DNA of 55,403 nucleotides from NCBI GenBank assembly GCA_025927595.1, contig JAICLD010000001.1, positions 1 to 55,403 of the forward strand, in the 5' to 3' direction. The notes beneath the pieces were generated by a model. It did no database searches. It was given only the letters and a program-made list of their open reading frames with translations, and was not told where the DNA came from. A program made the translations under genes and the position numbers. The stretch comes from Nocardioidaceae bacterium (GTDB lineage Bacteria; Actinomycetota; Actinomycetes; Propionibacteriales; Nocardioidaceae). Positions 1 to 55,403 of the stretch are shown here, in pieces; within the stretch, counting starts at the first letter, position 1, and each line of letters begins with the position of its first letter.

Positions 1-425
1 CGGTCCTCGAACCCGGTCAGCCCGACGCGTCCGAGCCAGTCGCGAGCCCGCTCGTGGGCCTCGGCCCTGCCGACGCCGCGGTAGCGCAGGCCGATGGCCA
101 CGTTGTCGAGCACGTTCTTCCATGGCAGCACCGCGTCGGCCTGGAACATGTAGCCGACGCCGGAGGGGATCGCCGTGACAGCGGAGCCGTGCACCTCGAC
201 GGATCCGGCGCTGGCCGGCTCGAGGCCGGAGACGAGGGAGAGGGTCGTGGACTTGCCGCAGCCGGTGGGGCCGACGATCGAGACGAACTCGCCCGCCGCG
301 ACGTCGAGGTCCACGTCCCGGATCGCGGTGAACCGCGACCCGTCCTTGGTGGGGAACCGCTTGGTCGCCCCGCGCAGGCGGATCGCCGCGCCGCCCGGGT
401 CGATCCGTGGTGTGTTCTGGGTCAT
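1..425 (-). CDS. NitT/TauT-family ABC transporter ATP-binding subunit (3' end outside window)
   Basis: Own translation from ATG at 425: MTQNTPRIDPGGAAIRLRGATKRFP...GEFVSIVGPTGCGKSTTL (Walker A)...GYMFQADAVLPWKNVLDNV; not in the ORF track because it runs off the edge. Confidence 0.85.
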   Translation of the reverse strand, partial: MTQNTPRIDPGGAAIRLRGATKRFPTKDGSRFTAIRDVDLDVAAGEFVSIVGPTGCGKSTTLSLVSGLEPASAGSVEVHGSAVTAIPSGVGYMFQADAVLPWKNVLDNVAIGLRYRGVGRAEAHERARDWLGRVGLTGFED

Positions 426-545
426 GGGGAAGGACCGTAGGGTCGGCGTGACGCGGCGCACACCCTTGCGCAGGATGTCCGCGAAGCCCGCACAAACGGC
501 GTTCTGCGCGTTCCGCTCGCCGGCTCCCACAGCCGCGTCCGGGCC

Positions 546-551
546 TACAGT
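546..551 (+). promoter_or_regulatory. -10 element TACAGT, probable leaderless transcript for the sensor kinase
   Basis: TANNNT hexamer 6 nt upstream of GTG 558, no Shine-Dalgarno. Confidence 0.55.
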
Positions 552-557
552 GACCGG

Positions 558-2180
558 GTGCGAAGCAGTCCCCGAGCGCGTCGGCTCACGCTGACCGCGC
601 GAGCGGTCCTGGCCCTCGTCGCGCTGATGACCGTCGTCGTGCTGCTGTCCCTGGTCACCTCCGCGGCGGTGCTGCGCCGGGACCTGGAGCGGGAGTACGA
701 GCAGCGCGCGCTCGCGGTGGCGCACACCGTCGCGGCCCGACCTGGGCTGGCGCGCACCGTGGCGTCGACGTCGCCGACGGCCACCGGCCCGGTCCAGAGC
801 TCCGCGGAGCGGGTCCGCCGGGCGACCGGCGCCCTGTACGTCGTCGTGACGGACCGCCGCGGGATCCGCTACAGCCATCCCACCGCCGCCAACGTCGGTC
901 ACCGGGTCAGCACCAGCCCCGACCGCGCGCTGCACGGCCACGACGTGGTCACGGTCGAGCGCGGCACGCTCGGGTACTCAGCCCGGGGCAAGGTGCCGTT
1001 GCGCACTGCGGGCGGCAGCATCGTCGGCGAGGTCAGCGTCGGGATCGCGACAGCGCGGCTCGACGCGGCGACCCGCAAGCTGGTCGTCCTGCTGGGGCTG
1101 GTGGCCCTGGGGCCGCTCGCGGTCGGGCTCGTCGGCGCGCTCACCCTCGGCCGCCGCCTGCGTCGTACGACGCTGGGGCTCGAGCCCGAGGACATGGCCG
1201 ACCTGCTCCGGGAGCACGCCGCCGTGCTCGGCGGGGTCCGCGACGGCATCGTGGCCGTCGACCGGGACGGGCGGGTCAGCGTGACGAACCCGGCGGCCGC
1301 CCGGCTGCTGGGCCGGGACCTGACGCGAGGCCTGCCGGTCGACGAGGCGTCCGTGGGGCCGGAGGTCGTGGCGCTCCTCGCCCAGGAGCCGCCACCGTCC
1401 GGGGCGCTGTGCGTCATCGGCGACCGGGTGCTGGTGTGCACCCGGCTGGAGGTGCACCGGGACGGCCGGGACCTGGGGCAGGTGCTGATCCTGCGCGACC
1501 GCTCGGACCTGGACCAGCTGGCGCGGGAGCTGGAGGCCACGCGCGCCCTCACCGACGCGCTGCGGGCCCAGGCCCACGAGCACACGAACCGGCTGCACGC
1601 GCTGACCGGGCTGCTGCACAACGGAGCGGTCGACGAGGCCGCCGGCTACCTCACCGAGCTGAGCCAGGCGCCCACGTGGGTGCCGGGCATCGAGGACCCC
1701 TACCTCGCGGGCCTCCTGGCGGCCAAGGCGGCGTCCGCCTCCGAGGCGGGCGTCCGGCTCGTCGTCCCCGAGACCACCTGGGTCGACGGCAGGCTCGAGC
1801 ACCCGCTGGACACCGTCACGGTCGTGGGCAACCTGCTCGACAACGGGGTCCGGGCCGCCTCGGACGGCGAACGCGAGCCCGCCTGGGTCGAGGTGACGCT
1901 GCTCTCGGACGGGGACGACCTGGTGGTCCACGTCATCGACAGCGGCGACGGCGTGCCACCGGAGCTCGCGTCCTCGGTGTTCGACCACGGCTTCACGACG
2001 CGCGAGGACGACCAGGCGGGTCACGGGATCGGACTCGCCCTGGCCCGGCACACCGTCCGGGCACACGGGGGCGACCTGCGCCTGTTGGCCGCGTCGGGAG
2101 CGTCCCACGGCGCCGTCTTCGAGGCCCGGATGGTCGACGTCCTGGCCCGGGCCCGGCGCCGGACGGCGGCGGGGCCGTGA
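558..2180 (+). CDS. CitA/DcuS-family sensor histidine kinase
   Basis: Two TM segments around a sCache-like domain (YVVVTD..GIRYSHP), PAS-like region, LRAQAHEHTNRLH H-box, GNLLDN, DSGDG, GFTT, GHGIGL boxes. Confidence 0.9.
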   Translation: MRSSPRARRLTLTARAVLALVALMTVVVLLSLVTSAAVLRRDLEREYEQRALAVAHTVAARPGLARTVASTSPTATGPVQSSAERVRRATGALYVVVTDRRGIRYSHPTAANVGHRVSTSPDRALHGHDVVTVERGTLGYSARGKVPLRTAGGSIVGEVSVGIATARLDAATRKLVVLLGLVALGPLAVGLVGALTLGRRLRRTTLGLEPEDMADLLREHAAVLGGVRDGIVAVDRDGRVSVTNPAAARLLGRDLTRGLPVDEASVGPEVVALLAQEPPPSGALCVIGDRVLVCTRLEVHRDGRDLGQVLILRDRSDLDQLARELEATRALTDALRAQAHEHTNRLHALTGLLHNGAVDEAAGYLTELSQAPTWVPGIEDPYLAGLLAAKAASASEAGVRLVVPETTWVDGRLEHPLDTVTVVGNLLDNGVRAASDGEREPAWVEVTLLSDGDDLVVHVIDSGDGVPPELASSVFDHGFTTREDDQAGHGIGLALARHTVRAHGGDLRLLAASGASHGAVFEARMVDVLARARRRTAAGP

Positions 2181-2848
2181 TCCGGGTGCTGGTCGTCGAC
2201 GACGACTTCCGGGTCGCGCAGCTGCACGCGTCGTACGTCGCGCGGGTGGAGGGCTTCGAGGTCGTCGCGGTCGCGCACACCGCCGCGGACGCGATCCGGC
2301 TCGCGACGGAGCACGAGCCGGACCTGGTGCTGCTCGACGAGTACCTGCCCGACGAGCCGGGGTCCGACATCGCCGGACGGCTGCGCGCAGCGGTGATCGT
2401 GGTCAGCGCGGCCGAGGACCCCTCCACGGTGCGTCGGGCGCTGACGGCGGGGGCGCTGAACTACGTGCTCAAGCCGTTCCCGCCGCAGGTCCTCGTCGAC
2501 CGGTTGCAGGCGTTCGCCCGGTTCTGGCGCCTGCTGGACGACGAGGCACAGCTCGACCAGACCGCGGTGGACCGGGCGCTGCAGGCGCTGCGGGCCGCCG
2601 ACACCCCGGCGGCGGTCGTGCGCAAGGGCCGGTCGCCGGTCACCTCGGACGCGGTCACCGCGGTGCTCCGCTCCACCGACGGGTCGCTGACGGCCGCCGA
2701 GGTGGCGGAGTCGACCGGGATCTCGCGGGCCACGGCGCAGCGCTACCTCTCGGACCTGGCGCGCGACGGCCGGGTGCGGCTGACCCTGCGGTACGGGTCC
2801 ACCGGCCGCCCGGAGCACTGCTTCGAGTGGTTGGGCCGTCGGCGCTGA
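2177..2848 (+). CDS. CitB/DcuR-family response regulator
   Basis: GTGA overlap with kinase stop; IRVLVVDDDF receiver, DLVLLDEYLPD, C-terminal HTH GISRATAQRYL...YGSTGRP. Confidence 0.9.
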   Translation: MIRVLVVDDDFRVAQLHASYVARVEGFEVVAVAHTAADAIRLATEHEPDLVLLDEYLPDEPGSDIAGRLRAAVIVVSAAEDPSTVRRALTAGALNYVLKPFPPQVLVDRLQAFARFWRLLDDEAQLDQTAVDRALQALRAADTPAAVVRKGRSPVTSDAVTAVLRSTDGSLTAAEVAESTGISRATAQRYLSDLARDGRVRLTLRYGSTGRPEHCFEWLGRRR

Positions 2849-2877
2849 CGCCGTCCTCCCGCCCTACCATCGACGCC

Positions 2878-3843
2878 ATGGACCACGCCTGCTGCGCCCC
2901 CTCCCGGCCGCTGGTCACCGGGCGGGCACCGGTGGCGGGCCGGGGCGGCACCCGCTCGGGACGGTCCCGCTCCGGGCGGCCGCGCGGCCAGGTCCCCGTC
3001 CCTTCGGGCCGCTTCGCGATGGGGGACCCGTTCGGGGAGGGCTACCCGGCGGACGGGGAGACGCCCGTCCACGACGTGTCCCTCGACGCCTTCCGCATGG
3101 ACGCCACCGCTGTGACGAACGCCCAGTTCGCGACGTTCGTCAAGGAGACCGGTCACGTCACCGGCGCCGAGGAGTTCGGCGTCTCCGCCGTCTTCCACCT
3201 CGCGTTCGCCGCGAACCCGGGGGCGAACCGGCGCGACGTCGTGAACCAGGTCGCCGGGACCCCCTGGTGGCTCGCGGTCCGCGGCGCCGACTGGCGGCAC
3301 CCCGAGGGCGAGGGCTCCGACGTGGCGGCCCGGCAGAACCATCCCGTGGTCCACGTGTCGTGGGACGACGCGCAGGCCTACGCGAGCTGGGCGGGCAAGC
3401 GGCTGCCCACCGAGGCGGAGTGGGAGTACGCCGCCCGAGGCGGTCTGGCGGGCCGGCGGTTCGCCTGGGGCGACGAGCTCACCCCGCGAGGCCGCTGGAT
3501 GTGCAACATCTGGCAGGGCACGTTCCCCACCGACAACACCGTCGAGGACGGGCACCTCACCACCGCTCCCGTCAACGCGTACTCCCCCAACGGCTACGGC
3601 CTGTCCTGCACCGCCGGGAACGTGTGGGAGTGGTGCGCCGACTGGTTCGGCGCCGACTACTACCGACGCGCCCCCGGGCACGACCCGCAGGGCCCCGAGC
3701 ACGGCGAGCAGCGGGTGATGCGTGGCGGCTCCTACCTGTGCCACCACTCCTACTGCCACCGCTACCGCGTGGCCGCCCGGTCCAGCAACACGCCCGAGTC
3801 GACGGCCGGCAACATCGGGTTCCGCTGCGCGGGAGCGGCCTGA
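2878..3843 (+). CDS. Formylglycine-generating enzyme (SUMF1/FGE)
   Basis: HPVVHVSWDDA, RLPTEAEWEYAARGG, GNVWEW, RGGSYLCHHSYCHRYR with both catalytic Cys, NIGFRC; TACCAT -10 7 nt before ATG 2878. Confidence 0.9.
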   Translation: MDHACCAPSRPLVTGRAPVAGRGGTRSGRSRSGRPRGQVPVPSGRFAMGDPFGEGYPADGETPVHDVSLDAFRMDATAVTNAQFATFVKETGHVTGAEEFGVSAVFHLAFAANPGANRRDVVNQVAGTPWWLAVRGADWRHPEGEGSDVAARQNHPVVHVSWDDAQAYASWAGKRLPTEAEWEYAARGGLAGRRFAWGDELTPRGRWMCNIWQGTFPTDNTVEDGHLTTAPVNAYSPNGYGLSCTAGNVWEWCADWFGADYYRRAPGHDPQGPEHGEQRVMRGGSYLCHHSYCHRYRVAARSSNTPESTAGNIGFRCAGAA

Positions 3844-3864
3844 GCGCCACCCGGGCCGGCGGGG

Positions 3865-4230
3865 TCACCGCACCCGGCGCCGCGCCCGCAGCGCCCGGAG
3901 CAGGGCCCATCCCGCGGAGACGACCAGCACCGCCAGGGCGAGGTCGAGCACCAGCGCCGACACCTGCAGGCTCGTGGGGCTCTCCCAGGGCGAGGTGAAC
4001 GAGGAGACGTACGGCAGCGGCGGCGTGAGCCCCTGGTCCTGCACCACCCAGGCGAACGGCCTGCCGAACGCCACGTGCGAGAGGTCCGCCTGACGACGCA
4101 CGGGCACCCGGTCGAGCAGCGTCGTCACCAGCACGACACCTGCGGCGGTGGTCGCGGCGACAGCGGTCCGCCGCGTGCGTCGACGGCGCACGGCACCGGT
4201 GCGAGCCTCGACGGCAGAGGGGGCGGACAT
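3865..4230 (-). CDS. Small hypothetical membrane protein
   Basis: C-terminal part of ORF 3865..4740 (MSAPSAVE...); two hydrophobic segments flanked by Arg-rich stretches. Confidence 0.55.
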   Translation of the reverse strand: MSAPSAVEARTGAVRRRRTRRTAVAATTAAGVVLVTTLLDRVPVRRQADLSHVAFGRPFAWVVQDQGLTPPLPYVSSFTSPWESPTSLQVSALVLDLALAVLVVSAGWALLRALRARRRVR

Positions 4231-4280
4231 GGGCACCATGGTCCCCGAGCCGGCGGCGGCGGCGCAGGTTTTCCGCCCTC

Positions 4281-5084
4281 TCAGTCGTCCCGGAGCGGCG
4301 TCCCGCCCCCGAACGACGAGCGCACCCCCGCGTCGTCGAGGACCCGGTAGGGCAGCACCGCCGCGGCCACCCGGGCCCGCAGCCCCGCGACCGGCAGTCC
4401 GTCCCCGCCCGCCACCACGAGCAGGTTGCCGGCCCGTCGGGCGCGCAGCGTCGCAGGCTCGGCGGTGAGGATCACCCGCGGAAAGTGGGCTCGGAGCCCG
4501 GCCACCGCCCGGCGGGTGTGCGCGAACGGCGCCCGGTCGCTGAGGTTGAGCAGGTAGGCGCCGCCGTCGCGGAGCGCCCGGGCCACGACGGCGGAGCAGT
4601 CCTCGGTCAGCAGCTCGCGAGGCACCACACCGTCCCGGTAGGCGTCGAGGACGACGACGTCGGCGTACGACGCCCGCAGCTGCTCCAGGCCGGACCGCCC
4701 GTCGAGCGGCCGCACCTTGATCCGGTCGCCGCGGGCCCATGGCAGCCGCTCCCGCACGAGCGCCGTGACCGCCTCGTCCGGCTCGAGGACCACCTGCACC
4801 GAGCCGGGGCGGGTCGCGGCGACGTACCGAGGCAGCGTGAGGCCGGCGCCGCCGACGTGCACGACCCGCAGGGGTCCCGGAGGGGTCCCGTGGACGTCGA
4901 GGACGTCGCCCATCCGTCGCACGTAGTCGAACTCCAGCCTGGTCGGGTCGTGCAGGTCGACGTAGGACTGGTCGTCGCCGTCGATGCGCAGCAGGTAGGC
5001 ACCCGGACGCCCCCCGGCGAGCAGCTCGACGTCCCGCGCGGGACCCGGGCCTAGTCGTCGTTCCAGCTCGGGTCCTCGTCCCAC
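4281..5084 (-). CDS. Spermidine-synthase-like SAM-dependent transferase (start uncertain)
   Basis: QSYVDLHDPTRLEFDYVRRM, VVHVGGAGLTLPRY, DGR, VVVLDAY motifs; only nearby canonical start is GTG at 5084 inside the upstream gene. Confidence 0.75.
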   Translation of the reverse strand: MGRGPELERRLGPGPARDVELLAGGRPGAYLLRIDGDDQSYVDLHDPTRLEFDYVRRMGDVLDVHGTPPGPLRVVHVGGAGLTLPRYVAATRPGSVQVVLEPDEAVTALVRERLPWARGDRIKVRPLDGRSGLEQLRASYADVVVLDAYRDGVVPRELLTEDCSAVVARALRDGGAYLLNLSDRAPFAHTRRAVAGLRAHFPRVILTAEPATLRARRAGNLLVVAGGDGLPVAGLRARVAAAVLPYRVLDDAGVRSSFGGGTPLRDD

Positions 5085-5233
5085 TCCCGGTTGCGCTCCT
5101 CGACCTTCTCCAGGGCTCGCGCCGCCTCCGCCTCCGTGGCGTAGGGGCCGAGCCGGTCCTGGTAGGCGCAGCCGTCCTGGCCCTCGACCCGGTGGTGGTT
5201 CAGGCAGAACCAGTACTGTCCGTCCTCGGTCAC
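5051..5233 (-). CDS. Small conserved-looking actinobacterial protein (60 aa, YWFCLNHHRVE...C...RLGPY)
   Basis: Strong RBS (GAAGGAG) before GTG 5233; Cys/His motif and acidic Trp-containing tail. Confidence 0.7.
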   Translation of the reverse strand: MTEDGQYWFCLNHHRVEGQDGCAYQDRLGPYATEAEAARALEKVEERNREWDEDPSWNDD

Positions 5234-5300
5234 GTCCCACTCCTTCTCTCCGAGCCCACTGCCAGTGTCCCCGTCCGTCCCATGCCGACGCCTTGACCGC

Positions 5301-5350
5301 ATTCGTCTGCGGTCCAGCGGGTCTCCGTCGCCGGGCGGTCGCAGACGAAT
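5301..5350. terminator. Inverted repeat, probable terminator after the flavoprotein gene
   Basis: ATTCGTCTGCG (5301-5311) / CGCAGACGAAT (5340-5350), 17 nt past the stop at 5368. Confidence 0.55.
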
Positions 5351-5367
5351 CGGGAGGAGGGGCGGGG

Positions 5368-6636
5368 TCAGGTCGTGAGGCCGAGGTCGGCGAGCACGGC
5401 CGTGGCGGCGCGACGGCCCGACACCAGGGCGCCCTGGATCGAGCTGGTGTCGCGGTGGTCGCCGGCGACGTACAGGCCCTCGCCGAGGCGGACCGGCCGC
5501 CGCATCGGGTGCGGGGCCGGCATCGCGGGCAGCGCCCGCGGCAGGTCGTAGGTGGCCAGGTGCTCCCACCGCGACGTGTCGGTCCCGTGCAGCCGCGCCA
5601 GCGTACGACGGACCTCGTCACCGTCCGGGTCGGGCAGCACCGCCCCGTGCACCATGGACGTCGAGACCAGGACCCGACCGGGCGGGGCGTACCCCGGCGC
5701 GGCCTTGGAGATGGCGATCGTCGAGGTCACCGGCGAGCTCGCCGAGTCCAGCAGCAGCAGCCCCGAGGCGCCCGGGTGGTCCTCGGCGGCGTGGTAGACC
5801 GTCGTCACGCCGTGCGGCGCGGGAGCCGGCTCCGCACCGCCGAGCGGCTCGAGCAGGTCGTGGGCCGTCCACGGGTCGGCCGCCACGACGACGGCAGGGG
5901 CGCGGACCGTCCCCACGTCGGCGACCACGCGTCCCGGCAGCACCCGCTGGACCCGTGCCCCGAGCCGGACGGTGCCCTCGGGCAGCCCGGAGGCGATCGC
6001 CTCGGGCAGCCGCTGCATGCCCTCGCCGGGGACCGTCGAGAGTCCCACCACGAACATCCGGACCATGAAGTCGGTGAACCGCCTCGAGCTCGACATCCCC
6101 TGCTCGAGCAGCACCCCGGCGAAGAACGGCCGCAGCAGTCCGTTGACGACGTCCGGCGGGATCCCGGCCACGCGCCAGGCCTCGGCGGCGGGGACGTCGG
6201 GGCGGCGGCGGATCGGGGCGGCGCTGGGTCCCAGGCACCCGGCGACGTACCTGGCGAGCGCGAGCTTACCGCGCGCCCCGCCGACCGGCAGCCGCAGCAG
6301 CGACGCCAGGGCGGTGGGACGGCGGACCGGGTTCAGCACCGCCGCCCGCTCCCCGTCGATGCGCACCGCCACTCCCGGGTCGAAGGCGCGCAGGCCCAGC
6401 GCGTCGAGGTCGACGACCCGGCGCAGCTCGGGGTAGCCGGTGTTGAGCACCTGGAAGCCCCGGTCGAGCCGGAAACCGTCCACGACGTCGGTGCGCACCC
6501 GGCCGCCGACCGCGTCCCCGGCCTCGAGCACCCGGACGTCGAGCCCGTGGCCCGCGAGGGTCCGGGCGCAGGCCAGCCCCGCGAGACCGGCGCCGACGAC
6601 CGCGACGTCGACGCTCTCCTCGTGCGGGCCGGTCAC
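5368..6636 (-). CDS. FAD-dependent oxidoreductase (flavin amine oxidase / protoporphyrinogen-oxidase-like)
   Basis: VAVVGAGLAGL, EAGDAVGGRVRTD..DGFRLDRGFQV, AGDHRDTSSIQGALVSG; GTGA overlap with upstream gene. Confidence 0.85.
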   Translation of the reverse strand: MTGPHEESVDVAVVGAGLAGLACARTLAGHGLDVRVLEAGDAVGGRVRTDVVDGFRLDRGFQVLNTGYPELRRVVDLDALGLRAFDPGVAVRIDGERAAVLNPVRRPTALASLLRLPVGGARGKLALARYVAGCLGPSAAPIRRRPDVPAAEAWRVAGIPPDVVNGLLRPFFAGVLLEQGMSSSRRFTDFMVRMFVVGLSTVPGEGMQRLPEAIASGLPEGTVRLGARVQRVLPGRVVADVGTVRAPAVVVAADPWTAHDLLEPLGGAEPAPAPHGVTTVYHAAEDHPGASGLLLLDSASSPVTSTIAISKAAPGYAPPGRVLVSTSMVHGAVLPDPDGDEVRRTLARLHGTDTSRWEHLATYDLPRALPAMPAPHPMRRPVRLGEGLYVAGDHRDTSSIQGALVSGRRAATAVLADLGLTT

Positions 6637-7397
6637 GGACGGGCTCCCGCCTGCTCCCGGTGCGCCTGGCGGAACAGCGGCGGGAGGTAGCGCACCATCA
6701 GCGTCGTCCACGTGAGGTGGGTGAGCAGCGACGCCTGCAGGCCGCCCGACGCCCGGCGCTCCATCCCGAAGAGCGTGCCCATGACCGTGGCGGCGAGGAC
6801 CAGCGACGGGTTGCGCGTGGCCACCGTCGTCACGGCGTAGACGGCAGTGGAGGCCGGCACCGCGCGGTGCGCCGGCAGCGCCGCGTAGAGCGCGCCACGG
6901 AAGAAGACCTCCTCGCCCAGCGCGTTGGCGTAGGCGGTCAGCAGGACCAGGGGGAGGTGGCCGCCCTCGGCGAACGCCAGCACCCGGCCGACCGCACGGT
7001 CCAGCGGCGGCACCGCCCGGACCACCAGGGCGCAGCCGTAGAAGAAGCCGAACGCGCCGACGCCGGTGACCAGCGGGGTCAGCGAGGGCCGTCGAAGCCG
7101 CCGGTCGCGACCCTCGATCCAGCCGAGGTGCAGGGGGCCCGAGGCCAGCCCCCCGGCCGTCCAGGTCGCGGCGGTCACCAGCGTCAGGGTGTAGAAGCGG
7201 GCCGAGCCCGGCCGGGCCGCCAGGGACGCGCCGAGCAGCCCCGCGCCGAGCACGCAGGTCCCGGCCACGACCCGGCGCCGCCGGGCCAGGACCTCCGGGG
7301 CCTCCTCGTGCCGGACCGGGACGACGTGGGTGATCGGCATCGGCAGCCGGGCGGTGACGGCGGCGCGCGCCCGGCGCCACGAGGACCCCGCCGTCAT
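6633..7397 (-). CDS. CPBP (Abi/CAAX) family intramembrane metalloprotease
   Basis: EEVFFRG motif, multiple TM helices, terminal HLTW motif. Confidence 0.85.
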   Translation of the reverse strand: MTAGSSWRRARAAVTARLPMPITHVVPVRHEEAPEVLARRRRVVAGTCVLGAGLLGASLAARPGSARFYTLTLVTAATWTAGGLASGPLHLGWIEGRDRRLRRPSLTPLVTGVGAFGFFYGCALVVRAVPPLDRAVGRVLAFAEGGHLPLVLLTAYANALGEEVFFRGALYAALPAHRAVPASTAVYAVTTVATRNPSLVLAATVMGTLFGMERRASGGLQASLLTHLTWTTLMVRYLPPLFRQAHREQAGARP

Positions 7398-8296
7398 CGT
7401 GACGCCCGTGCTTCCTCGTGCTCCCGCAGCGCCAGTCGTACGGCGTCGTCGTACCCCATCGGCTCGAACGGCACGAGCTCACGGATGCTGTCGTCGTGGA
7501 CCACGACCTCGGTGGTCATCGAGTCCACCAGGGAGCGACCGGCCTGCGCGTCGACATCGGTGACGAAGGTGAGCCAGCGCGCTGACAGGCGGGGCGTGAG
7601 CAGCGGGACCGGGACGATGACCAGCCGGCGGCCGCTGATCCTGGCCACCCGCTGCAGCATCGTCCGGTACTCCAGCACGTCCGGGCCGCCCACCTCGAAG
7701 ACCCGGCCGCGGGCCTCTGGCCGGTCCAGCACCCCGACGAGGTAGCGGACCACGTCGTCGAGGGCGATCGGCTGCGTGCGCGTGCGCACCCACCGGGGGG
7801 TCACCATCGCGGGCAGGTGCGCGACGAGCTGGCGGGTGATCTCCCAGGAGATGCCGCCGGTGCCGATCAGGATCGCCGCCCGCAGGACGGTGACCGGGAC
7901 GCCGGCCTCGCCGAGGAGTCCCTCGACCTCGCGACGGCTGCGCAGGTGCCTCGACAGCGGGTCGCTCTCGCTGCCGAGGCCGCCCAGGTAGACGATCTGC
8001 TCCAGCCCGGCGTCGGCGGCGGCCCGGCCGAAGCCGCCGGCCGCCTGGCGGTCGAGCCGCTCGAAGTCCTTGGAGTCCAGCGAGTGGACCAGGTAGTAGG
8101 CCGCCCGGCAGCCCTGCAGCGCCGCGGCCAGCGACGCCTGGTCCTGCACGTCGGCCCCCACCGGCGTCCCGGCGCCACGGTAGTCGTCGGGGTGCCGGGT
8201 CATCGCCCGCACCTCGTGGCCGGCGTCCTCGAGGGCGCGGCAGAGCCGCCGCCCGACGAAGCCGGAGGCGCCGGCGACCAGGACGGGACCGTTCAC
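7394..8296 (-). CDS. NAD(P)-binding atypical SDR / epimerase-family protein
   Basis: VLVAGASGFVG, AYYLVHS, IVYLGGL, HLRSR. Confidence 0.85.
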   Translation of the reverse strand: MNGPVLVAGASGFVGRRLCRALEDAGHEVRAMTRHPDDYRGAGTPVGADVQDQASLAAALQGCRAAYYLVHSLDSKDFERLDRQAAGGFGRAAADAGLEQIVYLGGLGSESDPLSRHLRSRREVEGLLGEAGVPVTVLRAAILIGTGGISWEITRQLVAHLPAMVTPRWVRTRTQPIALDDVVRYLVGVLDRPEARGRVFEVGGPDVLEYRTMLQRVARISGRRLVIVPVPLLTPRLSARWLTFVTDVDAQAGRSLVDSMTTEVVVHDDSIRELVPFEPMGYDDAVRLALREHEEARASR

Positions 8297-8407
8297 GGAG
8301 GCTCCTCGGGTGGCGTCGTCATGGGCGGGCCCGCCCCGAGCGACCGGGCACAGCGCGGGACCCGCGTGGCCCCCACACGCTCGAGGAGGTGCCCGGACGG
8401 CGGAGGA

Positions 8408-10213
8408 TCATGCCTGTGCCGGAGCCGCGCGGCGCACGGCCAGCACCGCGACGTCGTCGTCACGGCGGGCGTCGCGCACGGCGACGACGACGTCGTGCAG
8501 CCACGTGAACAGGTCCTCGCAGCTCGCGGAGCTCGCCTCGCACAGGCGCCGCACCCCCTGCTCGATGTCCTCGTCGCGGCGCTCGACCAGCCCGTCGGTG
8601 TAGGCGAGGAACACGTCGCCCGTGCGCAGCGGCACCGTGATCGCCTGCCGCTCCCCGCCCCCGGCTCCGAGCAGCAGTCCGGGCTCGCCCGCCACGACCT
8701 CCACGGCACCGTCGGCGCGGCGTACGACGGGCGGCGGGTGGCCCGCGTTGGCCACCGCGATCTCGTCGCGGGCGGGGTCCGCGACGGCGTACACCATCGT
8801 CACCAGCTGGTGGAAGTCGTAGTGGTCGAAGAGCCGGTCCAGCGCCAGCAGCACCGCGCGGGGGTCGGGGTCGACCGCGACGAGCGCGCGGATCGCGGCG
8901 CGCATCTGCGCCATCGCCGCGGCGGCCGCGACCCCGCGACCCATGACGTCGCCGACGAAGATCGCGATCCGCCCGTCGTCGAGGGCGGTGACGTCGTAGA
9001 AGTCGCCACCGGCGTCGCTGTGGCCGGCCTGCAGGTAGCTCGCGGCGGCCTCCCACCCGGGAAGCGTCGGCAGCTCGTCGGGCAGCACCGCGCGCTGGAG
9101 GCGGGAGGCCACGTCGCGGAGCTGGCTGTGCAGCGCCGCGGTGTCGATCGCCAGCGCGGCCCGGTGGGCCAGGTCCTCACCGAAGACCTGGTCGTCGTGG
9201 TCGAACCGGCGACCCCGCTCACCGGCCACCCAGGTCACCACCCCGAGCACCCGGTCCTGCACCTTGAGCGGCACCGCGAGCGCGCTGCGCAGCTCCAGCT
9301 CCCGCAGCATCCGGCGCTGCTCGGGGTCCGCGACCCCGGCGTCGATCATCTCGTCGGTGATCTCCGGCGTCAGCTGGCTGCGACCCGTCCGGACCAGCTC
9401 GTAGGGGCCCTGCCGGCCGTCGGGGTCGGCCGGGAACCGGCGCTGGGTCTCCAGGGCCATCTCGACCTTGCGCGGGTCGACGTGCTCGACCGCCAGGGTC
9501 CGCAGCTCGCCGTCCTGGAGCAGCGCGATCGTGCACCAGTCGGCGAACCACGGCACCGCGAGCCGGGCCACCTTGCGCAACGTGACCTCGTAGTCGAGGC
9601 TGCTGGACAGCTCGACGCTCGCGTCGGCCAGGAACTGGAGCTTGGCCGCCCGGTCGGCGGCCGCGGCAGTCGCGCGCACCCGGGCCAGGGACTGCGCGCA
9701 GCTGTCCACCATCACCGACAGGAAGTCGAGCTCCTCGTCGGGGATCCCCCGCTCGCCGGGGAAGGACATCGTCGCCGCGCCGAGGCACTCACCGCCGACC
9801 AGCAGCGGCAGGCACACGATCGAGCGCTCCCCCTCCGACGCCATCCGCACGCCGGGGTAGCGCCGGGCGATCTCCTCCGCGCCGCGCAGCACCAGGGTGC
9901 GGCGGAGCCGGACGGCGTCCCCGGGCGGCGTCGCGTCGTCGAGCGGGTACGTCGACCAGCGCGAGGTCACCTCCCGCCGGCCGCCGCGCACGCCGACGAC
10001 GGCCAGCGTGTCCTCCCCCACGAGCAGCGACAGCGAGGCCACCGTCGCCCCCGCCGCGTCCGCGAGGCTCTGCACGACGATGTCGGCGACCTGCTGCTCG
10101 GTCTCGGCGCGGACCAGGTCGGCGCCGACCAGGGCCAGGCGGGTCAGCCGCTCGGTGAGCCGGCCCCGTCCCGGCTCCCCTGCCCCGGGGGCTCCCGGCA
10201 CCGTCTGCTCCAT
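8408..10213 (-). CDS. GAF-GAF-SpoIIE (PP2C, RsbU-like) phosphatase
   Basis: Two GAF-like regions, then GGDFYD, VGDVMGRG, NAGHPPP, YTDGLVE, DDVAVL. Confidence 0.9.
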   Translation of the reverse strand: MEQTVPGAPGAGEPGRGRLTERLTRLALVGADLVRAETEQQVADIVVQSLADAAGATVASLSLLVGEDTLAVVGVRGGRREVTSRWSTYPLDDATPPGDAVRLRRTLVLRGAEEIARRYPGVRMASEGERSIVCLPLLVGGECLGAATMSFPGERGIPDEELDFLSVMVDSCAQSLARVRATAAAADRAAKLQFLADASVELSSSLDYEVTLRKVARLAVPWFADWCTIALLQDGELRTLAVEHVDPRKVEMALETQRRFPADPDGRQGPYELVRTGRSQLTPEITDEMIDAGVADPEQRRMLRELELRSALAVPLKVQDRVLGVVTWVAGERGRRFDHDDQVFGEDLAHRAALAIDTAALHSQLRDVASRLQRAVLPDELPTLPGWEAAASYLQAGHSDAGGDFYDVTALDDGRIAIFVGDVMGRGVAAAAAMAQMRAAIRALVAVDPDPRAVLLALDRLFDHYDFHQLVTMVYAVADPARDEIAVANAGHPPPVVRRADGAVEVVAGEPGLLLGAGGGERQAITVPLRTGDVFLAYTDGLVERRDEDIEQGVRRLCEASSASCEDLFTWLHDVVVAVRDARRDDDVAVLAVRRAAPAQA

Positions 10214-10278
10214 GCCCGGATCCTGTCAGGGCGGCGGTACGCCCGCATGACCCGTCCGTGCCGTGTGCGTGTCCGTGT

Positions 10279-10314
10279 CTGCGGCTGCGGCTGCGGCTGC
10301 GGCTGCGGCTGCGG
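10279..10314. repeat. Hexamer microsatellite (CTGCGG)6
   Basis: Six perfect copies, preceded by degenerate CGTGTG/CGTGTC hexamers, in a divergent intergenic region. Confidence 0.9.
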
Positions 10315-10356
10315 TCGGTCTGCGACTGTCCCCGCTCCGGTCTACAGTGAGCGCCG

Positions 10357-11400
10357 ATGTCCCCACGCACGCTGCTCGCCGTCGACGGCAACTCGCTGCT
10401 GCACCGCAGCTTCCACGCGGCCGCCCGCTCGGGGTTCCACGCGGCGGACGGCCGGCCGATGTGGGCCGTCCGCGGGCTCCTCTCCCAGCTCGTCGCGGCC
10501 GTCGACCGGTGCTGCGCGGACGCGGTCGTCGTGGGCTTCGACGACCCCTCGGCCAGCCTGCGACGGGACCGGTGGCCGTCGTACAAGGCGCACCGCGAGG
10601 ACAAGCCCGCCACCTTGGAGCGCCAGCTGGAGACCGCGGTCGAGGTGCTCCGCGACCTCGGCGTCGTCGTGGCCGTGCCGCCGGGACTCGAGGCCGACGA
10701 CGTGCTGGCATCCGCCGCCGCGTACGCGCGCAGCGTGGGAGCGCGGGCCGTGGTCGCGACCTCCGACCGGGACTCCTTCGCGCTCGTCGACGACAACACC
10801 CGGATGCTGCGGATCCTCAACGGGGGCGTCGAGGCCTCACCGATGCTCGACCCGCACCGGCTGGCGATGGTCACCGGCGTGCGTCCCGAGCAGTACCTCG
10901 ACCTCGCCGCCCTGCGCGGTGACCCCTCGGACAACCTGCCGGGCGTTCCCGGGATCGGCCCGAAGACCGCGGCCCGGATCCTCGCCGCCTTCGGCACGGC
11001 GCGGGCCGCCTTCGACGACGCCGCCGGCGCCGGCGACCGCTGCCGGGCCGCGCTGGGCCGGCACGTGACCGGGCTGCTGTCCCGACCGGGTTCGCGCGAG
11101 GTCTGGGAGACCAACCGCACGGTGATGACCATGGTGCGCGACGCCCCGCTCGGGTTGGACCTGCTCCGGGGCGTGGGCTGCCTGCCGCTCCGGGAGTCGG
11201 CGGTCCGCCGGGCCTACACCCTGGTCGACCTGCACGTGCCCTCCGCGGTGCGCGGGCTCACCGGGGTCGAGCCGCCGGCCCCGCGTCCCGTCGACGTGTC
11301 CGCGGCCTGGCAGCCGCCGCGGCAGCGCACCATGCGGTTCCCACCGCTTCCCCGGCCCCGCACCCCCGAGCCCGCGTGGGTGCAGGACACGCTCTTCTGA
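10357..11400 (+). CDS. Stand-alone 5'-3' exonuclease / flap endonuclease
   Basis: LLAVDGNSLLHRSFHA, YKAHR, EADD, SDRD, GDPSDNLPGVPGIGPKTA (H3TH); no polymerase domain. Confidence 0.9.
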   Translation: MSPRTLLAVDGNSLLHRSFHAAARSGFHAADGRPMWAVRGLLSQLVAAVDRCCADAVVVGFDDPSASLRRDRWPSYKAHREDKPATLERQLETAVEVLRDLGVVVAVPPGLEADDVLASAAAYARSVGARAVVATSDRDSFALVDDNTRMLRILNGGVEASPMLDPHRLAMVTGVRPEQYLDLAALRGDPSDNLPGVPGIGPKTAARILAAFGTARAAFDDAAGAGDRCRAALGRHVTGLLSRPGSREVWETNRTVMTMVRDAPLGLDLLRGVGCLPLRESAVRRAYTLVDLHVPSAVRGLTGVEPPAPRPVDVSAAWQPPRQRTMRFPPLPRPRTPEPAWVQDTLF

Positions 11401-11418
11401 CTCGCCGAGTCGCCGCGG

Positions 11419-12174
11419 CTAGGTCGGGAAGGACCGGCTGACGCGCTGCATCGCGGCGACCAGCTCGGGGTCGCGGCCACCACCGAACCGCTCGGCGGGG
11501 CCCGACAGCGACAGCGCCGCCAGCACCTGCCCCCCGCCGTCCCGGACCGGCACCGCCACGCAGCGGACCCCGGTCTCCTGCTCCTGCTCGTCGACCGCCC
11601 ACCCCCGCGTGCGTACGTCGTCGAGCTCGGCGACGAGGGCGTCGAGGTCGGTCACGGTCGCTGACGTCCGGGCCGGTAGCCCGGTCCGCCGCAGCAGCGA
11701 GAACACCTGGTCGTCCGGCAGCTCGGCGAGCAGCACCTTGCCGACGGCCGTCGCGTGCGGCGAGACGTGCCGGCCGACCTCCGCGAACATCCGCAGCGTG
11801 TGCGGCGACGGCACCTGGGCGACGTACACGATGTCGTCGCCCTCGAGCACGGCGAGGTTGGCGGTCTCCCCGGACATCTCGACCAGCTCGGCGAGGTAGG
11901 GCCGCGCGGTGCGGGCCAGGGACCGCTGGGCGGCGTCCGCGAGCCGGATCGCGGCGTTGCCGACCGAGTACTTGCGGGCGGCGTCGTGGCGGACGTACCC
12001 CCGCTGCTGGAGCGTCTGCAGCAGCCGGTGCGCCGTGCCCTGCGGGAGCCCGGTCCGGGTGGCCAGCTCGCCCACCCCGACCGGGGACTCCGCGAGCGCG
12101 AGCGCCTCCAGCAGGACGAGCGCACGGTCGACCGACTGCACGGCCCCCGACGGGCGGGACGTGGCGGTGACCAT
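11419..12174 (-). CDS. IclR-family regulator of the glycolate/glyoxylate operon
   Basis: VQSVDRAL HTH, GETANL, HATAVGK, EQETGVRCVAVP; last gene of the glc cluster. Confidence 0.88.
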   Translation of the reverse strand: MVTATSRPSGAVQSVDRALVLLEALALAESPVGVGELATRTGLPQGTAHRLLQTLQQRGYVRHDAARKYSVGNAAIRLADAAQRSLARTARPYLAELVEMSGETANLAVLEGDDIVYVAQVPSPHTLRMFAEVGRHVSPHATAVGKVLLAELPDDQVFSLLRRTGLPARTSATVTDLDALVAELDDVRTRGWAVDEQEQETGVRCVAVPVRDGGGQVLAALSLSGPAERFGGGRDPELVAAMQRVSRSFPT

Positions 12175-12192
12175 CGGCTCGCTCCTCGCCGG

Positions 12193-13950
12193 CTAGGGAA
12201 CCATCCAGCCCAGGACCGGCGTGGACTGCAGGCCGACGATCGCGCACATGACCACCAGCAGCAGGACGCTCCAGCCGATCACCTTGCGGAAGATCTCGCC
12301 CTCCCGGCCGGCCATGCCGACCGCCGCGGCTGCGATGGCGAGGTTCTGCGGGCTGATCATCTTGCCCAGCACGCCGCCCGAGGAGTTCGCCGAGACCATC
12401 AGCAGCGGGTCGAGACCGGCCTTGGCGGCGGTCTGCGCCTGCAGCGCCCCGAACAGCGCGTTGGAGGAGGTGTCCGACCCCGTCACCGCCACGCCGATCC
12501 AGCCGAGGATCGGGGAGAGGACGGCGAAGGCGGCCCCGGTGCCGGCGAGCCACACGCCCATCGAGGCGGTCATGCCGGAGTCGTTGAGGACGTAGGCCAG
12601 GGCCAGCACCGCCATCACGGTGATGATGGCCGAGCGGAGCTCGACGTAGGTGCCGATGTAGGTCCTGAGCGCCTTCGCCGGGGAGACCTTCAAGATGGCC
12701 ATGGTGATCAGCCCCGCGATGACCAGCAGGGTGCCGGCGGCCGGCAGCCAGTTGAGCTTGAACGTGGTGGCGACCGGGTCACCGGCGGAGTTCAGGACGT
12801 GCAGGCCTGGCCAGTTGTAGATGTAGGTCCAGGGCGCCTTGCCGAAGAACTCGACGAGGGCGGGGATGTTCATGATGGCGAAGATCGCGATGACCACCAG
12901 GTAGGGGGCGTAGGCGCGGAACACCTCGCCGCGCGAGTCGGCGGGGACCGTGCCGGCTCCCGCAGCGCCGGTGCCCTGGTCGCCGGTGCCGGGAGCCCCC
13001 CGGTCCGGCCCCCCGGTCGCGGCGACCGTGGTGGTGCCGCGGGCGGTGCCACCGGGCCGGGCGGCACGCGTGGCGATGGCTGTGGTCTCCTCGTCCGGCT
13101 CGGCGCGCAGCACCTCCGCCGGCTGCCACACCCGGACCAGCAGCACCAGGGAGGCGGCCGCTGCGAGCGAGGCGATGATGTCGGCCAGCGGGACCGAGAT
13201 GAAGTTGGCACTGAGGTACTGCCCGAGCCCGAACACGACGCCGGCCAACAGCGCGGCCGGCCAGGTCTGCCTCGCCCCCCGGACACCGTCCACGACGATC
13301 ACGAGGAACAGCGGCACCACGATGGCCAGGAGCGGGGTCTGTCGGCCGACCATCGAGCCGATGCCGTCCACGGTCAGCCGCGGGTCGTTGTTGACGCCCG
13401 AGGCGATCCCGGCGAGCGTGGTGATCGGGATCGCCAGTGCCCCGAAGGCCACGGGGGCGGTGTTCGCGAGCAGCGCCACGGTCGCCGCCTTGACCGGCTT
13501 GAACCCGAGCGAGACCAGCATCACGACCGTGATCGCGACCGGCGTCCCGAACCCGGCCAGCGCCTCGAGCAGCGCGCCGAAGCAGAAGGCGATGATGATC
13601 GCCTGGATCCGCTGGTCGGGGCTGACCTTCTCGAAGGAGCGGCGCAGCACGTCGAAGTGTCCCGACACGACGGTGAGGTTGTAGACCCACACGGCGTTGA
13701 TGACGATCCACAGGATCGGGAAGAAGCCGAACAGGGCGCCGAGGATCGCCGCGCTGATCCCCTGCCCCACCGGCATCCCGAACAGGGCGATGGCGATCAC
13801 CAGGGACACCAGGAGCGCGATGACCCCGGACAGCCACGCCCTCACCTTCAGGCCGCCCAGGAGGACGAACAGGACGACCAGCGGGATGGCGGCGCACAGC
13901 GCACTGAGGGCGAGCGAGCCGCCGACCGCTCTCGGGTCTTGCTGGAACAT
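12193..13950 (-). CDS. L-lactate/glycolate permease (LctP family)
   Basis: FGALLEALAGFGTP, ANTAPVAFG, TGSDTSSNALFG, GKMISPQN; GGAG RBS before ATG 13950. Confidence 0.92.
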   Translation of the reverse strand: MFQQDPRAVGGSLALSALCAAIPLVVLFVLLGGLKVRAWLSGVIALLVSLVIAIALFGMPVGQGISAAILGALFGFFPILWIVINAVWVYNLTVVSGHFDVLRRSFEKVSPDQRIQAIIIAFCFGALLEALAGFGTPVAITVVMLVSLGFKPVKAATVALLANTAPVAFGALAIPITTLAGIASGVNNDPRLTVDGIGSMVGRQTPLLAIVVPLFLVIVVDGVRGARQTWPAALLAGVVFGLGQYLSANFISVPLADIIASLAAAASLVLLVRVWQPAEVLRAEPDEETTAIATRAARPGGTARGTTTVAATGGPDRGAPGTGDQGTGAAGAGTVPADSRGEVFRAYAPYLVVIAIFAIMNIPALVEFFGKAPWTYIYNWPGLHVLNSAGDPVATTFKLNWLPAAGTLLVIAGLITMAILKVSPAKALRTYIGTYVELRSAIITVMAVLALAYVLNDSGMTASMGVWLAGTGAAFAVLSPILGWIGVAVTGSDTSSNALFGALQAQTAAKAGLDPLLMVSANSSGGVLGKMISPQNLAIAAAAVGMAGREGEIFRKVIGWSVLLLVVMCAIVGLQSTPVLGWMVP

Positions 13951-14013
13951 GGTCGACTCCACGGGACGCAGGGACGGGTGGTGGGACTGACGGTAAGAGG
14001 CTGGAGGAGCTGG

Positions 14014-15411
14014 CTACTGCGGGTCGTGCGGAGGAAGCAGGGTCGAGGCCGGCAGCCCACGGATCGAGGCGTCGAGCACCTCGATCGTGTGGGCCATCCC
14101 CATCGGGTGGCCCGACCGCTCGATCGCGGAGGTCACCTGCATCAGGCAGCCGGGGTTCGCGGTCACCAGGACCTGCGCGCCCGTGGCCACGATGTTGGCG
14201 GCCTTGCGGTCCCCGAGCTGGCGGGCCGGCTCAGGGTTGACGATGTTGTAGACGCCGGCGGAGCCGCAGCACAGCTCCGCCTCGGCGATCTCCCGCAGCT
14301 CCAGGCCCGGGATCGCCCGCAGCAGCCGGCGGGGCTGGCTGCGGATCCCCTGGGCATGGGCGAGGTGGCACGCGTCGTGGTAGGCCACCGTGATCTCCAG
14401 CGGGTGCCGCGGGGCCACCGGGCCGAGCTCGTCCAGCATCTCGGAGATGTCGCGGACCTTCGCGGCCAGGGCGGCCGCCCGGTCGGCGTACGCGGGGTCG
14501 TCGCGGAGCAGCTCGGCGTACTCCTTCATGGTCGAGCCGCAGCCGGCGGCGTTCACCACGACCCGCTCGACGCCGGCGGTCTCGAAGGTGTCGACGATCC
14601 TCCGCGCGAACCGCTGCGCCTCGTCCTCGCGGCCCTGGTGGGTGGACAGCGCGCCGCAGCAGCCCTGGTCGCGGGGCACGACCACGTCGCAGCCCTCGGC
14701 CTGGAGCACCCGCGCGGTGGCGGCGTTCACGCCGGGGAAGAACGCGCCCTGCACGCAGCCGGTGAGCATCCCGACCACGGCCCGGCGCGCACCCGAGGCG
14801 CTGATCCGCTCGGGGATCGGCTCCGGCCGGTCCAGCCGGGGCGCCAGGCTCTCCATCGCCGCGAGCTGCGGGGACATCCGCTCGAGCAGCCCTGTGCGCC
14901 GCAGCGCCCGGTCGAGGCCGGTGCGCTGCAACGCGCGCAGCGGTCCCCGCACCAGCCGCAGCCGGCGCGGGTACGGGAACAGCGAGAAGATCATCGCCCG
15001 CAGCGCCCGCTCGGAGCGGGACCGCTCGTGGTGCCGCTCGACCTGGGCCCGGGTCTGCTCGATCAGCCGGTCGTACTGCACGCCGGACGGGCAGGCGGTC
15101 ACGCAGGACATGCAGCCCAGGCAGCGGTCCCAGTGCTGCACCATCGAGTCGGACATCGGCTCGCCCTCGAGCCCCTGCTTCATCAGGTAGATCCGCCCGC
15201 GCGGGGAGTCCATCTCCTCCCCCCACAGCACGTAGGTGGGGCACGTCGGCAGGCAGAAGCCGCAGTGGACGCAGTCGCCGACGAGCGCGGCGTCGGGCGG
15301 GTGGTGCTCGTCGAACGCCCCACCGGCGACCGGGGTCCTGCCCTCGACGGCGGAGTCGACGATGCTGCCCATCTCGCCGAGCTCGCCCGGCTCCTGCTTC
15401 TGGTCGGTCAC
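14014..15411 (-). CDS. glcF: Glycolate oxidase Fe-S subunit
   Basis: CVHCGFCLPTCP, CLGCMSCVTACP, two CCG domains. Confidence 0.9.
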   Translation of the reverse strand: MTDQKQEPGELGEMGSIVDSAVEGRTPVAGGAFDEHHPPDAALVGDCVHCGFCLPTCPTYVLWGEEMDSPRGRIYLMKQGLEGEPMSDSMVQHWDRCLGCMSCVTACPSGVQYDRLIEQTRAQVERHHERSRSERALRAMIFSLFPYPRRLRLVRGPLRALQRTGLDRALRRTGLLERMSPQLAAMESLAPRLDRPEPIPERISASGARRAVVGMLTGCVQGAFFPGVNAATARVLQAEGCDVVVPRDQGCCGALSTHQGREDEAQRFARRIVDTFETAGVERVVVNAAGCGSTMKEYAELLRDDPAYADRAAALAAKVRDISEMLDELGPVAPRHPLEITVAYHDACHLAHAQGIRSQPRRLLRAIPGLELREIAEAELCCGSAGVYNIVNPEPARQLGDRKAANIVATGAQVLVTANPGCLMQVTSAIERSGHPMGMAHTIEVLDASIRGLPASTLLPPHDPQ

Positions 15412-15412
15412 G

Positions 15413-16660
15413 TCAGATTCCTCCCACGAATCGGCCCGGCGCCAGCCGGTGCTCCGGGTCGAACTGGTCCTTCACCCGCTGCATCAGGCCCTGGCCCGGG
15501 ACCGTGCCCCAGACGTCGACCGACCGCTTGACCTCGGCCGGCCCGTCCACGACGACCACGTGCCCCTGGTGGCGGCCGCAGACCTCCCGGAGCCGGCCCA
15601 GCGCGCTCCCCACGGCATCCGCGTCGTCGCCGGGCACGGAGCCGTACAGGACGCCGGTGCCGGCGGAGCCGCGCACGTGGACTCCGCTCTCGCGGGCGGC
15701 GCCCAGCACGTCACCGAGCCCGGACAGCACGAACGTGAGCTTGAGCCCCACGTCGCCCTCCCCCCACGGGTACGCCGCCCAGCCGGCCGGCTCCTCCTCG
15801 GAGCCCTGGGCGCCGGAGCCGAGCAGCGACGCCACCGTCCGGGCCCGGGTCTCGACCCCCTGGGGGCGGCCCTCGAGCAGCACCGAGACCGTGCCCCTCG
15901 TGCCACCGCTGCCTGCCGGCCAGTCGACCTCGACCGCGGTCGGGACCGCCTGGGCGTGCACGACCGCGGAGGCGGCCTCGTGCGCCCGGCCGGCGTCGTC
16001 GACCTCGACGGTGACCCAGCGCCGAGCGTCCTCGAGCGGGTGCAGGCGGAACAGCGCCTCGGTGATCACCGCGAGGGTCCCGTAGGAGCCGATCAGCAGC
16101 TTGCCGAGGTCGTAGCCCGCGACGTTCTTCACGACCCGGCCGCCGGCCTTGGCCCGGACGCCGTCGGCGCGCACGACCGTGATCCCGATCAGCAGGTCCC
16201 GAGCGGTGCCGACGAGCATCCGCCGGGGCCCGGAGACGTTGGTGGCCAGGGTGCCGCCGATGCTGGCCCCGGGCACGGTCTCGTCGATCGCCAGCCGCTG
16301 CCGGGCGCCGGCCACCGCGTCCTGGACGTCGCGCAGCCGCGCACCCGCCTGTGCGGCGACGATCAGGTCACCGGCCGCGTGGTCGAGGACCCGGTCGAGG
16401 CCGGCCAGGTCCAGCACCAGGTCCGCGGAGGCGGGCGGCAGCCCCCAGGTCATCTTGGTGCCGCGGCCGCGGGGCACCACGGTCAGCCGGTGCGCCGCGG
16501 CGGCGCGCAGCACCTCCGCGACCTGGTCGGGGGAGGACGGGCGGGCGACCAGGGCCGGCGCCACCCCGTCGACGGCGTCGGCCGGAGCGGCGTCGTCCAC
16601 CTGCGCGCACGCCGACGCCACCGCGTCGCGCGCCGTCTGGTCCAGGGTCCCGGCCGACAT
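15413..16660 (-). CDS. glcE: Glycolate oxidase FAD-binding subunit
   Basis: GGRVVKNVAGYDLGKL, GSYGTL, KDQFDP; ATG at 16660 coupled to the glcD stop. Confidence 0.88.
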   Translation of the reverse strand: MSAGTLDQTARDAVASACAQVDDAAPADAVDGVAPALVARPSSPDQVAEVLRAAAAHRLTVVPRGRGTKMTWGLPPASADLVLDLAGLDRVLDHAAGDLIVAAQAGARLRDVQDAVAGARQRLAIDETVPGASIGGTLATNVSGPRRMLVGTARDLLIGITVVRADGVRAKAGGRVVKNVAGYDLGKLLIGSYGTLAVITEALFRLHPLEDARRWVTVEVDDAGRAHEAASAVVHAQAVPTAVEVDWPAGSGGTRGTVSVLLEGRPQGVETRARTVASLLGSGAQGSEEEPAGWAAYPWGEGDVGLKLTFVLSGLGDVLGAARESGVHVRGSAGTGVLYGSVPGDDADAVGSALGRLREVCGRHQGHVVVVDGPAEVKRSVDVWGTVPGQGLMQRVKDQFDPEHRLAPGRFVGGI

Positions 16661-18156
16661 CAGAACACCTCCGCGAGACCGGCGTCCTGCAGGGGGTGGA
16701 CGCCCTTGTGCCGTCCGGGCACCTCGCCGCACAGCCGCGGCGTGGGGAAGATCTTGCCGGGGTTGGACACGTTGTCGGGGTCGAACGCGCACCGGACGAG
16801 CTGCATGGTGTCGAGGTCGTCCTCGTCGTACATCCGGGGCATGTACTTCGCCTTGTCGACGCCGACGCCGTGCTCGCCGGTGATCGAGCCGCCGTGGCCG
16901 ATGCAGAGGTCCAGGATCGCGCCGCTGACCTTCTCGGCGGCCTCGCCCGCGCCCTCGACGGAGTCGTCGAACAGCACCAGCGGGTGCAGGTTGCCGTCGC
17001 CGGCGTGGAAGACGTTCGCGACCCGGACCCCGGAGGACTCCGACAGCTCGGCGATGGCCTTGAGCACCTCGGGCAGCGCGGTCCGGGGGATCACGCCGTC
17101 CTGGACGATGTAGTCCGGGCTGATCCGGCCCACCGCCGCGAACGCGGACTTCCGGCCCTTCCAGATCAGGGCCCGGTCGGTGGGGTCGGTGGCCACCCGC
17201 TGCTCGAAGGAGCCGTTGTCGCGGCACAGCCGCTCGACCTCGTCGAACTCGGCCGCTACTTCGGCTGCGGCACCGTCGAGCTCGATCACGAGGACGGCGC
17301 CGGCACCCGCGGGGTAGTTGCAGTGCACCGCCGCCTCGGCGGCCTCGATGGCGAGCGCGTCCATCATCTCGATCGCCGCGGGCAGGATCCCGGCCGCGAT
17401 GATCGCCGAGGTCGCGGCGCCGGCGTGGTCGGTGGTCTCGAAGCCGACCAGCAGCGTGCGGACCTCCTCGGGCAGCCGCACCAGGCGCACCGTCGCCGAG
17501 GTGACCACCCCGAGCGTGCCCTCGGAGCCGACCACCGCGCCGAGCAGGTCGTAGCCCGGGGTGTCCGGTGCCGCGCCGCCGATCTCCACGATCTCGCCCT
17601 GGGGGGTCACCAGCTCGGCGCCCAGCACGTGGTTGCTGGTGAAGCCGTACTTCAGGCAGTGCGCGCCTCCGGAGTTCTCCGCGAGGTTGCCGCCGATCGA
17701 GCAGATCTGCTGGCTCGACGGGTCCGGGGCGTAGTAGTAGCCGTGCGGTGCCGCCGCCCGGGTCACGTCGAGGTTGATCACGCCCGGCTCGACGACGGCC
17801 CGCTGGTCCTGCGGGCGCACCTCGCGGATCGCCCGCATCCGCGAGGTGACCACCAGCACGCCCTCGGCGTGCGGGAGCGCCCCGCCCGACAGCCCGGTCC
17901 CCGAGCCGCGCGCCACGAACGGCACCCGGTTGTGGGCGCACGCCTCGACGACGCCCGCCAGCTGCTCGGCGTCCTCCGGGATCACCACGAGGGCCGGCGT
18001 CACCCGGTAGTGAGCGAGACCGTCGCACTCGTAGGTGCGCAGCCGCTGGTGGTCGCTGATCACGCCTTCGCGCGAGAGCAGCTCGCGGGCCCGTCGCTCG
18101 ACCGCCGCCAGCGCGCCGTGGTCGGTCGACCGCTCGTGGAGCTCGGTGGTGGCCAT
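16660..18156 (-). CDS. glcD: Glycolate oxidase FAD-linked subunit
   Basis: RGSGTGLSGG, PDPSSQ..CSIGGN, HCLKYG, HAGDGNLHP, GEHGVG, NPGK. Confidence 0.92.
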   Translation of the reverse strand: MATTELHERSTDHGALAAVERRARELLSREGVISDHQRLRTYECDGLAHYRVTPALVVIPEDAEQLAGVVEACAHNRVPFVARGSGTGLSGGALPHAEGVLVVTSRMRAIREVRPQDQRAVVEPGVINLDVTRAAAPHGYYYAPDPSSQQICSIGGNLAENSGGAHCLKYGFTSNHVLGAELVTPQGEIVEIGGAAPDTPGYDLLGAVVGSEGTLGVVTSATVRLVRLPEEVRTLLVGFETTDHAGAATSAIIAAGILPAAIEMMDALAIEAAEAAVHCNYPAGAGAVLVIELDGAAAEVAAEFDEVERLCRDNGSFEQRVATDPTDRALIWKGRKSAFAAVGRISPDYIVQDGVIPRTALPEVLKAIAELSESSGVRVANVFHAGDGNLHPLVLFDDSVEGAGEAAEKVSGAILDLCIGHGGSITGEHGVGVDKAKYMPRMYDEDDLDTMQLVRCAFDPDNVSNPGKIFPTPRLCGEVPGRHKGVHPLQDAGLAEVF

Positions 18157-18205
18157 GCCGCACGTCCTTCCGCTGGGTGCCTTCGAGATGAGGGGTGGGG
18201 ACCGG

Positions 18206-20377
18206 CTACGCGGACGCCACCTTCTGCTTGCGGCTGGCCCGGCGCCGGTGCAGGATCGGCTCGGTGTAGCCGCTGGGCTGCTCGATCCCCTCGAACACGA
18301 GGGCGCGGGCGGCCAGGAACGCGTCGCCGTCGAAGTCGGGCGCCATCGGCACGTACGCCGGGTCGCCGGCGTTCTGCTCGTCGACCACGGCGGCCATCCG
18401 GCGCAGCGTCTCGTCGACCTGCTCGGCGCCGACCACGCCGTGGTAGAGCCAGTTCGCCACGTGCTGCGCCGAGATCCGGCAGGTGGCGCGGTCCTCCATG
18501 AGCGGCTCACCGGTGATGTCGGGGACCTTGGAGCACCCGACTCCCGCGTCGATCCAGCGGACGACGTACCCCAACAGGCTCTGCAGGTTGTTGTCGAGCT
18601 CGGCCTGGCGGTCCTCCTCCGACCAGTCGGCCGGGTCGCCGAGGGGGATCGTCAGCAGCTCGGCGCGTGTGGACCGCCGGCTGCCGCTCAGCTCCTCCTG
18701 CCGGGCCCGTACGTCGACCTGGTGGTAGTGCAGCGCGTGGATGGTGGCCGCGGTGGGCGAGGGCACCCAGGCACAGCTGGCACCGGCCTGCGGGTGGGCG
18801 ATCTTGGCCTCCAGCATGTCCGCGAGGCTGTCGGGCGCCGCCCACATCCCCTTGCCGATCTGCGCGTGTCCGAGCAGGCCGCAGGCCAGCCCGATGTCGA
18901 CGTTCTGGTCCTCGTAGGCCTTGATCCAGGTCTGCGACTTCATGTCGCCCTTGCGGACCATGGGGCCGGCCAGCATCGAGGTGTGGATCTCGTCGCCGGT
19001 GCGGTCCAGGAAGCCGGTGTTGATGAACGCGACCCGCTCGCGGGCGACCTCGATGCAGGCCTTGAGGTTCGCCGACGTCCGGCGCTCCTCGTCCATGATC
19101 CCGACCTTGATCGTCAGCGGCGGGAGGCCGAGCACCTCCTCGACCCGGGAGAACAGGTCGACGGTGAACGCGACCTCGTCCGGGCCGTGCATCTTCGGCT
19201 TGACGACGTACATCGACCCGGTCCGCGAGTTCGACAGCCGCGACCCGCCCCGCAGGTCCGGCAGGCTGCCCAGCCCCGCGACGAGCGCGTCGAGGATCCC
19301 CTCGGGGACCTCGTTGCCGTCCCGGTCCAGGACCGCGTCGGTCGTCATCAGGTGGCCGACCTGCCGGATGAACAGCAGCGACCGGCCGGGCAGGGTGACG
19401 GTGCCGCCGTCGGGGGCCGTGCAGGTGCGGTCGGGGTTCAGCGCGCGCGTGAACGTCTTCCCGTTCTTGGTGACCTCCTCGGCGAGCGTGCCCTGCATCA
19501 GCCGGAGCCAGTTGCGGTAGCCGAGGACCTTGTCCTCGGCGTCGACGGCCGCCACGGAGTCCTCGAGGTCCATGATCGTCGACACCGCCGCCTCGAGCAC
19601 GAGGTCCTTGACGCCGGCCGCGTCGGTCGACCCGATCGGGTCCTCGCGGTCGATCGCGATCTCCACGTGCAGGCGGTGGTGCACGAGGACGACCGCCTCG
19701 GGCGACTCGGCGGAGCCGCGGTACCCGACGAGCTGGGCCGGGTCGGCGAGACGGGCGACGTCACCCTTGACGGTGACGGCCAGTCCCTCGGCGTCGACGG
19801 TGTAGGCCTCGGCGTCGGCGTGCGAGCCGCTCGCCAGCGGGAAGTGCTCGTCGAGGAAGGACCGCCCCCGGGCGATCACCTCGGCCCCGCGGACGGTGTT
19901 GTAGCTGGACCCGGGGGCGAGGTCGCCCTCCTGCGAGATCACGTCCGTGCCGTAGAGCGCGTCGTAGAGCGACCCCCAGCGCGCGTTCGCGGCGTTGGTG
20001 GCGAACCGCGCGTTGAGCAGCGGGACGACCAGCTGCGGTCCGGCGATCCGGGAGACCTCGTCGTCGACGTTCGCGGTGGTGACCTCGACGTCGCCCGGCT
20101 CGTCGAGCAGGTAGCCGATCTCGGTCAGGAACGCCAGGTAGGCGTCCTGGTCGGGGCGGCCGGGGTGCTCCCGGTGGTACTCGTCGATGCGCGCCTGGAT
20201 CTCGTCCCGGCGCGCCAGCAGCTCACGGTTGCGGGGTGCGAGGTCGTGGATCACCGCGTCGGCGCCCGCCCAGAAGGCGTCCTCGTCGACCCCCGAGCCC
20301 GGAAGCGCCTCCTCGCGCACGAAACGGTGCAGGGCCGCCGCCACGCTGAGTCCGCCGAGCTGCACACGGTCGTCCAT
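18206..20377 (-). CDS. glcB: Malate synthase G
   Basis: 723 aa; [69 protein letters not shown]. Confidence 0.97.
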
Positions 20378-20392
20378 ACCGGGCCTCCGAGA

Positions 20393-20458
20393 TTCCGAAT
20401 CGTGGAAGATATATTTCACTTTCGGCGTGACTCTAGGGGCCGGGGGCTGTCCCGGCAA
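20393..20458 (-). promoter_or_regulatory. glcB promoter TTGCCG-N17-TAGAGT with downstream IclR-type operator
   Basis: -35 at 20453-20458, -10 at 20430-20435 (minus strand); palindrome TTCCGAATCGTGGAA at 20393-20407 in an AT-rich patch. Confidence 0.65.
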
Positions 20459-20484
20459 GATGCGCGGTCCGCGTGGCGGACGGC

Positions 20485-20910
20485 TCAGGCGTCGGACGCG
20501 CTGAGGGAGAAGCCCGTGCCGGTGACGGCCGCGCTGCAGACGGCCTCGTCCTCGGCGCCGGTGCCGCCACTGGCTCCCAGCGCGCCGAGCAGCGTGCCGT
20601 CGCGGTAGACCGGCACGGCCCCGGTCTGCGGGGTGAACCGGCCGTGGGTCATCGCGGTGACCGCGCCGGCGAAGTTCGGCATCGGCGCCATCTTCTCCTT
20701 CTGGGCGTCGCTGGGCACCCCGTACGCCGCCGCGGTCCAGGCCTTCCCCTGCGCCACGTCGGCGCTGACCCAGGGAGCGCCGTCCATGCGGGCGAACGCG
20801 AGCAGGTGGCCGCCGGCGTCCATGACCGCGAAGGACATCGCCAGTCCCCGGTCGGTTGCGGCGGCCCGTGCAGCGGTGCAGAGGTCGTTGGCCTCGTCGA
20901 GTGTCAGCAT
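20485..20910 (-). CDS. glcG: GlcG/HbpS-family heme-binding protein
   Basis: [37 protein letters not shown]; adjacent to glcB. Confidence 0.82.
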
Positions 20911-20992
20911 GCCCGCCAGTCTGCGGCATGCCCGCCCGGCGCCAGGGTAAGGACCCGGCAGACCCGTTCCGACCCTGGAGGAACCGAACCCC

Positions 20993-22027
20993 ATGCTCTG
21001 CCCGCGTGACCGTGGCCCGCTGAGCGCGATGGTGCGCCTGGCGCTCCTCGGCACCGAGGACCTGGACCTCGAGCGCTTCACCCGGCTCGCCGACGACGTA
21101 CCGGCGGAGGGGGTGCTCACCGACGCGGACCTGCAGCTGGCCCTGTGGACCCTCTACGAGCCGCACTACGGCGGCTTCGAGGACGTGCCGGCGGACCGGG
21201 AGTGGGACCCTCGCCTGCTCGCCGCCCGCGGGGTGCTCGAGCGCCGCGTCGAGGCCGAGCTGCGGCGCCGGACCGGCGACGCCGTGGCCGCGGGACTCGC
21301 GGCCGAGGGCCCGCTCGGGGAGCGCATCTTCGACGTCGTGGCGGCCGACGACGGCCCGAAGGTCGCCGCCTACCTGCACCGGCACGCGACCAGCGAGCAG
21401 GTCGTGGACTTCCTGCGTGAGCGCACCATCTTCCACCTCAAGGAGTCCGACCCCCAGGCGTTCGTGCTTCCGCGGCTGCAGGGAGCGCCGAAGGCGGCGC
21501 TGGCCGAGCTGCTCTACGACGAGTTCGGCGGTGGCCGGCCCTCCCGCCTGCATGCCTCGATGTTCGCCGACGGCGTCGCCGCGGCGGGCCTGGACCCCCG
21601 GTACGGCGCATACGTCGACGACGTCTCGGCCACCACGTTGGCGGTGAACAACGCGATGTCGCTGCTGTGCCTGCACCGGCGGCTGAGGGGCGCCGCCATG
21701 GGGCACCTCGCGGCCTTCGAGGCCACCAGCTCGGTGCCGTCCCGCAAGATCGCCGCCGGGATCCGGCGCGTGGGGCTGCCCGAGGTCGTGGCGGCCTACT
21801 TCGACGAGCACGTCGAGGCCGACGCGGTCCACGAGCAGCTGGCCGCCCGCACGATCTGCGGCGGCCTCGTCGAGCAGGATCCGGGCCTCGAGGAGGACGT
21901 GCTCCTCGGGGTCGCGGTGTGCCTGCACCTCGACGCGGTCGCCGGCGCGGAGCTGCTCGACCGCTGGAACCACGGCCCCGCGGTGGCTGCCGTGGCCGCG
22001 GACGGCCCGGAGCGGGTGGCGTCGTGA
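20993..22027 (+). CDS. Heme-oxygenase-like diiron enzyme (iron-containing redox enzyme family)
   Basis: HLKESDP, YDEFGGG...[26 protein letters not shown] Glu/His ligand pattern; GGAGG RBS. Confidence 0.82.
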
Positions 22028-22230
22028 CCGCCGGCGGCGCCGAGGGGCACGAGGTCGTCGCCGAGCTGTGCCCCCGCGGCCCGATGCTGCTGCGCGGGGT
22101 CTCGGCGGTGCGCGACGAGCACGGCGAGCTGCACGAGGCGACCCGTCCCGTGGTCGCGGTGTGCATGTGCCACCGCTCGCAGCGGCTGCCGTGGTGCGAC
22201 GGCACCCACAAGGCCGTCCGGCGTGACTGA
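22024..22230 (+). CDS. CDGSH iron-sulfur domain protein
   Basis: [16 protein letters not shown] fits C-x-C-x2-S-x3-P-x-C-D-G-(S/T)-H; GTGA overlap. Confidence 0.88.
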
Positions 22231-22843
22231 GACGCTGCGCTTCGGCGACCTCGACATCGCGTTCGACGACACCGTGCTGCGGCCGCGGCCGTGGACGCTC
22301 GAGCAGTCGCGCTGGGCGGCGGACCTGGTCGCCGCGGCACCGCCCGGGCCGGTGCTCGAGCTGTGCGCGGGCGCCGGCCACATCGGCCTCGCCTTCGTCC
22401 GGCTGACCTCGCGCCGTCTCGTGACGGTCGACGCCAACGGGTCGGCCTGCGTCATCGCCCGCGCGAACGCGGCCGCGGCCGGGTGCGCCGAGCGCGTCGA
22501 CGTACGCCACGGTGACATGCGGGAGGTCCTGGGCGCCGGCGAGCGGTTCGCGTTCGCGATCGCCGATCCGCCGTACCTCCGCTCCGCCGACACCGCCCGC
22601 TACCCCGAGGACCCGCTGACGGCCGTGGACGGCGGCGCGGACGGCCTGGCGCTGGTGCGGGTCAGCCTGGAGGTCCTCGACCGCCACCTCGTCGAGGGCG
22701 GCGGCGCGGTGCTCCAGGTCCTCGACGCGGCACAGGCGGACGCCGTCGCCGCCTTCCTGAGCGACGCTCCAGGGGCCCGGCTCGCCGTCGCCGGGGTCCG
22801 CGTCGTCGACGGGCACGGAGCGCTGGTGCACCTGCGCGGCTGA
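22223..22843 (+). CDS. HemK-like SAM-dependent methyltransferase
   Basis: [29 protein letters not shown]. Confidence 0.85.
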
Positions 22844-22877
22844 GCGATCCGGACGGCTGCTGGTGTTGACTGCCCCC

Positions 22878-23672
22878 ATGGCAGGCGACCGGTCCGGGCA
22901 GATGCCGGGAGGCACCCAGGCGATCGGCCGGGCGCTGTCGGTGCTGTCCCTGCTCGCCGGGTCGAGCGGCGAGCTGAGTGCCGCGACCGTGGCGGCGGAG
23001 CTCGGCCTGTCCTCCGGGACCACGAGCAGGATCCTGCGAGCGCTGGTCGCAGCCGGCCTGGTCACGCAGAACCCGCGGACCGAGGGCTACTACCTGGGCA
23101 GCGGCGCGATCCTGCTGGGGCAGGCGGCGCAGCGGGTGCTGGGGCTGGACCGGGCGCTGCCGGTGCTCGAGCGGGTGAGCAGCGAGACCCGCGAGTCGGT
23201 CAACCTCGTGGTCCGCGAGGCCGACGAGTCCGTGGTGATGCTGCGGGTGCAGTCCACGCTGCCGCTGCGGTTCGAGCAGCACCCCGGGGCGCGCTTCCCG
23301 CTCTACACGACCGCGTCCGGCAAGGCGATCCTCGCCTTCTCCCCCGACGCCGAGGCCTACCTGTCCTCGCTGCCCGCGGAGCTCCCGCAGCTCACCCCGC
23401 ACACGCTGCGGTCCCCGACGGTGCTGCGCCGCCAGCTCGAGGAGACCCGCGAGCGCGGCTACAGCATCGACGACGAGGAGAACGTCGCCGGGGTGCGCTG
23501 TGTGGGCGCCCCCGTCCTCGACCCGGAGGGGTGCGCGCAGGCGGCCCTGGTGATCCAGGTCCCGACCGTGCGGATGCCCCCTGAACGCGTCGTCGAGCTG
23601 AGCGCGGTGGCCCGCGGGGCGGCTCACGAGGTCGGGCGGTACGTCCCCCTGGACCGGGCGCTCTCGCGCTGA
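22878..23672 (+). CDS. IclR-family regulator (close paralog of the IclR at 53.8 kb)
   Basis: [37 protein letters not shown]. Confidence 0.9.
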
Positions 23673-23716
23673 TCCGACCGGTCCGGGCCGGGGTTCCCAA
23701 ACGGGGGACCGGCCCC

Positions 23717-23763
23717 TAGGGTGGAGGCTTCCCACATTGTGGGGACCGTCCCACATGGTGATA
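23717..23763 (+). promoter_or_regulatory. -10 TAGGGT followed by tandem IclR-type operators
   Basis: CCCACA-T-TGTGGG palindrome at 23731-23743 and a degenerate copy TCCCACATGGTG at 23749. Confidence 0.65.
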
Positions 23764-23775
23764 GGAGCGCAGACC

Positions 23776-25047
23776 GTGAGCCACCCCTCCCCCAACGAGT
23801 CCGTCTTCACCTGGGGCGCTCCGCCGCTCAAGTTCGGCACCGGCGCGCTCGAGGAGACCGGCCGCGAGGTGGCGGCCACCGGCGCGAGGAGCTGCCTGGT
23901 GCTGACGGACCCGGGCGTGGCGGCCACCGGGCTCGCCGACCGGGTCCGCGACCTGGCCTTGAAGGCGGGCGTCCACACCGAGGTCTTCGACCGGGTCGCG
24001 GTGGAGCCCACCGACGCCAGCATCGAGGAGGCGGTCGCCTTCGCGCGCCAGCAGGACCGGGACTGCTTCGTCGCGGTCGGCGGCGGCTCCTCCATGGACA
24101 CCGCCAAGGCCGTCAACCTGCTGACGACGCACCCCGGCGAGCTGCTCGACTACGTGACCCCGCCGATCGGCGGCGGCCGGGTGCCGGACGGCCCGCTCAA
24201 GCCGCTCATCGCGGTGCCCACCACCGCGGGCACCGGGTCGGAGTCCACGACCATCTGCGTCGTCGACTTCCTCGGCCTGCACCTCAAGGCCGGGGTCAGC
24301 CACGCCCGGCTGCGTCCGTCGCTGGCGGTCATCGACCCGCTGACCACGGTGTCGCTCCCGCCGCAGGTGACCGCAGCCAGCGGCATGGACGTCCTGTCCC
24401 ACTCGCTGGAGAGCTACACCAGCGTCCGGTTCGACGCCAAGCCGGCCGCCGAGGACCCGATGCGGCGCCCGGCCTTCTGCGGTGCCAACCCGATCAGCGA
24501 CGTGTGGTGCGAGATGTCGCTCCGCCTCGTCGGGCGCTACCTGCGCCGGGCGGTGATGAACGGCCGAGACCTCGAGGCCCGCTACCAGATGATGCTGGCG
24601 TCGACGTACGCCGGGACGGGGTTCGGCAACGCCGGCACGCACCTGCCGCACGCCAACGCCTACCCGATCGCCGGCGCGGTCGAGGACTACCGGGCCGAGG
24701 GCTACCCCGAGATGCCGATGGTGCCGCACGGCCAGGCGGTCTCGGCGACGGCGGCCTCGGTGTTCCGCTGGACCTACCCCGGGGACCCGCAGCGCCACCT
24801 GCGTGCCGCCGAGCTGCTGAGCGGGCAGACGTTCACCGCCACCGACGGCGCGGAGGCCCTCGCGCACGTGCTCAGCGAGCTGATGGCCGACATCGAGATG
24901 CCGCGAGGACTGCGCAGCTTCGGCTACGACGAGGACGACATCGACACGCTGGTGGCCGGCACGATGCAGCAGACCCGCCAGCTGGCGGTCGTGCCGAGGC
25001 CGGTGACCCCCGCGGCCCTGAAGGCCATCTTCCACGAGTCCCTCTGA
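23776..25047 (+). CDS. Hydroxyacid-oxoacid transhydrogenase-like iron-containing alcohol dehydrogenase
   Basis: GGGSSMD, PTTAGTGSE, DVLSHSLES, GANPISD insert, GNAGTHLPHANAYPIAG, PHG; AGGAG RBS. Confidence 0.85.
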   Translation: MSHPSPNESVFTWGAPPLKFGTGALEETGREVAATGARSCLVLTDPGVAATGLADRVRDLALKAGVHTEVFDRVAVEPTDASIEEAVAFARQQDRDCFVAVGGGSSMDTAKAVNLLTTHPGELLDYVTPPIGGGRVPDGPLKPLIAVPTTAGTGSESTTICVVDFLGLHLKAGVSHARLRPSLAVIDPLTTVSLPPQVTAASGMDVLSHSLESYTSVRFDAKPAAEDPMRRPAFCGANPISDVWCEMSLRLVGRYLRRAVMNGRDLEARYQMMLASTYAGTGFGNAGTHLPHANAYPIAGAVEDYRAEGYPEMPMVPHGQAVSATAASVFRWTYPGDPQRHLRAAELLSGQTFTATDGAEALAHVLSELMADIEMPRGLRSFGYDEDDIDTLVAGTMQQTRQLAVVPRPVTPAALKAIFHESL

Positions 25048-25094
25048 GCCGAGTCCCCCCGAGCCTGACGCCCCGACCCTCAGGAGCCCCCGTC

Positions 25095-26444
25095 ATGTCG
25101 CAGGACGACCTCTCCGTCGCAGCCCCCGCTCCGCCGACGATCCGGCGGGTGGCGCTCGCCTCCTCGCTGGGCGCCGTGATCGAGTGGTACGACTTCTTCA
25201 TCTACGGCACCGCCGCGGCGCTGGTGTTCAACAAGCTGTTCTTCGCCAACCTCACGCCGGCCGCCGGCACGCTCGTCGCCTTCGGGACCTTCGCGGTCGG
25301 CTACCTGGCCCGGCCGTTCGGGGCCGTCCTCTTCGGTCACATGGGAGACCGCGTCGGCCGCAAGAGGATGCTGATCCTGACGCTGGTGATCATGGGCACG
25401 GCGACGTTCGTGATCGGTCTGCTGCCGACGTACGGGCAGGTCGGGATCGTGGCGCCGATCCTGCTGGTCGTCATGCGGGTCTTCCAGGGCATCGGCGTCG
25501 GCGGGGAGTACGGCGGCGCGGTGCTGATGGCGGTGGAGTACGCGCCCACGGGCCGTCGCGGCTTCTTCGGCAGCTGGCCGCAGGTCGGCGTGCCCGGCGG
25601 CCTGCTGCTCGCGTCCGGCATGTTCAGCCTGCTCTCGCTGCTCCCCGACGACGCGTTCCTCAGCTGGGGCTGGCGGGTGGCGTTCCTGTCCACGATCGTG
25701 CTGGCCGGCATCGGTCTCTACGTGCGGCTCCAGGTCCTGGAGACGCCCGCGTTCTCCCAGGTGAAGGAGGCCCAGGACGAGGCTCGGATCCCGTTCGCGG
25801 AGCTGCTGCGCACGCAGCCGAAGGAGCTGCTCAAGGGGATGGGCACCCGCTGGATCGAGGGCCTGACCTTCAACGCCTACGCGGTCCTGGCGGTCACCTA
25901 CGCCACCGAGTACGTCCACGTGCCGAAGACCACGATCCTCAACGGCATCGTGCTCGGCGCGGCGGTCGGCTGCGTGATGACCCCGGTGTACGGCCACCTC
26001 TCGGACCGGTTCGGCCGCCGCAAGGTGTACGGCGCCGGGGTCGTGGGGATCGGGCTGTTCATCTTCCCGTCCTTCGCCATGATGCGCAGCGGGTCGACGG
26101 CGCTGATCTGGTTGAGCGTCGTCCTGGGCCTCGGGGTGGTGTACTCGGCGATCTACGCGCCGCTCGCGGCGTTCTGGGCGGAGCTGTTCGAGACCCGCGT
26201 GCGCTACACCGGGATCGGCTCGGTCTACCAGTTCTCCGGGATCTACGCGAGCGGGCTCACCCCCCTGATCGGCGCCTGGCTGATCCAGCGCACCGGCGGC
26301 GAGCCGTGGGCGTTCGCCGGGTACGTCGTCGTCATCGCCGTCCTCGGCCTGGTGGTGCTCGCGACCATGCCCGAGACCCACCTCAAGGACATCACGCCGA
26401 CGGGCGCGGCGCAGACGGCCCGCGAGGCGGTCGATCCGGCCTGA
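25095..26444 (+). CDS. MFS transporter, metabolite:H+ symporter (MHS) family
   Basis: IEWYDFFIYG, GDRVGRK, GGEYGG, WGWRVAF, SDRFGRR, ELFETRVRY. Confidence 0.92.
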   Translation: MSQDDLSVAAPAPPTIRRVALASSLGAVIEWYDFFIYGTAAALVFNKLFFANLTPAAGTLVAFGTFAVGYLARPFGAVLFGHMGDRVGRKRMLILTLVIMGTATFVIGLLPTYGQVGIVAPILLVVMRVFQGIGVGGEYGGAVLMAVEYAPTGRRGFFGSWPQVGVPGGLLLASGMFSLLSLLPDDAFLSWGWRVAFLSTIVLAGIGLYVRLQVLETPAFSQVKEAQDEARIPFAELLRTQPKELLKGMGTRWIEGLTFNAYAVLAVTYATEYVHVPKTTILNGIVLGAAVGCVMTPVYGHLSDRFGRRKVYGAGVVGIGLFIFPSFAMMRSGSTALIWLSVVLGLGVVYSAIYAPLAAFWAELFETRVRYTGIGSVYQFSGIYASGLTPLIGAWLIQRTGGEPWAFAGYVVVIAVLGLVVLATMPETHLKDITPTGAAQTAREAVDPA

Positions 26445-27327
26445 CCCCGACCACCGACAGCAGGGCCGTGACGCCCGGCGGGGTCCTCTCGGTCGCGCGG
26501 AGCACGGCCGACAGCGGGCGCCGCAGGGGCAGGTCGGACACCTCGACGCGGACCAGCTGACCGGAGCCGAGCTCGGCGTGCAGGGCCAGCTCCGAGAGCA
26601 CGACCGGGCCGATCCCCGCCATCGCGGCGGACTTCAGGGCGGTGTTCGACGCCATGGTCATGCCCACCGTCATCGTCAGTCCTCGCCGGCGCAGCGCGCC
26701 CTCGACGGTCTCCCGCGTGCCGGAGCCGGGCTCACGGACCAGCAGCGGCACGGCGGCGAGCTCGGCCGCGGTGACCTCTCCCCGGTCCGCCCAGGGATGC
26801 CCGGGCGGCACGGCCAGGACGAGCACGTCCCACCCGATCCGGCGCCGGCGGAGCCCCTTCGGCACCGTCGGGGACTCCACGAAGCCGACGTCGACGGCGC
26901 CCGAGGAGACGAGGTCGGCCACCTCCCGCGAGTTGTGCACCTCCATGGAGACCACGTAGTCGGGGCTGGTGCGGTGCAGCCGCGCCACCCAGACCGGGGC
27001 GTGGTGCTCGGCGATCGTCATGCTCACCGCTGCCCGCACCGACACCGCGCTCTGGGCCTGCAGCGCCCCCACGGACCGACGGAAGTCGTCGGCCGCCTCG
27101 AGCAGCGTCGAGGCCCAGTCGACGACGACCCGCCCGGTGGGCGTCAGGACGGTGCCCTGCCTGGTGCGGTGCAGCAGCTGCACGCGCATGGCGTTCTCCA
27201 GCGCCACCATCCGCCGGCTGACGCTGGGCTGTGAGAGCCCGAGCTCCTCGGCCGCCTGCCCGATGCTGCCCTTGCGCGCGACCAGGAGCAGCACGGCGAG
27301 GCTGTCCAGATCGGGGTACCGCGTCAT
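26392..27327 (-). CDS. LysR-family regulator, YeiE/CysL-like
   Basis: GSIGQAA..LGLSQPSVS HTH, SMTIAEH, DVGFVE, REPGSGTR; divergent from yeiH-like gene. Confidence 0.9.
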   Translation of the reverse strand: MTRYPDLDSLAVLLLVARKGSIGQAAEELGLSQPSVSRRMVALENAMRVQLLHRTRQGTVLTPTGRVVVDWASTLLEAADDFRRSVGALQAQSAVSVRAAVSMTIAEHHAPVWVARLHRTSPDYVVSMEVHNSREVADLVSSGAVDVGFVESPTVPKGLRRRRIGWDVLVLAVPPGHPWADRGEVTAAELAAVPLLVREPGSGTRETVEGALRRRGLTMTVGMTMASNTALKSAAMAGIGPVVLSELALHAELGSGQLVRVEVSDLPLRRPLSAVLRATERTPPGVTALLSVVGVRPDRPPRGPSAPRPSA

Positions 27328-27356
27328 GCACACAGCGTATGACGCGATAGGCAATC
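27325..27356. promoter_or_regulatory. LysR T-N11-A operator overlapping leaderless -10 (TACGCT) of the LysR gene
   Basis: CATAC-N7-GCATG ending at the LysR ATG; aligns base for base with 49220-49249. Confidence 0.65.
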
Positions 27357-27398
27357 GACGGCTACCGGCGGCGCCCCGGCTCGGGGAGCCTCGACAGC

Positions 27399-28436
27399 AT
27401 GACCACTCGTGAGCTGCAGCGCCCCGCCCCGCCGGCTCCTCACAGCGACACGGCTGCCCTGCTGCCCGGCCTGCTCGTCACCGCGGCCGGCGTCGCCGGC
27501 GCCTTCGGGGCCCACCGCCTCGTGGGGCAGGTCGGGGTGCTGACGTGGGCGGTGCTGCTCGGAGCCGCCGCCGCGAACCTCGACCTGCTCCCGGCGGTCG
27601 CGCGGCCGGGCCTGCGCGTGGCGACGAAGAAGCTGCTCCGCATCGGGGTGGTGCTGCTCGGGTTCTCGCTGTCGCTGGTGTCGATCGCCGCTCTCGGCGC
27701 TCCGGTCATCGCCCTCGTCGTGGTCACGCTGTCGACGACCCTGCTCCTCACGACCTGGGCGGGGAACAGGTTGGGGCTCGGCCACGCGCGCAGCCTCCTG
27801 ATCGGCACCGGCTTCGCGATCTGCGGCGCGTCGGCGATCGCGGCCATGGAGGAGAACGCCGAGGCGGACGACGACGACGTGGCGGTCGCGATCGCGATGG
27901 TGACGATCTGCGGCACGGTCGCCATGGTGACGCTCCCGCTGCTGCAGGGACCGCTCGGGCTGACCGACACCCAGCTGGGCGCATGGGCGGGCGCGAGCGT
28001 GCACGAGGTCGGGCAGGTCGTCGCGGCGGCGAGCCCCGCGGGCGCGGCCGCCGTCGGGGTGGCGGTCGTCGTGAAGCTGACCCGGGTCCTCCTCCTCGCG
28101 CCCGTGGTCGCAGGCGTGAGCGTGCTGCGGCGGCGCCGGGCCGCCGAGCACCCGGGCGCGGCCGGGGACGCCTCGCTGCCCCCGCTCGTGCCCCTCTTCG
28201 TCCTCGGCTTCCTGGCCTGCGTGGCGCTGCGCAGCACGGGCCTGGTGCCGGCGGCCGTCCTGACGGTCGTCGGCCAGCTGCAGACGGTCGCGCTCGGCGC
28301 TGCGCTGTTCGGCATGGGCACCGGCGTGCACGTGCCCACGCTGTGGCGCAGCAGTGGCCGGGCGCTGCTGCTCGCCGTCCTCTCCACGCTCGTCGTGGCC
28401 GGCGTCTCGCTCGTCGGCGTGACCGCACTGGTGTGA
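27399..28436 (+). CDS. YeiH/TauZ-family putative sulfite/sulfate exporter
   Basis: KKLLRIGVVLLG, GFAICGASAIAA, GASVHEVGQVVA, VKLTRVLLL, LFGMG. Confidence 0.9.
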   Translation: MTTRELQRPAPPAPHSDTAALLPGLLVTAAGVAGAFGAHRLVGQVGVLTWAVLLGAAAANLDLLPAVARPGLRVATKKLLRIGVVLLGFSLSLVSIAALGAPVIALVVVTLSTTLLLTTWAGNRLGLGHARSLLIGTGFAICGASAIAAMEENAEADDDDVAVAIAMVTICGTVAMVTLPLLQGPLGLTDTQLGAWAGASVHEVGQVVAAASPAGAAAVGVAVVVKLTRVLLLAPVVAGVSVLRRRRAAEHPGAAGDASLPPLVPLFVLGFLACVALRSTGLVPAAVLTVVGQLQTVALGAALFGMGTGVHVPTLWRSSGRALLLAVLSTLVVAGVSLVGVTALV

Positions 28437-28590
28437 GGGGTCACCCTCCCCCGTGGCCGGTGAGCGCCACTCAGCTCTTCCACACCGACGCCTGGCCGCC
28501 TCAGCCACCAGGAGCACCGCGCCGGGGTCGTGCCCGTCATCCGAACGTTCCCGTCCTGACCGGCTGCCGCCGGGCGAGGTCCCGCGGACG

Positions 28591-28627
28591 CGACGAGGCC
28601 CCGGCCGGGACGGCCGGGGCCTCGTCG
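28591..28627. terminator. Perfect 17-bp hairpin between convergent yeiH-like gene and xsc
   Basis: CGACGAGGCCCCGGCCG-GGA-CGGCCGGGGCCTCGTCG, 14 nt after the xsc stop. Confidence 0.85.
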
Positions 28628-28641
28628 TGCGGGTGCTCAGC

Positions 28642-30462
28642 TCACACGTAGTCCTGGTACTTCTCCAGCAGCCGGACCGGCTTGGACAGCGCGTCGCGTC
28701 GGAAGGGGTCGCCGAGCTCGCGGGTGCACATGATCTCGACGATGCAGGTCTTGCCCTCGTTCATCTGCAGGTCGATCGCGCGCTCCAGCGCCGGGCCGAC
28801 CTGGTCGAGCTTCTCGACCACGATGCCCTCGGCGCCCATCGCCTGGGCGATGCCGGCGAAGCTCTCGCTCTCCAGCTCCCCGGCCACGAAGCGCCGGTTG
28901 TAGAAGTCGACCTGGTTCTTCTTCTCCGCACCCCACTGGCGGTTGTGGAACACGACGGCCGTGACGGGGATGTCGTGGCGCACCGCGGTCATCACCTCGC
29001 CCATGCTCATGCCCCAGGCACCGTCGCCGGCGTAGGCGATCGCGGGCCGGTCGGGGGCCGCGGCCTTGGCGCCGATGATCGTGGGCAGCGCGTAGCCGCA
29101 GTTGCCGAACGACATCGGCGCGAAGAACGAGCGCGGCTCCTCGAAGCGGAGGTAGGAGTTCGCCACCGAGTTGATGTTGCCGATGTCGGTGGAGACCATC
29201 GCCCGCGGCGGCATGGCCTTCTCCAGCTCACGCAGCACCTGGCGCGGGTGCAGCCAGCTGCCCTCCTCCTGCTCGGCCTCGGCGATCACGTCGAGGCTGT
29301 AGGGGTCGCGCTCGTGGGTCCACTCCGAGAGCTCCCTCTCCCAGGCGTCCTTCTCCGCCGCGGTCCTGGCGGCGCGCTCCTCGCGGGTGGCGTCGCAGGA
29401 GAGGGTGCGGCCCTCGAGGCGCCGGGTCAGCGCCTCGGCCGCCTGCTTGGCGTCGCCGCAGATGCCGACGGTGATCTTCTTCACCAGGCCGAGCATCTTG
29501 TGGTCGGCGTCGATCTGGATGATCTTCGCGTCCTTGGGCCAGTAGTCCATGCCGTGCTGGGGCAGTGTGCCGAAGGGGCCGAGCCGGGACCCGAGCGCCA
29601 CGACGACGTCGGCCTGGGAGATCAGCTTCATCGCGGCCTTGGAGCCCTGGTAGCCCAGCGGGCCGCACCACTGGGGGTGCGAGGCGGGGAACGAGTCGTT
29701 GTGCAGGTAGCTGTTCACCACCGGGGCGCCCAGGCGCTCGGCGAGCGCCTGGCACTGCGCGACGCCGTCGGCCATCACGACGCCGCCACCGGAGATGATG
29801 ACGGGGAACTGCGCGGTCGCGAGGAGCTCCGCGGCCTCGTCGAGGCTCTGGGCCCCCCCGGCGCCGCGGTCGAGGCGGAACGGCCGCGGGATCTCGGTCT
29901 CGATCTCGCCGTAGAAGTAGTCGCGGGGGATGTTGAGCTGGGTGGGGCCGATCTCCGACATCGCCCGGTCGAAGCACCGGCCGGCGTACTCCGCCATCCG
30001 GGCGGGGTTGTTCACGTGCCCCTGGTACTTGGTGAACTCCTGGAACATCGGCAGCTGGTTCGCCTCCTGGAAGCCGCCGAGGCCGGTGCCCATCGTCCCC
30101 GCCTCCGGGGTGACGATCACGACCGGGCTGTGCGCCCAGTACGCCGCGGCGATCGCCGTGACGCAGTTGCTGATGCCGGGGCCGTTCTGGCCGATCACGA
30201 CGCCGTGCCGGCCGCTGACGCGGGCGTAGCCGTCGGCCATGTGCCCGGCACCCTGCTCGTGGACGACCGGGACGAGCCGGATGCCGGCGGGGGCGAAGAT
30301 GTCCATGGCGTCCATGAACGCCGAGCCCATGATCCCGAAGATGTCGCGGACGTCGTTGGCCACCAGGGTCTCGACGAACGCCTCGGACGGCGTCATCCGC
30401 TGCCTGCCCTGCGCCACCGTGCGCTCCGGTGCCTGTTCCACCCGGTCAACCGTGTCTGTCAT
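28642..30462 (-). CDS. xsc: Sulfoacetaldehyde acetyltransferase (ThDP-dependent)
   Basis: MTPSEAFVET, GIMGSAFMD, HEQGAGHMADG, GDGAWGMS...NRQWGAEKKNQ, ELGDPFRRDA Xsc signatures. Confidence 0.96.
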   Translation of the reverse strand: MTDTVDRVEQAPERTVAQGRQRMTPSEAFVETLVANDVRDIFGIMGSAFMDAMDIFAPAGIRLVPVVHEQGAGHMADGYARVSGRHGVVIGQNGPGISNCVTAIAAAYWAHSPVVIVTPEAGTMGTGLGGFQEANQLPMFQEFTKYQGHVNNPARMAEYAGRCFDRAMSEIGPTQLNIPRDYFYGEIETEIPRPFRLDRGAGGAQSLDEAAELLATAQFPVIISGGGVVMADGVAQCQALAERLGAPVVNSYLHNDSFPASHPQWCGPLGYQGSKAAMKLISQADVVVALGSRLGPFGTLPQHGMDYWPKDAKIIQIDADHKMLGLVKKITVGICGDAKQAAEALTRRLEGRTLSCDATREERAARTAAEKDAWERELSEWTHERDPYSLDVIAEAEQEEGSWLHPRQVLRELEKAMPPRAMVSTDIGNINSVANSYLRFEEPRSFFAPMSFGNCGYALPTIIGAKAAAPDRPAIAYAGDGAWGMSMGEVMTAVRHDIPVTAVVFHNRQWGAEKKNQVDFYNRRFVAGELESESFAGIAQAMGAEGIVVEKLDQVGPALERAIDLQMNEGKTCIVEIMCTRELGDPFRRDALSKPVRLLEKYQDYV

Positions 30463-30496
30463 CGATGCTCCCTCTCGTGTCCGCGATAGCCCCTCG

Positions 30497-30572
30497 ACCC
30501 TAGGCTCCGAGGTGGGTGCTGGTCAACGCCGGATTCGACATTTCGAGACGGAACTTACTATTTTCCGAGACG
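30497..30572 (-). promoter_or_regulatory. xsc promoter TTGACC-N18-TAGGGT with upstream 22-bp-spaced direct repeats
   Basis: -35 at 30521-30526, -10 at 30497-30502; TTTCGAGACG (30541) and TTCCGAGACG (30563). Confidence 0.65.
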
Positions 30573-30591
30573 CCGTCTAGACTGGCCCATC

Positions 30592-31410
30592 ATGGAGAGC
30601 ACCCACGAGCTGGTCCTCGACGACGCTCAGGACGCCCCGACCATCGGTGAGACCCCCGCGCTCCGGCTGTTCGGGCTGCTGGAGCTGATCGCCGCCAAGG
30701 ACGCCTTCGTCTCGCTGCCCGGGCTGGTCGAGGAGACCGGGCTGCCGAAGCCGACCCTGCACCGGATGCTGCAGCAGCTCGAGGGCGCGGACCTGCTCGT
30801 GCGGCAGAGCGATGGCCGGCACTACGGCACCGGGGCCCGGCTGCGCCGCCTGGCCGAGAACCTCCTGCTCAACGCCACCCAGCACGGCGCCCGGCACGCG
30901 GTGCTGCGGTCGCTGGTGGGCGAGATCGGGGAGAGCTGCAACGTCACCGCCCTCTCCGGCAACGAGGTCGTCTACCTGGACCGGGTCGAGACCCCGGAGC
31001 CGCTGCGGTTCTACCTGCACGCCGGCTCGCGGGTGCCGGTGCACTGCTCGGCCAGCGGCAAGATGATCCTCTCGCAGATGCGCCCGGTGCAGCGTCGCAA
31101 GCTCCTCGGCGCCGTGCCGCTGGAGCGGCACACCCCGCACACGCTCACCGACCTCGACCGGCTCGAGGACGAGCTGGCGAGGGTGGCCCGGGACGGGTAC
31201 GCCGTCGACGCCGAGGAGTTCCTCCCGGGGCTGGTCTGCGTCGCGGTGCTGGTCCCGACCGAGTCCGGCCGCTCCAACCTGTGCGTCGCGGCCCAGGCCC
31301 CGGCTGTCCGGCTCAGCGCGGACCACGCCGTCGACGTGCTCCCGGCGCTGCGGCGGGCCGCCGACGCGATCGCGCGGATCGAGGCCGAGGGCTCGGCGGA
31401 CCGGGCATGA
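30592..31410 (+). CDS. IclR-family regulator divergent from xsc
   Basis: GLPKPTLHR HTH, GESCN, HCSASGK, EEFLPGLVCVAV; TAGACT -10 at 30578. Confidence 0.9.
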   Translation: MESTHELVLDDAQDAPTIGETPALRLFGLLELIAAKDAFVSLPGLVEETGLPKPTLHRMLQQLEGADLLVRQSDGRHYGTGARLRRLAENLLLNATQHGARHAVLRSLVGEIGESCNVTALSGNEVVYLDRVETPEPLRFYLHAGSRVPVHCSASGKMILSQMRPVQRRKLLGAVPLERHTPHTLTDLDRLEDELARVARDGYAVDAEEFLPGLVCVAVLVPTESGRSNLCVAAQAPAVRLSADHAVDVLPALRRAADAIARIEAEGSADRA

Positions 31411-32381
31411 ACGCTCCCCAGCTGCCGCCCCAGCACCAGGTCGGTGTCCGCGAGGTCTTCGGCATCGACTCCTCCCTCACCGTCCCGGCCTTCGTCGAGC
31501 CCGACGAGCACGTGCCCGAGGTGGACCCCGTCTACCGCTTCGACCGGGACGTCACGCTCGCCCTGCTGGCCGGCTTCAGCCGCAACCGGCGGGTGCTGGT
31601 GCAGGGCCTGCACGGCACCGGGAAGTCCTCCCACGTCGAGCAGGTCGCGGCCCGGCTGGGGTGGCCCTGCGTCCGCGTCAACCTCGACGGGCACATCAGC
31701 CGGCTGGACCTGATCGGCCGCGACGCCATCGTGCTCCGCGACGGCCTGCAGGTCACCGAGTTCCAGGAGGGCATCGTCCCGTGGGCCCTGCAGCGTCCGG
31801 TCGCGCTGGTCTTCGACGAGTACGACGCCGGCCGCCCGGACGTGATGTTCGTGATCCAGCGGATCCTGGAGCGGGACGGGCGGCTGACCCTGATGGACCA
31901 GAGCCGCGTGATCAGCCCGCACCCCGGGTTCCGGATGTTCGCGACGGCGAACACCGTCGGGCTCGGCAACCTCAACGGGCTCTACCACGGGGTGCAGCGT
32001 CTGAACCACGCGCAGATGGACCGCTGGAACATCGTGGCGACGCTGGACTTCCTGCCCGCCGAGGAGGAGGCCGCGATCGTGCTGGCCCGGGTGCCGGGGC
32101 TCGACGACGACCGGGGCCGGGCGCTGGTCGACGCCATGGTGTCGGTGGCCCACCTGACCCGGGCGGGCTTCCACGCCGGGGACCTGTCCACGCTGATGTC
32201 GCCGCGGACGGTGATCACCTGGGCCGAGAACCTCGAGATCTTCGGCGACCCGGCGACCGCGTTCCGGCTGTCGTTCGCGAACAAGTGCGACGAGGCGGAG
32301 CGGCCCCTGGTGGCGGAGTACTACCAGCGCTGCTTCGGCGACGAGCTCGACGAGCCGGACCGGCTGGCCCGGCCGGCGTGA
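31407..32381 (+). CDS. CobS/CbbQ/NirQ-like AAA+ ATPase
   Basis: GLHGTGKSS Walker A, RVNLDGHISRLDLIG, LVFDEYD Walker B, ATANT, AQMDRW, SPR. Confidence 0.9.
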   Translation: MNAPQLPPQHQVGVREVFGIDSSLTVPAFVEPDEHVPEVDPVYRFDRDVTLALLAGFSRNRRVLVQGLHGTGKSSHVEQVAARLGWPCVRVNLDGHISRLDLIGRDAIVLRDGLQVTEFQEGIVPWALQRPVALVFDEYDAGRPDVMFVIQRILERDGRLTLMDQSRVISPHPGFRMFATANTVGLGNLNGLYHGVQRLNHAQMDRWNIVATLDFLPAEEEAAIVLARVPGLDDDRGRALVDAMVSVAHLTRAGFHAGDLSTLMSPRTVITWAENLEIFGDPATAFRLSFANKCDEAERPLVAEYYQRCFGDELDEPDRLARPA

Positions 32382-34090
32382 GCCCCGCGCCCGACGCCGC
32401 CGTCCGGGCGCGGCACCAGCAGCGGATCGAGGAGCTCTGCGGCGCCGCGGTCCGGGCGCTGAGCGGCGACCCCGCACTGCACTTCCGCGGCGGCCGGCTG
32501 CACCGGGGCGAGGTGGTGTACCCGGCCCGGGCCCCGCATCTGCGGCCATCGCTGGACTCCGACGACCTCGGCTCGTTCCGGGGGGCCGCCGACGGGCTGG
32601 CGCTGCGCCGCCTGCACTCCGACCCCGACCTCCACGGCCGCCTCGCTCCGGAGCCCGGACCCGAGCGCCTCGTCTTCGACCTGCTCGAGCAGCTCCGCGC
32701 CGAGGCGCTCGCCCCGAGGGCGATGGCCGGTGTGGTGGCGAACCTGCGGCACCGCCACGAGACCTGGTCGGCGGCGTTCCACGCCTCCGGACTGACCGAG
32801 ACGCCCAGTGGGCTGCTGCTCTACACCGTCGCCCAGGTCGCCCGCGCCAAGGTCACCGGCGAGCCGGTCGTCGAGGTCACCGAGGACCTGCTCGAGGGCA
32901 CCCGGCTCGCGCTCGCGCCCGCCGTCGGTCCCGACCTCGCCGCGCTGCGCCGGCTGCGGCACGACCAGGCGGGCTACGCGGTCCACGCGCTGCGGATCGC
33001 GGCGCACGTCGCCTCCCTCCTCGAGCGGTACGTCGTCGAGGCCGACGGCGCTCCCCCGCAGCCGCTGCGCGACACCTTCTCGCTGCTCGTCGACGGCGAC
33101 GACGACGAGGGCGCACCGCCGGCAAGCGCCGCCCGCGGTGGCCGGCACGATGACGAGGTCTCCGCCTACCGGGTGCTCACCCGCGAGTACGACACCGAGC
33201 GCGACGCCGCCTCGCTCGTGCGGCCCGCCCGGCTCCGGGAGCTGCGCGAGCGGCTCGACGAGCTCGTCTCCCGGACGCCGGTGAACCGGCACCGGCTGGT
33301 CCGGCAGCTGCGTGCGGCGCTGACCGAGCCGGCCGACGGCGGCTGGGAGCGCGGCCGCGAGCAGGGCCTCGTCGACGGGCGGGTGCTGGCCCGGCTGGTC
33401 ACCTCCCCCACCGAGCGGCGGCTCTTCCAGTGGCCGCGCCGGGAGCCGCACGCCGACGCGCTCGTGACCTTCCTCGTCGACTGCTCGGGGTCCATGCGCG
33501 GCCACCGAGAGGACGTCGCCACCGCGCTGGACCTGCTGGTGCGCGCCCTGGACCAGGCCGAGGTGAGCACGGAGGTGCTCGGGTTCACCACCGGGGGCTG
33601 GAACGGCGGACGGGTCCTGCGCGCCTGGACGCGTGCCGGGCGGCCGCCGATGCCGGGCCGCCTCAACGAGCTGTCGCACCTGGTGTTCAAGGACGCCGAC
33701 ACGTCGTGGCGCCGGGCCCGGCCGGGCCTGGCCGCGATGCTGACCGAGCACCTCTACCGCGAGGGCGTCGACGGCGAGGCGGTCGCCTGGGCCTGCGCCC
33801 GGATGCGGTCGCGGCCGGAGGCCCGGCGGCTGCTCGTGGTCGTCTCCGACGGCAGCCCGATGGACACCGCGACGGTGCGCCTCAACGGCCCGGACTACCT
33901 CGACGCGCACCTGCGCGAGGTGGTGCGGCGGGAGGAGCAGGAGGGCTCGGTGCTCGTGCACGGCCTGGGCCTCGGGCTCGACCTCGGCGCGTTCTACCCG
34001 CGCAGCCAGGCCCTCGACCTGCGGCACGGCATCGACAACGAGGTGCTCGCCGACGTCGTACGCCTGCTGTCCCGGCCGGGACGGCGGTGA
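32378..34090 (+). CDS. CobT-like VWA-domain protein
   Basis: FRGAADGLAL, EQLRAE, DCSGSM MIDAS, LGFTT, PGRLNEL, DGEAVAWA, SDGSPMD. Confidence 0.85.
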   Translation: MSPAPDAAVRARHQQRIEELCGAAVRALSGDPALHFRGGRLHRGEVVYPARAPHLRPSLDSDDLGSFRGAADGLALRRLHSDPDLHGRLAPEPGPERLVFDLLEQLRAEALAPRAMAGVVANLRHRHETWSAAFHASGLTETPSGLLLYTVAQVARAKVTGEPVVEVTEDLLEGTRLALAPAVGPDLAALRRLRHDQAGYAVHALRIAAHVASLLERYVVEADGAPPQPLRDTFSLLVDGDDDEGAPPASAARGGRHDDEVSAYRVLTREYDTERDAASLVRPARLRELRERLDELVSRTPVNRHRLVRQLRAALTEPADGGWERGREQGLVDGRVLARLVTSPTERRLFQWPRREPHADALVTFLVDCSGSMRGHREDVATALDLLVRALDQAEVSTEVLGFTTGGWNGGRVLRAWTRAGRPPMPGRLNELSHLVFKDADTSWRRARPGLAAMLTEHLYREGVDGEAVAWACARMRSRPEARRLLVVVSDGSPMDTATVRLNGPDYLDAHLREVVRREEQEGSVLVHGLGLGLDLGAFYPRSQALDLRHGIDNEVLADVVRLLSRPGRR

Positions 34091-34094
34091 CCCG

Positions 34095-34829
34095 GTGACG
34101 CTGCTGTCGGTCGCCGCCGTCGCGGTGCTCGTCGGGGCGCTGGTGCGTGGCTACACCGGCTTCGGCGCCTCCATGTTCTGGGTGGCCAGCCTCTCGCTGG
34201 TGTACCCGCCGGCCGGGGTCGTGCCCACCGTGCTGCTGCTGGAGGTGCTGGCCAGCCTGGTGCTGGTGCCGGCGGTGTGGCACGACGTCGACTGGCGCCG
34301 GATGCGCTGGATGCTGCTGGCCAGCGTGCTCACGATGCCGCTGGGCGTCGCCCTGCTGCAGGTGCTCCCGGCCCGGCCGATGCGGGTCGTGGTGGCGCTC
34401 GTGATCCTCGCCGGCACCCTCGCCATGGCCTTCGGCGTCCGCACCGCAGGACGCCCGGGCACGCGTACGGCGCTGGCCGCCGGCTCGGTCAGCGGCGTCG
34501 TCAACGGCAGCACCGGGCTCGGCGGGCCACCGGCAGTGCTGCTCTACTTCTCCGGCGCGGACTCCAACGCGGTCGGCCGGGCCACCCTCATCGCCTACTT
34601 CCTCGGCACGGACGCGGCGGGCTTCGCGATGATGGCGGCCACCGGCCTCGTCGACGCCAGGGTGCTGACCCACTCGGCGGTGTTCGCGCCCCTGGCCCTG
34701 GTCGGCATCGCGGTCGGCCAGCGGGGGTTCCGCCGGACGGGCGGCGGACGCAGCTTCCGCACCGTGGTCGTCGTCGTGCTGCTGGTGCTCTCGGTGGCGA
34801 CGCTGGTGCGGGCGGGTCTGGCGGGGTGA
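34095..34829 (+). CDS. TauE/SafE-family sulfite exporter
   Basis: GYTGFG and GSTGLGGP repeat motifs, about 8 TM. Confidence 0.88.
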   Translation: MTLLSVAAVAVLVGALVRGYTGFGASMFWVASLSLVYPPAGVVPTVLLLEVLASLVLVPAVWHDVDWRRMRWMLLASVLTMPLGVALLQVLPARPMRVVVALVILAGTLAMAFGVRTAGRPGTRTALAAGSVSGVVNGSTGLGGPPAVLLYFSGADSNAVGRATLIAYFLGTDAAGFAMMAATGLVDARVLTHSAVFAPLALVGIAVGQRGFRRTGGGRSFRTVVVVVLLVLSVATLVRAGLAG

Positions 34830-34847
34830 GCCGCCGAACGCCGCAAG

Positions 34848-34927
34848 GTGGCCGATCCCTGCGGCCCGGTCTGGTGGTGGCCGACCGCAGCAGCCCCTCG
34901 ACGCCGTACGACGCGGGGATCGGCCAC
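34848..34927. repeat. 80-bp element with 16-bp inverted arms (REP/MITE-like or bidirectional terminator)
   Basis: GTGGCCGATCCCTGCG / CGCGGGGATCGGCCAC (15/16 complementary) between convergent genes. Confidence 0.6.
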
Positions 34928-34958
34928 ACTCGGGCCTCGACCCGGGTGGCGTGGGCCC

Positions 34959-35759
34959 CTATCCCGTCGCGGCAGCCGCCGTCGGCGTCTCCTGGATCGC
35001 CTGCCGGACCCGCTCGCGCAGCCGGTTGTACTCCGGCATCGCCCGGATCCGCTCCGCCGCGATCTGCTCCCCCGGCTCCGAGAACAACGCCGGCTCGTCG
35101 AGGACGACGCGACCCGGACGCGGGCTCATCACCAGCACCCGGGAGCCGAGGAACACGGCCTCGTCGACGCTGTGGGTGATGAACAGGATGGTCTTGCCGG
35201 TCGCCCGCCAGATGTCGAGCAGCTCGTTCTGGAGGCGCTCACGCGTCAGCGCGTCCAGGGCGCCGAACGGCTCGTCCATCAGCACGATGTCCGGGTCGTT
35301 GGTCAGCACCCGGGCGATCTGGCAGCGCTGCTGCATGCCGCCGGACAGCTCGTAGGGACGCCGGTCGCCGAAGTCGGAGAGGCCGACCATCGTGAGGTAC
35401 CGCTCCGCCTCGGCCCGCCGCTCCTTGGCGCCCACGCCCCGCAGCTTGGGCCCGAGCTCGACGTTCTTGCGGACGTTCAGCCAGGGGTACAGCATCGGCT
35501 GCTGGAACACGACCCCCCGCTCGGCGGAGGGCCGGCGCACCCGCTCCCCGCCGACCGTGATCGTGCCCTCGGAGGGCCGCATGAAGCCGGCCAGCAGCCG
35601 CAGCAGCGTGGTCTTGCCGCACCCCGAGGGGCCGGCCAGACACACGAACTGGCCGGCCTCGATCGTCATGTCGATCCGGTCGATCGCGTGGACGAGGGAG
35701 CCACGGACGTTGAAGTAGTGCCGCAGCCCCTCGATCTCGACGGCCTGGTCGTGGCTCAC
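34959..35759 (-). CDS. tauB: Taurine ABC transporter ATP-binding subunit
   Basis: GPSGCGKT, LSGGMQQR, LMDEPFGALDALTRE, ITHSVDEA. Confidence 0.85.
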   Translation of the reverse strand: MSHDQAVEIEGLRHYFNVRGSLVHAIDRIDMTIEAGQFVCLAGPSGCGKTTLLRLLAGFMRPSEGTITVGGERVRRPSAERGVVFQQPMLYPWLNVRKNVELGPKLRGVGAKERRAEAERYLTMVGLSDFGDRRPYELSGGMQQRCQIARVLTNDPDIVLMDEPFGALDALTRERLQNELLDIWRATGKTILFITHSVDEAVFLGSRVLVMSPRPGRVVLDEPALFSEPGEQIAAERIRAMPEYNRLRERVRQAIQETPTAAAATG

Positions 35760-36814
35760 TGCGACGCCGACTTCGCCGGCCCGGCGTCGACGCCGGCGGC
35801 GTAGACGCTCGCGGGCGCCACCGCGGCGATCCCGCCCTGGGCGTAGAGGAACTTCGCGGTGCTGAGCAGGTCCTTGGCCATCTTGCCGCCGAGGTGCTGC
35901 GCGTCGGCCTGCTGGGCCGCCGGAAGGTACGAGTAGCCCTTGAACAGCGCGACCGCCTGCTTGGTGGAGACCCCGAGCTCGACCGCGATGCTCTCCGCGG
36001 CGGTGCTCGGCTTGTCCTCGATCTGCTTGACGCCCCAGTCCTCCGCCTTGGCCCACTGCTTCATGAACGCCGGGTTCGCCTTCATGAAGTCGTTGCGGGC
36101 GGTGCCGAGGTCGTACGTCGGCTTGCCCGCCTTGGCGGTGTCCGCACTGCTCAGCACGAGGTGCCCGCTCTTCAGCAGGGTGGCCAGCGACGGGTTCCAC
36201 ACCCACGCCGCGTCGATCTGCTTGCCCTGCCAGGCCGACGGCATCTTCTCCGGCTCGAGGTTGATCAGCTTGACGTCCTTGTCCGGGTCCATCCCGGCGT
36301 CCTGCAGCGCCTGGAGCAGCGAGAAGTGCGACGTGGAGCCGAACGGCACGGCGATGGTCTTGCCCTTGAGGTCGGTCAGCTTCTTGACCGACGGGTCCCG
36401 GGCGACCAGCGACTCGGCGTCACCGATGATGTCGTGGATCCAGATCACCGACACCGGCAGGTTGAGCGGCTTCGACATCGCGATCGTGGCGGGTGAGGAG
36501 CCCATCAGGCCCAGGTCGACGCTCTTCGCGCCGTACGCCTGGACGACGTCGCCGCCGGAGGCGAAGTTCGACCACTTGATCGTGGCCTTGGGCATGCAGG
36601 CCTCGAGGATCCCCCGGTCCTTGACCACCAGGTCGGCGTTGGGGATCTTCTGGTAGGCGATGCGCGCGCTGGTGGTGACCGACGAGTCCGGCTTCCACGG
36701 GCACTTGGTGCCCGTGCCACCGGAGGCGCTCCGGTTGGAGTCGACACAGCCGCTGAGCCCGAGGGCGAGCACGGCCACGGTGCCGGTGGCGAGGAGGGTC
36801 GAGCGTGTGAACAT
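35756..36814 (-). CDS. tauA: Taurine ABC transporter substrate-binding lipoprotein
   Basis: LSGC lipobox, FASGGDV, GSSP, IGDAESLV, PFGSTSHFSL, DAAWVWNP. Confidence 0.85.
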   Translation of the reverse strand: MFTRSTLLATGTVAVLALGLSGCVDSNRSASGGTGTKCPWKPDSSVTTSARIAYQKIPNADLVVKDRGILEACMPKATIKWSNFASGGDVVQAYGAKSVDLGLMGSSPATIAMSKPLNLPVSVIWIHDIIGDAESLVARDPSVKKLTDLKGKTIAVPFGSTSHFSLLQALQDAGMDPDKDVKLINLEPEKMPSAWQGKQIDAAWVWNPSLATLLKSGHLVLSSADTAKAGKPTYDLGTARNDFMKANPAFMKQWAKAEDWGVKQIEDKPSTAAESIAVELGVSTKQAVALFKGYSYLPAAQQADAQHLGGKMAKDLLSTAKFLYAQGGIAAVAPASVYAAGVDAGPAKSASQ

Positions 36815-36838
36815 GGGCTTCCTTAGGGTGGGGTCGGG

Positions 36839-37726
36839 TCAGGCCTTGCCGCGCCAGGGGACGAGCACGGTCTCGAGGAGCTTGATGATGCCGTCCAGCG
36901 CGACGGCGGCGACGCCGATGACGATGATGCAGGCGATCGTCAGCGGTGTCTGGAGCTGCGTGCCGGACAGGTAGGCCAGGCCGCCGATGCCCGGGATGCC
37001 GTTGTTGAGCTCGGCCGCGACGACCGTCGTCCACGCGAACCCGACCGCGACCCGGATGCCGTTGAGCACCTCGGGCAGGGTGGCCGGGATCGTCACCGAC
37101 GTCAGGGCCTGCCGACGCGACGCCCCGAGGCTCAGCACGGCGTTGACCTGGTCCTCGCGGACCCCCCGGACGCCGCTGATCGTGGCCATCGTGATCGGCG
37201 GGAACGCCGCCAGGAACAGCAGCCAGATCTTGGAGGTGTCGCCGATCCCGAACCAGACGATCAGCAGGCCGATGTAGCCCAGGGGCGGCAGCGACCGGAG
37301 GAAGTTGAGGTAGGGCTCGGTGACGATGCCGATCCACTTGACGGTCGACATCATCAGGCCGAGCGGGATCCCGACCACGATCGCGGCACCCACGCCGACC
37401 GCGATCCGCTGCAAGCTCGCGACCAGGTGCTCCCACAGGTAGTAGTTCTGCGCACCGCGGACGATCCGGTTCACGCCCGGAGCCACCTGGTGGTCGCTGT
37501 TGGCCTGCACGAAGGCGTGCCACACGGCACCGGGTCCGGGCAGGTAGAGCGGCCGGATCAGCTTCAGCTCGGTCACCAGCCACCAGGCGACGATCGTGAA
37601 GACGAGCACCGAGATCCGGATCAGCCACGAGGTGGACCTCCCGCGGCCGGAGCCGCGGCGGGGCGCTCCGGGTGGCGCGACCGGTGTCGGCCCGGACGTG
37701 GTGACGGTGGTGACGGGCTGGGCCAT
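36839..37726 (-). CDS. tauC: Taurine ABC transporter permease
   Basis: YLPGP, LWEHLVASLQR, RSLPPLGY, WFGIGD, WTTVVAAEL. Confidence 0.85.
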   Translation of the reverse strand: MAQPVTTVTTSGPTPVAPPGAPRRGSGRGRSTSWLIRISVLVFTIVAWWLVTELKLIRPLYLPGPGAVWHAFVQANSDHQVAPGVNRIVRGAQNYYLWEHLVASLQRIAVGVGAAIVVGIPLGLMMSTVKWIGIVTEPYLNFLRSLPPLGYIGLLIVWFGIGDTSKIWLLFLAAFPPITMATISGVRGVREDQVNAVLSLGASRRQALTSVTIPATLPEVLNGIRVAVGFAWTTVVAAELNNGIPGIGGLAYLSGTQLQTPLTIACIIVIGVAAVALDGIIKLLETVLVPWRGKA

Positions 37727-37728
37727 GG

Positions 37729-38751
37729 TTACTCCCATGAGATGCGTCGGGCTCGGGCCTGGACAGCGCTGATCGCTGCGACGTTCACGACATCGTGCAC
37801 CCCGCAGCCCCGGGAGAGGTCGTTCATCGGGGCGGCGAGCCCCTGCAGCAGCGGGCCGAACGCCTCGGCGCCGCCGAGACGCTCGACCAGCTTGTAGCCG
37901 ATGTTGCCGGAGGACAGGTCGGGGAAGACGAGGACGTTGGCTCGTCCGGCGACCGGCGACCCCGGGGCCTTCTGGTCGGCGACGGAGGCCACCAGGGCGG
38001 CGTCCGCCTGCAGCTCGCCGTCCACGGCGAGCGCGGGCGCACGTCGCCGGACCAGCTCCGTGGCCTCCCGGACCCGGTCGACCGAAGGGTGCTCGGCGCT
38101 GCCCAGCGTGCTGAACGACAGCATCGCCACCTGCGGCACCTCGCCGGTGAGCGCGGCGTAGGTGCGGGCGGTGGCGACCGCGATCTCGGCGAGCTGGGCG
38201 GGGTCGGGGGTGGGTACGACGGCGCAGTCCCCGAAGCCCAGCGAACGACCGTCCGCCGTGCGCAGCAGGAAGCTGCTCGACAGCAGTGACCCTCCGGGCT
38301 CGATCCCGATGACCCGAAGGGCGGCCCGGACCACCTCCCCGCTGCTGTGGGTGCTGCCCGCGACGGCGGCGTCCGCGGCGCCGGTGCGCACCAGCGCGGC
38401 GGCCAGCCACACCGGGTGGCACCGCCGGGCGTGCGCGACCTCCGAGGACCAGCCGGCGGCCTCGCCGATCTCCTCCAGGCACGCGCCGGCGGGTCCCTGG
38501 GCCAGCTCGTGGAGGGACAGCGTGTCAGCGGGTCCGGACCCCGACGGGGACGAGGACAGCAGCAACGGCCGCACCCCGTGGGCACCCAGCTCCGCGGCCG
38601 CCTCGCGGACCCGCGGGTCGTCGCCCTCCGCGAGCGCCACCCGAGTGCCGGCGAGGTCGCCGGACCTGAGCCGCGTCAGCCAGGGACCCGGGTCACGGGA
38701 CGGCGCCACCCCGGCGGCGGCGGCCGTCAGCCCCGTGGTGGTCTCGGTCAT
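37729..38751 (-). CDS. pta: Phosphate acetyltransferase
   Basis: [42 protein letters not shown]. Confidence 0.9.
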
Positions 38752-38760
38752 GGTGGTCGG

Positions 38761-39894
38761 TCAGGCTACCGCGCCGGGTGCGGCCAGGACCTGCGACACG
38801 GGCACGGGCTCCAGACCGTGCGCCGCCGCGACCGGCTCGTTGGTGACCCGGCCCGCGACCGTGTTGAGACCACCCGCGAGCACCGGGTCCTCCGCGAGTG
38901 CGCGGCGCCAGCCGCGGTCCGCCAGCGCCACCGCGTAGGGCAGCGTGACGTTCGTGAGCGCGTAGGTCGAGGTGTTCGGCACCGCGCCCGGCATGTTCGC
39001 CACGCAGTAGAAGACGCTGCCGTGCACCTGGTACGTCGGATCGGCGTGCGTCGTGGGCCGCGAGTCCTCGAAGCAGCCGCCCTGGTCGATCGCGATGTCG
39101 ACGAGCACGCTGCCCGGCTTCATCCTGGACACCAGCTCGTTGCTGACCAGTCGCGGTGCCAGCGCGCCCGGCACGAGGACGGCGCCGATCACGAGGTCCG
39201 CGGCCAGGACCGCCTGCTCGATCGAGTACGCGTTCGCCGCGAGCGTCTTGACCCGGCCGTTGTAGCGCCGGTCGATCGCCCGCAGCTTGTCGACGTTGGT
39301 GTCCAGCACGGTGATGTCGGCCCACGACCCGGTGGCCATGGCGATCGCGTTGCTGCCGGAGACCCCGGCGCCGAGCACGACGACGTCGGCCGGCGCGACG
39401 CCCGTGACGCCGCCCAGCAGCAGGCCACGGCCGCCCTGGGCCGCCATCAGCGCGTGCGCGCCGACCTGTGGTGCCAGGCAGCCGGCGACCTCGCTCATCG
39501 GGTAGAGCAGCGGAAGGGCGCCGTTGGGCAGCTGGACCGTCTCGTAGGCGATCGCGGTGGTGCCCGCGTCGAGCAGCGCCTGCGTGCAGGGGGCGGAGGC
39601 GGCCAGGTGCAGGTAGGTGAAGAGGGTGAGGTCCTCACGGAGCCGGTGGTACTCCTCGGCGACCGGCTCCTTCACCTTCAGCACGAGCTCGGCACCGGCC
39701 CAGACCTCGTCGGCGCTCTCCTCGATCTTCGCGCCCGCGGCGACGTACTCCTCGTCGCGGATCGAGGAGCCGATGCCGGCACCGGCCTGGACCACCACGT
39801 CGTGGCCGTGGCGCACGAGCTCGTGGACCCCGGCGGGCGTGATCGCCACCCGGTACTCGTGGTTCTTGACTTCGGTGGGGATGCCGACGTGCAT
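38761..39894 (-). CDS. ald: Alanine dehydrogenase
   Basis: [40 protein letters not shown]. Confidence 0.96.
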
Positions 39895-39957
39895 CGGGAC
39901 CTCTCTCCTTCGACGTGCTGCGTGGTGGCTGCCGGGTGCGGCGGGGTGCGGCGGGGC

Positions 39958-41328
39958 TCAGGCGCGGACGTGGGCGTCGACGGCGGACAGGACGGCGTCG
40001 ACCCCGTGCAGCAGGTCGTCGAGGACCTCGCGGTCGGCCACCAGGGGCGGCGAGAGCATCAGCAGGGTCGCGCCGCGGTCGTCGGGCCGGGTGATCAGGT
40101 TGACCTCGCGCATCGCCCGGGGCATCACCTCGCGGACCAGCTCGACGCCCTGCTCCTCGGTGAGGTCGCGGCCGGAGTCACGGTCTCCCGTGAGCTCGAT
40201 CGCGTAGAAGAACCCGGTGCCACGCCACTCCAGCACGCTGGGGTGGGCCTCGCGCAGCCGGTCCAGTCCCGCCTGGAAGTGCGGCTCGAGCGTGCGGACG
40301 TTGCCGAGGACGTCCTCGTCCCGCATGGCCGAGACGTTGGCGACCGCGACGGCGGTGGACACGGGGTGGCCGCCCCAGGTCGAGCCATGGGTGAACACGC
40401 CGGCCCGTGAGGAGGCCATCAGCCCCTGCGCGAGCGGCTCCCGGATCAGCACGCCGCCCAGCGGCGCGTAGCCGGACGTCGAGCCCTTGGCGAACGTGAT
40501 CAGGTCGGGCACGACGCCGTACTTGGCGCTGCCGAACCAGTCGCCGAGGCGGCCGAACGCGCAGATCACCTCGTCGGCGACCAGCAGGATCCCGTAGCGG
40601 TCGCAGATCGAGCGGAGCTCGGCCCAGTAGCCGTCGGGCGGGACCAGGGCGCCCCGGGAGTTCTGCACCGGCTCGGCGAAGACGGCCGCGAAGGTGTCCG
40701 GGCCCTCTCGCTCGATGACCTCGACCATCGCGCGCAGGCTCGGCAGGTCCGCGGCGGTGCCGCCCTCGGGTACCCGCTCCCCCAGCGTGTGCGGGACGTG
40801 GAAGACCCCGGGCATCAGCGGCCCGAACGGCGCCTTGAACTTCGGGATCCCGGTCACGGCCAGGGCCCCGAGCGTGGTGCCGTGGTAGGACATGTCGCGC
40901 GAGATGATCTTGGTGCGCTGCGGCTCGCCCTGGCTGAGGTGGTACTGCCGGGCGAACTTGATCGCGGACTCGACCGCCTCCGAGCCCGAGTTCACGAAGA
41001 AGACCGTGTCGAGGTCCCCGGGGGCCAGGCCGCTGATCAGCGTGGCGGCCTCGACAGAGGCGGGGTGGGCCGCGGACCAGTTCGTCCAGTAGGCCAGCTG
41101 CTCCATCTGCTTGGTGGCCGCGGCCGGGACGTCCGAGCGGCCGTGCCCCATGTTCACGCAGAACAGCCCGGCGAGCCCGTCGAGGAACCGGGTGCCCCGG
41201 TCGTCGTACAGGTAGCACCCCTCGCCGCGCACGATCACGGGGAGCTCGTCGGCGCTCCACACCGCCCCGCGGGTGAAGTGCGGGAACAGGTGCTCCCGCG
41301 CACGGGCCCTCACGTCTGACTGGTTCAT
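39958..41328 (-). CDS. tpa: Class III aminotransferase, probable taurine:pyruvate aminotransferase
   Basis: GEGCY, SGSEAVE, YHGTT, ADEVICAFGR, FAKG; first gene of the ald-pta-tauCAB operon (substrate by context). Confidence 0.8.
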   Translation of the reverse strand: MNQSDVRARAREHLFPHFTRGAVWSADELPVIVRGEGCYLYDDRGTRFLDGLAGLFCVNMGHGRSDVPAAATKQMEQLAYWTNWSAAHPASVEAATLISGLAPGDLDTVFFVNSGSEAVESAIKFARQYHLSQGEPQRTKIISRDMSYHGTTLGALAVTGIPKFKAPFGPLMPGVFHVPHTLGERVPEGGTAADLPSLRAMVEVIEREGPDTFAAVFAEPVQNSRGALVPPDGYWAELRSICDRYGILLVADEVICAFGRLGDWFGSAKYGVVPDLITFAKGSTSGYAPLGGVLIREPLAQGLMASSRAGVFTHGSTWGGHPVSTAVAVANVSAMRDEDVLGNVRTLEPHFQAGLDRLREAHPSVLEWRGTGFFYAIELTGDRDSGRDLTEEQGVELVREVMPRAMREVNLITRPDDRGATLLMLSPPLVADREVLDDLLHGVDAVLSAVDAHVRA

Positions 41329-41364
41329 CGCCGACCTCCTTCGCTCGACGTCCCGGGGGACGTG

Positions 41365-41430
41365 GGTCCACTGTGGGGGACAGGACTGGTCTGATGAAGG
41401 TCCAGATCGGAACGAGATTAGTGGTACCAG
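41365..41430. promoter_or_regulatory. Candidate TauR (MocR) binding repeats upstream of tpa
   Basis: Minus-strand CTGGTAC (41424-41430), CTGGAC (41400-41405), TGGACC (41365-41370) and inverted CTGGTC (41386-41391). Confidence 0.5.
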
Positions 41431-41440
41431 AGCCGGAGCG

Positions 41441-42928
41441 TCACCCGAGCTGCCGGCGGACCAGACCGGCGAGGATCCGCACCCCGGGCACGATGGCCTC
41501 CGGGGTGATCGCGGCGAACCCGAGCCGCAGGTTCTCGCGGTGCCGCTCCGGGTCGGTGAAGTAGATGTCGCCGCGCTCCACCACGACCCCCTGACGCAGG
41601 GCGGCGGCGGCCAGCTCGACGCAGTCGAGCCCCGGTGGACCGGGCAGCCAGATGCTGACGCCGCCGGGTGGAGCCTCCACCTGCCAGGGGAGCTCGGCCT
41701 GGAGCGCGTCGCGCAGCGTGGCCCACCGCTGCGCGAGCTGGGTACGTCGTCGGCGGACCGTGCGGTGGTACTGGCCGTTCGCGATCAGCAGCGCCATGGC
41801 CCGCTGCGTGTGCCCGGAGGCGTGCCGGATCCGGTAGCGGCGCAGCCGGCGCAGCTCCTCGACGAGCTCCGGCGCGGCGACCAGGTAGCCGAGCCGCAGC
41901 CCCGGGGCCAGGAACTTCGAGAACGTCCCGAGGTAGACGACGCGCTCGCTGTCCGGCAGGGCCTTGAGGGCGGGCGTGGGGCTGCCGTGGTAGCGGAACT
42001 CGCTGTCGTAGTCGTCCTCGACCAGCAGCAGGTCGTGGGTGGCGGCCAGGGCCAGCAGCCGGCGCCGGCGGGCGATCGACAACGTCACGTTGGTGGGGCT
42101 GTGATGGCTCGGGGTCAGGTGCACCAGGGACAGCCCGGCGGGGTCCTCCGGCGGCACCATCCCAGCACCGTCGACCTCGATCGGCCGCAGCGTGGCGCCC
42201 GCGCGCAGGAAGATCCGGCGCGCGTCGAGGTAGCCGGGCTCCTCCACGCCGACCACGGAGCCGGGTCGCACCAGCGCGTGCGCCAGCAGGTCCAGGCCCT
42301 GCTGGGCGCCCAGCGTCACCAGGACCTGGGCGGGGTCGGCCTCGATCCCGCGGGCCGGCAGCACGTGCCGGCAGAGCTCCTCGACCAGCATCGGGTCGTC
42401 CTCGTCCACGCCGTCGCGCAGGCTGTCGTGGAGGTGGGCCGGCTCGAGCGCCTCCCGCAGCGCCCGCAGCCAGGGCAGCCGGGGGAACGAGGAGACGTCG
42501 ACCTGGCCGGCCACGAAGGGGAAGGGGTAGGACTGCCAGTCGCGCACCTTGGCGATCTCCGGCAGGCCGGCGTCGGGCAGCGCCTGAAGATGCCGCGACC
42601 AGTCCACCGGCTCGGCCACGGCGGCCGCGGGCAGGCCGCGCCGCAGCTCGCGGAGCATGTCCCGGTTGACGAACAGCCCGCTTCGCGGTCGCGCCTCCAC
42701 GAACCCCTCGGACTCGAGCTCGAGGTAGGCGGTGTTGACGGTGTTGCGCGAGACGCCGAGCTCGCGGGCGAGCTCCCGCGAGGACGGCAGCGGACGCATC
42801 GGGTCCAGCGCTCCGGCGGCGATCTCGTGCTCGAGGGCCTCCCGCAGCTGGCGGTAGAGCGGCTTGTCGGTGCCGCGCTCGATCGAGAGCCGGGTGCGCG
42901 CCACCGGCGCAGGGTAGCGAGCGCTCAC
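41441..42928 (-). CDS. tauR: MocR/GabR-family PLP-dependent regulator (TauR-like)
   Basis: GntR HTH LPSSRELARELGVSRNTV, GAQQGL, TPSHHSPT, EDDYDSEF, GTFSK; directly upstream of tpa. Confidence 0.82.
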   Translation of the reverse strand: MSARYPAPVARTRLSIERGTDKPLYRQLREALEHEIAAGALDPMRPLPSSRELARELGVSRNTVNTAYLELESEGFVEARPRSGLFVNRDMLRELRRGLPAAAVAEPVDWSRHLQALPDAGLPEIAKVRDWQSYPFPFVAGQVDVSSFPRLPWLRALREALEPAHLHDSLRDGVDEDDPMLVEELCRHVLPARGIEADPAQVLVTLGAQQGLDLLAHALVRPGSVVGVEEPGYLDARRIFLRAGATLRPIEVDGAGMVPPEDPAGLSLVHLTPSHHSPTNVTLSIARRRRLLALAATHDLLLVEDDYDSEFRYHGSPTPALKALPDSERVVYLGTFSKFLAPGLRLGYLVAAPELVEELRRLRRYRIRHASGHTQRAMALLIANGQYHRTVRRRRTQLAQRWATLRDALQAELPWQVEAPPGGVSIWLPGPPGLDCVELAAAALRQGVVVERGDIYFTDPERHRENLRLGFAAITPEAIVPGVRILAGLVRRQLG

Positions 42929-43239
42929 GGCGCGGTCAGCAGGGCGGCCAGCTCGGTCACCGCGATCGCCACGGTGACCAGCGTCAGGGCGGCCGGCGCG
43001 CGTCCGCCCCGCGGTCGGTCCCGGGCCTTGATGTCGGCGTCGTGGCGGTAGCGCCCCCGGCTCTCGAGGAACACCCATCCGGCGGCGGGCAGCGCGACGA
43101 CCACGCACAGCAGCGCCAGCGGCCCCAGCCGGTCGACGGTCAGCCGGGACACCGCTGCGGACCCGGCCAGCAGCGACAGGGCGGTCCGCTGCCAGGCCAG
43201 GGCGGTCCGCTCGTTCTGGGCGCCCTCCGGCTCGGGCAC
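42925..43239 (-). CDS. DUF202 (YidG-like) small membrane protein
   Basis: QNERTALAWQRT, three TM segments. Confidence 0.85.
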   Translation of the reverse strand: MPEPEGAQNERTALAWQRTALSLLAGSAAVSRLTVDRLGPLALLCVVVALPAAGWVFLESRGRYRHDADIKARDRPRGGRAPAALTLVTVAIAVTELAALLTAP

Positions 43240-43243
43240 GGCG

Positions 43244-43603
43244 CTAGAACCCCACCACGAGGATCGCGAGGGCCGCGACCACCACCGCTGCTGTCAGCAG
43301 CGCGCTCAACGTCGAGGACGGCAGCGGCTCGGAGTGCCGCATCGCCCGCTCCGCGCGTGCCCAGCGCAGCCAGGACAGCACCGCGCACACCAGTCCCAGC
43401 GCCACCAGCAGTGCGGCGAGCCCCTCCTGCAGCGCGCCGGGGATCGACAGGTCGATGGCGTCCAGCGCCACGCCCCCGGCCAGCAGGGCCAGCGCGGTCC
43501 TGATCCAGGCCAGGAAGGTGCGCTCGTTGGCGAAGCTGAACCGGTAGTCCGGCTCGGCGCCCGAGCCGTAGACCCAGCCGGGCCAGCGCCTGCCGCCGCT
43601 CAC
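43244..43603 (-). CDS. DUF202 (YidH-like) small membrane protein
   Basis: EPDYRFSFANERTFLAWIRT, three TM segments. Confidence 0.9.
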   Translation of the reverse strand: MSGGRRWPGWVYGSGAEPDYRFSFANERTFLAWIRTALALLAGGVALDAIDLSIPGALQEGLAALLVALGLVCAVLSWLRWARAERAMRHSEPLPSSTLSALLTAAVVVAALAILVVGF

Positions 43604-43608
43604 CCCGC

Positions 43609-44706
43609 TCAGCCCACGAACAGCGGCAGGGACCGGCCCACGAGGCTGCGGCGTACGACGGGCAGGGCGGCGGCGACCCCGGCGAGGGCCCGTGCCGCGG
43701 GCGCGTCCGGCTCGGACAGCAGCAGCGGGACCCCGTCGTCCCCCGCGCGGCACAGGGCCTCGTCCAGCGGCACCCGGCCCAGGACCGGCGCACCCAGCGT
43801 CTCCGCGAGCCGGTCGCCGCCGCCGGACCCGAACCCGCCGCCGGTCATGTTCTCGACCACGCCGGCGACCGGCATCCGGGCGTCCAGGGCCATCCGCCCG
43901 ACCCGGGCCGCCACCTGCTCCGCGGCCCGCTGGGGGGTCGTGACGACCAGCATCGCCGCATCCGGCAACAGCTCGAGGACGGTGAGCGGGACGTCACCGG
44001 TGCCGGGGGGCAGGTCCACCAGCAGCACGTCGAGCTCGCCCCAGCAGACGTCGTCGAGGAACTGCTCGAGGGCCTTCTGCAGCATGGGCCCGCGCCACAC
44101 CACCGGCTGCTCCTCGTCGACGAAGAAGCCGATCGACATCAGCCGGACCCCGTGGGTCTGCACCGGCAGCATCACGCCCTTGACCGCGACCGGCTGCTCG
44201 CGGACCCCGAACAGCTGCGGGACCGAGTAGCCCCACACGTCGGCGTCCAGGACGCCGACCCGCTGCCCCGAGCGGGCCAGCGCCACGGCGAGGTTCGCGG
44301 TGACCGAGGACTTGCCGACACCACCCTTGCCGGAGGCGACGGCGTAGACCCGTGCGGAGGAGCCGAGCGCGCCGGGACGCCGGTTGCCGGCCCGCAGCCG
44401 GCCGGCCAGCGAGGCCCTCCCGGTCTCCTCGAGCGTCGAGGTCCGCACCTCGACGTCACGGACCCCGTCGACGCCGAGGGCGGCGAGCTCCACGAGGCCG
44501 CGGAGCGGGTCCGCGGGCGACGCCTCGCGGACCAGGGTCCGGACCGTGACCGCGACCCGGCCGCCGCGGGCGGTGACGTCGCCGACGAGGCCCAGCTCGC
44601 CGAGCGGACGGTCGAGCGCCGGATGCACGACCCCGGCCACGGCGGCACGGACGGCGTCCCCCAGGCCGCTGCGCGACGCCCGGGCGAGCGGCAGGGTCCG
44701 GCTCAC
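43609..44706 (-). CDS. Mrp/NBP35 Fe-S cluster carrier ATPase
   Basis: N-terminal DUF59-like segment, SGKGGVGKS, DADVWGYS, WRGPM, DLPPGTGD, VVENM. Confidence 0.9.
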   Translation of the reverse strand: MSRTLPLARASRSGLGDAVRAAVAGVVHPALDRPLGELGLVGDVTARGGRVAVTVRTLVREASPADPLRGLVELAALGVDGVRDVEVRTSTLEETGRASLAGRLRAGNRRPGALGSSARVYAVASGKGGVGKSSVTANLAVALARSGQRVGVLDADVWGYSVPQLFGVREQPVAVKGVMLPVQTHGVRLMSIGFFVDEEQPVVWRGPMLQKALEQFLDDVCWGELDVLLVDLPPGTGDVPLTVLELLPDAAMLVVTTPQRAAEQVAARVGRMALDARMPVAGVVENMTGGGFGSGGGDRLAETLGAPVLGRVPLDEALCRAGDDGVPLLLSEPDAPAARALAGVAAALPVVRRSLVGRSLPLFVG

Positions 44707-47576
44707 GGCGCCACCTTGAAGGCCTTGCGCTTGGGCTTCACCGGACGCATCAGGAACTCCGGGCGGCGGCGGCCGTCGGCGCTCGGGCCGGGACGGGTCC
44801 GGGCCAGCCACTCGTGGAACGCCTCGCGGGACTTGCGGATGTCGACCTCGATGTCGCCGTAGCGGTCGCCGGGCAGCGCCTTGGCCAGCCGGACCCGCTG
44901 CAGCCAGCAGTGCATCCCCGACCACGGGTCCGGCTGGACCGGGAAGGTGAGGTTCTGGTGCACGCCGGGATCCTCCCAGTAGATCCGCGAGCTGTCGGGG
45001 TCGGCGCTGTCGAACGGTGCCACCCCCTGCGCGTAGCGCATCCGGTAGATGCCGTCCTCGCTGCGGTCGAGGTCCACCCGTCCCGTGGCCCACCGGCTGC
45101 CGTCGCCCTCGTGCAGCCGCCACCGGCCCATGTGGTGGCTCATCGCGATCACCCCGGGGCGGATGCCCTGGTGCGCCCAGATCCGGGCCACGAAGTAGCC
45201 GATCCGGGTGGTCACCCGCACGAGGTCGTCGGTGGCGAGCCCGAGCCGCTCAGCGTCGTCGGCGTTGACCCAGATCGGGTGGGTGTTGCTGATCTCGTTG
45301 AGGTACTTCGCGTTAGCCGACCGGGTGTGGATCAGGGTGGGCAGCCGGAAGGTCGGGACCAGCACCATCTCGCCGGCCTCGGTGTCCATGGTGCGGTGCG
45401 AGACGTGGGACTCGATGTAGCCGGGGGTGGCGTGCTCCGGCCAGCCGAAGTCCGCCATCGACTGCGAGTACAGCTCGAGCCTGCGGCTCGGGGTCAGCCA
45501 GCCGGCCACCGCGGAGCCGTCGTCGAGCCGGACCCCGACGGCGCCCGCCTCCCCGACCAGGGGCGGGGTCGACTCGTCGGTCGTCGGCTTGCGGAGCACG
45601 CCGAGCTCGTCCGGCTCGGTGTCGGCGAGCTCGGCCTCGGTGAGCGGCCGCTCGTCCTGACGGTAGACGTCGCGGGCGATCTCCACGACGCCGTACTTGC
45701 GCATGTACTCCAGTGGCTCCATCCCCTGCGCGGCCGCCTTCTCCGGCAGGCCGGGGACCCGGTTCTCGAAGACCCATCGGTAGTACTCCTCGACGGTGAC
45801 CTTCTCCCCCGGCCGGTACGGCGACTCGAAGTACCGGCGGATCCCCAGCGAGCCGTCCGGGTCGATGCGCCAGGACAGCTCGAACCAGAACTCGTTCTCC
45901 TCCCACACCGAGCCCGGGTTCGCGTCGCGGGTGTCTCCGACGGGCATCCCGAGCTTGTCCATGGCGACCCGCCGGACGGGCTGCCGGAAGCCCAGCCAGC
46001 GGGCCGCGTGGGTCTCGTATGACTGGGTGTCGTGCCGCTCGGTGGAGTGCCCCATGGGAAGCACGTAGTCCGCGAAGGTGGCGGTCTCCGACCAGGTGGG
46101 GGTCAGCGCAACGTGCAGGCCGACCTTGTCACGGTCGGTGAGCGCCTCGACCCAGGTGAACCCGTCGGGGTTCGTCCACACCGGGTTGTAGACGCGGGAG
46201 AAGTAGACGTCCAGCCTGCCGCGGCCGTCGTTGAGCAGGTGCGGCAGCAGGATCGACATCTCGTTCGTGGACAGCGGGTACTCCGGGGGCCACAGCAGCT
46301 CGTTCCAGCTCTCGTGCCCCTCGGGCACGTCGAAGCCGTGCGCGATGAACTTGTCCCAGCCGTTGGGGCTGGTGCCGCCGGGGGTGCCGACGCTGCCGGT
46401 GAGCACGTTGAGGAAGAACAGCGACCGGGCGACCTGCCAGCCGCCGAGGTTGCCCGCCGCCGCGGACCGCCAGATGTGCGCGGACAGCGCCGACCCTGCC
46501 GTCGCGACGGTCTCGGCGAGCTCCCGCAGCTTCTCGACCGGGACCCGGGCCTCCTCGGCGGCGTACTCGAAGGTGAAGCCCGCGTAGTCCTCGGTCAGCA
46601 GGGCCAGGAAGGTGTCGAAGTCGCGCTCGGCGCCGGGGTGCAGCCGCTCCAGGTACGTCGACCAGTTGACCCAGCGACGCAGGTAGTCCCGGTCCACCTG
46701 ACCGGTCCGGAGCAGGTGCGCCGCCACGGCGAGCAGGATCGCCGCCTCGCTCCCGGGCCACGGGGCGATCCACAGGTCGGCGTGCGAGGCGGTGTTGGAC
46801 ATCCGCGGGTCCAGCACGACGAGCTTGGCGTTGCCCTCGTTCTTGGCCTCCATGATCCGCTGCGCGTGCGGGTTGAAGTAGTGCCCCGACTCCAGGTGGG
46901 AGGACAGCAGCAGCACGACCTTCGCGTTCGCGTAGTCCGGCGAGGGACGGTCGTAGCCGCCCCACAGGGTGTAGCCGAGGCGGGCTCCCGCGGAGCAGAT
47001 GTTCGTGTGGCTGTTGTGGCCGTCGACGCCCCAGGCCAGCAGGAACCGCTCGGCGAAGCCGTCCTCGCCGGGGCGGCCGACGTGGTAGACCACCTCGTCG
47101 CGGCGGTCCTCGACGATCGCCCTGCGGATCCGGCCGGCGATCTCGTCGAGCGCGTCGTCCCAGGTGCACTCCTCCCACTGGCCCGACCCGCGCTCACCGG
47201 TGCGGCGTAGCGGGTGCAGGATCCGCTCGGGGTCGTTGAGCTGGTTGATCGTGGCCGGGCCCTTCGCGCAGTTGCGGCCGCGCGAGCCCGGATGGGCCGG
47301 GTTGCCCTCCACCTTCGTGATGCTCAGGTCGTCCTTGGCGACGTAGGCGAGCAGCCCGCACGCCGACTCGCAGTTGAAGCACGTGGTGGGGATCAGCATG
47401 AACTCGCGGGGGACCTTGCGGGGGTGTGCCTTCGCGTCGTACGCGACGTGGTGGTCCCAGGTCTCGGGGGGAGGGAAGTTCGCGAGGTTCTCGTGCCGCC
47501 GGGCGCCCGGCAGCACCGGCGGGGCCGGGAGCCCGCCGGCGGCCGGGGTGGTGCGGGGCTCTTCGGTGGTGGTCAC
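44703..47576 (-). CDS. Mo-bis-PGD oxidoreductase catalytic subunit (Psr/Phs/Soe-like, Cys ligand, no Tat signal)
   Basis: CFNCESAC...CAKG FS0 motif, RILHPLRR, HTNICS, DPRMSNTA, SETATFADYVLP, C-terminal dinucleotide-binding domain. Confidence 0.88.
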   Translation of the reverse strand: MTTTEEPRTTPAAGGLPAPPVLPGARRHENLANFPPPETWDHHVAYDAKAHPRKVPREFMLIPTTCFNCESACGLLAYVAKDDLSITKVEGNPAHPGSRGRNCAKGPATINQLNDPERILHPLRRTGERGSGQWEECTWDDALDEIAGRIRRAIVEDRRDEVVYHVGRPGEDGFAERFLLAWGVDGHNSHTNICSAGARLGYTLWGGYDRPSPDYANAKVVLLLSSHLESGHYFNPHAQRIMEAKNEGNAKLVVLDPRMSNTASHADLWIAPWPGSEAAILLAVAAHLLRTGQVDRDYLRRWVNWSTYLERLHPGAERDFDTFLALLTEDYAGFTFEYAAEEARVPVEKLRELAETVATAGSALSAHIWRSAAAGNLGGWQVARSLFFLNVLTGSVGTPGGTSPNGWDKFIAHGFDVPEGHESWNELLWPPEYPLSTNEMSILLPHLLNDGRGRLDVYFSRVYNPVWTNPDGFTWVEALTDRDKVGLHVALTPTWSETATFADYVLPMGHSTERHDTQSYETHAARWLGFRQPVRRVAMDKLGMPVGDTRDANPGSVWEENEFWFELSWRIDPDGSLGIRRYFESPYRPGEKVTVEEYYRWVFENRVPGLPEKAAAQGMEPLEYMRKYGVVEIARDVYRQDERPLTEAELADTEPDELGVLRKPTTDESTPPLVGEAGAVGVRLDDGSAVAGWLTPSRRLELYSQSMADFGWPEHATPGYIESHVSHRTMDTEAGEMVLVPTFRLPTLIHTRSANAKYLNEISNTHPIWVNADDAERLGLATDDLVRVTTRIGYFVARIWAHQGIRPGVIAMSHHMGRWRLHEGDGSRWATGRVDLDRSEDGIYRMRYAQGVAPFDSADPDSSRIYWEDPGVHQNLTFPVQPDPWSGMHCWLQRVRLAKALPGDRYGDIEVDIRKSREAFHEWLARTRPGPSADGRRRPEFLMRPVKPKRKAFKVAP

Positions 47577-47591
47577 TCCGGCTCCCTCGAG

Positions 47592-47639
47592 GTCAGGACG
47601 CGTCAGGACGGGTCAGGCGGTGCGGGTGGTGTCAGGACA
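47592..47639. repeat. Short direct repeats GTCAGG(AC), 10-bp period
   Basis: Copies start at 47592, 47602, 47612 and 47631 (the last contains the upstream stop codon). Confidence 0.6.
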
Positions 47640-49146
47640 GCGGGACGTCCTGGCCGGCACGGACGAACACCGACTCGTAGGCCAGCAGCGCCGGCTGCAC
47701 CAGGAGGCCGGCCACCAGGGCCGCCCAGCCCGCGGAGCCGGTCCAGGCCAGCGCGGCCAGGACCACGGACAGGGCGACGGGGACCACCGACCCGAGCCAG
47801 AACAGCCGCGCGTAGCGGCCCCGGACGATGATCCGCGCGGCCACCGCGGCACCGCGCGACCGGTGCCCACCACCGAGGTCCAGGGCGGTGACGACGAGGT
47901 GCAGGACCGCACCGACGAGCAGCGCCCGGGCCGCGAGTGCGACGGCGGAGGAGCTCTGACCGGCGAGGACCAGCGCGACCGCCATCGCGCCGGACCCGAC
48001 CATCAGCGCCTGCACCAGCAGGTGCGGCAGCAGCCAGCGCGACTGCCACAGGTCGCGGCCCTCCGCCTGGGCGAACAGGAACGCGGTGTAGCCGGCCACC
48101 AGCGCGCACGGGACCAGCACGAGCCAGGCCAGCCAGCCCAGCACGCCGTCGAGGCCCAGCACCCCCGCCACGAACCAGGCGGTCGTCGCCAGCCCGAACA
48201 GCAGCAGGCAGTAGCCGCCGAGGACCAGCCAGGAGGTGTGGTGGGGCTTGGTGAACAGGTAGTAGAACCGGTCCGGGCGCTTGAGGTCCCACACCAGCAG
48301 CACGCCGGTCGCCGCAGCGCCGACCGCGGCGAGGACCGGGGCCACCACGTCGCCGACCGCCCCGAGGGAGACACCGAGGATGACGGCCAGCGCGGCCAGG
48401 AACAGCGCGCCGCCGGCGAGGCCCTTGGCCCACAGGTAGGTGACCACCCGCCAGCCCCAGGGCCGCGGGTGCGAGGTGTTGAGCGTGGTGTGCGCGGTGG
48501 GGTCGTCGCCCTCGTAGTCGTGCGAGGTCCGCAGCCGCTGCTCGTCGGGGCGGGCCCACAGGTACGTGTCGCGCACGGGCGCCGCGAGCGGGTCGAGCAC
48601 GGCTCGCTCGGCGCCGAGGTAGAACACGTTGGGGCCGGTGTTCTGGTCCGGCGCCCGCACCGCCGTGGGGTTCGCGGCGACGAGCCGGGAGATGCCGGTG
48701 GTCTCGTCGTCCACGTCGCCGACCCAGATCGAGTGCGTCGGGCAGACCGTCACGCAGGCCGGCTCCAGGCCCTCGTCGACCCGGTGGGCGCAGAAGTTGC
48801 ACTTCGCGGCGGTGTGCGTCTCGGCGTCGATGTAGATCGCGTCGTAGGGGCAGGCCTGCATGCACGACTTGCAGCCGATGCAGCGCTCGCTGTCGAAGTC
48901 GACGATGCCGTCGTCGCGCTTGAACAGCGCGGTGGTCGGGCAGATCTTCACGCACGGCGCGTCCGTGCAGTGGTTGCAGCGCATCACGCCGAAGTCGCGG
49001 GTGGAGTCCGGGAACGTCCCGGAGTCGACGTACTTGACCCAGGTGCGGAACTGGTCGAGCGGGATGTCGTGCTCGGTCTTGCAGGCGACCGTGCAGGCAT
49101 GGCACCCGATGCAGGTGCGCTGGTCGATCGCGAAGCCGTACTGCAC
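47632..49146 (-). CDS. Fused four-cluster ferredoxin (NrfC/DmsB) and NrfD/PsrC membrane anchor
   Basis: CIGCHACTVAC, CNHCTDAPC, CIGCKSCMQACP, KCNFC..PAC..CP, then WGW..YLW, DLKRPDRF, SW and 8 TM; GTG 49146 with GGAAGG RBS. Confidence 0.9.
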   Translation of the reverse strand: MQYGFAIDQRTCIGCHACTVACKTEHDIPLDQFRTWVKYVDSGTFPDSTRDFGVMRCNHCTDAPCVKICPTTALFKRDDGIVDFDSERCIGCKSCMQACPYDAIYIDAETHTAAKCNFCAHRVDEGLEPACVTVCPTHSIWVGDVDDETTGISRLVAANPTAVRAPDQNTGPNVFYLGAERAVLDPLAAPVRDTYLWARPDEQRLRTSHDYEGDDPTAHTTLNTSHPRPWGWRVVTYLWAKGLAGGALFLAALAVILGVSLGAVGDVVAPVLAAVGAAATGVLLVWDLKRPDRFYYLFTKPHHTSWLVLGGYCLLLFGLATTAWFVAGVLGLDGVLGWLAWLVLVPCALVAGYTAFLFAQAEGRDLWQSRWLLPHLLVQALMVGSGAMAVALVLAGQSSSAVALAARALLVGAVLHLVVTALDLGGGHRSRGAAVAARIIVRGRYARLFWLGSVVPVALSVVLAALAWTGSAGWAALVAGLLVQPALLAYESVFVRAGQDVPLS

Positions 49147-49219
49147 CGTCCACGCCCTTCCCTGGAGCTCTGGTCCCAGCACGATCCTCGGGCAGGTCCG
49201 GGTCCCGCGGTAGAGCGCG

Positions 49220-49249
49220 TTGGTTATGCCGTCATAATCTACGGTTATG
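49220..49249. promoter_or_regulatory. LysR operator CATAA-N7-TTATG overlapping leaderless -10 (TAATCT)
   Basis: Palindrome at 49233-49249 ending at the LysR ATG; second GGTTATG 21 bp upstream. Confidence 0.7.
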
Positions 49250-50152
49250 AGGACGCAGCGTTGGGCCAGCGACCTCGGGCCGCTGCGGCTGCTCGTGGCG
49301 GTCGGCGAGCACGGCAGCATCACGGAGGCCGCGCGCCTGGAGGGCGTCAGCCAGCCTGCCGCCAGCAAGCAGATCGCGGCGCTGGAGCGGGCCATGTCGC
49401 TGCCCTTGCTGCGCCGCGCCCCCAGCGGCTCCACCCTGACCGCCGAGGGCGAGGTGGTCGCGAGCTGGGCCGGGCGGGTGCTCGCCACCGTCGAGCAGAT
49501 GCGCGGCGCCGTGGAGTCGATGCGCGTGCATGCGGACCCCGACCTGGTCGTCGCGGCGAGCATGACGGTGGCGGAGCACCTCGCCCCGGCCTGGCTCTCC
49601 ACGCTGCGGGCGACCCGCCCGGACGTGCACGTGGGCCTGCGGGTGACGAACTCCCACGACGTGCAGGAGCTCGTCGTCCGGGGGGAGGTGGACCTCGGCT
49701 TCGTCGAGACAGCGACCCTGGACCCCCGCGTGGAGAGCCGCCGGCTGATGCGGGACCGGCTGGCGGTCGTGGTGGCGCCGACCCACGCCTGGGCCGCGAG
49801 GCGGCGGTCGCTGGGTGCCGAGGACCTCGCCCGCACCCCGCTGATCGTGCGGGAGCACGGTTCCGGCACCCGGGACACGCTCGACCGCGTGCTGCGTGCG
49901 AACCCGGCCGACCCGCTGCTGGTCCTCGGGTCGAACGAGGCGGTGAAGGGCGCGGTCAAGGCGGGGGTCGGGGCCGCGGTCCTCAGCGTCCTCGCGGTCG
50001 GCGAGGACGTCCGTCGTGGGCAGCTGGTGGAGGTCGCCGTGGACGGGCTGGACCTGCACCGGCCGATCAGCGCGGTGTGGCGACGCGGTCAGCGGCTCGG
50101 GGACGCCTCCCGCACGCTGCTCCGCACGGCCGCGTCCGGCTCTCCGGCCTGA
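49247..50152 (+). CDS. LysR-family regulator, YeiE/CysL-like
   Basis: GSITEAA..GVSQPAAS, ASMTVAEH, DLGFVE, REHGSGTR; divergent from the Mo operon. Confidence 0.9.
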   Translation: MRTQRWASDLGPLRLLVAVGEHGSITEAARLEGVSQPAASKQIAALERAMSLPLLRRAPSGSTLTAEGEVVASWAGRVLATVEQMRGAVESMRVHADPDLVVAASMTVAEHLAPAWLSTLRATRPDVHVGLRVTNSHDVQELVVRGEVDLGFVETATLDPRVESRRLMRDRLAVVVAPTHAWAARRRSLGAEDLARTPLIVREHGSGTRDTLDRVLRANPADPLLVLGSNEAVKGAVKAGVGAAVLSVLAVGEDVRRGQLVEVAVDGLDLHRPISAVWRRGQRLGDASRTLLRTAASGSPA

Positions 50153-51018
50153 GCACCGGCCGCCCGCAGCGCGTCGCCGATCTGGCTGGGGACGTCGACG
50201 ACCGTCGCGCCGGCCTCGGTGAGCGCGGCGACCTTGGACTCGCCACTGCCGCGCCCGTCGGTGACGATCGCGCCCGCGTGCCCCATCCGCTTGCCCGGTG
50301 GAGCGGTCCGCCCGGCGATGTAGGCGACGACGGGCTTGGTCATCGTCGCGACGTACGCCGCCGCCTCCTCCTCCATGACCCCGCCGATCTCGCCGACGAG
50401 CACGACGGCATGGGTGCGCTCGTCCGCGTCGAGGGTGCGTACGGCGTCGAGCGTGGTGGTGCCCAGGATCGGGTCACCGCCGATGCCGACGAAGGCGGAC
50501 TGCCCGAAGCCGGCGGTGACGAGGTTCAGGCAGACGAGCGTGCCGAGGCTGCCGCTGCGCGAGACCACCCCGACGTTGCCCGGACGGAAGATGTTGGGGG
50601 CGAAGCCCGGCATGATGCCCACGGAGGTCTCCCCCGGCACCACGAGCCCGGCGGTGTTGGGTCCCAGCACCTGTGCGCCGCTCTCCCGGGCCCGCGCGAG
50701 CACCTCCATCACGTCCTGGGCGGGCACGTGCTCGGCGAGGAAGACCACCTTGCGCACGCCCGCGGAGACGGCGTCGAGCGCCGCCTCCCGGGCGGCCATC
50801 GGAGGCACGAACAGCACCGTGGCGTCGACCTGGTGCCGCGCCGCCGCCTCGGCGACGCTGTCGTAGACCCGCACGCCCGCGACCTCGCGGCCGCCCTTGC
50901 CCGGGCTGACACCGGCGACCACGCGGGTGCCGCACTCGGCCATCCGCTGCGACCAGTAGGACCCCTGCCGTCCGGTGATCCCCTGGACGATGACCGACTC
51001 ACCGCTCCTGACCAGCAT
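50089..51018 (-). CDS. SucD-like CoA ligase alpha subunit, probable sulfoacetate-CoA ligase
   Basis: VQGITGRQG, GVSPGKGG, SRSGSL, GIGGD, GEIGG, RMGHAGA phospho-His. Confidence 0.82.
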   Translation of the reverse strand: MLVRSGESVIVQGITGRQGSYWSQRMAECGTRVVAGVSPGKGGREVAGVRVYDSVAEAAARHQVDATVLFVPPMAAREAALDAVSAGVRKVVFLAEHVPAQDVMEVLARARESGAQVLGPNTAGLVVPGETSVGIMPGFAPNIFRPGNVGVVSRSGSLGTLVCLNLVTAGFGQSAFVGIGGDPILGTTTLDAVRTLDADERTHAVVLVGEIGGVMEEEAAAYVATMTKPVVAYIAGRTAPPGKRMGHAGAIVTDGRGSGESKVAALTEAGATVVDVPSQIGDALRAAGAQAGEPDAAVRSSVREASPSR

Positions 51019-52205
51019 CAGCGCACCTCCGCGCTCACCGGGGCCGTCGAGGGCGCCGGAGCGGCCGAGGCGGCCGCTGCGACGGCCGCGCGGACCGCGT
51101 CGTCCATCAGGTCGTAGGGCTCGACGCCCAGCCGCTCCCGCACGAGCCGCACGGCCTCCTCCTCGCCGGTGCCGTGGATCGTGAAGAACACCGGGACGTC
51201 GGGGCGCAGCTCCTCGAGGGCCGCGACGACGCCCTCCGCCATCACGTCGGTGCGGGCGAACGCGCCGCAGAAGTTCACGAGCAGGCTCTTCACCCGCGGG
51301 TTGTCGAGCACCAGCGACAGGGCGGGCGTGGCCTTGGTGTAGGCGTCGCCACCGATCTCGAGGAAGTTGGCCGCCCGGCCGCCGTAGTGGTGCACGACGT
51401 CGAGGGTCGTCATGGTGAGCCCGGCCCCGTTGGCGAGCACCCCGACGTCGCCGTCCAGCTCGATGAGCTGCAGCCCGAGCTCGCGGCCCCGCCGCTCGAG
51501 CTCGGTCAGCTGCTCCTGCGCCGACTCGGGCGCCGCGGCCACGACGGCCTCCTGGCGCGGCTCGGAGCCAGGGTCGATCGAGATCTTCGCGTCCAGCGCG
51601 ACCACGTCGCCGGCGCGGGTCAGCACCAGTGGGTTCACCTCGGCGAGGTCGGCATCGCTGTCGCGGTAGACCCCGTACAGCCGCACCAGCGCGTCGGCCA
51701 CCGCCCCACGGGCGGCGTCTGGGAGGTCGGTGCCGGCCACGACCTCCAACGCCTCCTCGGCGTCCAGACCGCGGGTGATGTCGACGGGGTGCCGCCGCAC
51801 CAGCTCCGGCGTCGCCCGGTTGACCTCCTCGATGTCCATGCCGCCCGAGGTGGAGAAGAGCACCAGTGGCCCCTTGCTCACCGGGTCGTTGAGCACGGCG
51901 GCGTACAGCTCGCGCTCGATGTCCGCGCACTCCTCCACCAGGACCTCGTGGACGGGGTAGCCGTCGACGCTGAGGGCGAGCAGCCGCTCCGCCACCTCCG
52001 CCGCCTCGTCGGCGGAGTCCGCGAAGAGCACGGCACCGGACTTGCCGCGCTTGCCGGTCGGCACCTGGGCCTTGACGACGACCCGCGAGCCGATCCGCGA
52101 GGCGACGTCGCGGGCCTCCTCCGCGCTGGAGGCCACACCGCTGACGGGCACGCGGAGGCCGCCCCGCTCCAGCAGCTGCTTGCCGTGGTGCTCGAGGAGC
52201 TTCAC
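51018..52205 (-). CDS. SucC-like CoA ligase beta subunit, probable sulfoacetate-CoA ligase
   Basis: KLLEHHGK, VKAQV..GKRGKSG, GGMDIE, EVNPL, LDAK, NGAGL; NFCGAF replaces SucC NIFGGI. Confidence 0.82.
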   Translation of the reverse strand: MKLLEHHGKQLLERGGLRVPVSGVASSAEEARDVASRIGSRVVVKAQVPTGKRGKSGAVLFADSADEAAEVAERLLALSVDGYPVHEVLVEECADIERELYAAVLNDPVSKGPLVLFSTSGGMDIEEVNRATPELVRRHPVDITRGLDAEEALEVVAGTDLPDAARGAVADALVRLYGVYRDSDADLAEVNPLVLTRAGDVVALDAKISIDPGSEPRQEAVVAAAPESAQEQLTELERRGRELGLQLIELDGDVGVLANGAGLTMTTLDVVHHYGGRAANFLEIGGDAYTKATPALSLVLDNPRVKSLLVNFCGAFARTDVMAEGVVAALEELRPDVPVFFTIHGTGEEEAVRLVRERLGVEPYDLMDDAVRAAVAAAASAAPAPSTAPVSAEVR

Positions 52206-53635
52206 CGGCCGTACCTCTCGAAGTAGCTGCCCCACAGGTCGTCCTCGGAGGGCTCCCTCGCGGGGATGACGCGGGCCAGCCGCGTGATGTTGAGGAAGTG
52301 CCGGAACGAGAGGTTGTCGGAGATGCTGTTCCCGGCCCAGGTGCCGGCGCCCATCGTCAGCGTGAACCCGAGGCCGTTGTCGAAGCCGCCGCCGGTGCCG
52401 AAGCAGTGCGCCTGGTTGACGAGCACCCGGGCGACCCGCAGACGCTCCGCCACCCGCCGGGCGTGCTCCTCGGTGGCCGTGTGGATCCCGCAGGAGTGGC
52501 CGGCGCCCTGGTGGTCCAGCAGCGCCTGGATCCGCTCGAGGCCCTCGTCGAGCGTCTGGAACCGGTAGACCGCCGCGACGACCGACAGCTTCTCCCCGCT
52601 GAACGGGTGGTCGGGGCCGACGCCGTCCTCCTCCACCAGGAAGAACGCGGCGTTCCGGGCCGCCGGGGAGTCGAGCCCGGCGAGAGCGGCGATCTTCTCG
52701 GGCGACTGGGCGGTCACCGCGCCGCTGAGGTGGCCGTCCACCCACATCACGTCCTGCAGCCGGCGCTTCTCCGCCGCAGTCAGGAGGTAGCCGCCCTGGT
52801 CCGCCAGCGCCGCGAGGGCCCGGTCGTAGACGTCGGCGTGCACGTGCAGGGAGTTCTCCGAGGAGCAGCTGGTGGCGTAGTCGAAGGTCTTGCTGAGCCG
52901 GATCTTCTCGGCCGCGTCCTCGACGTCGGCGTCCGCGTCGATGATGACGGGCGCGTTCCCGACCCCGACGCCGATCGCCGGGGTGCCCGAGCTGTAGGCG
53001 GCCTGGACGTTCTTCTGGGAGCCGGTCACGACGACGAAGTCCGCCTGGCGCATGAGCTCGTAGGTGAGGGCCTTGGTGGGGTGGTCGACGTACTGCACGA
53101 GGTCGCGGGGGGCGCCGACCTTGTCGAGCTGCTCGTGGATGTAGCGCACCAGCAGCCCGCAGGTCGAGGCGCCCTTGGGGGACGGCGACAGCACGATCGC
53201 GTTGCGCCCCTTGAGCGCCATCATCGTCTTGTTCGCCGGCGTGGCAGCGGGATTCGTGGAGGGGCACACCGCCGCGACGACGCCCATCGGCTTGGCGTAC
53301 TCGGTGAGGCCCAGCTCCGGGTCCTCGGAGATCACGCCGACCGAGGGTGCCCCGGTGAGGTCGCGCAGCGTCCCCATCGTCTTGCGCCGGTTCTTCACGA
53401 TCTTGTCCTCGACCCGGCCCAGCCCGGTGTCCTGCACCGACAGCTCGGCCAGGATCCGTGCGCGCTCCGGCTCGGCGACGGCCCAGGCGACGCCGGCGAC
53501 GACGGCGTCGACCTGCTCCTGTCCGAACTCCTCGAAGACCCGCTGCGCCTCGCGGGCGCGCCGGACGAGCTCGGCGATCGTGCCGACCACGTCCTCGTCG
53601 TCCCGCTGGGTCTGGTCCGTGGGCTGTCCGGGCAT
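52202..53635 (-). CDS. sauS: CoA-acylating aldehyde dehydrogenase, probable sulfoacetaldehyde dehydrogenase
   Basis: PSTNP, AYSSGTPAIGVGVGN, SKTFDYATSCSSENS, EKLS, GHSCGIH, NSISDNL; GAAGGAG RBS. Confidence 0.78.
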   Translation of the reverse strand: MPGQPTDQTQRDDEDVVGTIAELVRRAREAQRVFEEFGQEQVDAVVAGVAWAVAEPERARILAELSVQDTGLGRVEDKIVKNRRKTMGTLRDLTGAPSVGVISEDPELGLTEYAKPMGVVAAVCPSTNPAATPANKTMMALKGRNAIVLSPSPKGASTCGLLVRYIHEQLDKVGAPRDLVQYVDHPTKALTYELMRQADFVVVTGSQKNVQAAYSSGTPAIGVGVGNAPVIIDADADVEDAAEKIRLSKTFDYATSCSSENSLHVHADVYDRALAALADQGGYLLTAAEKRRLQDVMWVDGHLSGAVTAQSPEKIAALAGLDSPAARNAAFFLVEEDGVGPDHPFSGEKLSVVAAVYRFQTLDEGLERIQALLDHQGAGHSCGIHTATEEHARRVAERLRVARVLVNQAHCFGTGGGFDNGLGFTLTMGAGTWAGNSISDNLSFRHFLNITRLARVIPAREPSEDDLWGSYFERYGR

Positions 53636-53689
53636 CCCGCTCACTCCTTCGGTCGTGGTGGGGACGAAGCCGCCGACCCACGACACCTA

Positions 53690-53745
53690 TTCCAACTTGT
53701 GGAAGACCTTTCCAACAACGTACGTCGGCGGCGGCGCACCGTCAA
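53690..53745 (-). promoter_or_regulatory. sauS promoter TTGACG-N17-TACGTT with IclR operator
   Basis: -35 at 53740-53745, -10 at 53717-53722; palindrome TTCCAACTTGTGGAA at 53690-53704 and half-site at 53710. Confidence 0.72.
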
Positions 53746-53770
53746 GAGGACGGGGGCGGCCGGTCGAGGC

Positions 53771-54565
53771 TCAGATCCGGTAGTCCGAGGGCAGGATCGC
53801 CGCGATCTCGGCGGCGGCGTCGACCACGAGCGCGCCCAGCTGCGGCAGCCGCTCCTCCGGGAGCCGCACGTCGGGCCCCTGCACGGCCACCGCCGCCGTC
53901 GCCAGCCCCGAGGACGGCTCGAGGACGGGGGCGGCGACGCCGCACACCCCGGCGATCCGCTCCCCGCGGTTGACGCTGTAGCCGCGGTCGCGGACCGTCT
54001 CCAGCTCCCGACCGAGGGCGCGCGCCGAGGTGATCGTCCTCGACGTCATCGCGGCGAGCTCCCCGAGCCGCTCCAGCTCCGCGGCCGGCTCCCGGGAGTA
54101 GGCCAGCAGCGCCTTGCCGGTGCTCGTGCAGTACAGCGGGATCCGGGCGCCGACGGGCTGGGTGAACCGCAGCGGCTGCTCGGACTCGACCCGCAGCACC
54201 ACCAGGCCGTGGTCGCCGTCGCGGACGACGAGGTTCGCCGACTCCCCCGTCGCCGCGCGGAGCCGCTCCAGGACCGGCGCGACGGCCGCGAAGCCGAGGT
54301 TGCGCTCGGCGGCCAGGCCCAGCAGCAGCGCCTCCCGGCCCAGGCGGTACCGGTCGGTCTCGGGGTTCTGGGAGACGTATCCCTCCGCGACCAGAGCCTT
54401 GAGGATCCGGTGCACGGTGCTGGTGTGCAGCGACAGCGAGCGCGCCATCTCCGAGACACCCACGTCCGTCGTGGCCCGGCGCAGCACGCCGAGGACCGAC
54501 AGCGCACGCACGACGGTCTGGGTGCCGAGCACCCGCTCGTCCTCGGTCCGCGGGGACGTCGTCAC
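53771..54565 (-). CDS. IclR-family regulator (SauR-like)
   Basis: GTQTVVRAL, STVHRIL, GESANL, CTSTGKA; GGAGG RBS before GTG 54565 (alternative start 54589). Confidence 0.88.
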   Translation of the reverse strand: MTTSPRTEDERVLGTQTVVRALSVLGVLRRATTDVGVSEMARSLSLHTSTVHRILKALVAEGYVSQNPETDRYRLGREALLLGLAAERNLGFAAVAPVLERLRAATGESANLVVRDGDHGLVVLRVESEQPLRFTQPVGARIPLYCTSTGKALLAYSREPAAELERLGELAAMTSRTITSARALGRELETVRDRGYSVNRGERIAGVCGVAAPVLEPSSGLATAAVAVQGPDVRLPEERLPQLGALVVDAAAEIAAILPSDYRI

Positions 54566-54583
54566 GAGGCTCTCCTCCGTCGC

Positions 54584-54609
54584 TTCCACATGTTGGAAGG
54601 AGCAGTCTA
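54584..54609 (-). promoter_or_regulatory. IclR autoregulatory operator and -10 TAGACT
   Basis: TTCCACATGTTGGAA at 54584-54598, one mismatch from the reverse complement of the 53690 site; -10 at 54604-54609. Confidence 0.72.
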
Positions 54610-54632
54610 GGTCCCGACCGGCCCATCGTGGC

Positions 54633-55382
54633 TCACAGCGCCTGCAGCACCGAGGCCAGACCGCTCACGAGGGCGACCCCGAGCACGAGCCGCCGGAACA
54701 GCGGCTGGGGCAGCCGGGCCCCCACGGCGACGCCCACGGCCTGCCCGAGGACGCCGGCCGGGAGCCACGCGGCGAGCAGCGGCAGCGCCGGGCGCAGGTC
54801 CGCACCCGGCCCCAGCACGAGCACCGCGACCGTGAGGGTGTTGCCGACGACGAAGTACGCCGCGAGGTCCGCGACCATGCCGGTCGCCGAGCCGGCACGA
54901 CGCATCAGCAGCAGCGCCGGTGGCACGCCGTTGAGGCTGGTGGTCACCCCGAGCAGCCCACCGACGCCACCGGCCGTGAGCGCGGCGGCGGGGAACCATC
55001 GCGTGGAGGGCGCCCGGGTGGCCGGACGCGACAGGGCCAGGACCGCCACCACCGTCATGGCGCCCGCCGCCAGCTCGACCGCCCGCGCCGGGACCGACTC
55101 GCGGACGAGGAGCCCCAGCGCCATCCCCGGCAGGCTGCCGGCGACCAGCAGCGCCGTGGCAGCCGTCTCGATGCGTCGGCCGTGGCGCAGCACCAGGCCG
55201 ACCCGGCTGACCAGGCCGACCAGCAGGTTGACGACCACCACGACGTCGAGCGGCACCCCCACCAGCAGGAGAGCGGGCAGCGCCACGAGCCCGTAGGCGA
55301 AGCCCACGACGCCGGCGAGGAACGTCGCCGCCAGGACGACCAGGAGTCCGAGGACCAGCACCGGACCACCGTGCCACCGCAC
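54633..55382 (-). CDS. TauE/SafE-family transporter (start uncertain, frame open to window edge)
   Basis: GVVGFAYG, GSLPG, TTSLNGVPP, about 8 TM. Confidence 0.82.
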   Translation of the reverse strand: MRWHGGPVLVLGLLVVLAATFLAGVVGFAYGLVALPALLLVGVPLDVVVVVNLLVGLVSRVGLVLRHGRRIETAATALLVAGSLPGMALGLLVRESVPARAVELAAGAMTVVAVLALSRPATRAPSTRWFPAAALTAGGVGGLLGVTTSLNGVPPALLLMRRAGSATGMVADLAAYFVVGNTLTVAVLVLGPGADLRPALPLLAAWLPAGVLGQAVGVAVGARLPQPLFRRLVLGVALVSGLASVLQAL

Positions 55383-55403
55383 CCGGAGGCGACGCAGCGG
55401 CCA

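Follow-up and report, generated by a model that had tools for sequence, protein, structure and literature searches.

How does a bacterium that degrades organosulfonates dispose of the sulfite that it sets free in its own cytoplasm? The question is raised by a window of 55,403 nucleotides (the whole stretch of DNA analysed) from a Nocardioidaceae genome. The sulfur product of Xsc and SuyAB is sulfite rather than sulfane sulfur. In the window, SauS and Xsc scored above their NCBIfam cut-offs, and SucC/SucD-like, Ald, Pta and TauABC-like genes lie nearby (Table 1). The class III aminotransferase is likely Tpa, and the position of the SucC/SucD-like pair beside SauS suggests that it is likely a sulfoacetate-CoA ligase. 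A molybdoenzyme operon is embedded between the taurine and sulfoacetate modules, just as a first-pass annotation of this DNA had described; xsc lies ~13 kb away. From the sequence evidence set out below, we propose with reasonable confidence that its product is a membrane molybdoenzyme with two subunits, a member of the ‘Unk’ lineage that is distinct from SoeABC, is predicted to face the cytoplasm and likely acts as a sulfite:quinone oxidoreductase.

Table 1 Features of the window, in order of position
Feature	Position	Strand	Remarks
YeiE-like LysR, divergent from YeiH-family transporter	26392-27333	minus	
YeiH-family transporter, divergent to YeiE-like LysR	27399-28436	plus	
Xsc, sulfoacetaldehyde acetyltransferase, sulfite-releasing step	28642..30462	minus	1074 bits, cut-off 676
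Second TauE-family exporter	34095..34829	plus	
TauABC-like ABC transporter	34959..37609	minus	best models taurine ABC, below cut-offs
Taurine module: Pta, Ald, class III aminotransferase, MocR/TauR-like regulator	37729..42904	minus	
DUF202 membrane protein, second of pair	42925..43239	minus	
DUF202 membrane protein, first of pair	43244..43603	minus	
Mrp/NBP35 Fe-S carrier ATPase	43609..44706	minus	365 aa; extra copy
Mo-bisPGD catalytic subunit, Unk clade	44703..47576	minus	957 aa; Tat-less
Fused 4x[4Fe-4S] ferredoxin + NrfD membrane anchor	47632..49146	minus	504 aa; predicted N-in
Divergent LysR, YeiE/CysL-like	49247..50152	plus	100 bp from operon start
SucC/SucD-like ADP-forming CoA ligase pair	50089..52235	minus	below succinate-CoA ligase cut-offs
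SauS, acylating sulfoacetaldehyde dehydrogenase	52202..53686	minus	793 bits, cut-off 600
IclR regulator + TauE-family exporter	53771..55361	minus	TauE frame open at contig end

The catalytic subunit carries the Pfam domains Molybdop_Fe4S4, Molybdopterin and Molydop_binding, and its FS0 cysteines are C66, C69, C73 and C103 (motif CFNCESAC). In an alignment of 70 sequences, each of these residues and C194 (HTNICS) reaches a conservation of 90% or more. The SLCT/SVCA motifs of PsrA (2vpw) and ArrA (6cz7) place their Cys at the position of C194; we take this position to be that of the Mo ligand, and C194 is predicted to fill this role here. R168 and H190 are placed at the active site. Its active-site GR and HxxxC motifs also occur in SoeA-type and ArxA proteins, and this shared pattern counts for a sulfite role of the complex; the Arg is missing from the PhsA reference, and neither motif is present in the Psr-like one. 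The CFNC motif is present in 72 of the 80 related loci, and none of these 72 shows a Tat consensus ahead of FS0; the N-terminus of the window protein has none either.

The membrane partner is a single fused polypeptide, in which 16 Cys residues are followed by 8 predicted transmembrane helices of the NrfD type. Since Lys and Arg number 15 on the Fe-S side versus 0 on the opposite side, the Fe-S domain is predicted to face the cytoplasm; this bias and the missing Tat consensus support the cytoplasmic orientation first suggested. The Mrp gene overlaps the Mo subunit gene by 4 bp and is an extra copy, because a second Mrp, 44% identical, is present on contig C226, in keeping with its earlier description as dedicated. 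Mrp recurs in 51 of the 80 related loci and DUF202 genes in 25. With molybdopterin and FS0 domains, a tetracubane subunit and a membrane anchor, the complex belongs to the DMSO reductase (Mo-bisPGD) family of CISM enzymes.

Within this family, the subunit falls in none of the PsrA/PhsA, ArrA/ArxA and TtrA groups. No NCBIfam model reached its own cut-off: PhsA was the best curated model (169 bits, cut-off 694), which counts against a sulfite role; scores were 137 versus 666 for Fdh, 108 versus 1750 for TtrA and 93 versus 1600 for ArrA, and the protein-cluster Atlas returned generic molybdopterin clusters only. The closest solved folds are PsrA 2vpw (Z 29.8, rmsd 2.8, 684 aligned) and ArrA 6cz7 (Z 29.4, rmsd 3.0, 712 aligned), a tie that is likewise counted against sulfite. 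Both share the Cys at the ligand position, but identity in the structural alignments is 22-24%, and the ArrA/ArxA and PsrA/PhsA enzymes are Tat-exported and face the periplasm; PsrA/PhsA operons also have the order ABC, in contrast to the BA order seen here.

Phylogenetic analysis placed the Mo subunit family in a clade of its own (support 100/100), in which the window protein groups with a Rhodococcus jostii RHA1 protein at 100/100 and to which Azoarcus-type proteins are the outgroup at 100/100. TtrA, represented by one long-branch reference, lies outside. The tree includes ArxA but not ArrA, SreA or FdnG, because a search of 201 genomes for an ArrA reference found none, a search in which no positive control matched either; a Sulfurovum homologue was left out for its interrupted frame. 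An AU test rejected joining the clade with SoeA-type proteins (p=0.018), the references being metagenomic proteins, chosen for their SoeA motifs from a set of 38 (12 for the tree and 5 for the AU test), that stand in for the A. vinosum protein itself. The subunit thus does not nest within SoeA, and the separation that the first-pass annotation expected stands. Its claim of a new clade does not: Duval et al. 2008 had already defined the ‘Unk’ clade, in which one subgroup lacks a Tat signal and has a B subunit of 60 kDa, and had named as members Rhodococcus RHA1, Nocardioides JS614 and five Chlorobi proteins (PMC2500031). Nor is the clade specifically actinobacterial, as haloarchaea, Thermomicrobium and Dormibacterota also have homologues.

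The window operon resembles this Tat-less subgroup in its BA order, lack of a Tat signal, oversized 60 kDa tetracubane subunit, absence of a separate C gene, Cys ligand and kinship to Arr, its 504-aa fused subunit lying upstream of A. An RHA1 plasmid protein is 75.6% identical to the window subunit and, judged by organism and architecture rather than accession, appears to be YP_709030 of that study. Duval et al. assigned the subgroup no function and read the anchor as absent (PMC2500031), whereas in the window operon Fe-S subunit and anchor form one fused chain, and the neighbouring genes suggest a sulfite role. A literature search, with subscription journals mostly outside its scope, found no biochemical study of the Unk clade.

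The likeness to SoeABC of Allochromatium vinosum and Aquifex aeolicus is one of plan: a Tat-less Mo-bisPGD subunit, a 4x[4Fe-4S] protein and an NrfD anchor on the cytoplasmic side (predicted here), the GR and HxxxC motifs, and occurrence beside xsc/sauS. SoeA-type genes can occupy the same slot: of 38 SoeA-type loci, 2 have Xsc and 3 have SauS as a neighbour. However, SoeABC has three subunits, whereas here there are two, with B and C fused and in BA order; the five best SoeA-type matches are 24-32% identical over partial alignments; and Mrp adjoins none of the 38 SoeA-type loci. No SoeA-type gene was found in the 82%-complete genome, which, like the shared slot, counts for a sulfite role of the complex. 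A tblastn search had pointed to the Mo subunit as the genome's sole Mo-bisPGD enzyme, but a Pfam search revealed three more, which read as NarG-, NuoG- and Fdh-like. A further counterpart may be PSRLC3 of green sulfur bacteria, described in two reports as an uncharacterised CISM complex inferred to oxidise sulfite (PMC9324843, PMC6338057). By those descriptions, and with five Chlorobi proteins on the Unk list of Duval et al., PSRLC3 is probably related to the present clade; the context here differs in being organosulfonate breakdown.

Gene neighbourhoods, co-occurrence with Xsc and the pocket of the adjacent regulator point to sulfite as the most likely substrate, as originally suggested. A sulfite-releasing module lies within 10 kb of 46 of the 80 related loci (45 of 69 among loci of at least 12 kb): Xsc/SauS in 6, SuyAB-like in 5 and persulfide-dioxygenase (PDO)-type in 35. 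A further locus (L010) adjoins an sHdr-like cluster. The SuyB-like protein shares 59% identity with the UxaA gene of the hpsNO cluster of Cupriavidus pinatubonensis, and the haloarchaeon Halomarina PSR21 carries sauS-adh-xsc-pta followed by fused FeS-NrfD, Mo subunit and Mrp genes within ~17 kb. Counting against sulfite, 29 of the 80 loci lack all of the sulfur genes that were counted, and the sulfonate link needs only ~3 changes on the tree, so independent events of this kind are few. A Natrinema acyl-CoA dehydrogenase was dropped as a candidate sulfite-releasing desulfinase (208 bits, cut-off 600).

Across genomes, the subunit family was found in 38 of 400 sampled Actinomycetota. Among Pseudonocardiaceae, the complex is present in 8 of 19 Xsc-bearing genomes versus 7 of 161 others (Fisher test, p 1.4e-5, overstated because related genomes are not independent), and 5 of the 8 have it within 8 kb of xsc. 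Its absence from the other 11 of the 19 counts against the proposal, as does its absence from 2 of 4 Xsc-bearing genomes in a phylum sample, and the complex can hardly be called ‘the’ actinobacterial sulfite dehydrogenase. An order-level sample gave Xsc in 0 and the Mo subunit in 5 of 300 genomes, too few to judge co-occurrence. A further point against is a Rhodococcus DK176 xsc/sau cluster with no such Mo gene annotated within 20 kb. Of the 11 Xsc-positive genomes without the complex, 10 were searched for SoeA-type proteins, and none was found at 1e-30 in a search that had no positive-control genome.

Top PDB matches of the LysR beside the operon include YeiE (NCBIfam YeiE score 147, cut-off 480). 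When the YeiE sulfite-pocket residues S96, S97, N126, S127, E145, R191, S195 and T197 were compared, this LysR kept 7 of 8, including the Glu145 equivalent, with Met at S97. Seven are likewise kept by every one of the 11 LysRs near related operons and by both window copies. The regulator beside the operon is YeiE/CysL-like and may bind sulfite.

The same neighbourhoods allow another reading, in which the complex is a cytoplasmic oxidoreductase akin to Psr/Phs/Ttr whose substrate is not free sulfite but sulfane sulfur, thiosulfate, tetrathionate or persulfide bound to a carrier (TusA/DsrE). The commonest partners handle sulfane sulfur, so such a substrate or thiosulfate fits too: besides the PDO-type genes, TusA/DsrE occur in 13, rhodanese-YgaP in 11 and Sqr-like genes in 6 of the 80 loci, dsrE-tusA lies directly upstream of the R. 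jostii RHA1 operon in the same direction, and PsrA is the top PDB sequence match. We nevertheless regard this reading as unlikely, given that Xsc and SuyAB yield sulfite, that the window has Xsc while PDO-type queries had no match in the source genome, that the neighbouring LysR appears to be of the sulfite-binding type, and that the active-site Arg/His pattern is unlike the PhsA and Psr-like references.

Alternatively, sulfite could leave the cell through TauE/YeiH, with oxidation taking place outside or by membrane-anchored sulfite-oxidase-family proteins, leaving the Mo complex as a backup or passenger. Two TauE genes and one YeiH in the window, together with two sulfite-oxidase-family (PF00174) genes in the genome, make an export-then-oxidise route possible, and all 5 tested Xsc-positive genomes without the complex have 4-5 PF00174 matches. 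The earlier statement that no SorAB-type gene is present therefore holds within the window but not genome-wide. We give this route little credence: PF00174 is common (8 of 14 control genomes) and here lies on contigs C29 and C102, away from the taurine cluster, whereas the Mo operon is part of that cluster, and in actinobacteria and a haloarchaeon its counterparts again adjoin xsc.

Conversion of another oxyanion (arsenite/arsenate or selenium species), as in Arr/Arx relatives, is very improbable; in the tree, ArxA branches as the sister of the wider Unk clade (88/90; unresolved in further analysis), ArrA is the top Foldseek match of the predicted fold and ars genes adjoin the Azoarcus outgroup member, but no ars family is among the recurrent neighbour clusters scanned from the 80 loci, where sulfur genes dominate. 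A formate:quinone oxidoreductase, suggested by the database name ‘formate dehydrogenase’ of some homologues and by the provisional name ‘Fqo’ given to an NrfD group of Chlorobi/Actinobacteria (PMC8076601), is scarcely credible, as the subunit is far from Fdh on the tree and below the Fdh cut-off, and Fqo, compared by description, has three subunits.

For sulfite oxidation, we propose a plausible mechanism. It starts from genes, motifs, subunit fusion, tree position and gene neighbourhoods that are observed, whereas topology and fold are predicted, and substrate, direction, quinone and regulation are inferred. The taurine and sulfoacetate routes would meet at sulfoacetaldehyde, from which Xsc would free sulfite inside the cytoplasm; the YeiE-like LysR would sense it and switch the operon on. 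The Cys-ligated Mo centre may then transfer an oxo group to sulfite, yielding sulfate, and the two electrons would travel from FS0 by way of the fused subunit's four clusters to the quinone site in NrfD, and from there to menaquinone, the quinone type of actinobacteria. Mrp would supply Fe-S clusters, and TauE/YeiH may export sulfate or surplus sulfite.

More broadly, and somewhat less firmly, we favour the view that the Tat-less Unk complex evolved independently as a second cytoplasmic sulfite:quinone oxidoreductase, serving actinobacteria, Chloroflexota, haloarchaea and probably Chlorobi as a common sulfite sink that is joined to any pathway setting sulfite free (Xsc, SuyAB, persulfide dioxygenase or sHdr), here under a sulfite-sensing LysR, and missed by current gene-family models. 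The Unk clade itself was known, as was, from the reports noted above, the sulfite inference for Chlorobi PSRLC3. Cultured strains carry the complex (R. jostii RHA1, Saccharopolyspora oryzae, Nocardioides caldifontis and Halomarina PSR21), so the question is directly testable. Because no NCBIfam model reached its cut-off for a family of this frequency, surveys of the sulfur cycle probably underestimate sulfite oxidation in soils. If true, the proposal would give a function to a molybdoenzyme clade that has been without one since 2008 and would explain cytoplasmic sulfite disposal and electron gain in many organisms without SoeABC.

The 957-aa Mo-bisPGD subunit with an FS0 cluster, the Fe-S/NrfD partner and the Mrp protein described in the first-pass annotation form a real feature, as judged from open reading frames, domains and conserved cysteines. 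A divergent LysR gene, a SucCD-like pair, SauS, IclR and TauE lie upstream of the operon. Downstream are a TauR-like regulator, an aminotransferase, Ald, Pta, a TauABC-like transporter and a second TauE, together with Xsc and a LysR-YeiH pair 13 kb from the operon. The malate synthase G and glycolate/lactate oxidation genes adjoin the sulfonate cluster. The CobS/CobT-like pair, which recurs in the related locus L002, scores under the cobaltochelatase cut-offs and may serve one of the enzymes of the cluster as a chaperone. The iron-containing alcohol dehydrogenase, with similar genes in loci L058 and L154, is possibly an isethionate dehydrogenase.

Features of the window and of related operon loci (L-handles)
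Feature	Sequence	Position	Strand	Remark
Fused Fe-S/NrfD gene, 504 aa	window	47632-49146	-	first in minus-strand order
Mo-bisPGD gene, 957 aa	window	44703-47576	-	second
Mrp	window	43609-44706	-	third
Two DUF202 genes	window	42925-43603	-	last, after Mrp
CobS/CobT-like AAA+/VWA pair	window	31407-34090	+	inside taurine cluster
Iron-containing alcohol dehydrogenase	window	23737-25047	+	adjoins MFS transporter
Malate synthase G, permease, GlcDEF-like genes	window	12193-20440	-	
SauS-Xsc-Pta cluster with complex	L154	10757-27700		Halomarina sp. PSR21 plasmid
sHdr-like cluster	L010	16411-19414		Amycolatopsis alkalitolerans
GntR-UTRA regulator	L009	197-988		
Heliorhodopsin gene	L023	1096-1887		

In a maximum-likelihood tree of 55 proteins, the window protein grouped with proteins of R. 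jostii RHA1, Thermomicrobium, haloarchaea and other actinobacteria (100/100), joined next by Azoarcus-type proteins (100/100) and then by ArxA (88/90), the ArxA and Psr-like reference labels being based on operon structure and general background. Twelve SoeA-type proteins, metagenomic references picked by motif, formed a clade of their own, and an AU test on a 24-row subset rejected their union with the window clade (p = 0.018); the position of ArxA was not settled in this subset. The separation from SoeA proposed earlier is thus borne out. The phylogeny suggested with it was run with SoeA-type, ArxA, Psr-like/PhsA and TtrA proteins, and the tree stands without ArrA, SreA and FdnG. Membership of the complex in the SoeABC, Psr/Phs, Ttr or Arr classes was rejected by the trees and model cut-offs applied.

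The clade itself is not new, contrary to the first-pass annotation. The complex belongs to the Unk clade, long noted and left without an assigned function: Duval et al. (2008) name it, give its function as unknown, and list proteins from Rhodococcus RHA1, also the source of a protein with which the window protein groups in the tree, Nocardioides JS614, Rubrobacter, Chloroflexus, Roseiflexus and five Chlorobi (PMC2500031). One Unk subgroup has no Tat signal, no C gene and a 60-kDa B subunit (PMC2500031). The part of the listing available from Wells et al. (2023) holds no such family (PMC10100899).

The FS0 cysteines and C194 of the Mo subunit are conserved in the alignment, and the residue aligned with C194 in PsrA and in ArrA is likewise a Cys. 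Where the Mo subunit has R168, H190 and C194, an Arg, a His and a Cys also stand in ArrA, ArxA and SoeA-type proteins; in ArrA these residues presumably bind the oxyanion. The Arg is absent from PhsA, and both Arg and His from the Psr-like reference. No NCBIfam model attained its cut-off on the Mo subunit, the top one being PhsA (169 of 694 bits). The AlphaFold model (pLDDT 91.5) had ArrA as its best Foldseek match (E 3e-41), and in VIA-align PsrA (Z 29.8, rmsd 2.8, 684 aligned) and ArrA (Z 29.4, rmsd 3.0, 712 aligned) tied. A family subgroup (P0124, P0126 and P0147; support 100/96) no longer carries the active-site Arg or the Cys motif of the Mo ligand, possibly representing non-catalytic forms. 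The fused subunit has 8 hydrophobic helices and 16 Cys; because its Fe-S-side loops hold 15 Lys and Arg residues versus 0 in the opposite loops, the Fe-S domain is predicted to face the cytoplasm. None of the 72 related Mo subunits whose FS0 motif is intact carried a Tat consensus.

A genome scan confirmed 531 stretches, and neighborhoods were counted in the best 80. The fused subunit was present in 74 of these and Mrp in 51. A sulfite-releasing module lay within 10 kb of the complex in 46 loci: persulfide-dioxygenase (PDO)-type MBL-rhodanese fusions (35; labeled from Pfam domains and the metal-binding motif, with no NCBIfam model matching), Xsc/SauS (6) and SuyAB-like (5), the SuyB-like protein being 59% identical to the UxaA gene of the C. 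pinatubonensis hpsNO cluster. None of the counted sulfur genes occurred in 29/80 loci; many singleton neighbors fell outside the scan. Named records bear the counts out in part. The R. jostii RHA1 record has dsrE-tusA and MBL hydrolases near the complex, and two haloarchaeal records have rhodanese and TauE; no clear sulfite source was seen in the Thermomicrobium and N. halophilum records. On the archaeal plasmid locus L154, the fused FeS-NrfD protein, Mo subunit and Mrp accompany SauS and Xsc that both exceed their model cut-offs. Mapped onto a 74-row tree, these three contexts together with sHdr required 5 changes; recruitment was therefore repeated, though not often. The sHdr-like cluster, downstream of the complex, comprises TusA, an Fe-S protein, HdrB-like and HdrA-like genes. 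DUF202 genes, candidates for a small anion exporter, accompany the complex in 25/80 loci, in sulfonate and persulfide contexts alike; a GntR-UTRA regulator is found in 28, mostly in persulfide-type contexts, and a heliorhodopsin gene at most about 10 kb away in 6.

Across the phylum (400 genomes, source genome excluded), 38 genomes carried the Mo subunit, including the unpublished G120, 4 carried Xsc and 2 both. In the family of S. oryzae (180 genomes, centre genome excluded), Xsc occurred in 19, the Mo subunit in 15 and both in 8, within 8 kb of each other in 5 of the 8; the 11 genomes with Xsc alone include the unpublished G706. The Mo subunit is therefore about tenfold enriched with Xsc in this family, yet not required. 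Five tested Xsc-only genomes had 4–5 sulfite-oxidase-family matches each. In the source genome (82% complete), three further matches to the molybdopterin family were interpreted as NarG-, NuoG- and Fdh-like. Two sulfite-oxidase-family genes for membrane-anchored proteins lie on contigs other than the window's, and no SoeA-type gene was found.

The LysR gene lies 100 bp upstream of the operon, and its product has YeiE among its top PDB matches. Eight residues of YeiE bind sulfite, with Glu145 keeping sulfate out (PMC8931317). Seven of the eight, including the Glu145 equivalent, are kept in the window LysR, which scores under the NCBIfam YeiE cut-off, in its paralogue beside yeiH, and in 11/11 LysRs near related operons. 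CysL-type regulators of sulfur assimilation have the same pocket.

Precedent exists for both the clade and the sulfite idea: work on green sulfur bacteria infers sulfite oxidation for PSRLC3 (PMC9324843, PMC6338057). PSRLC3 may belong to the clade of the window complex. The window contributes a purely sulfite-releasing context and a regulator of sulfite-sensor type, and for this reason sulfite is favored over sulfane sulfur as the putative substrate. On this genomic evidence, the complex most likely works like SoeABC, as a probable sulfite:quinone oxidoreductase.
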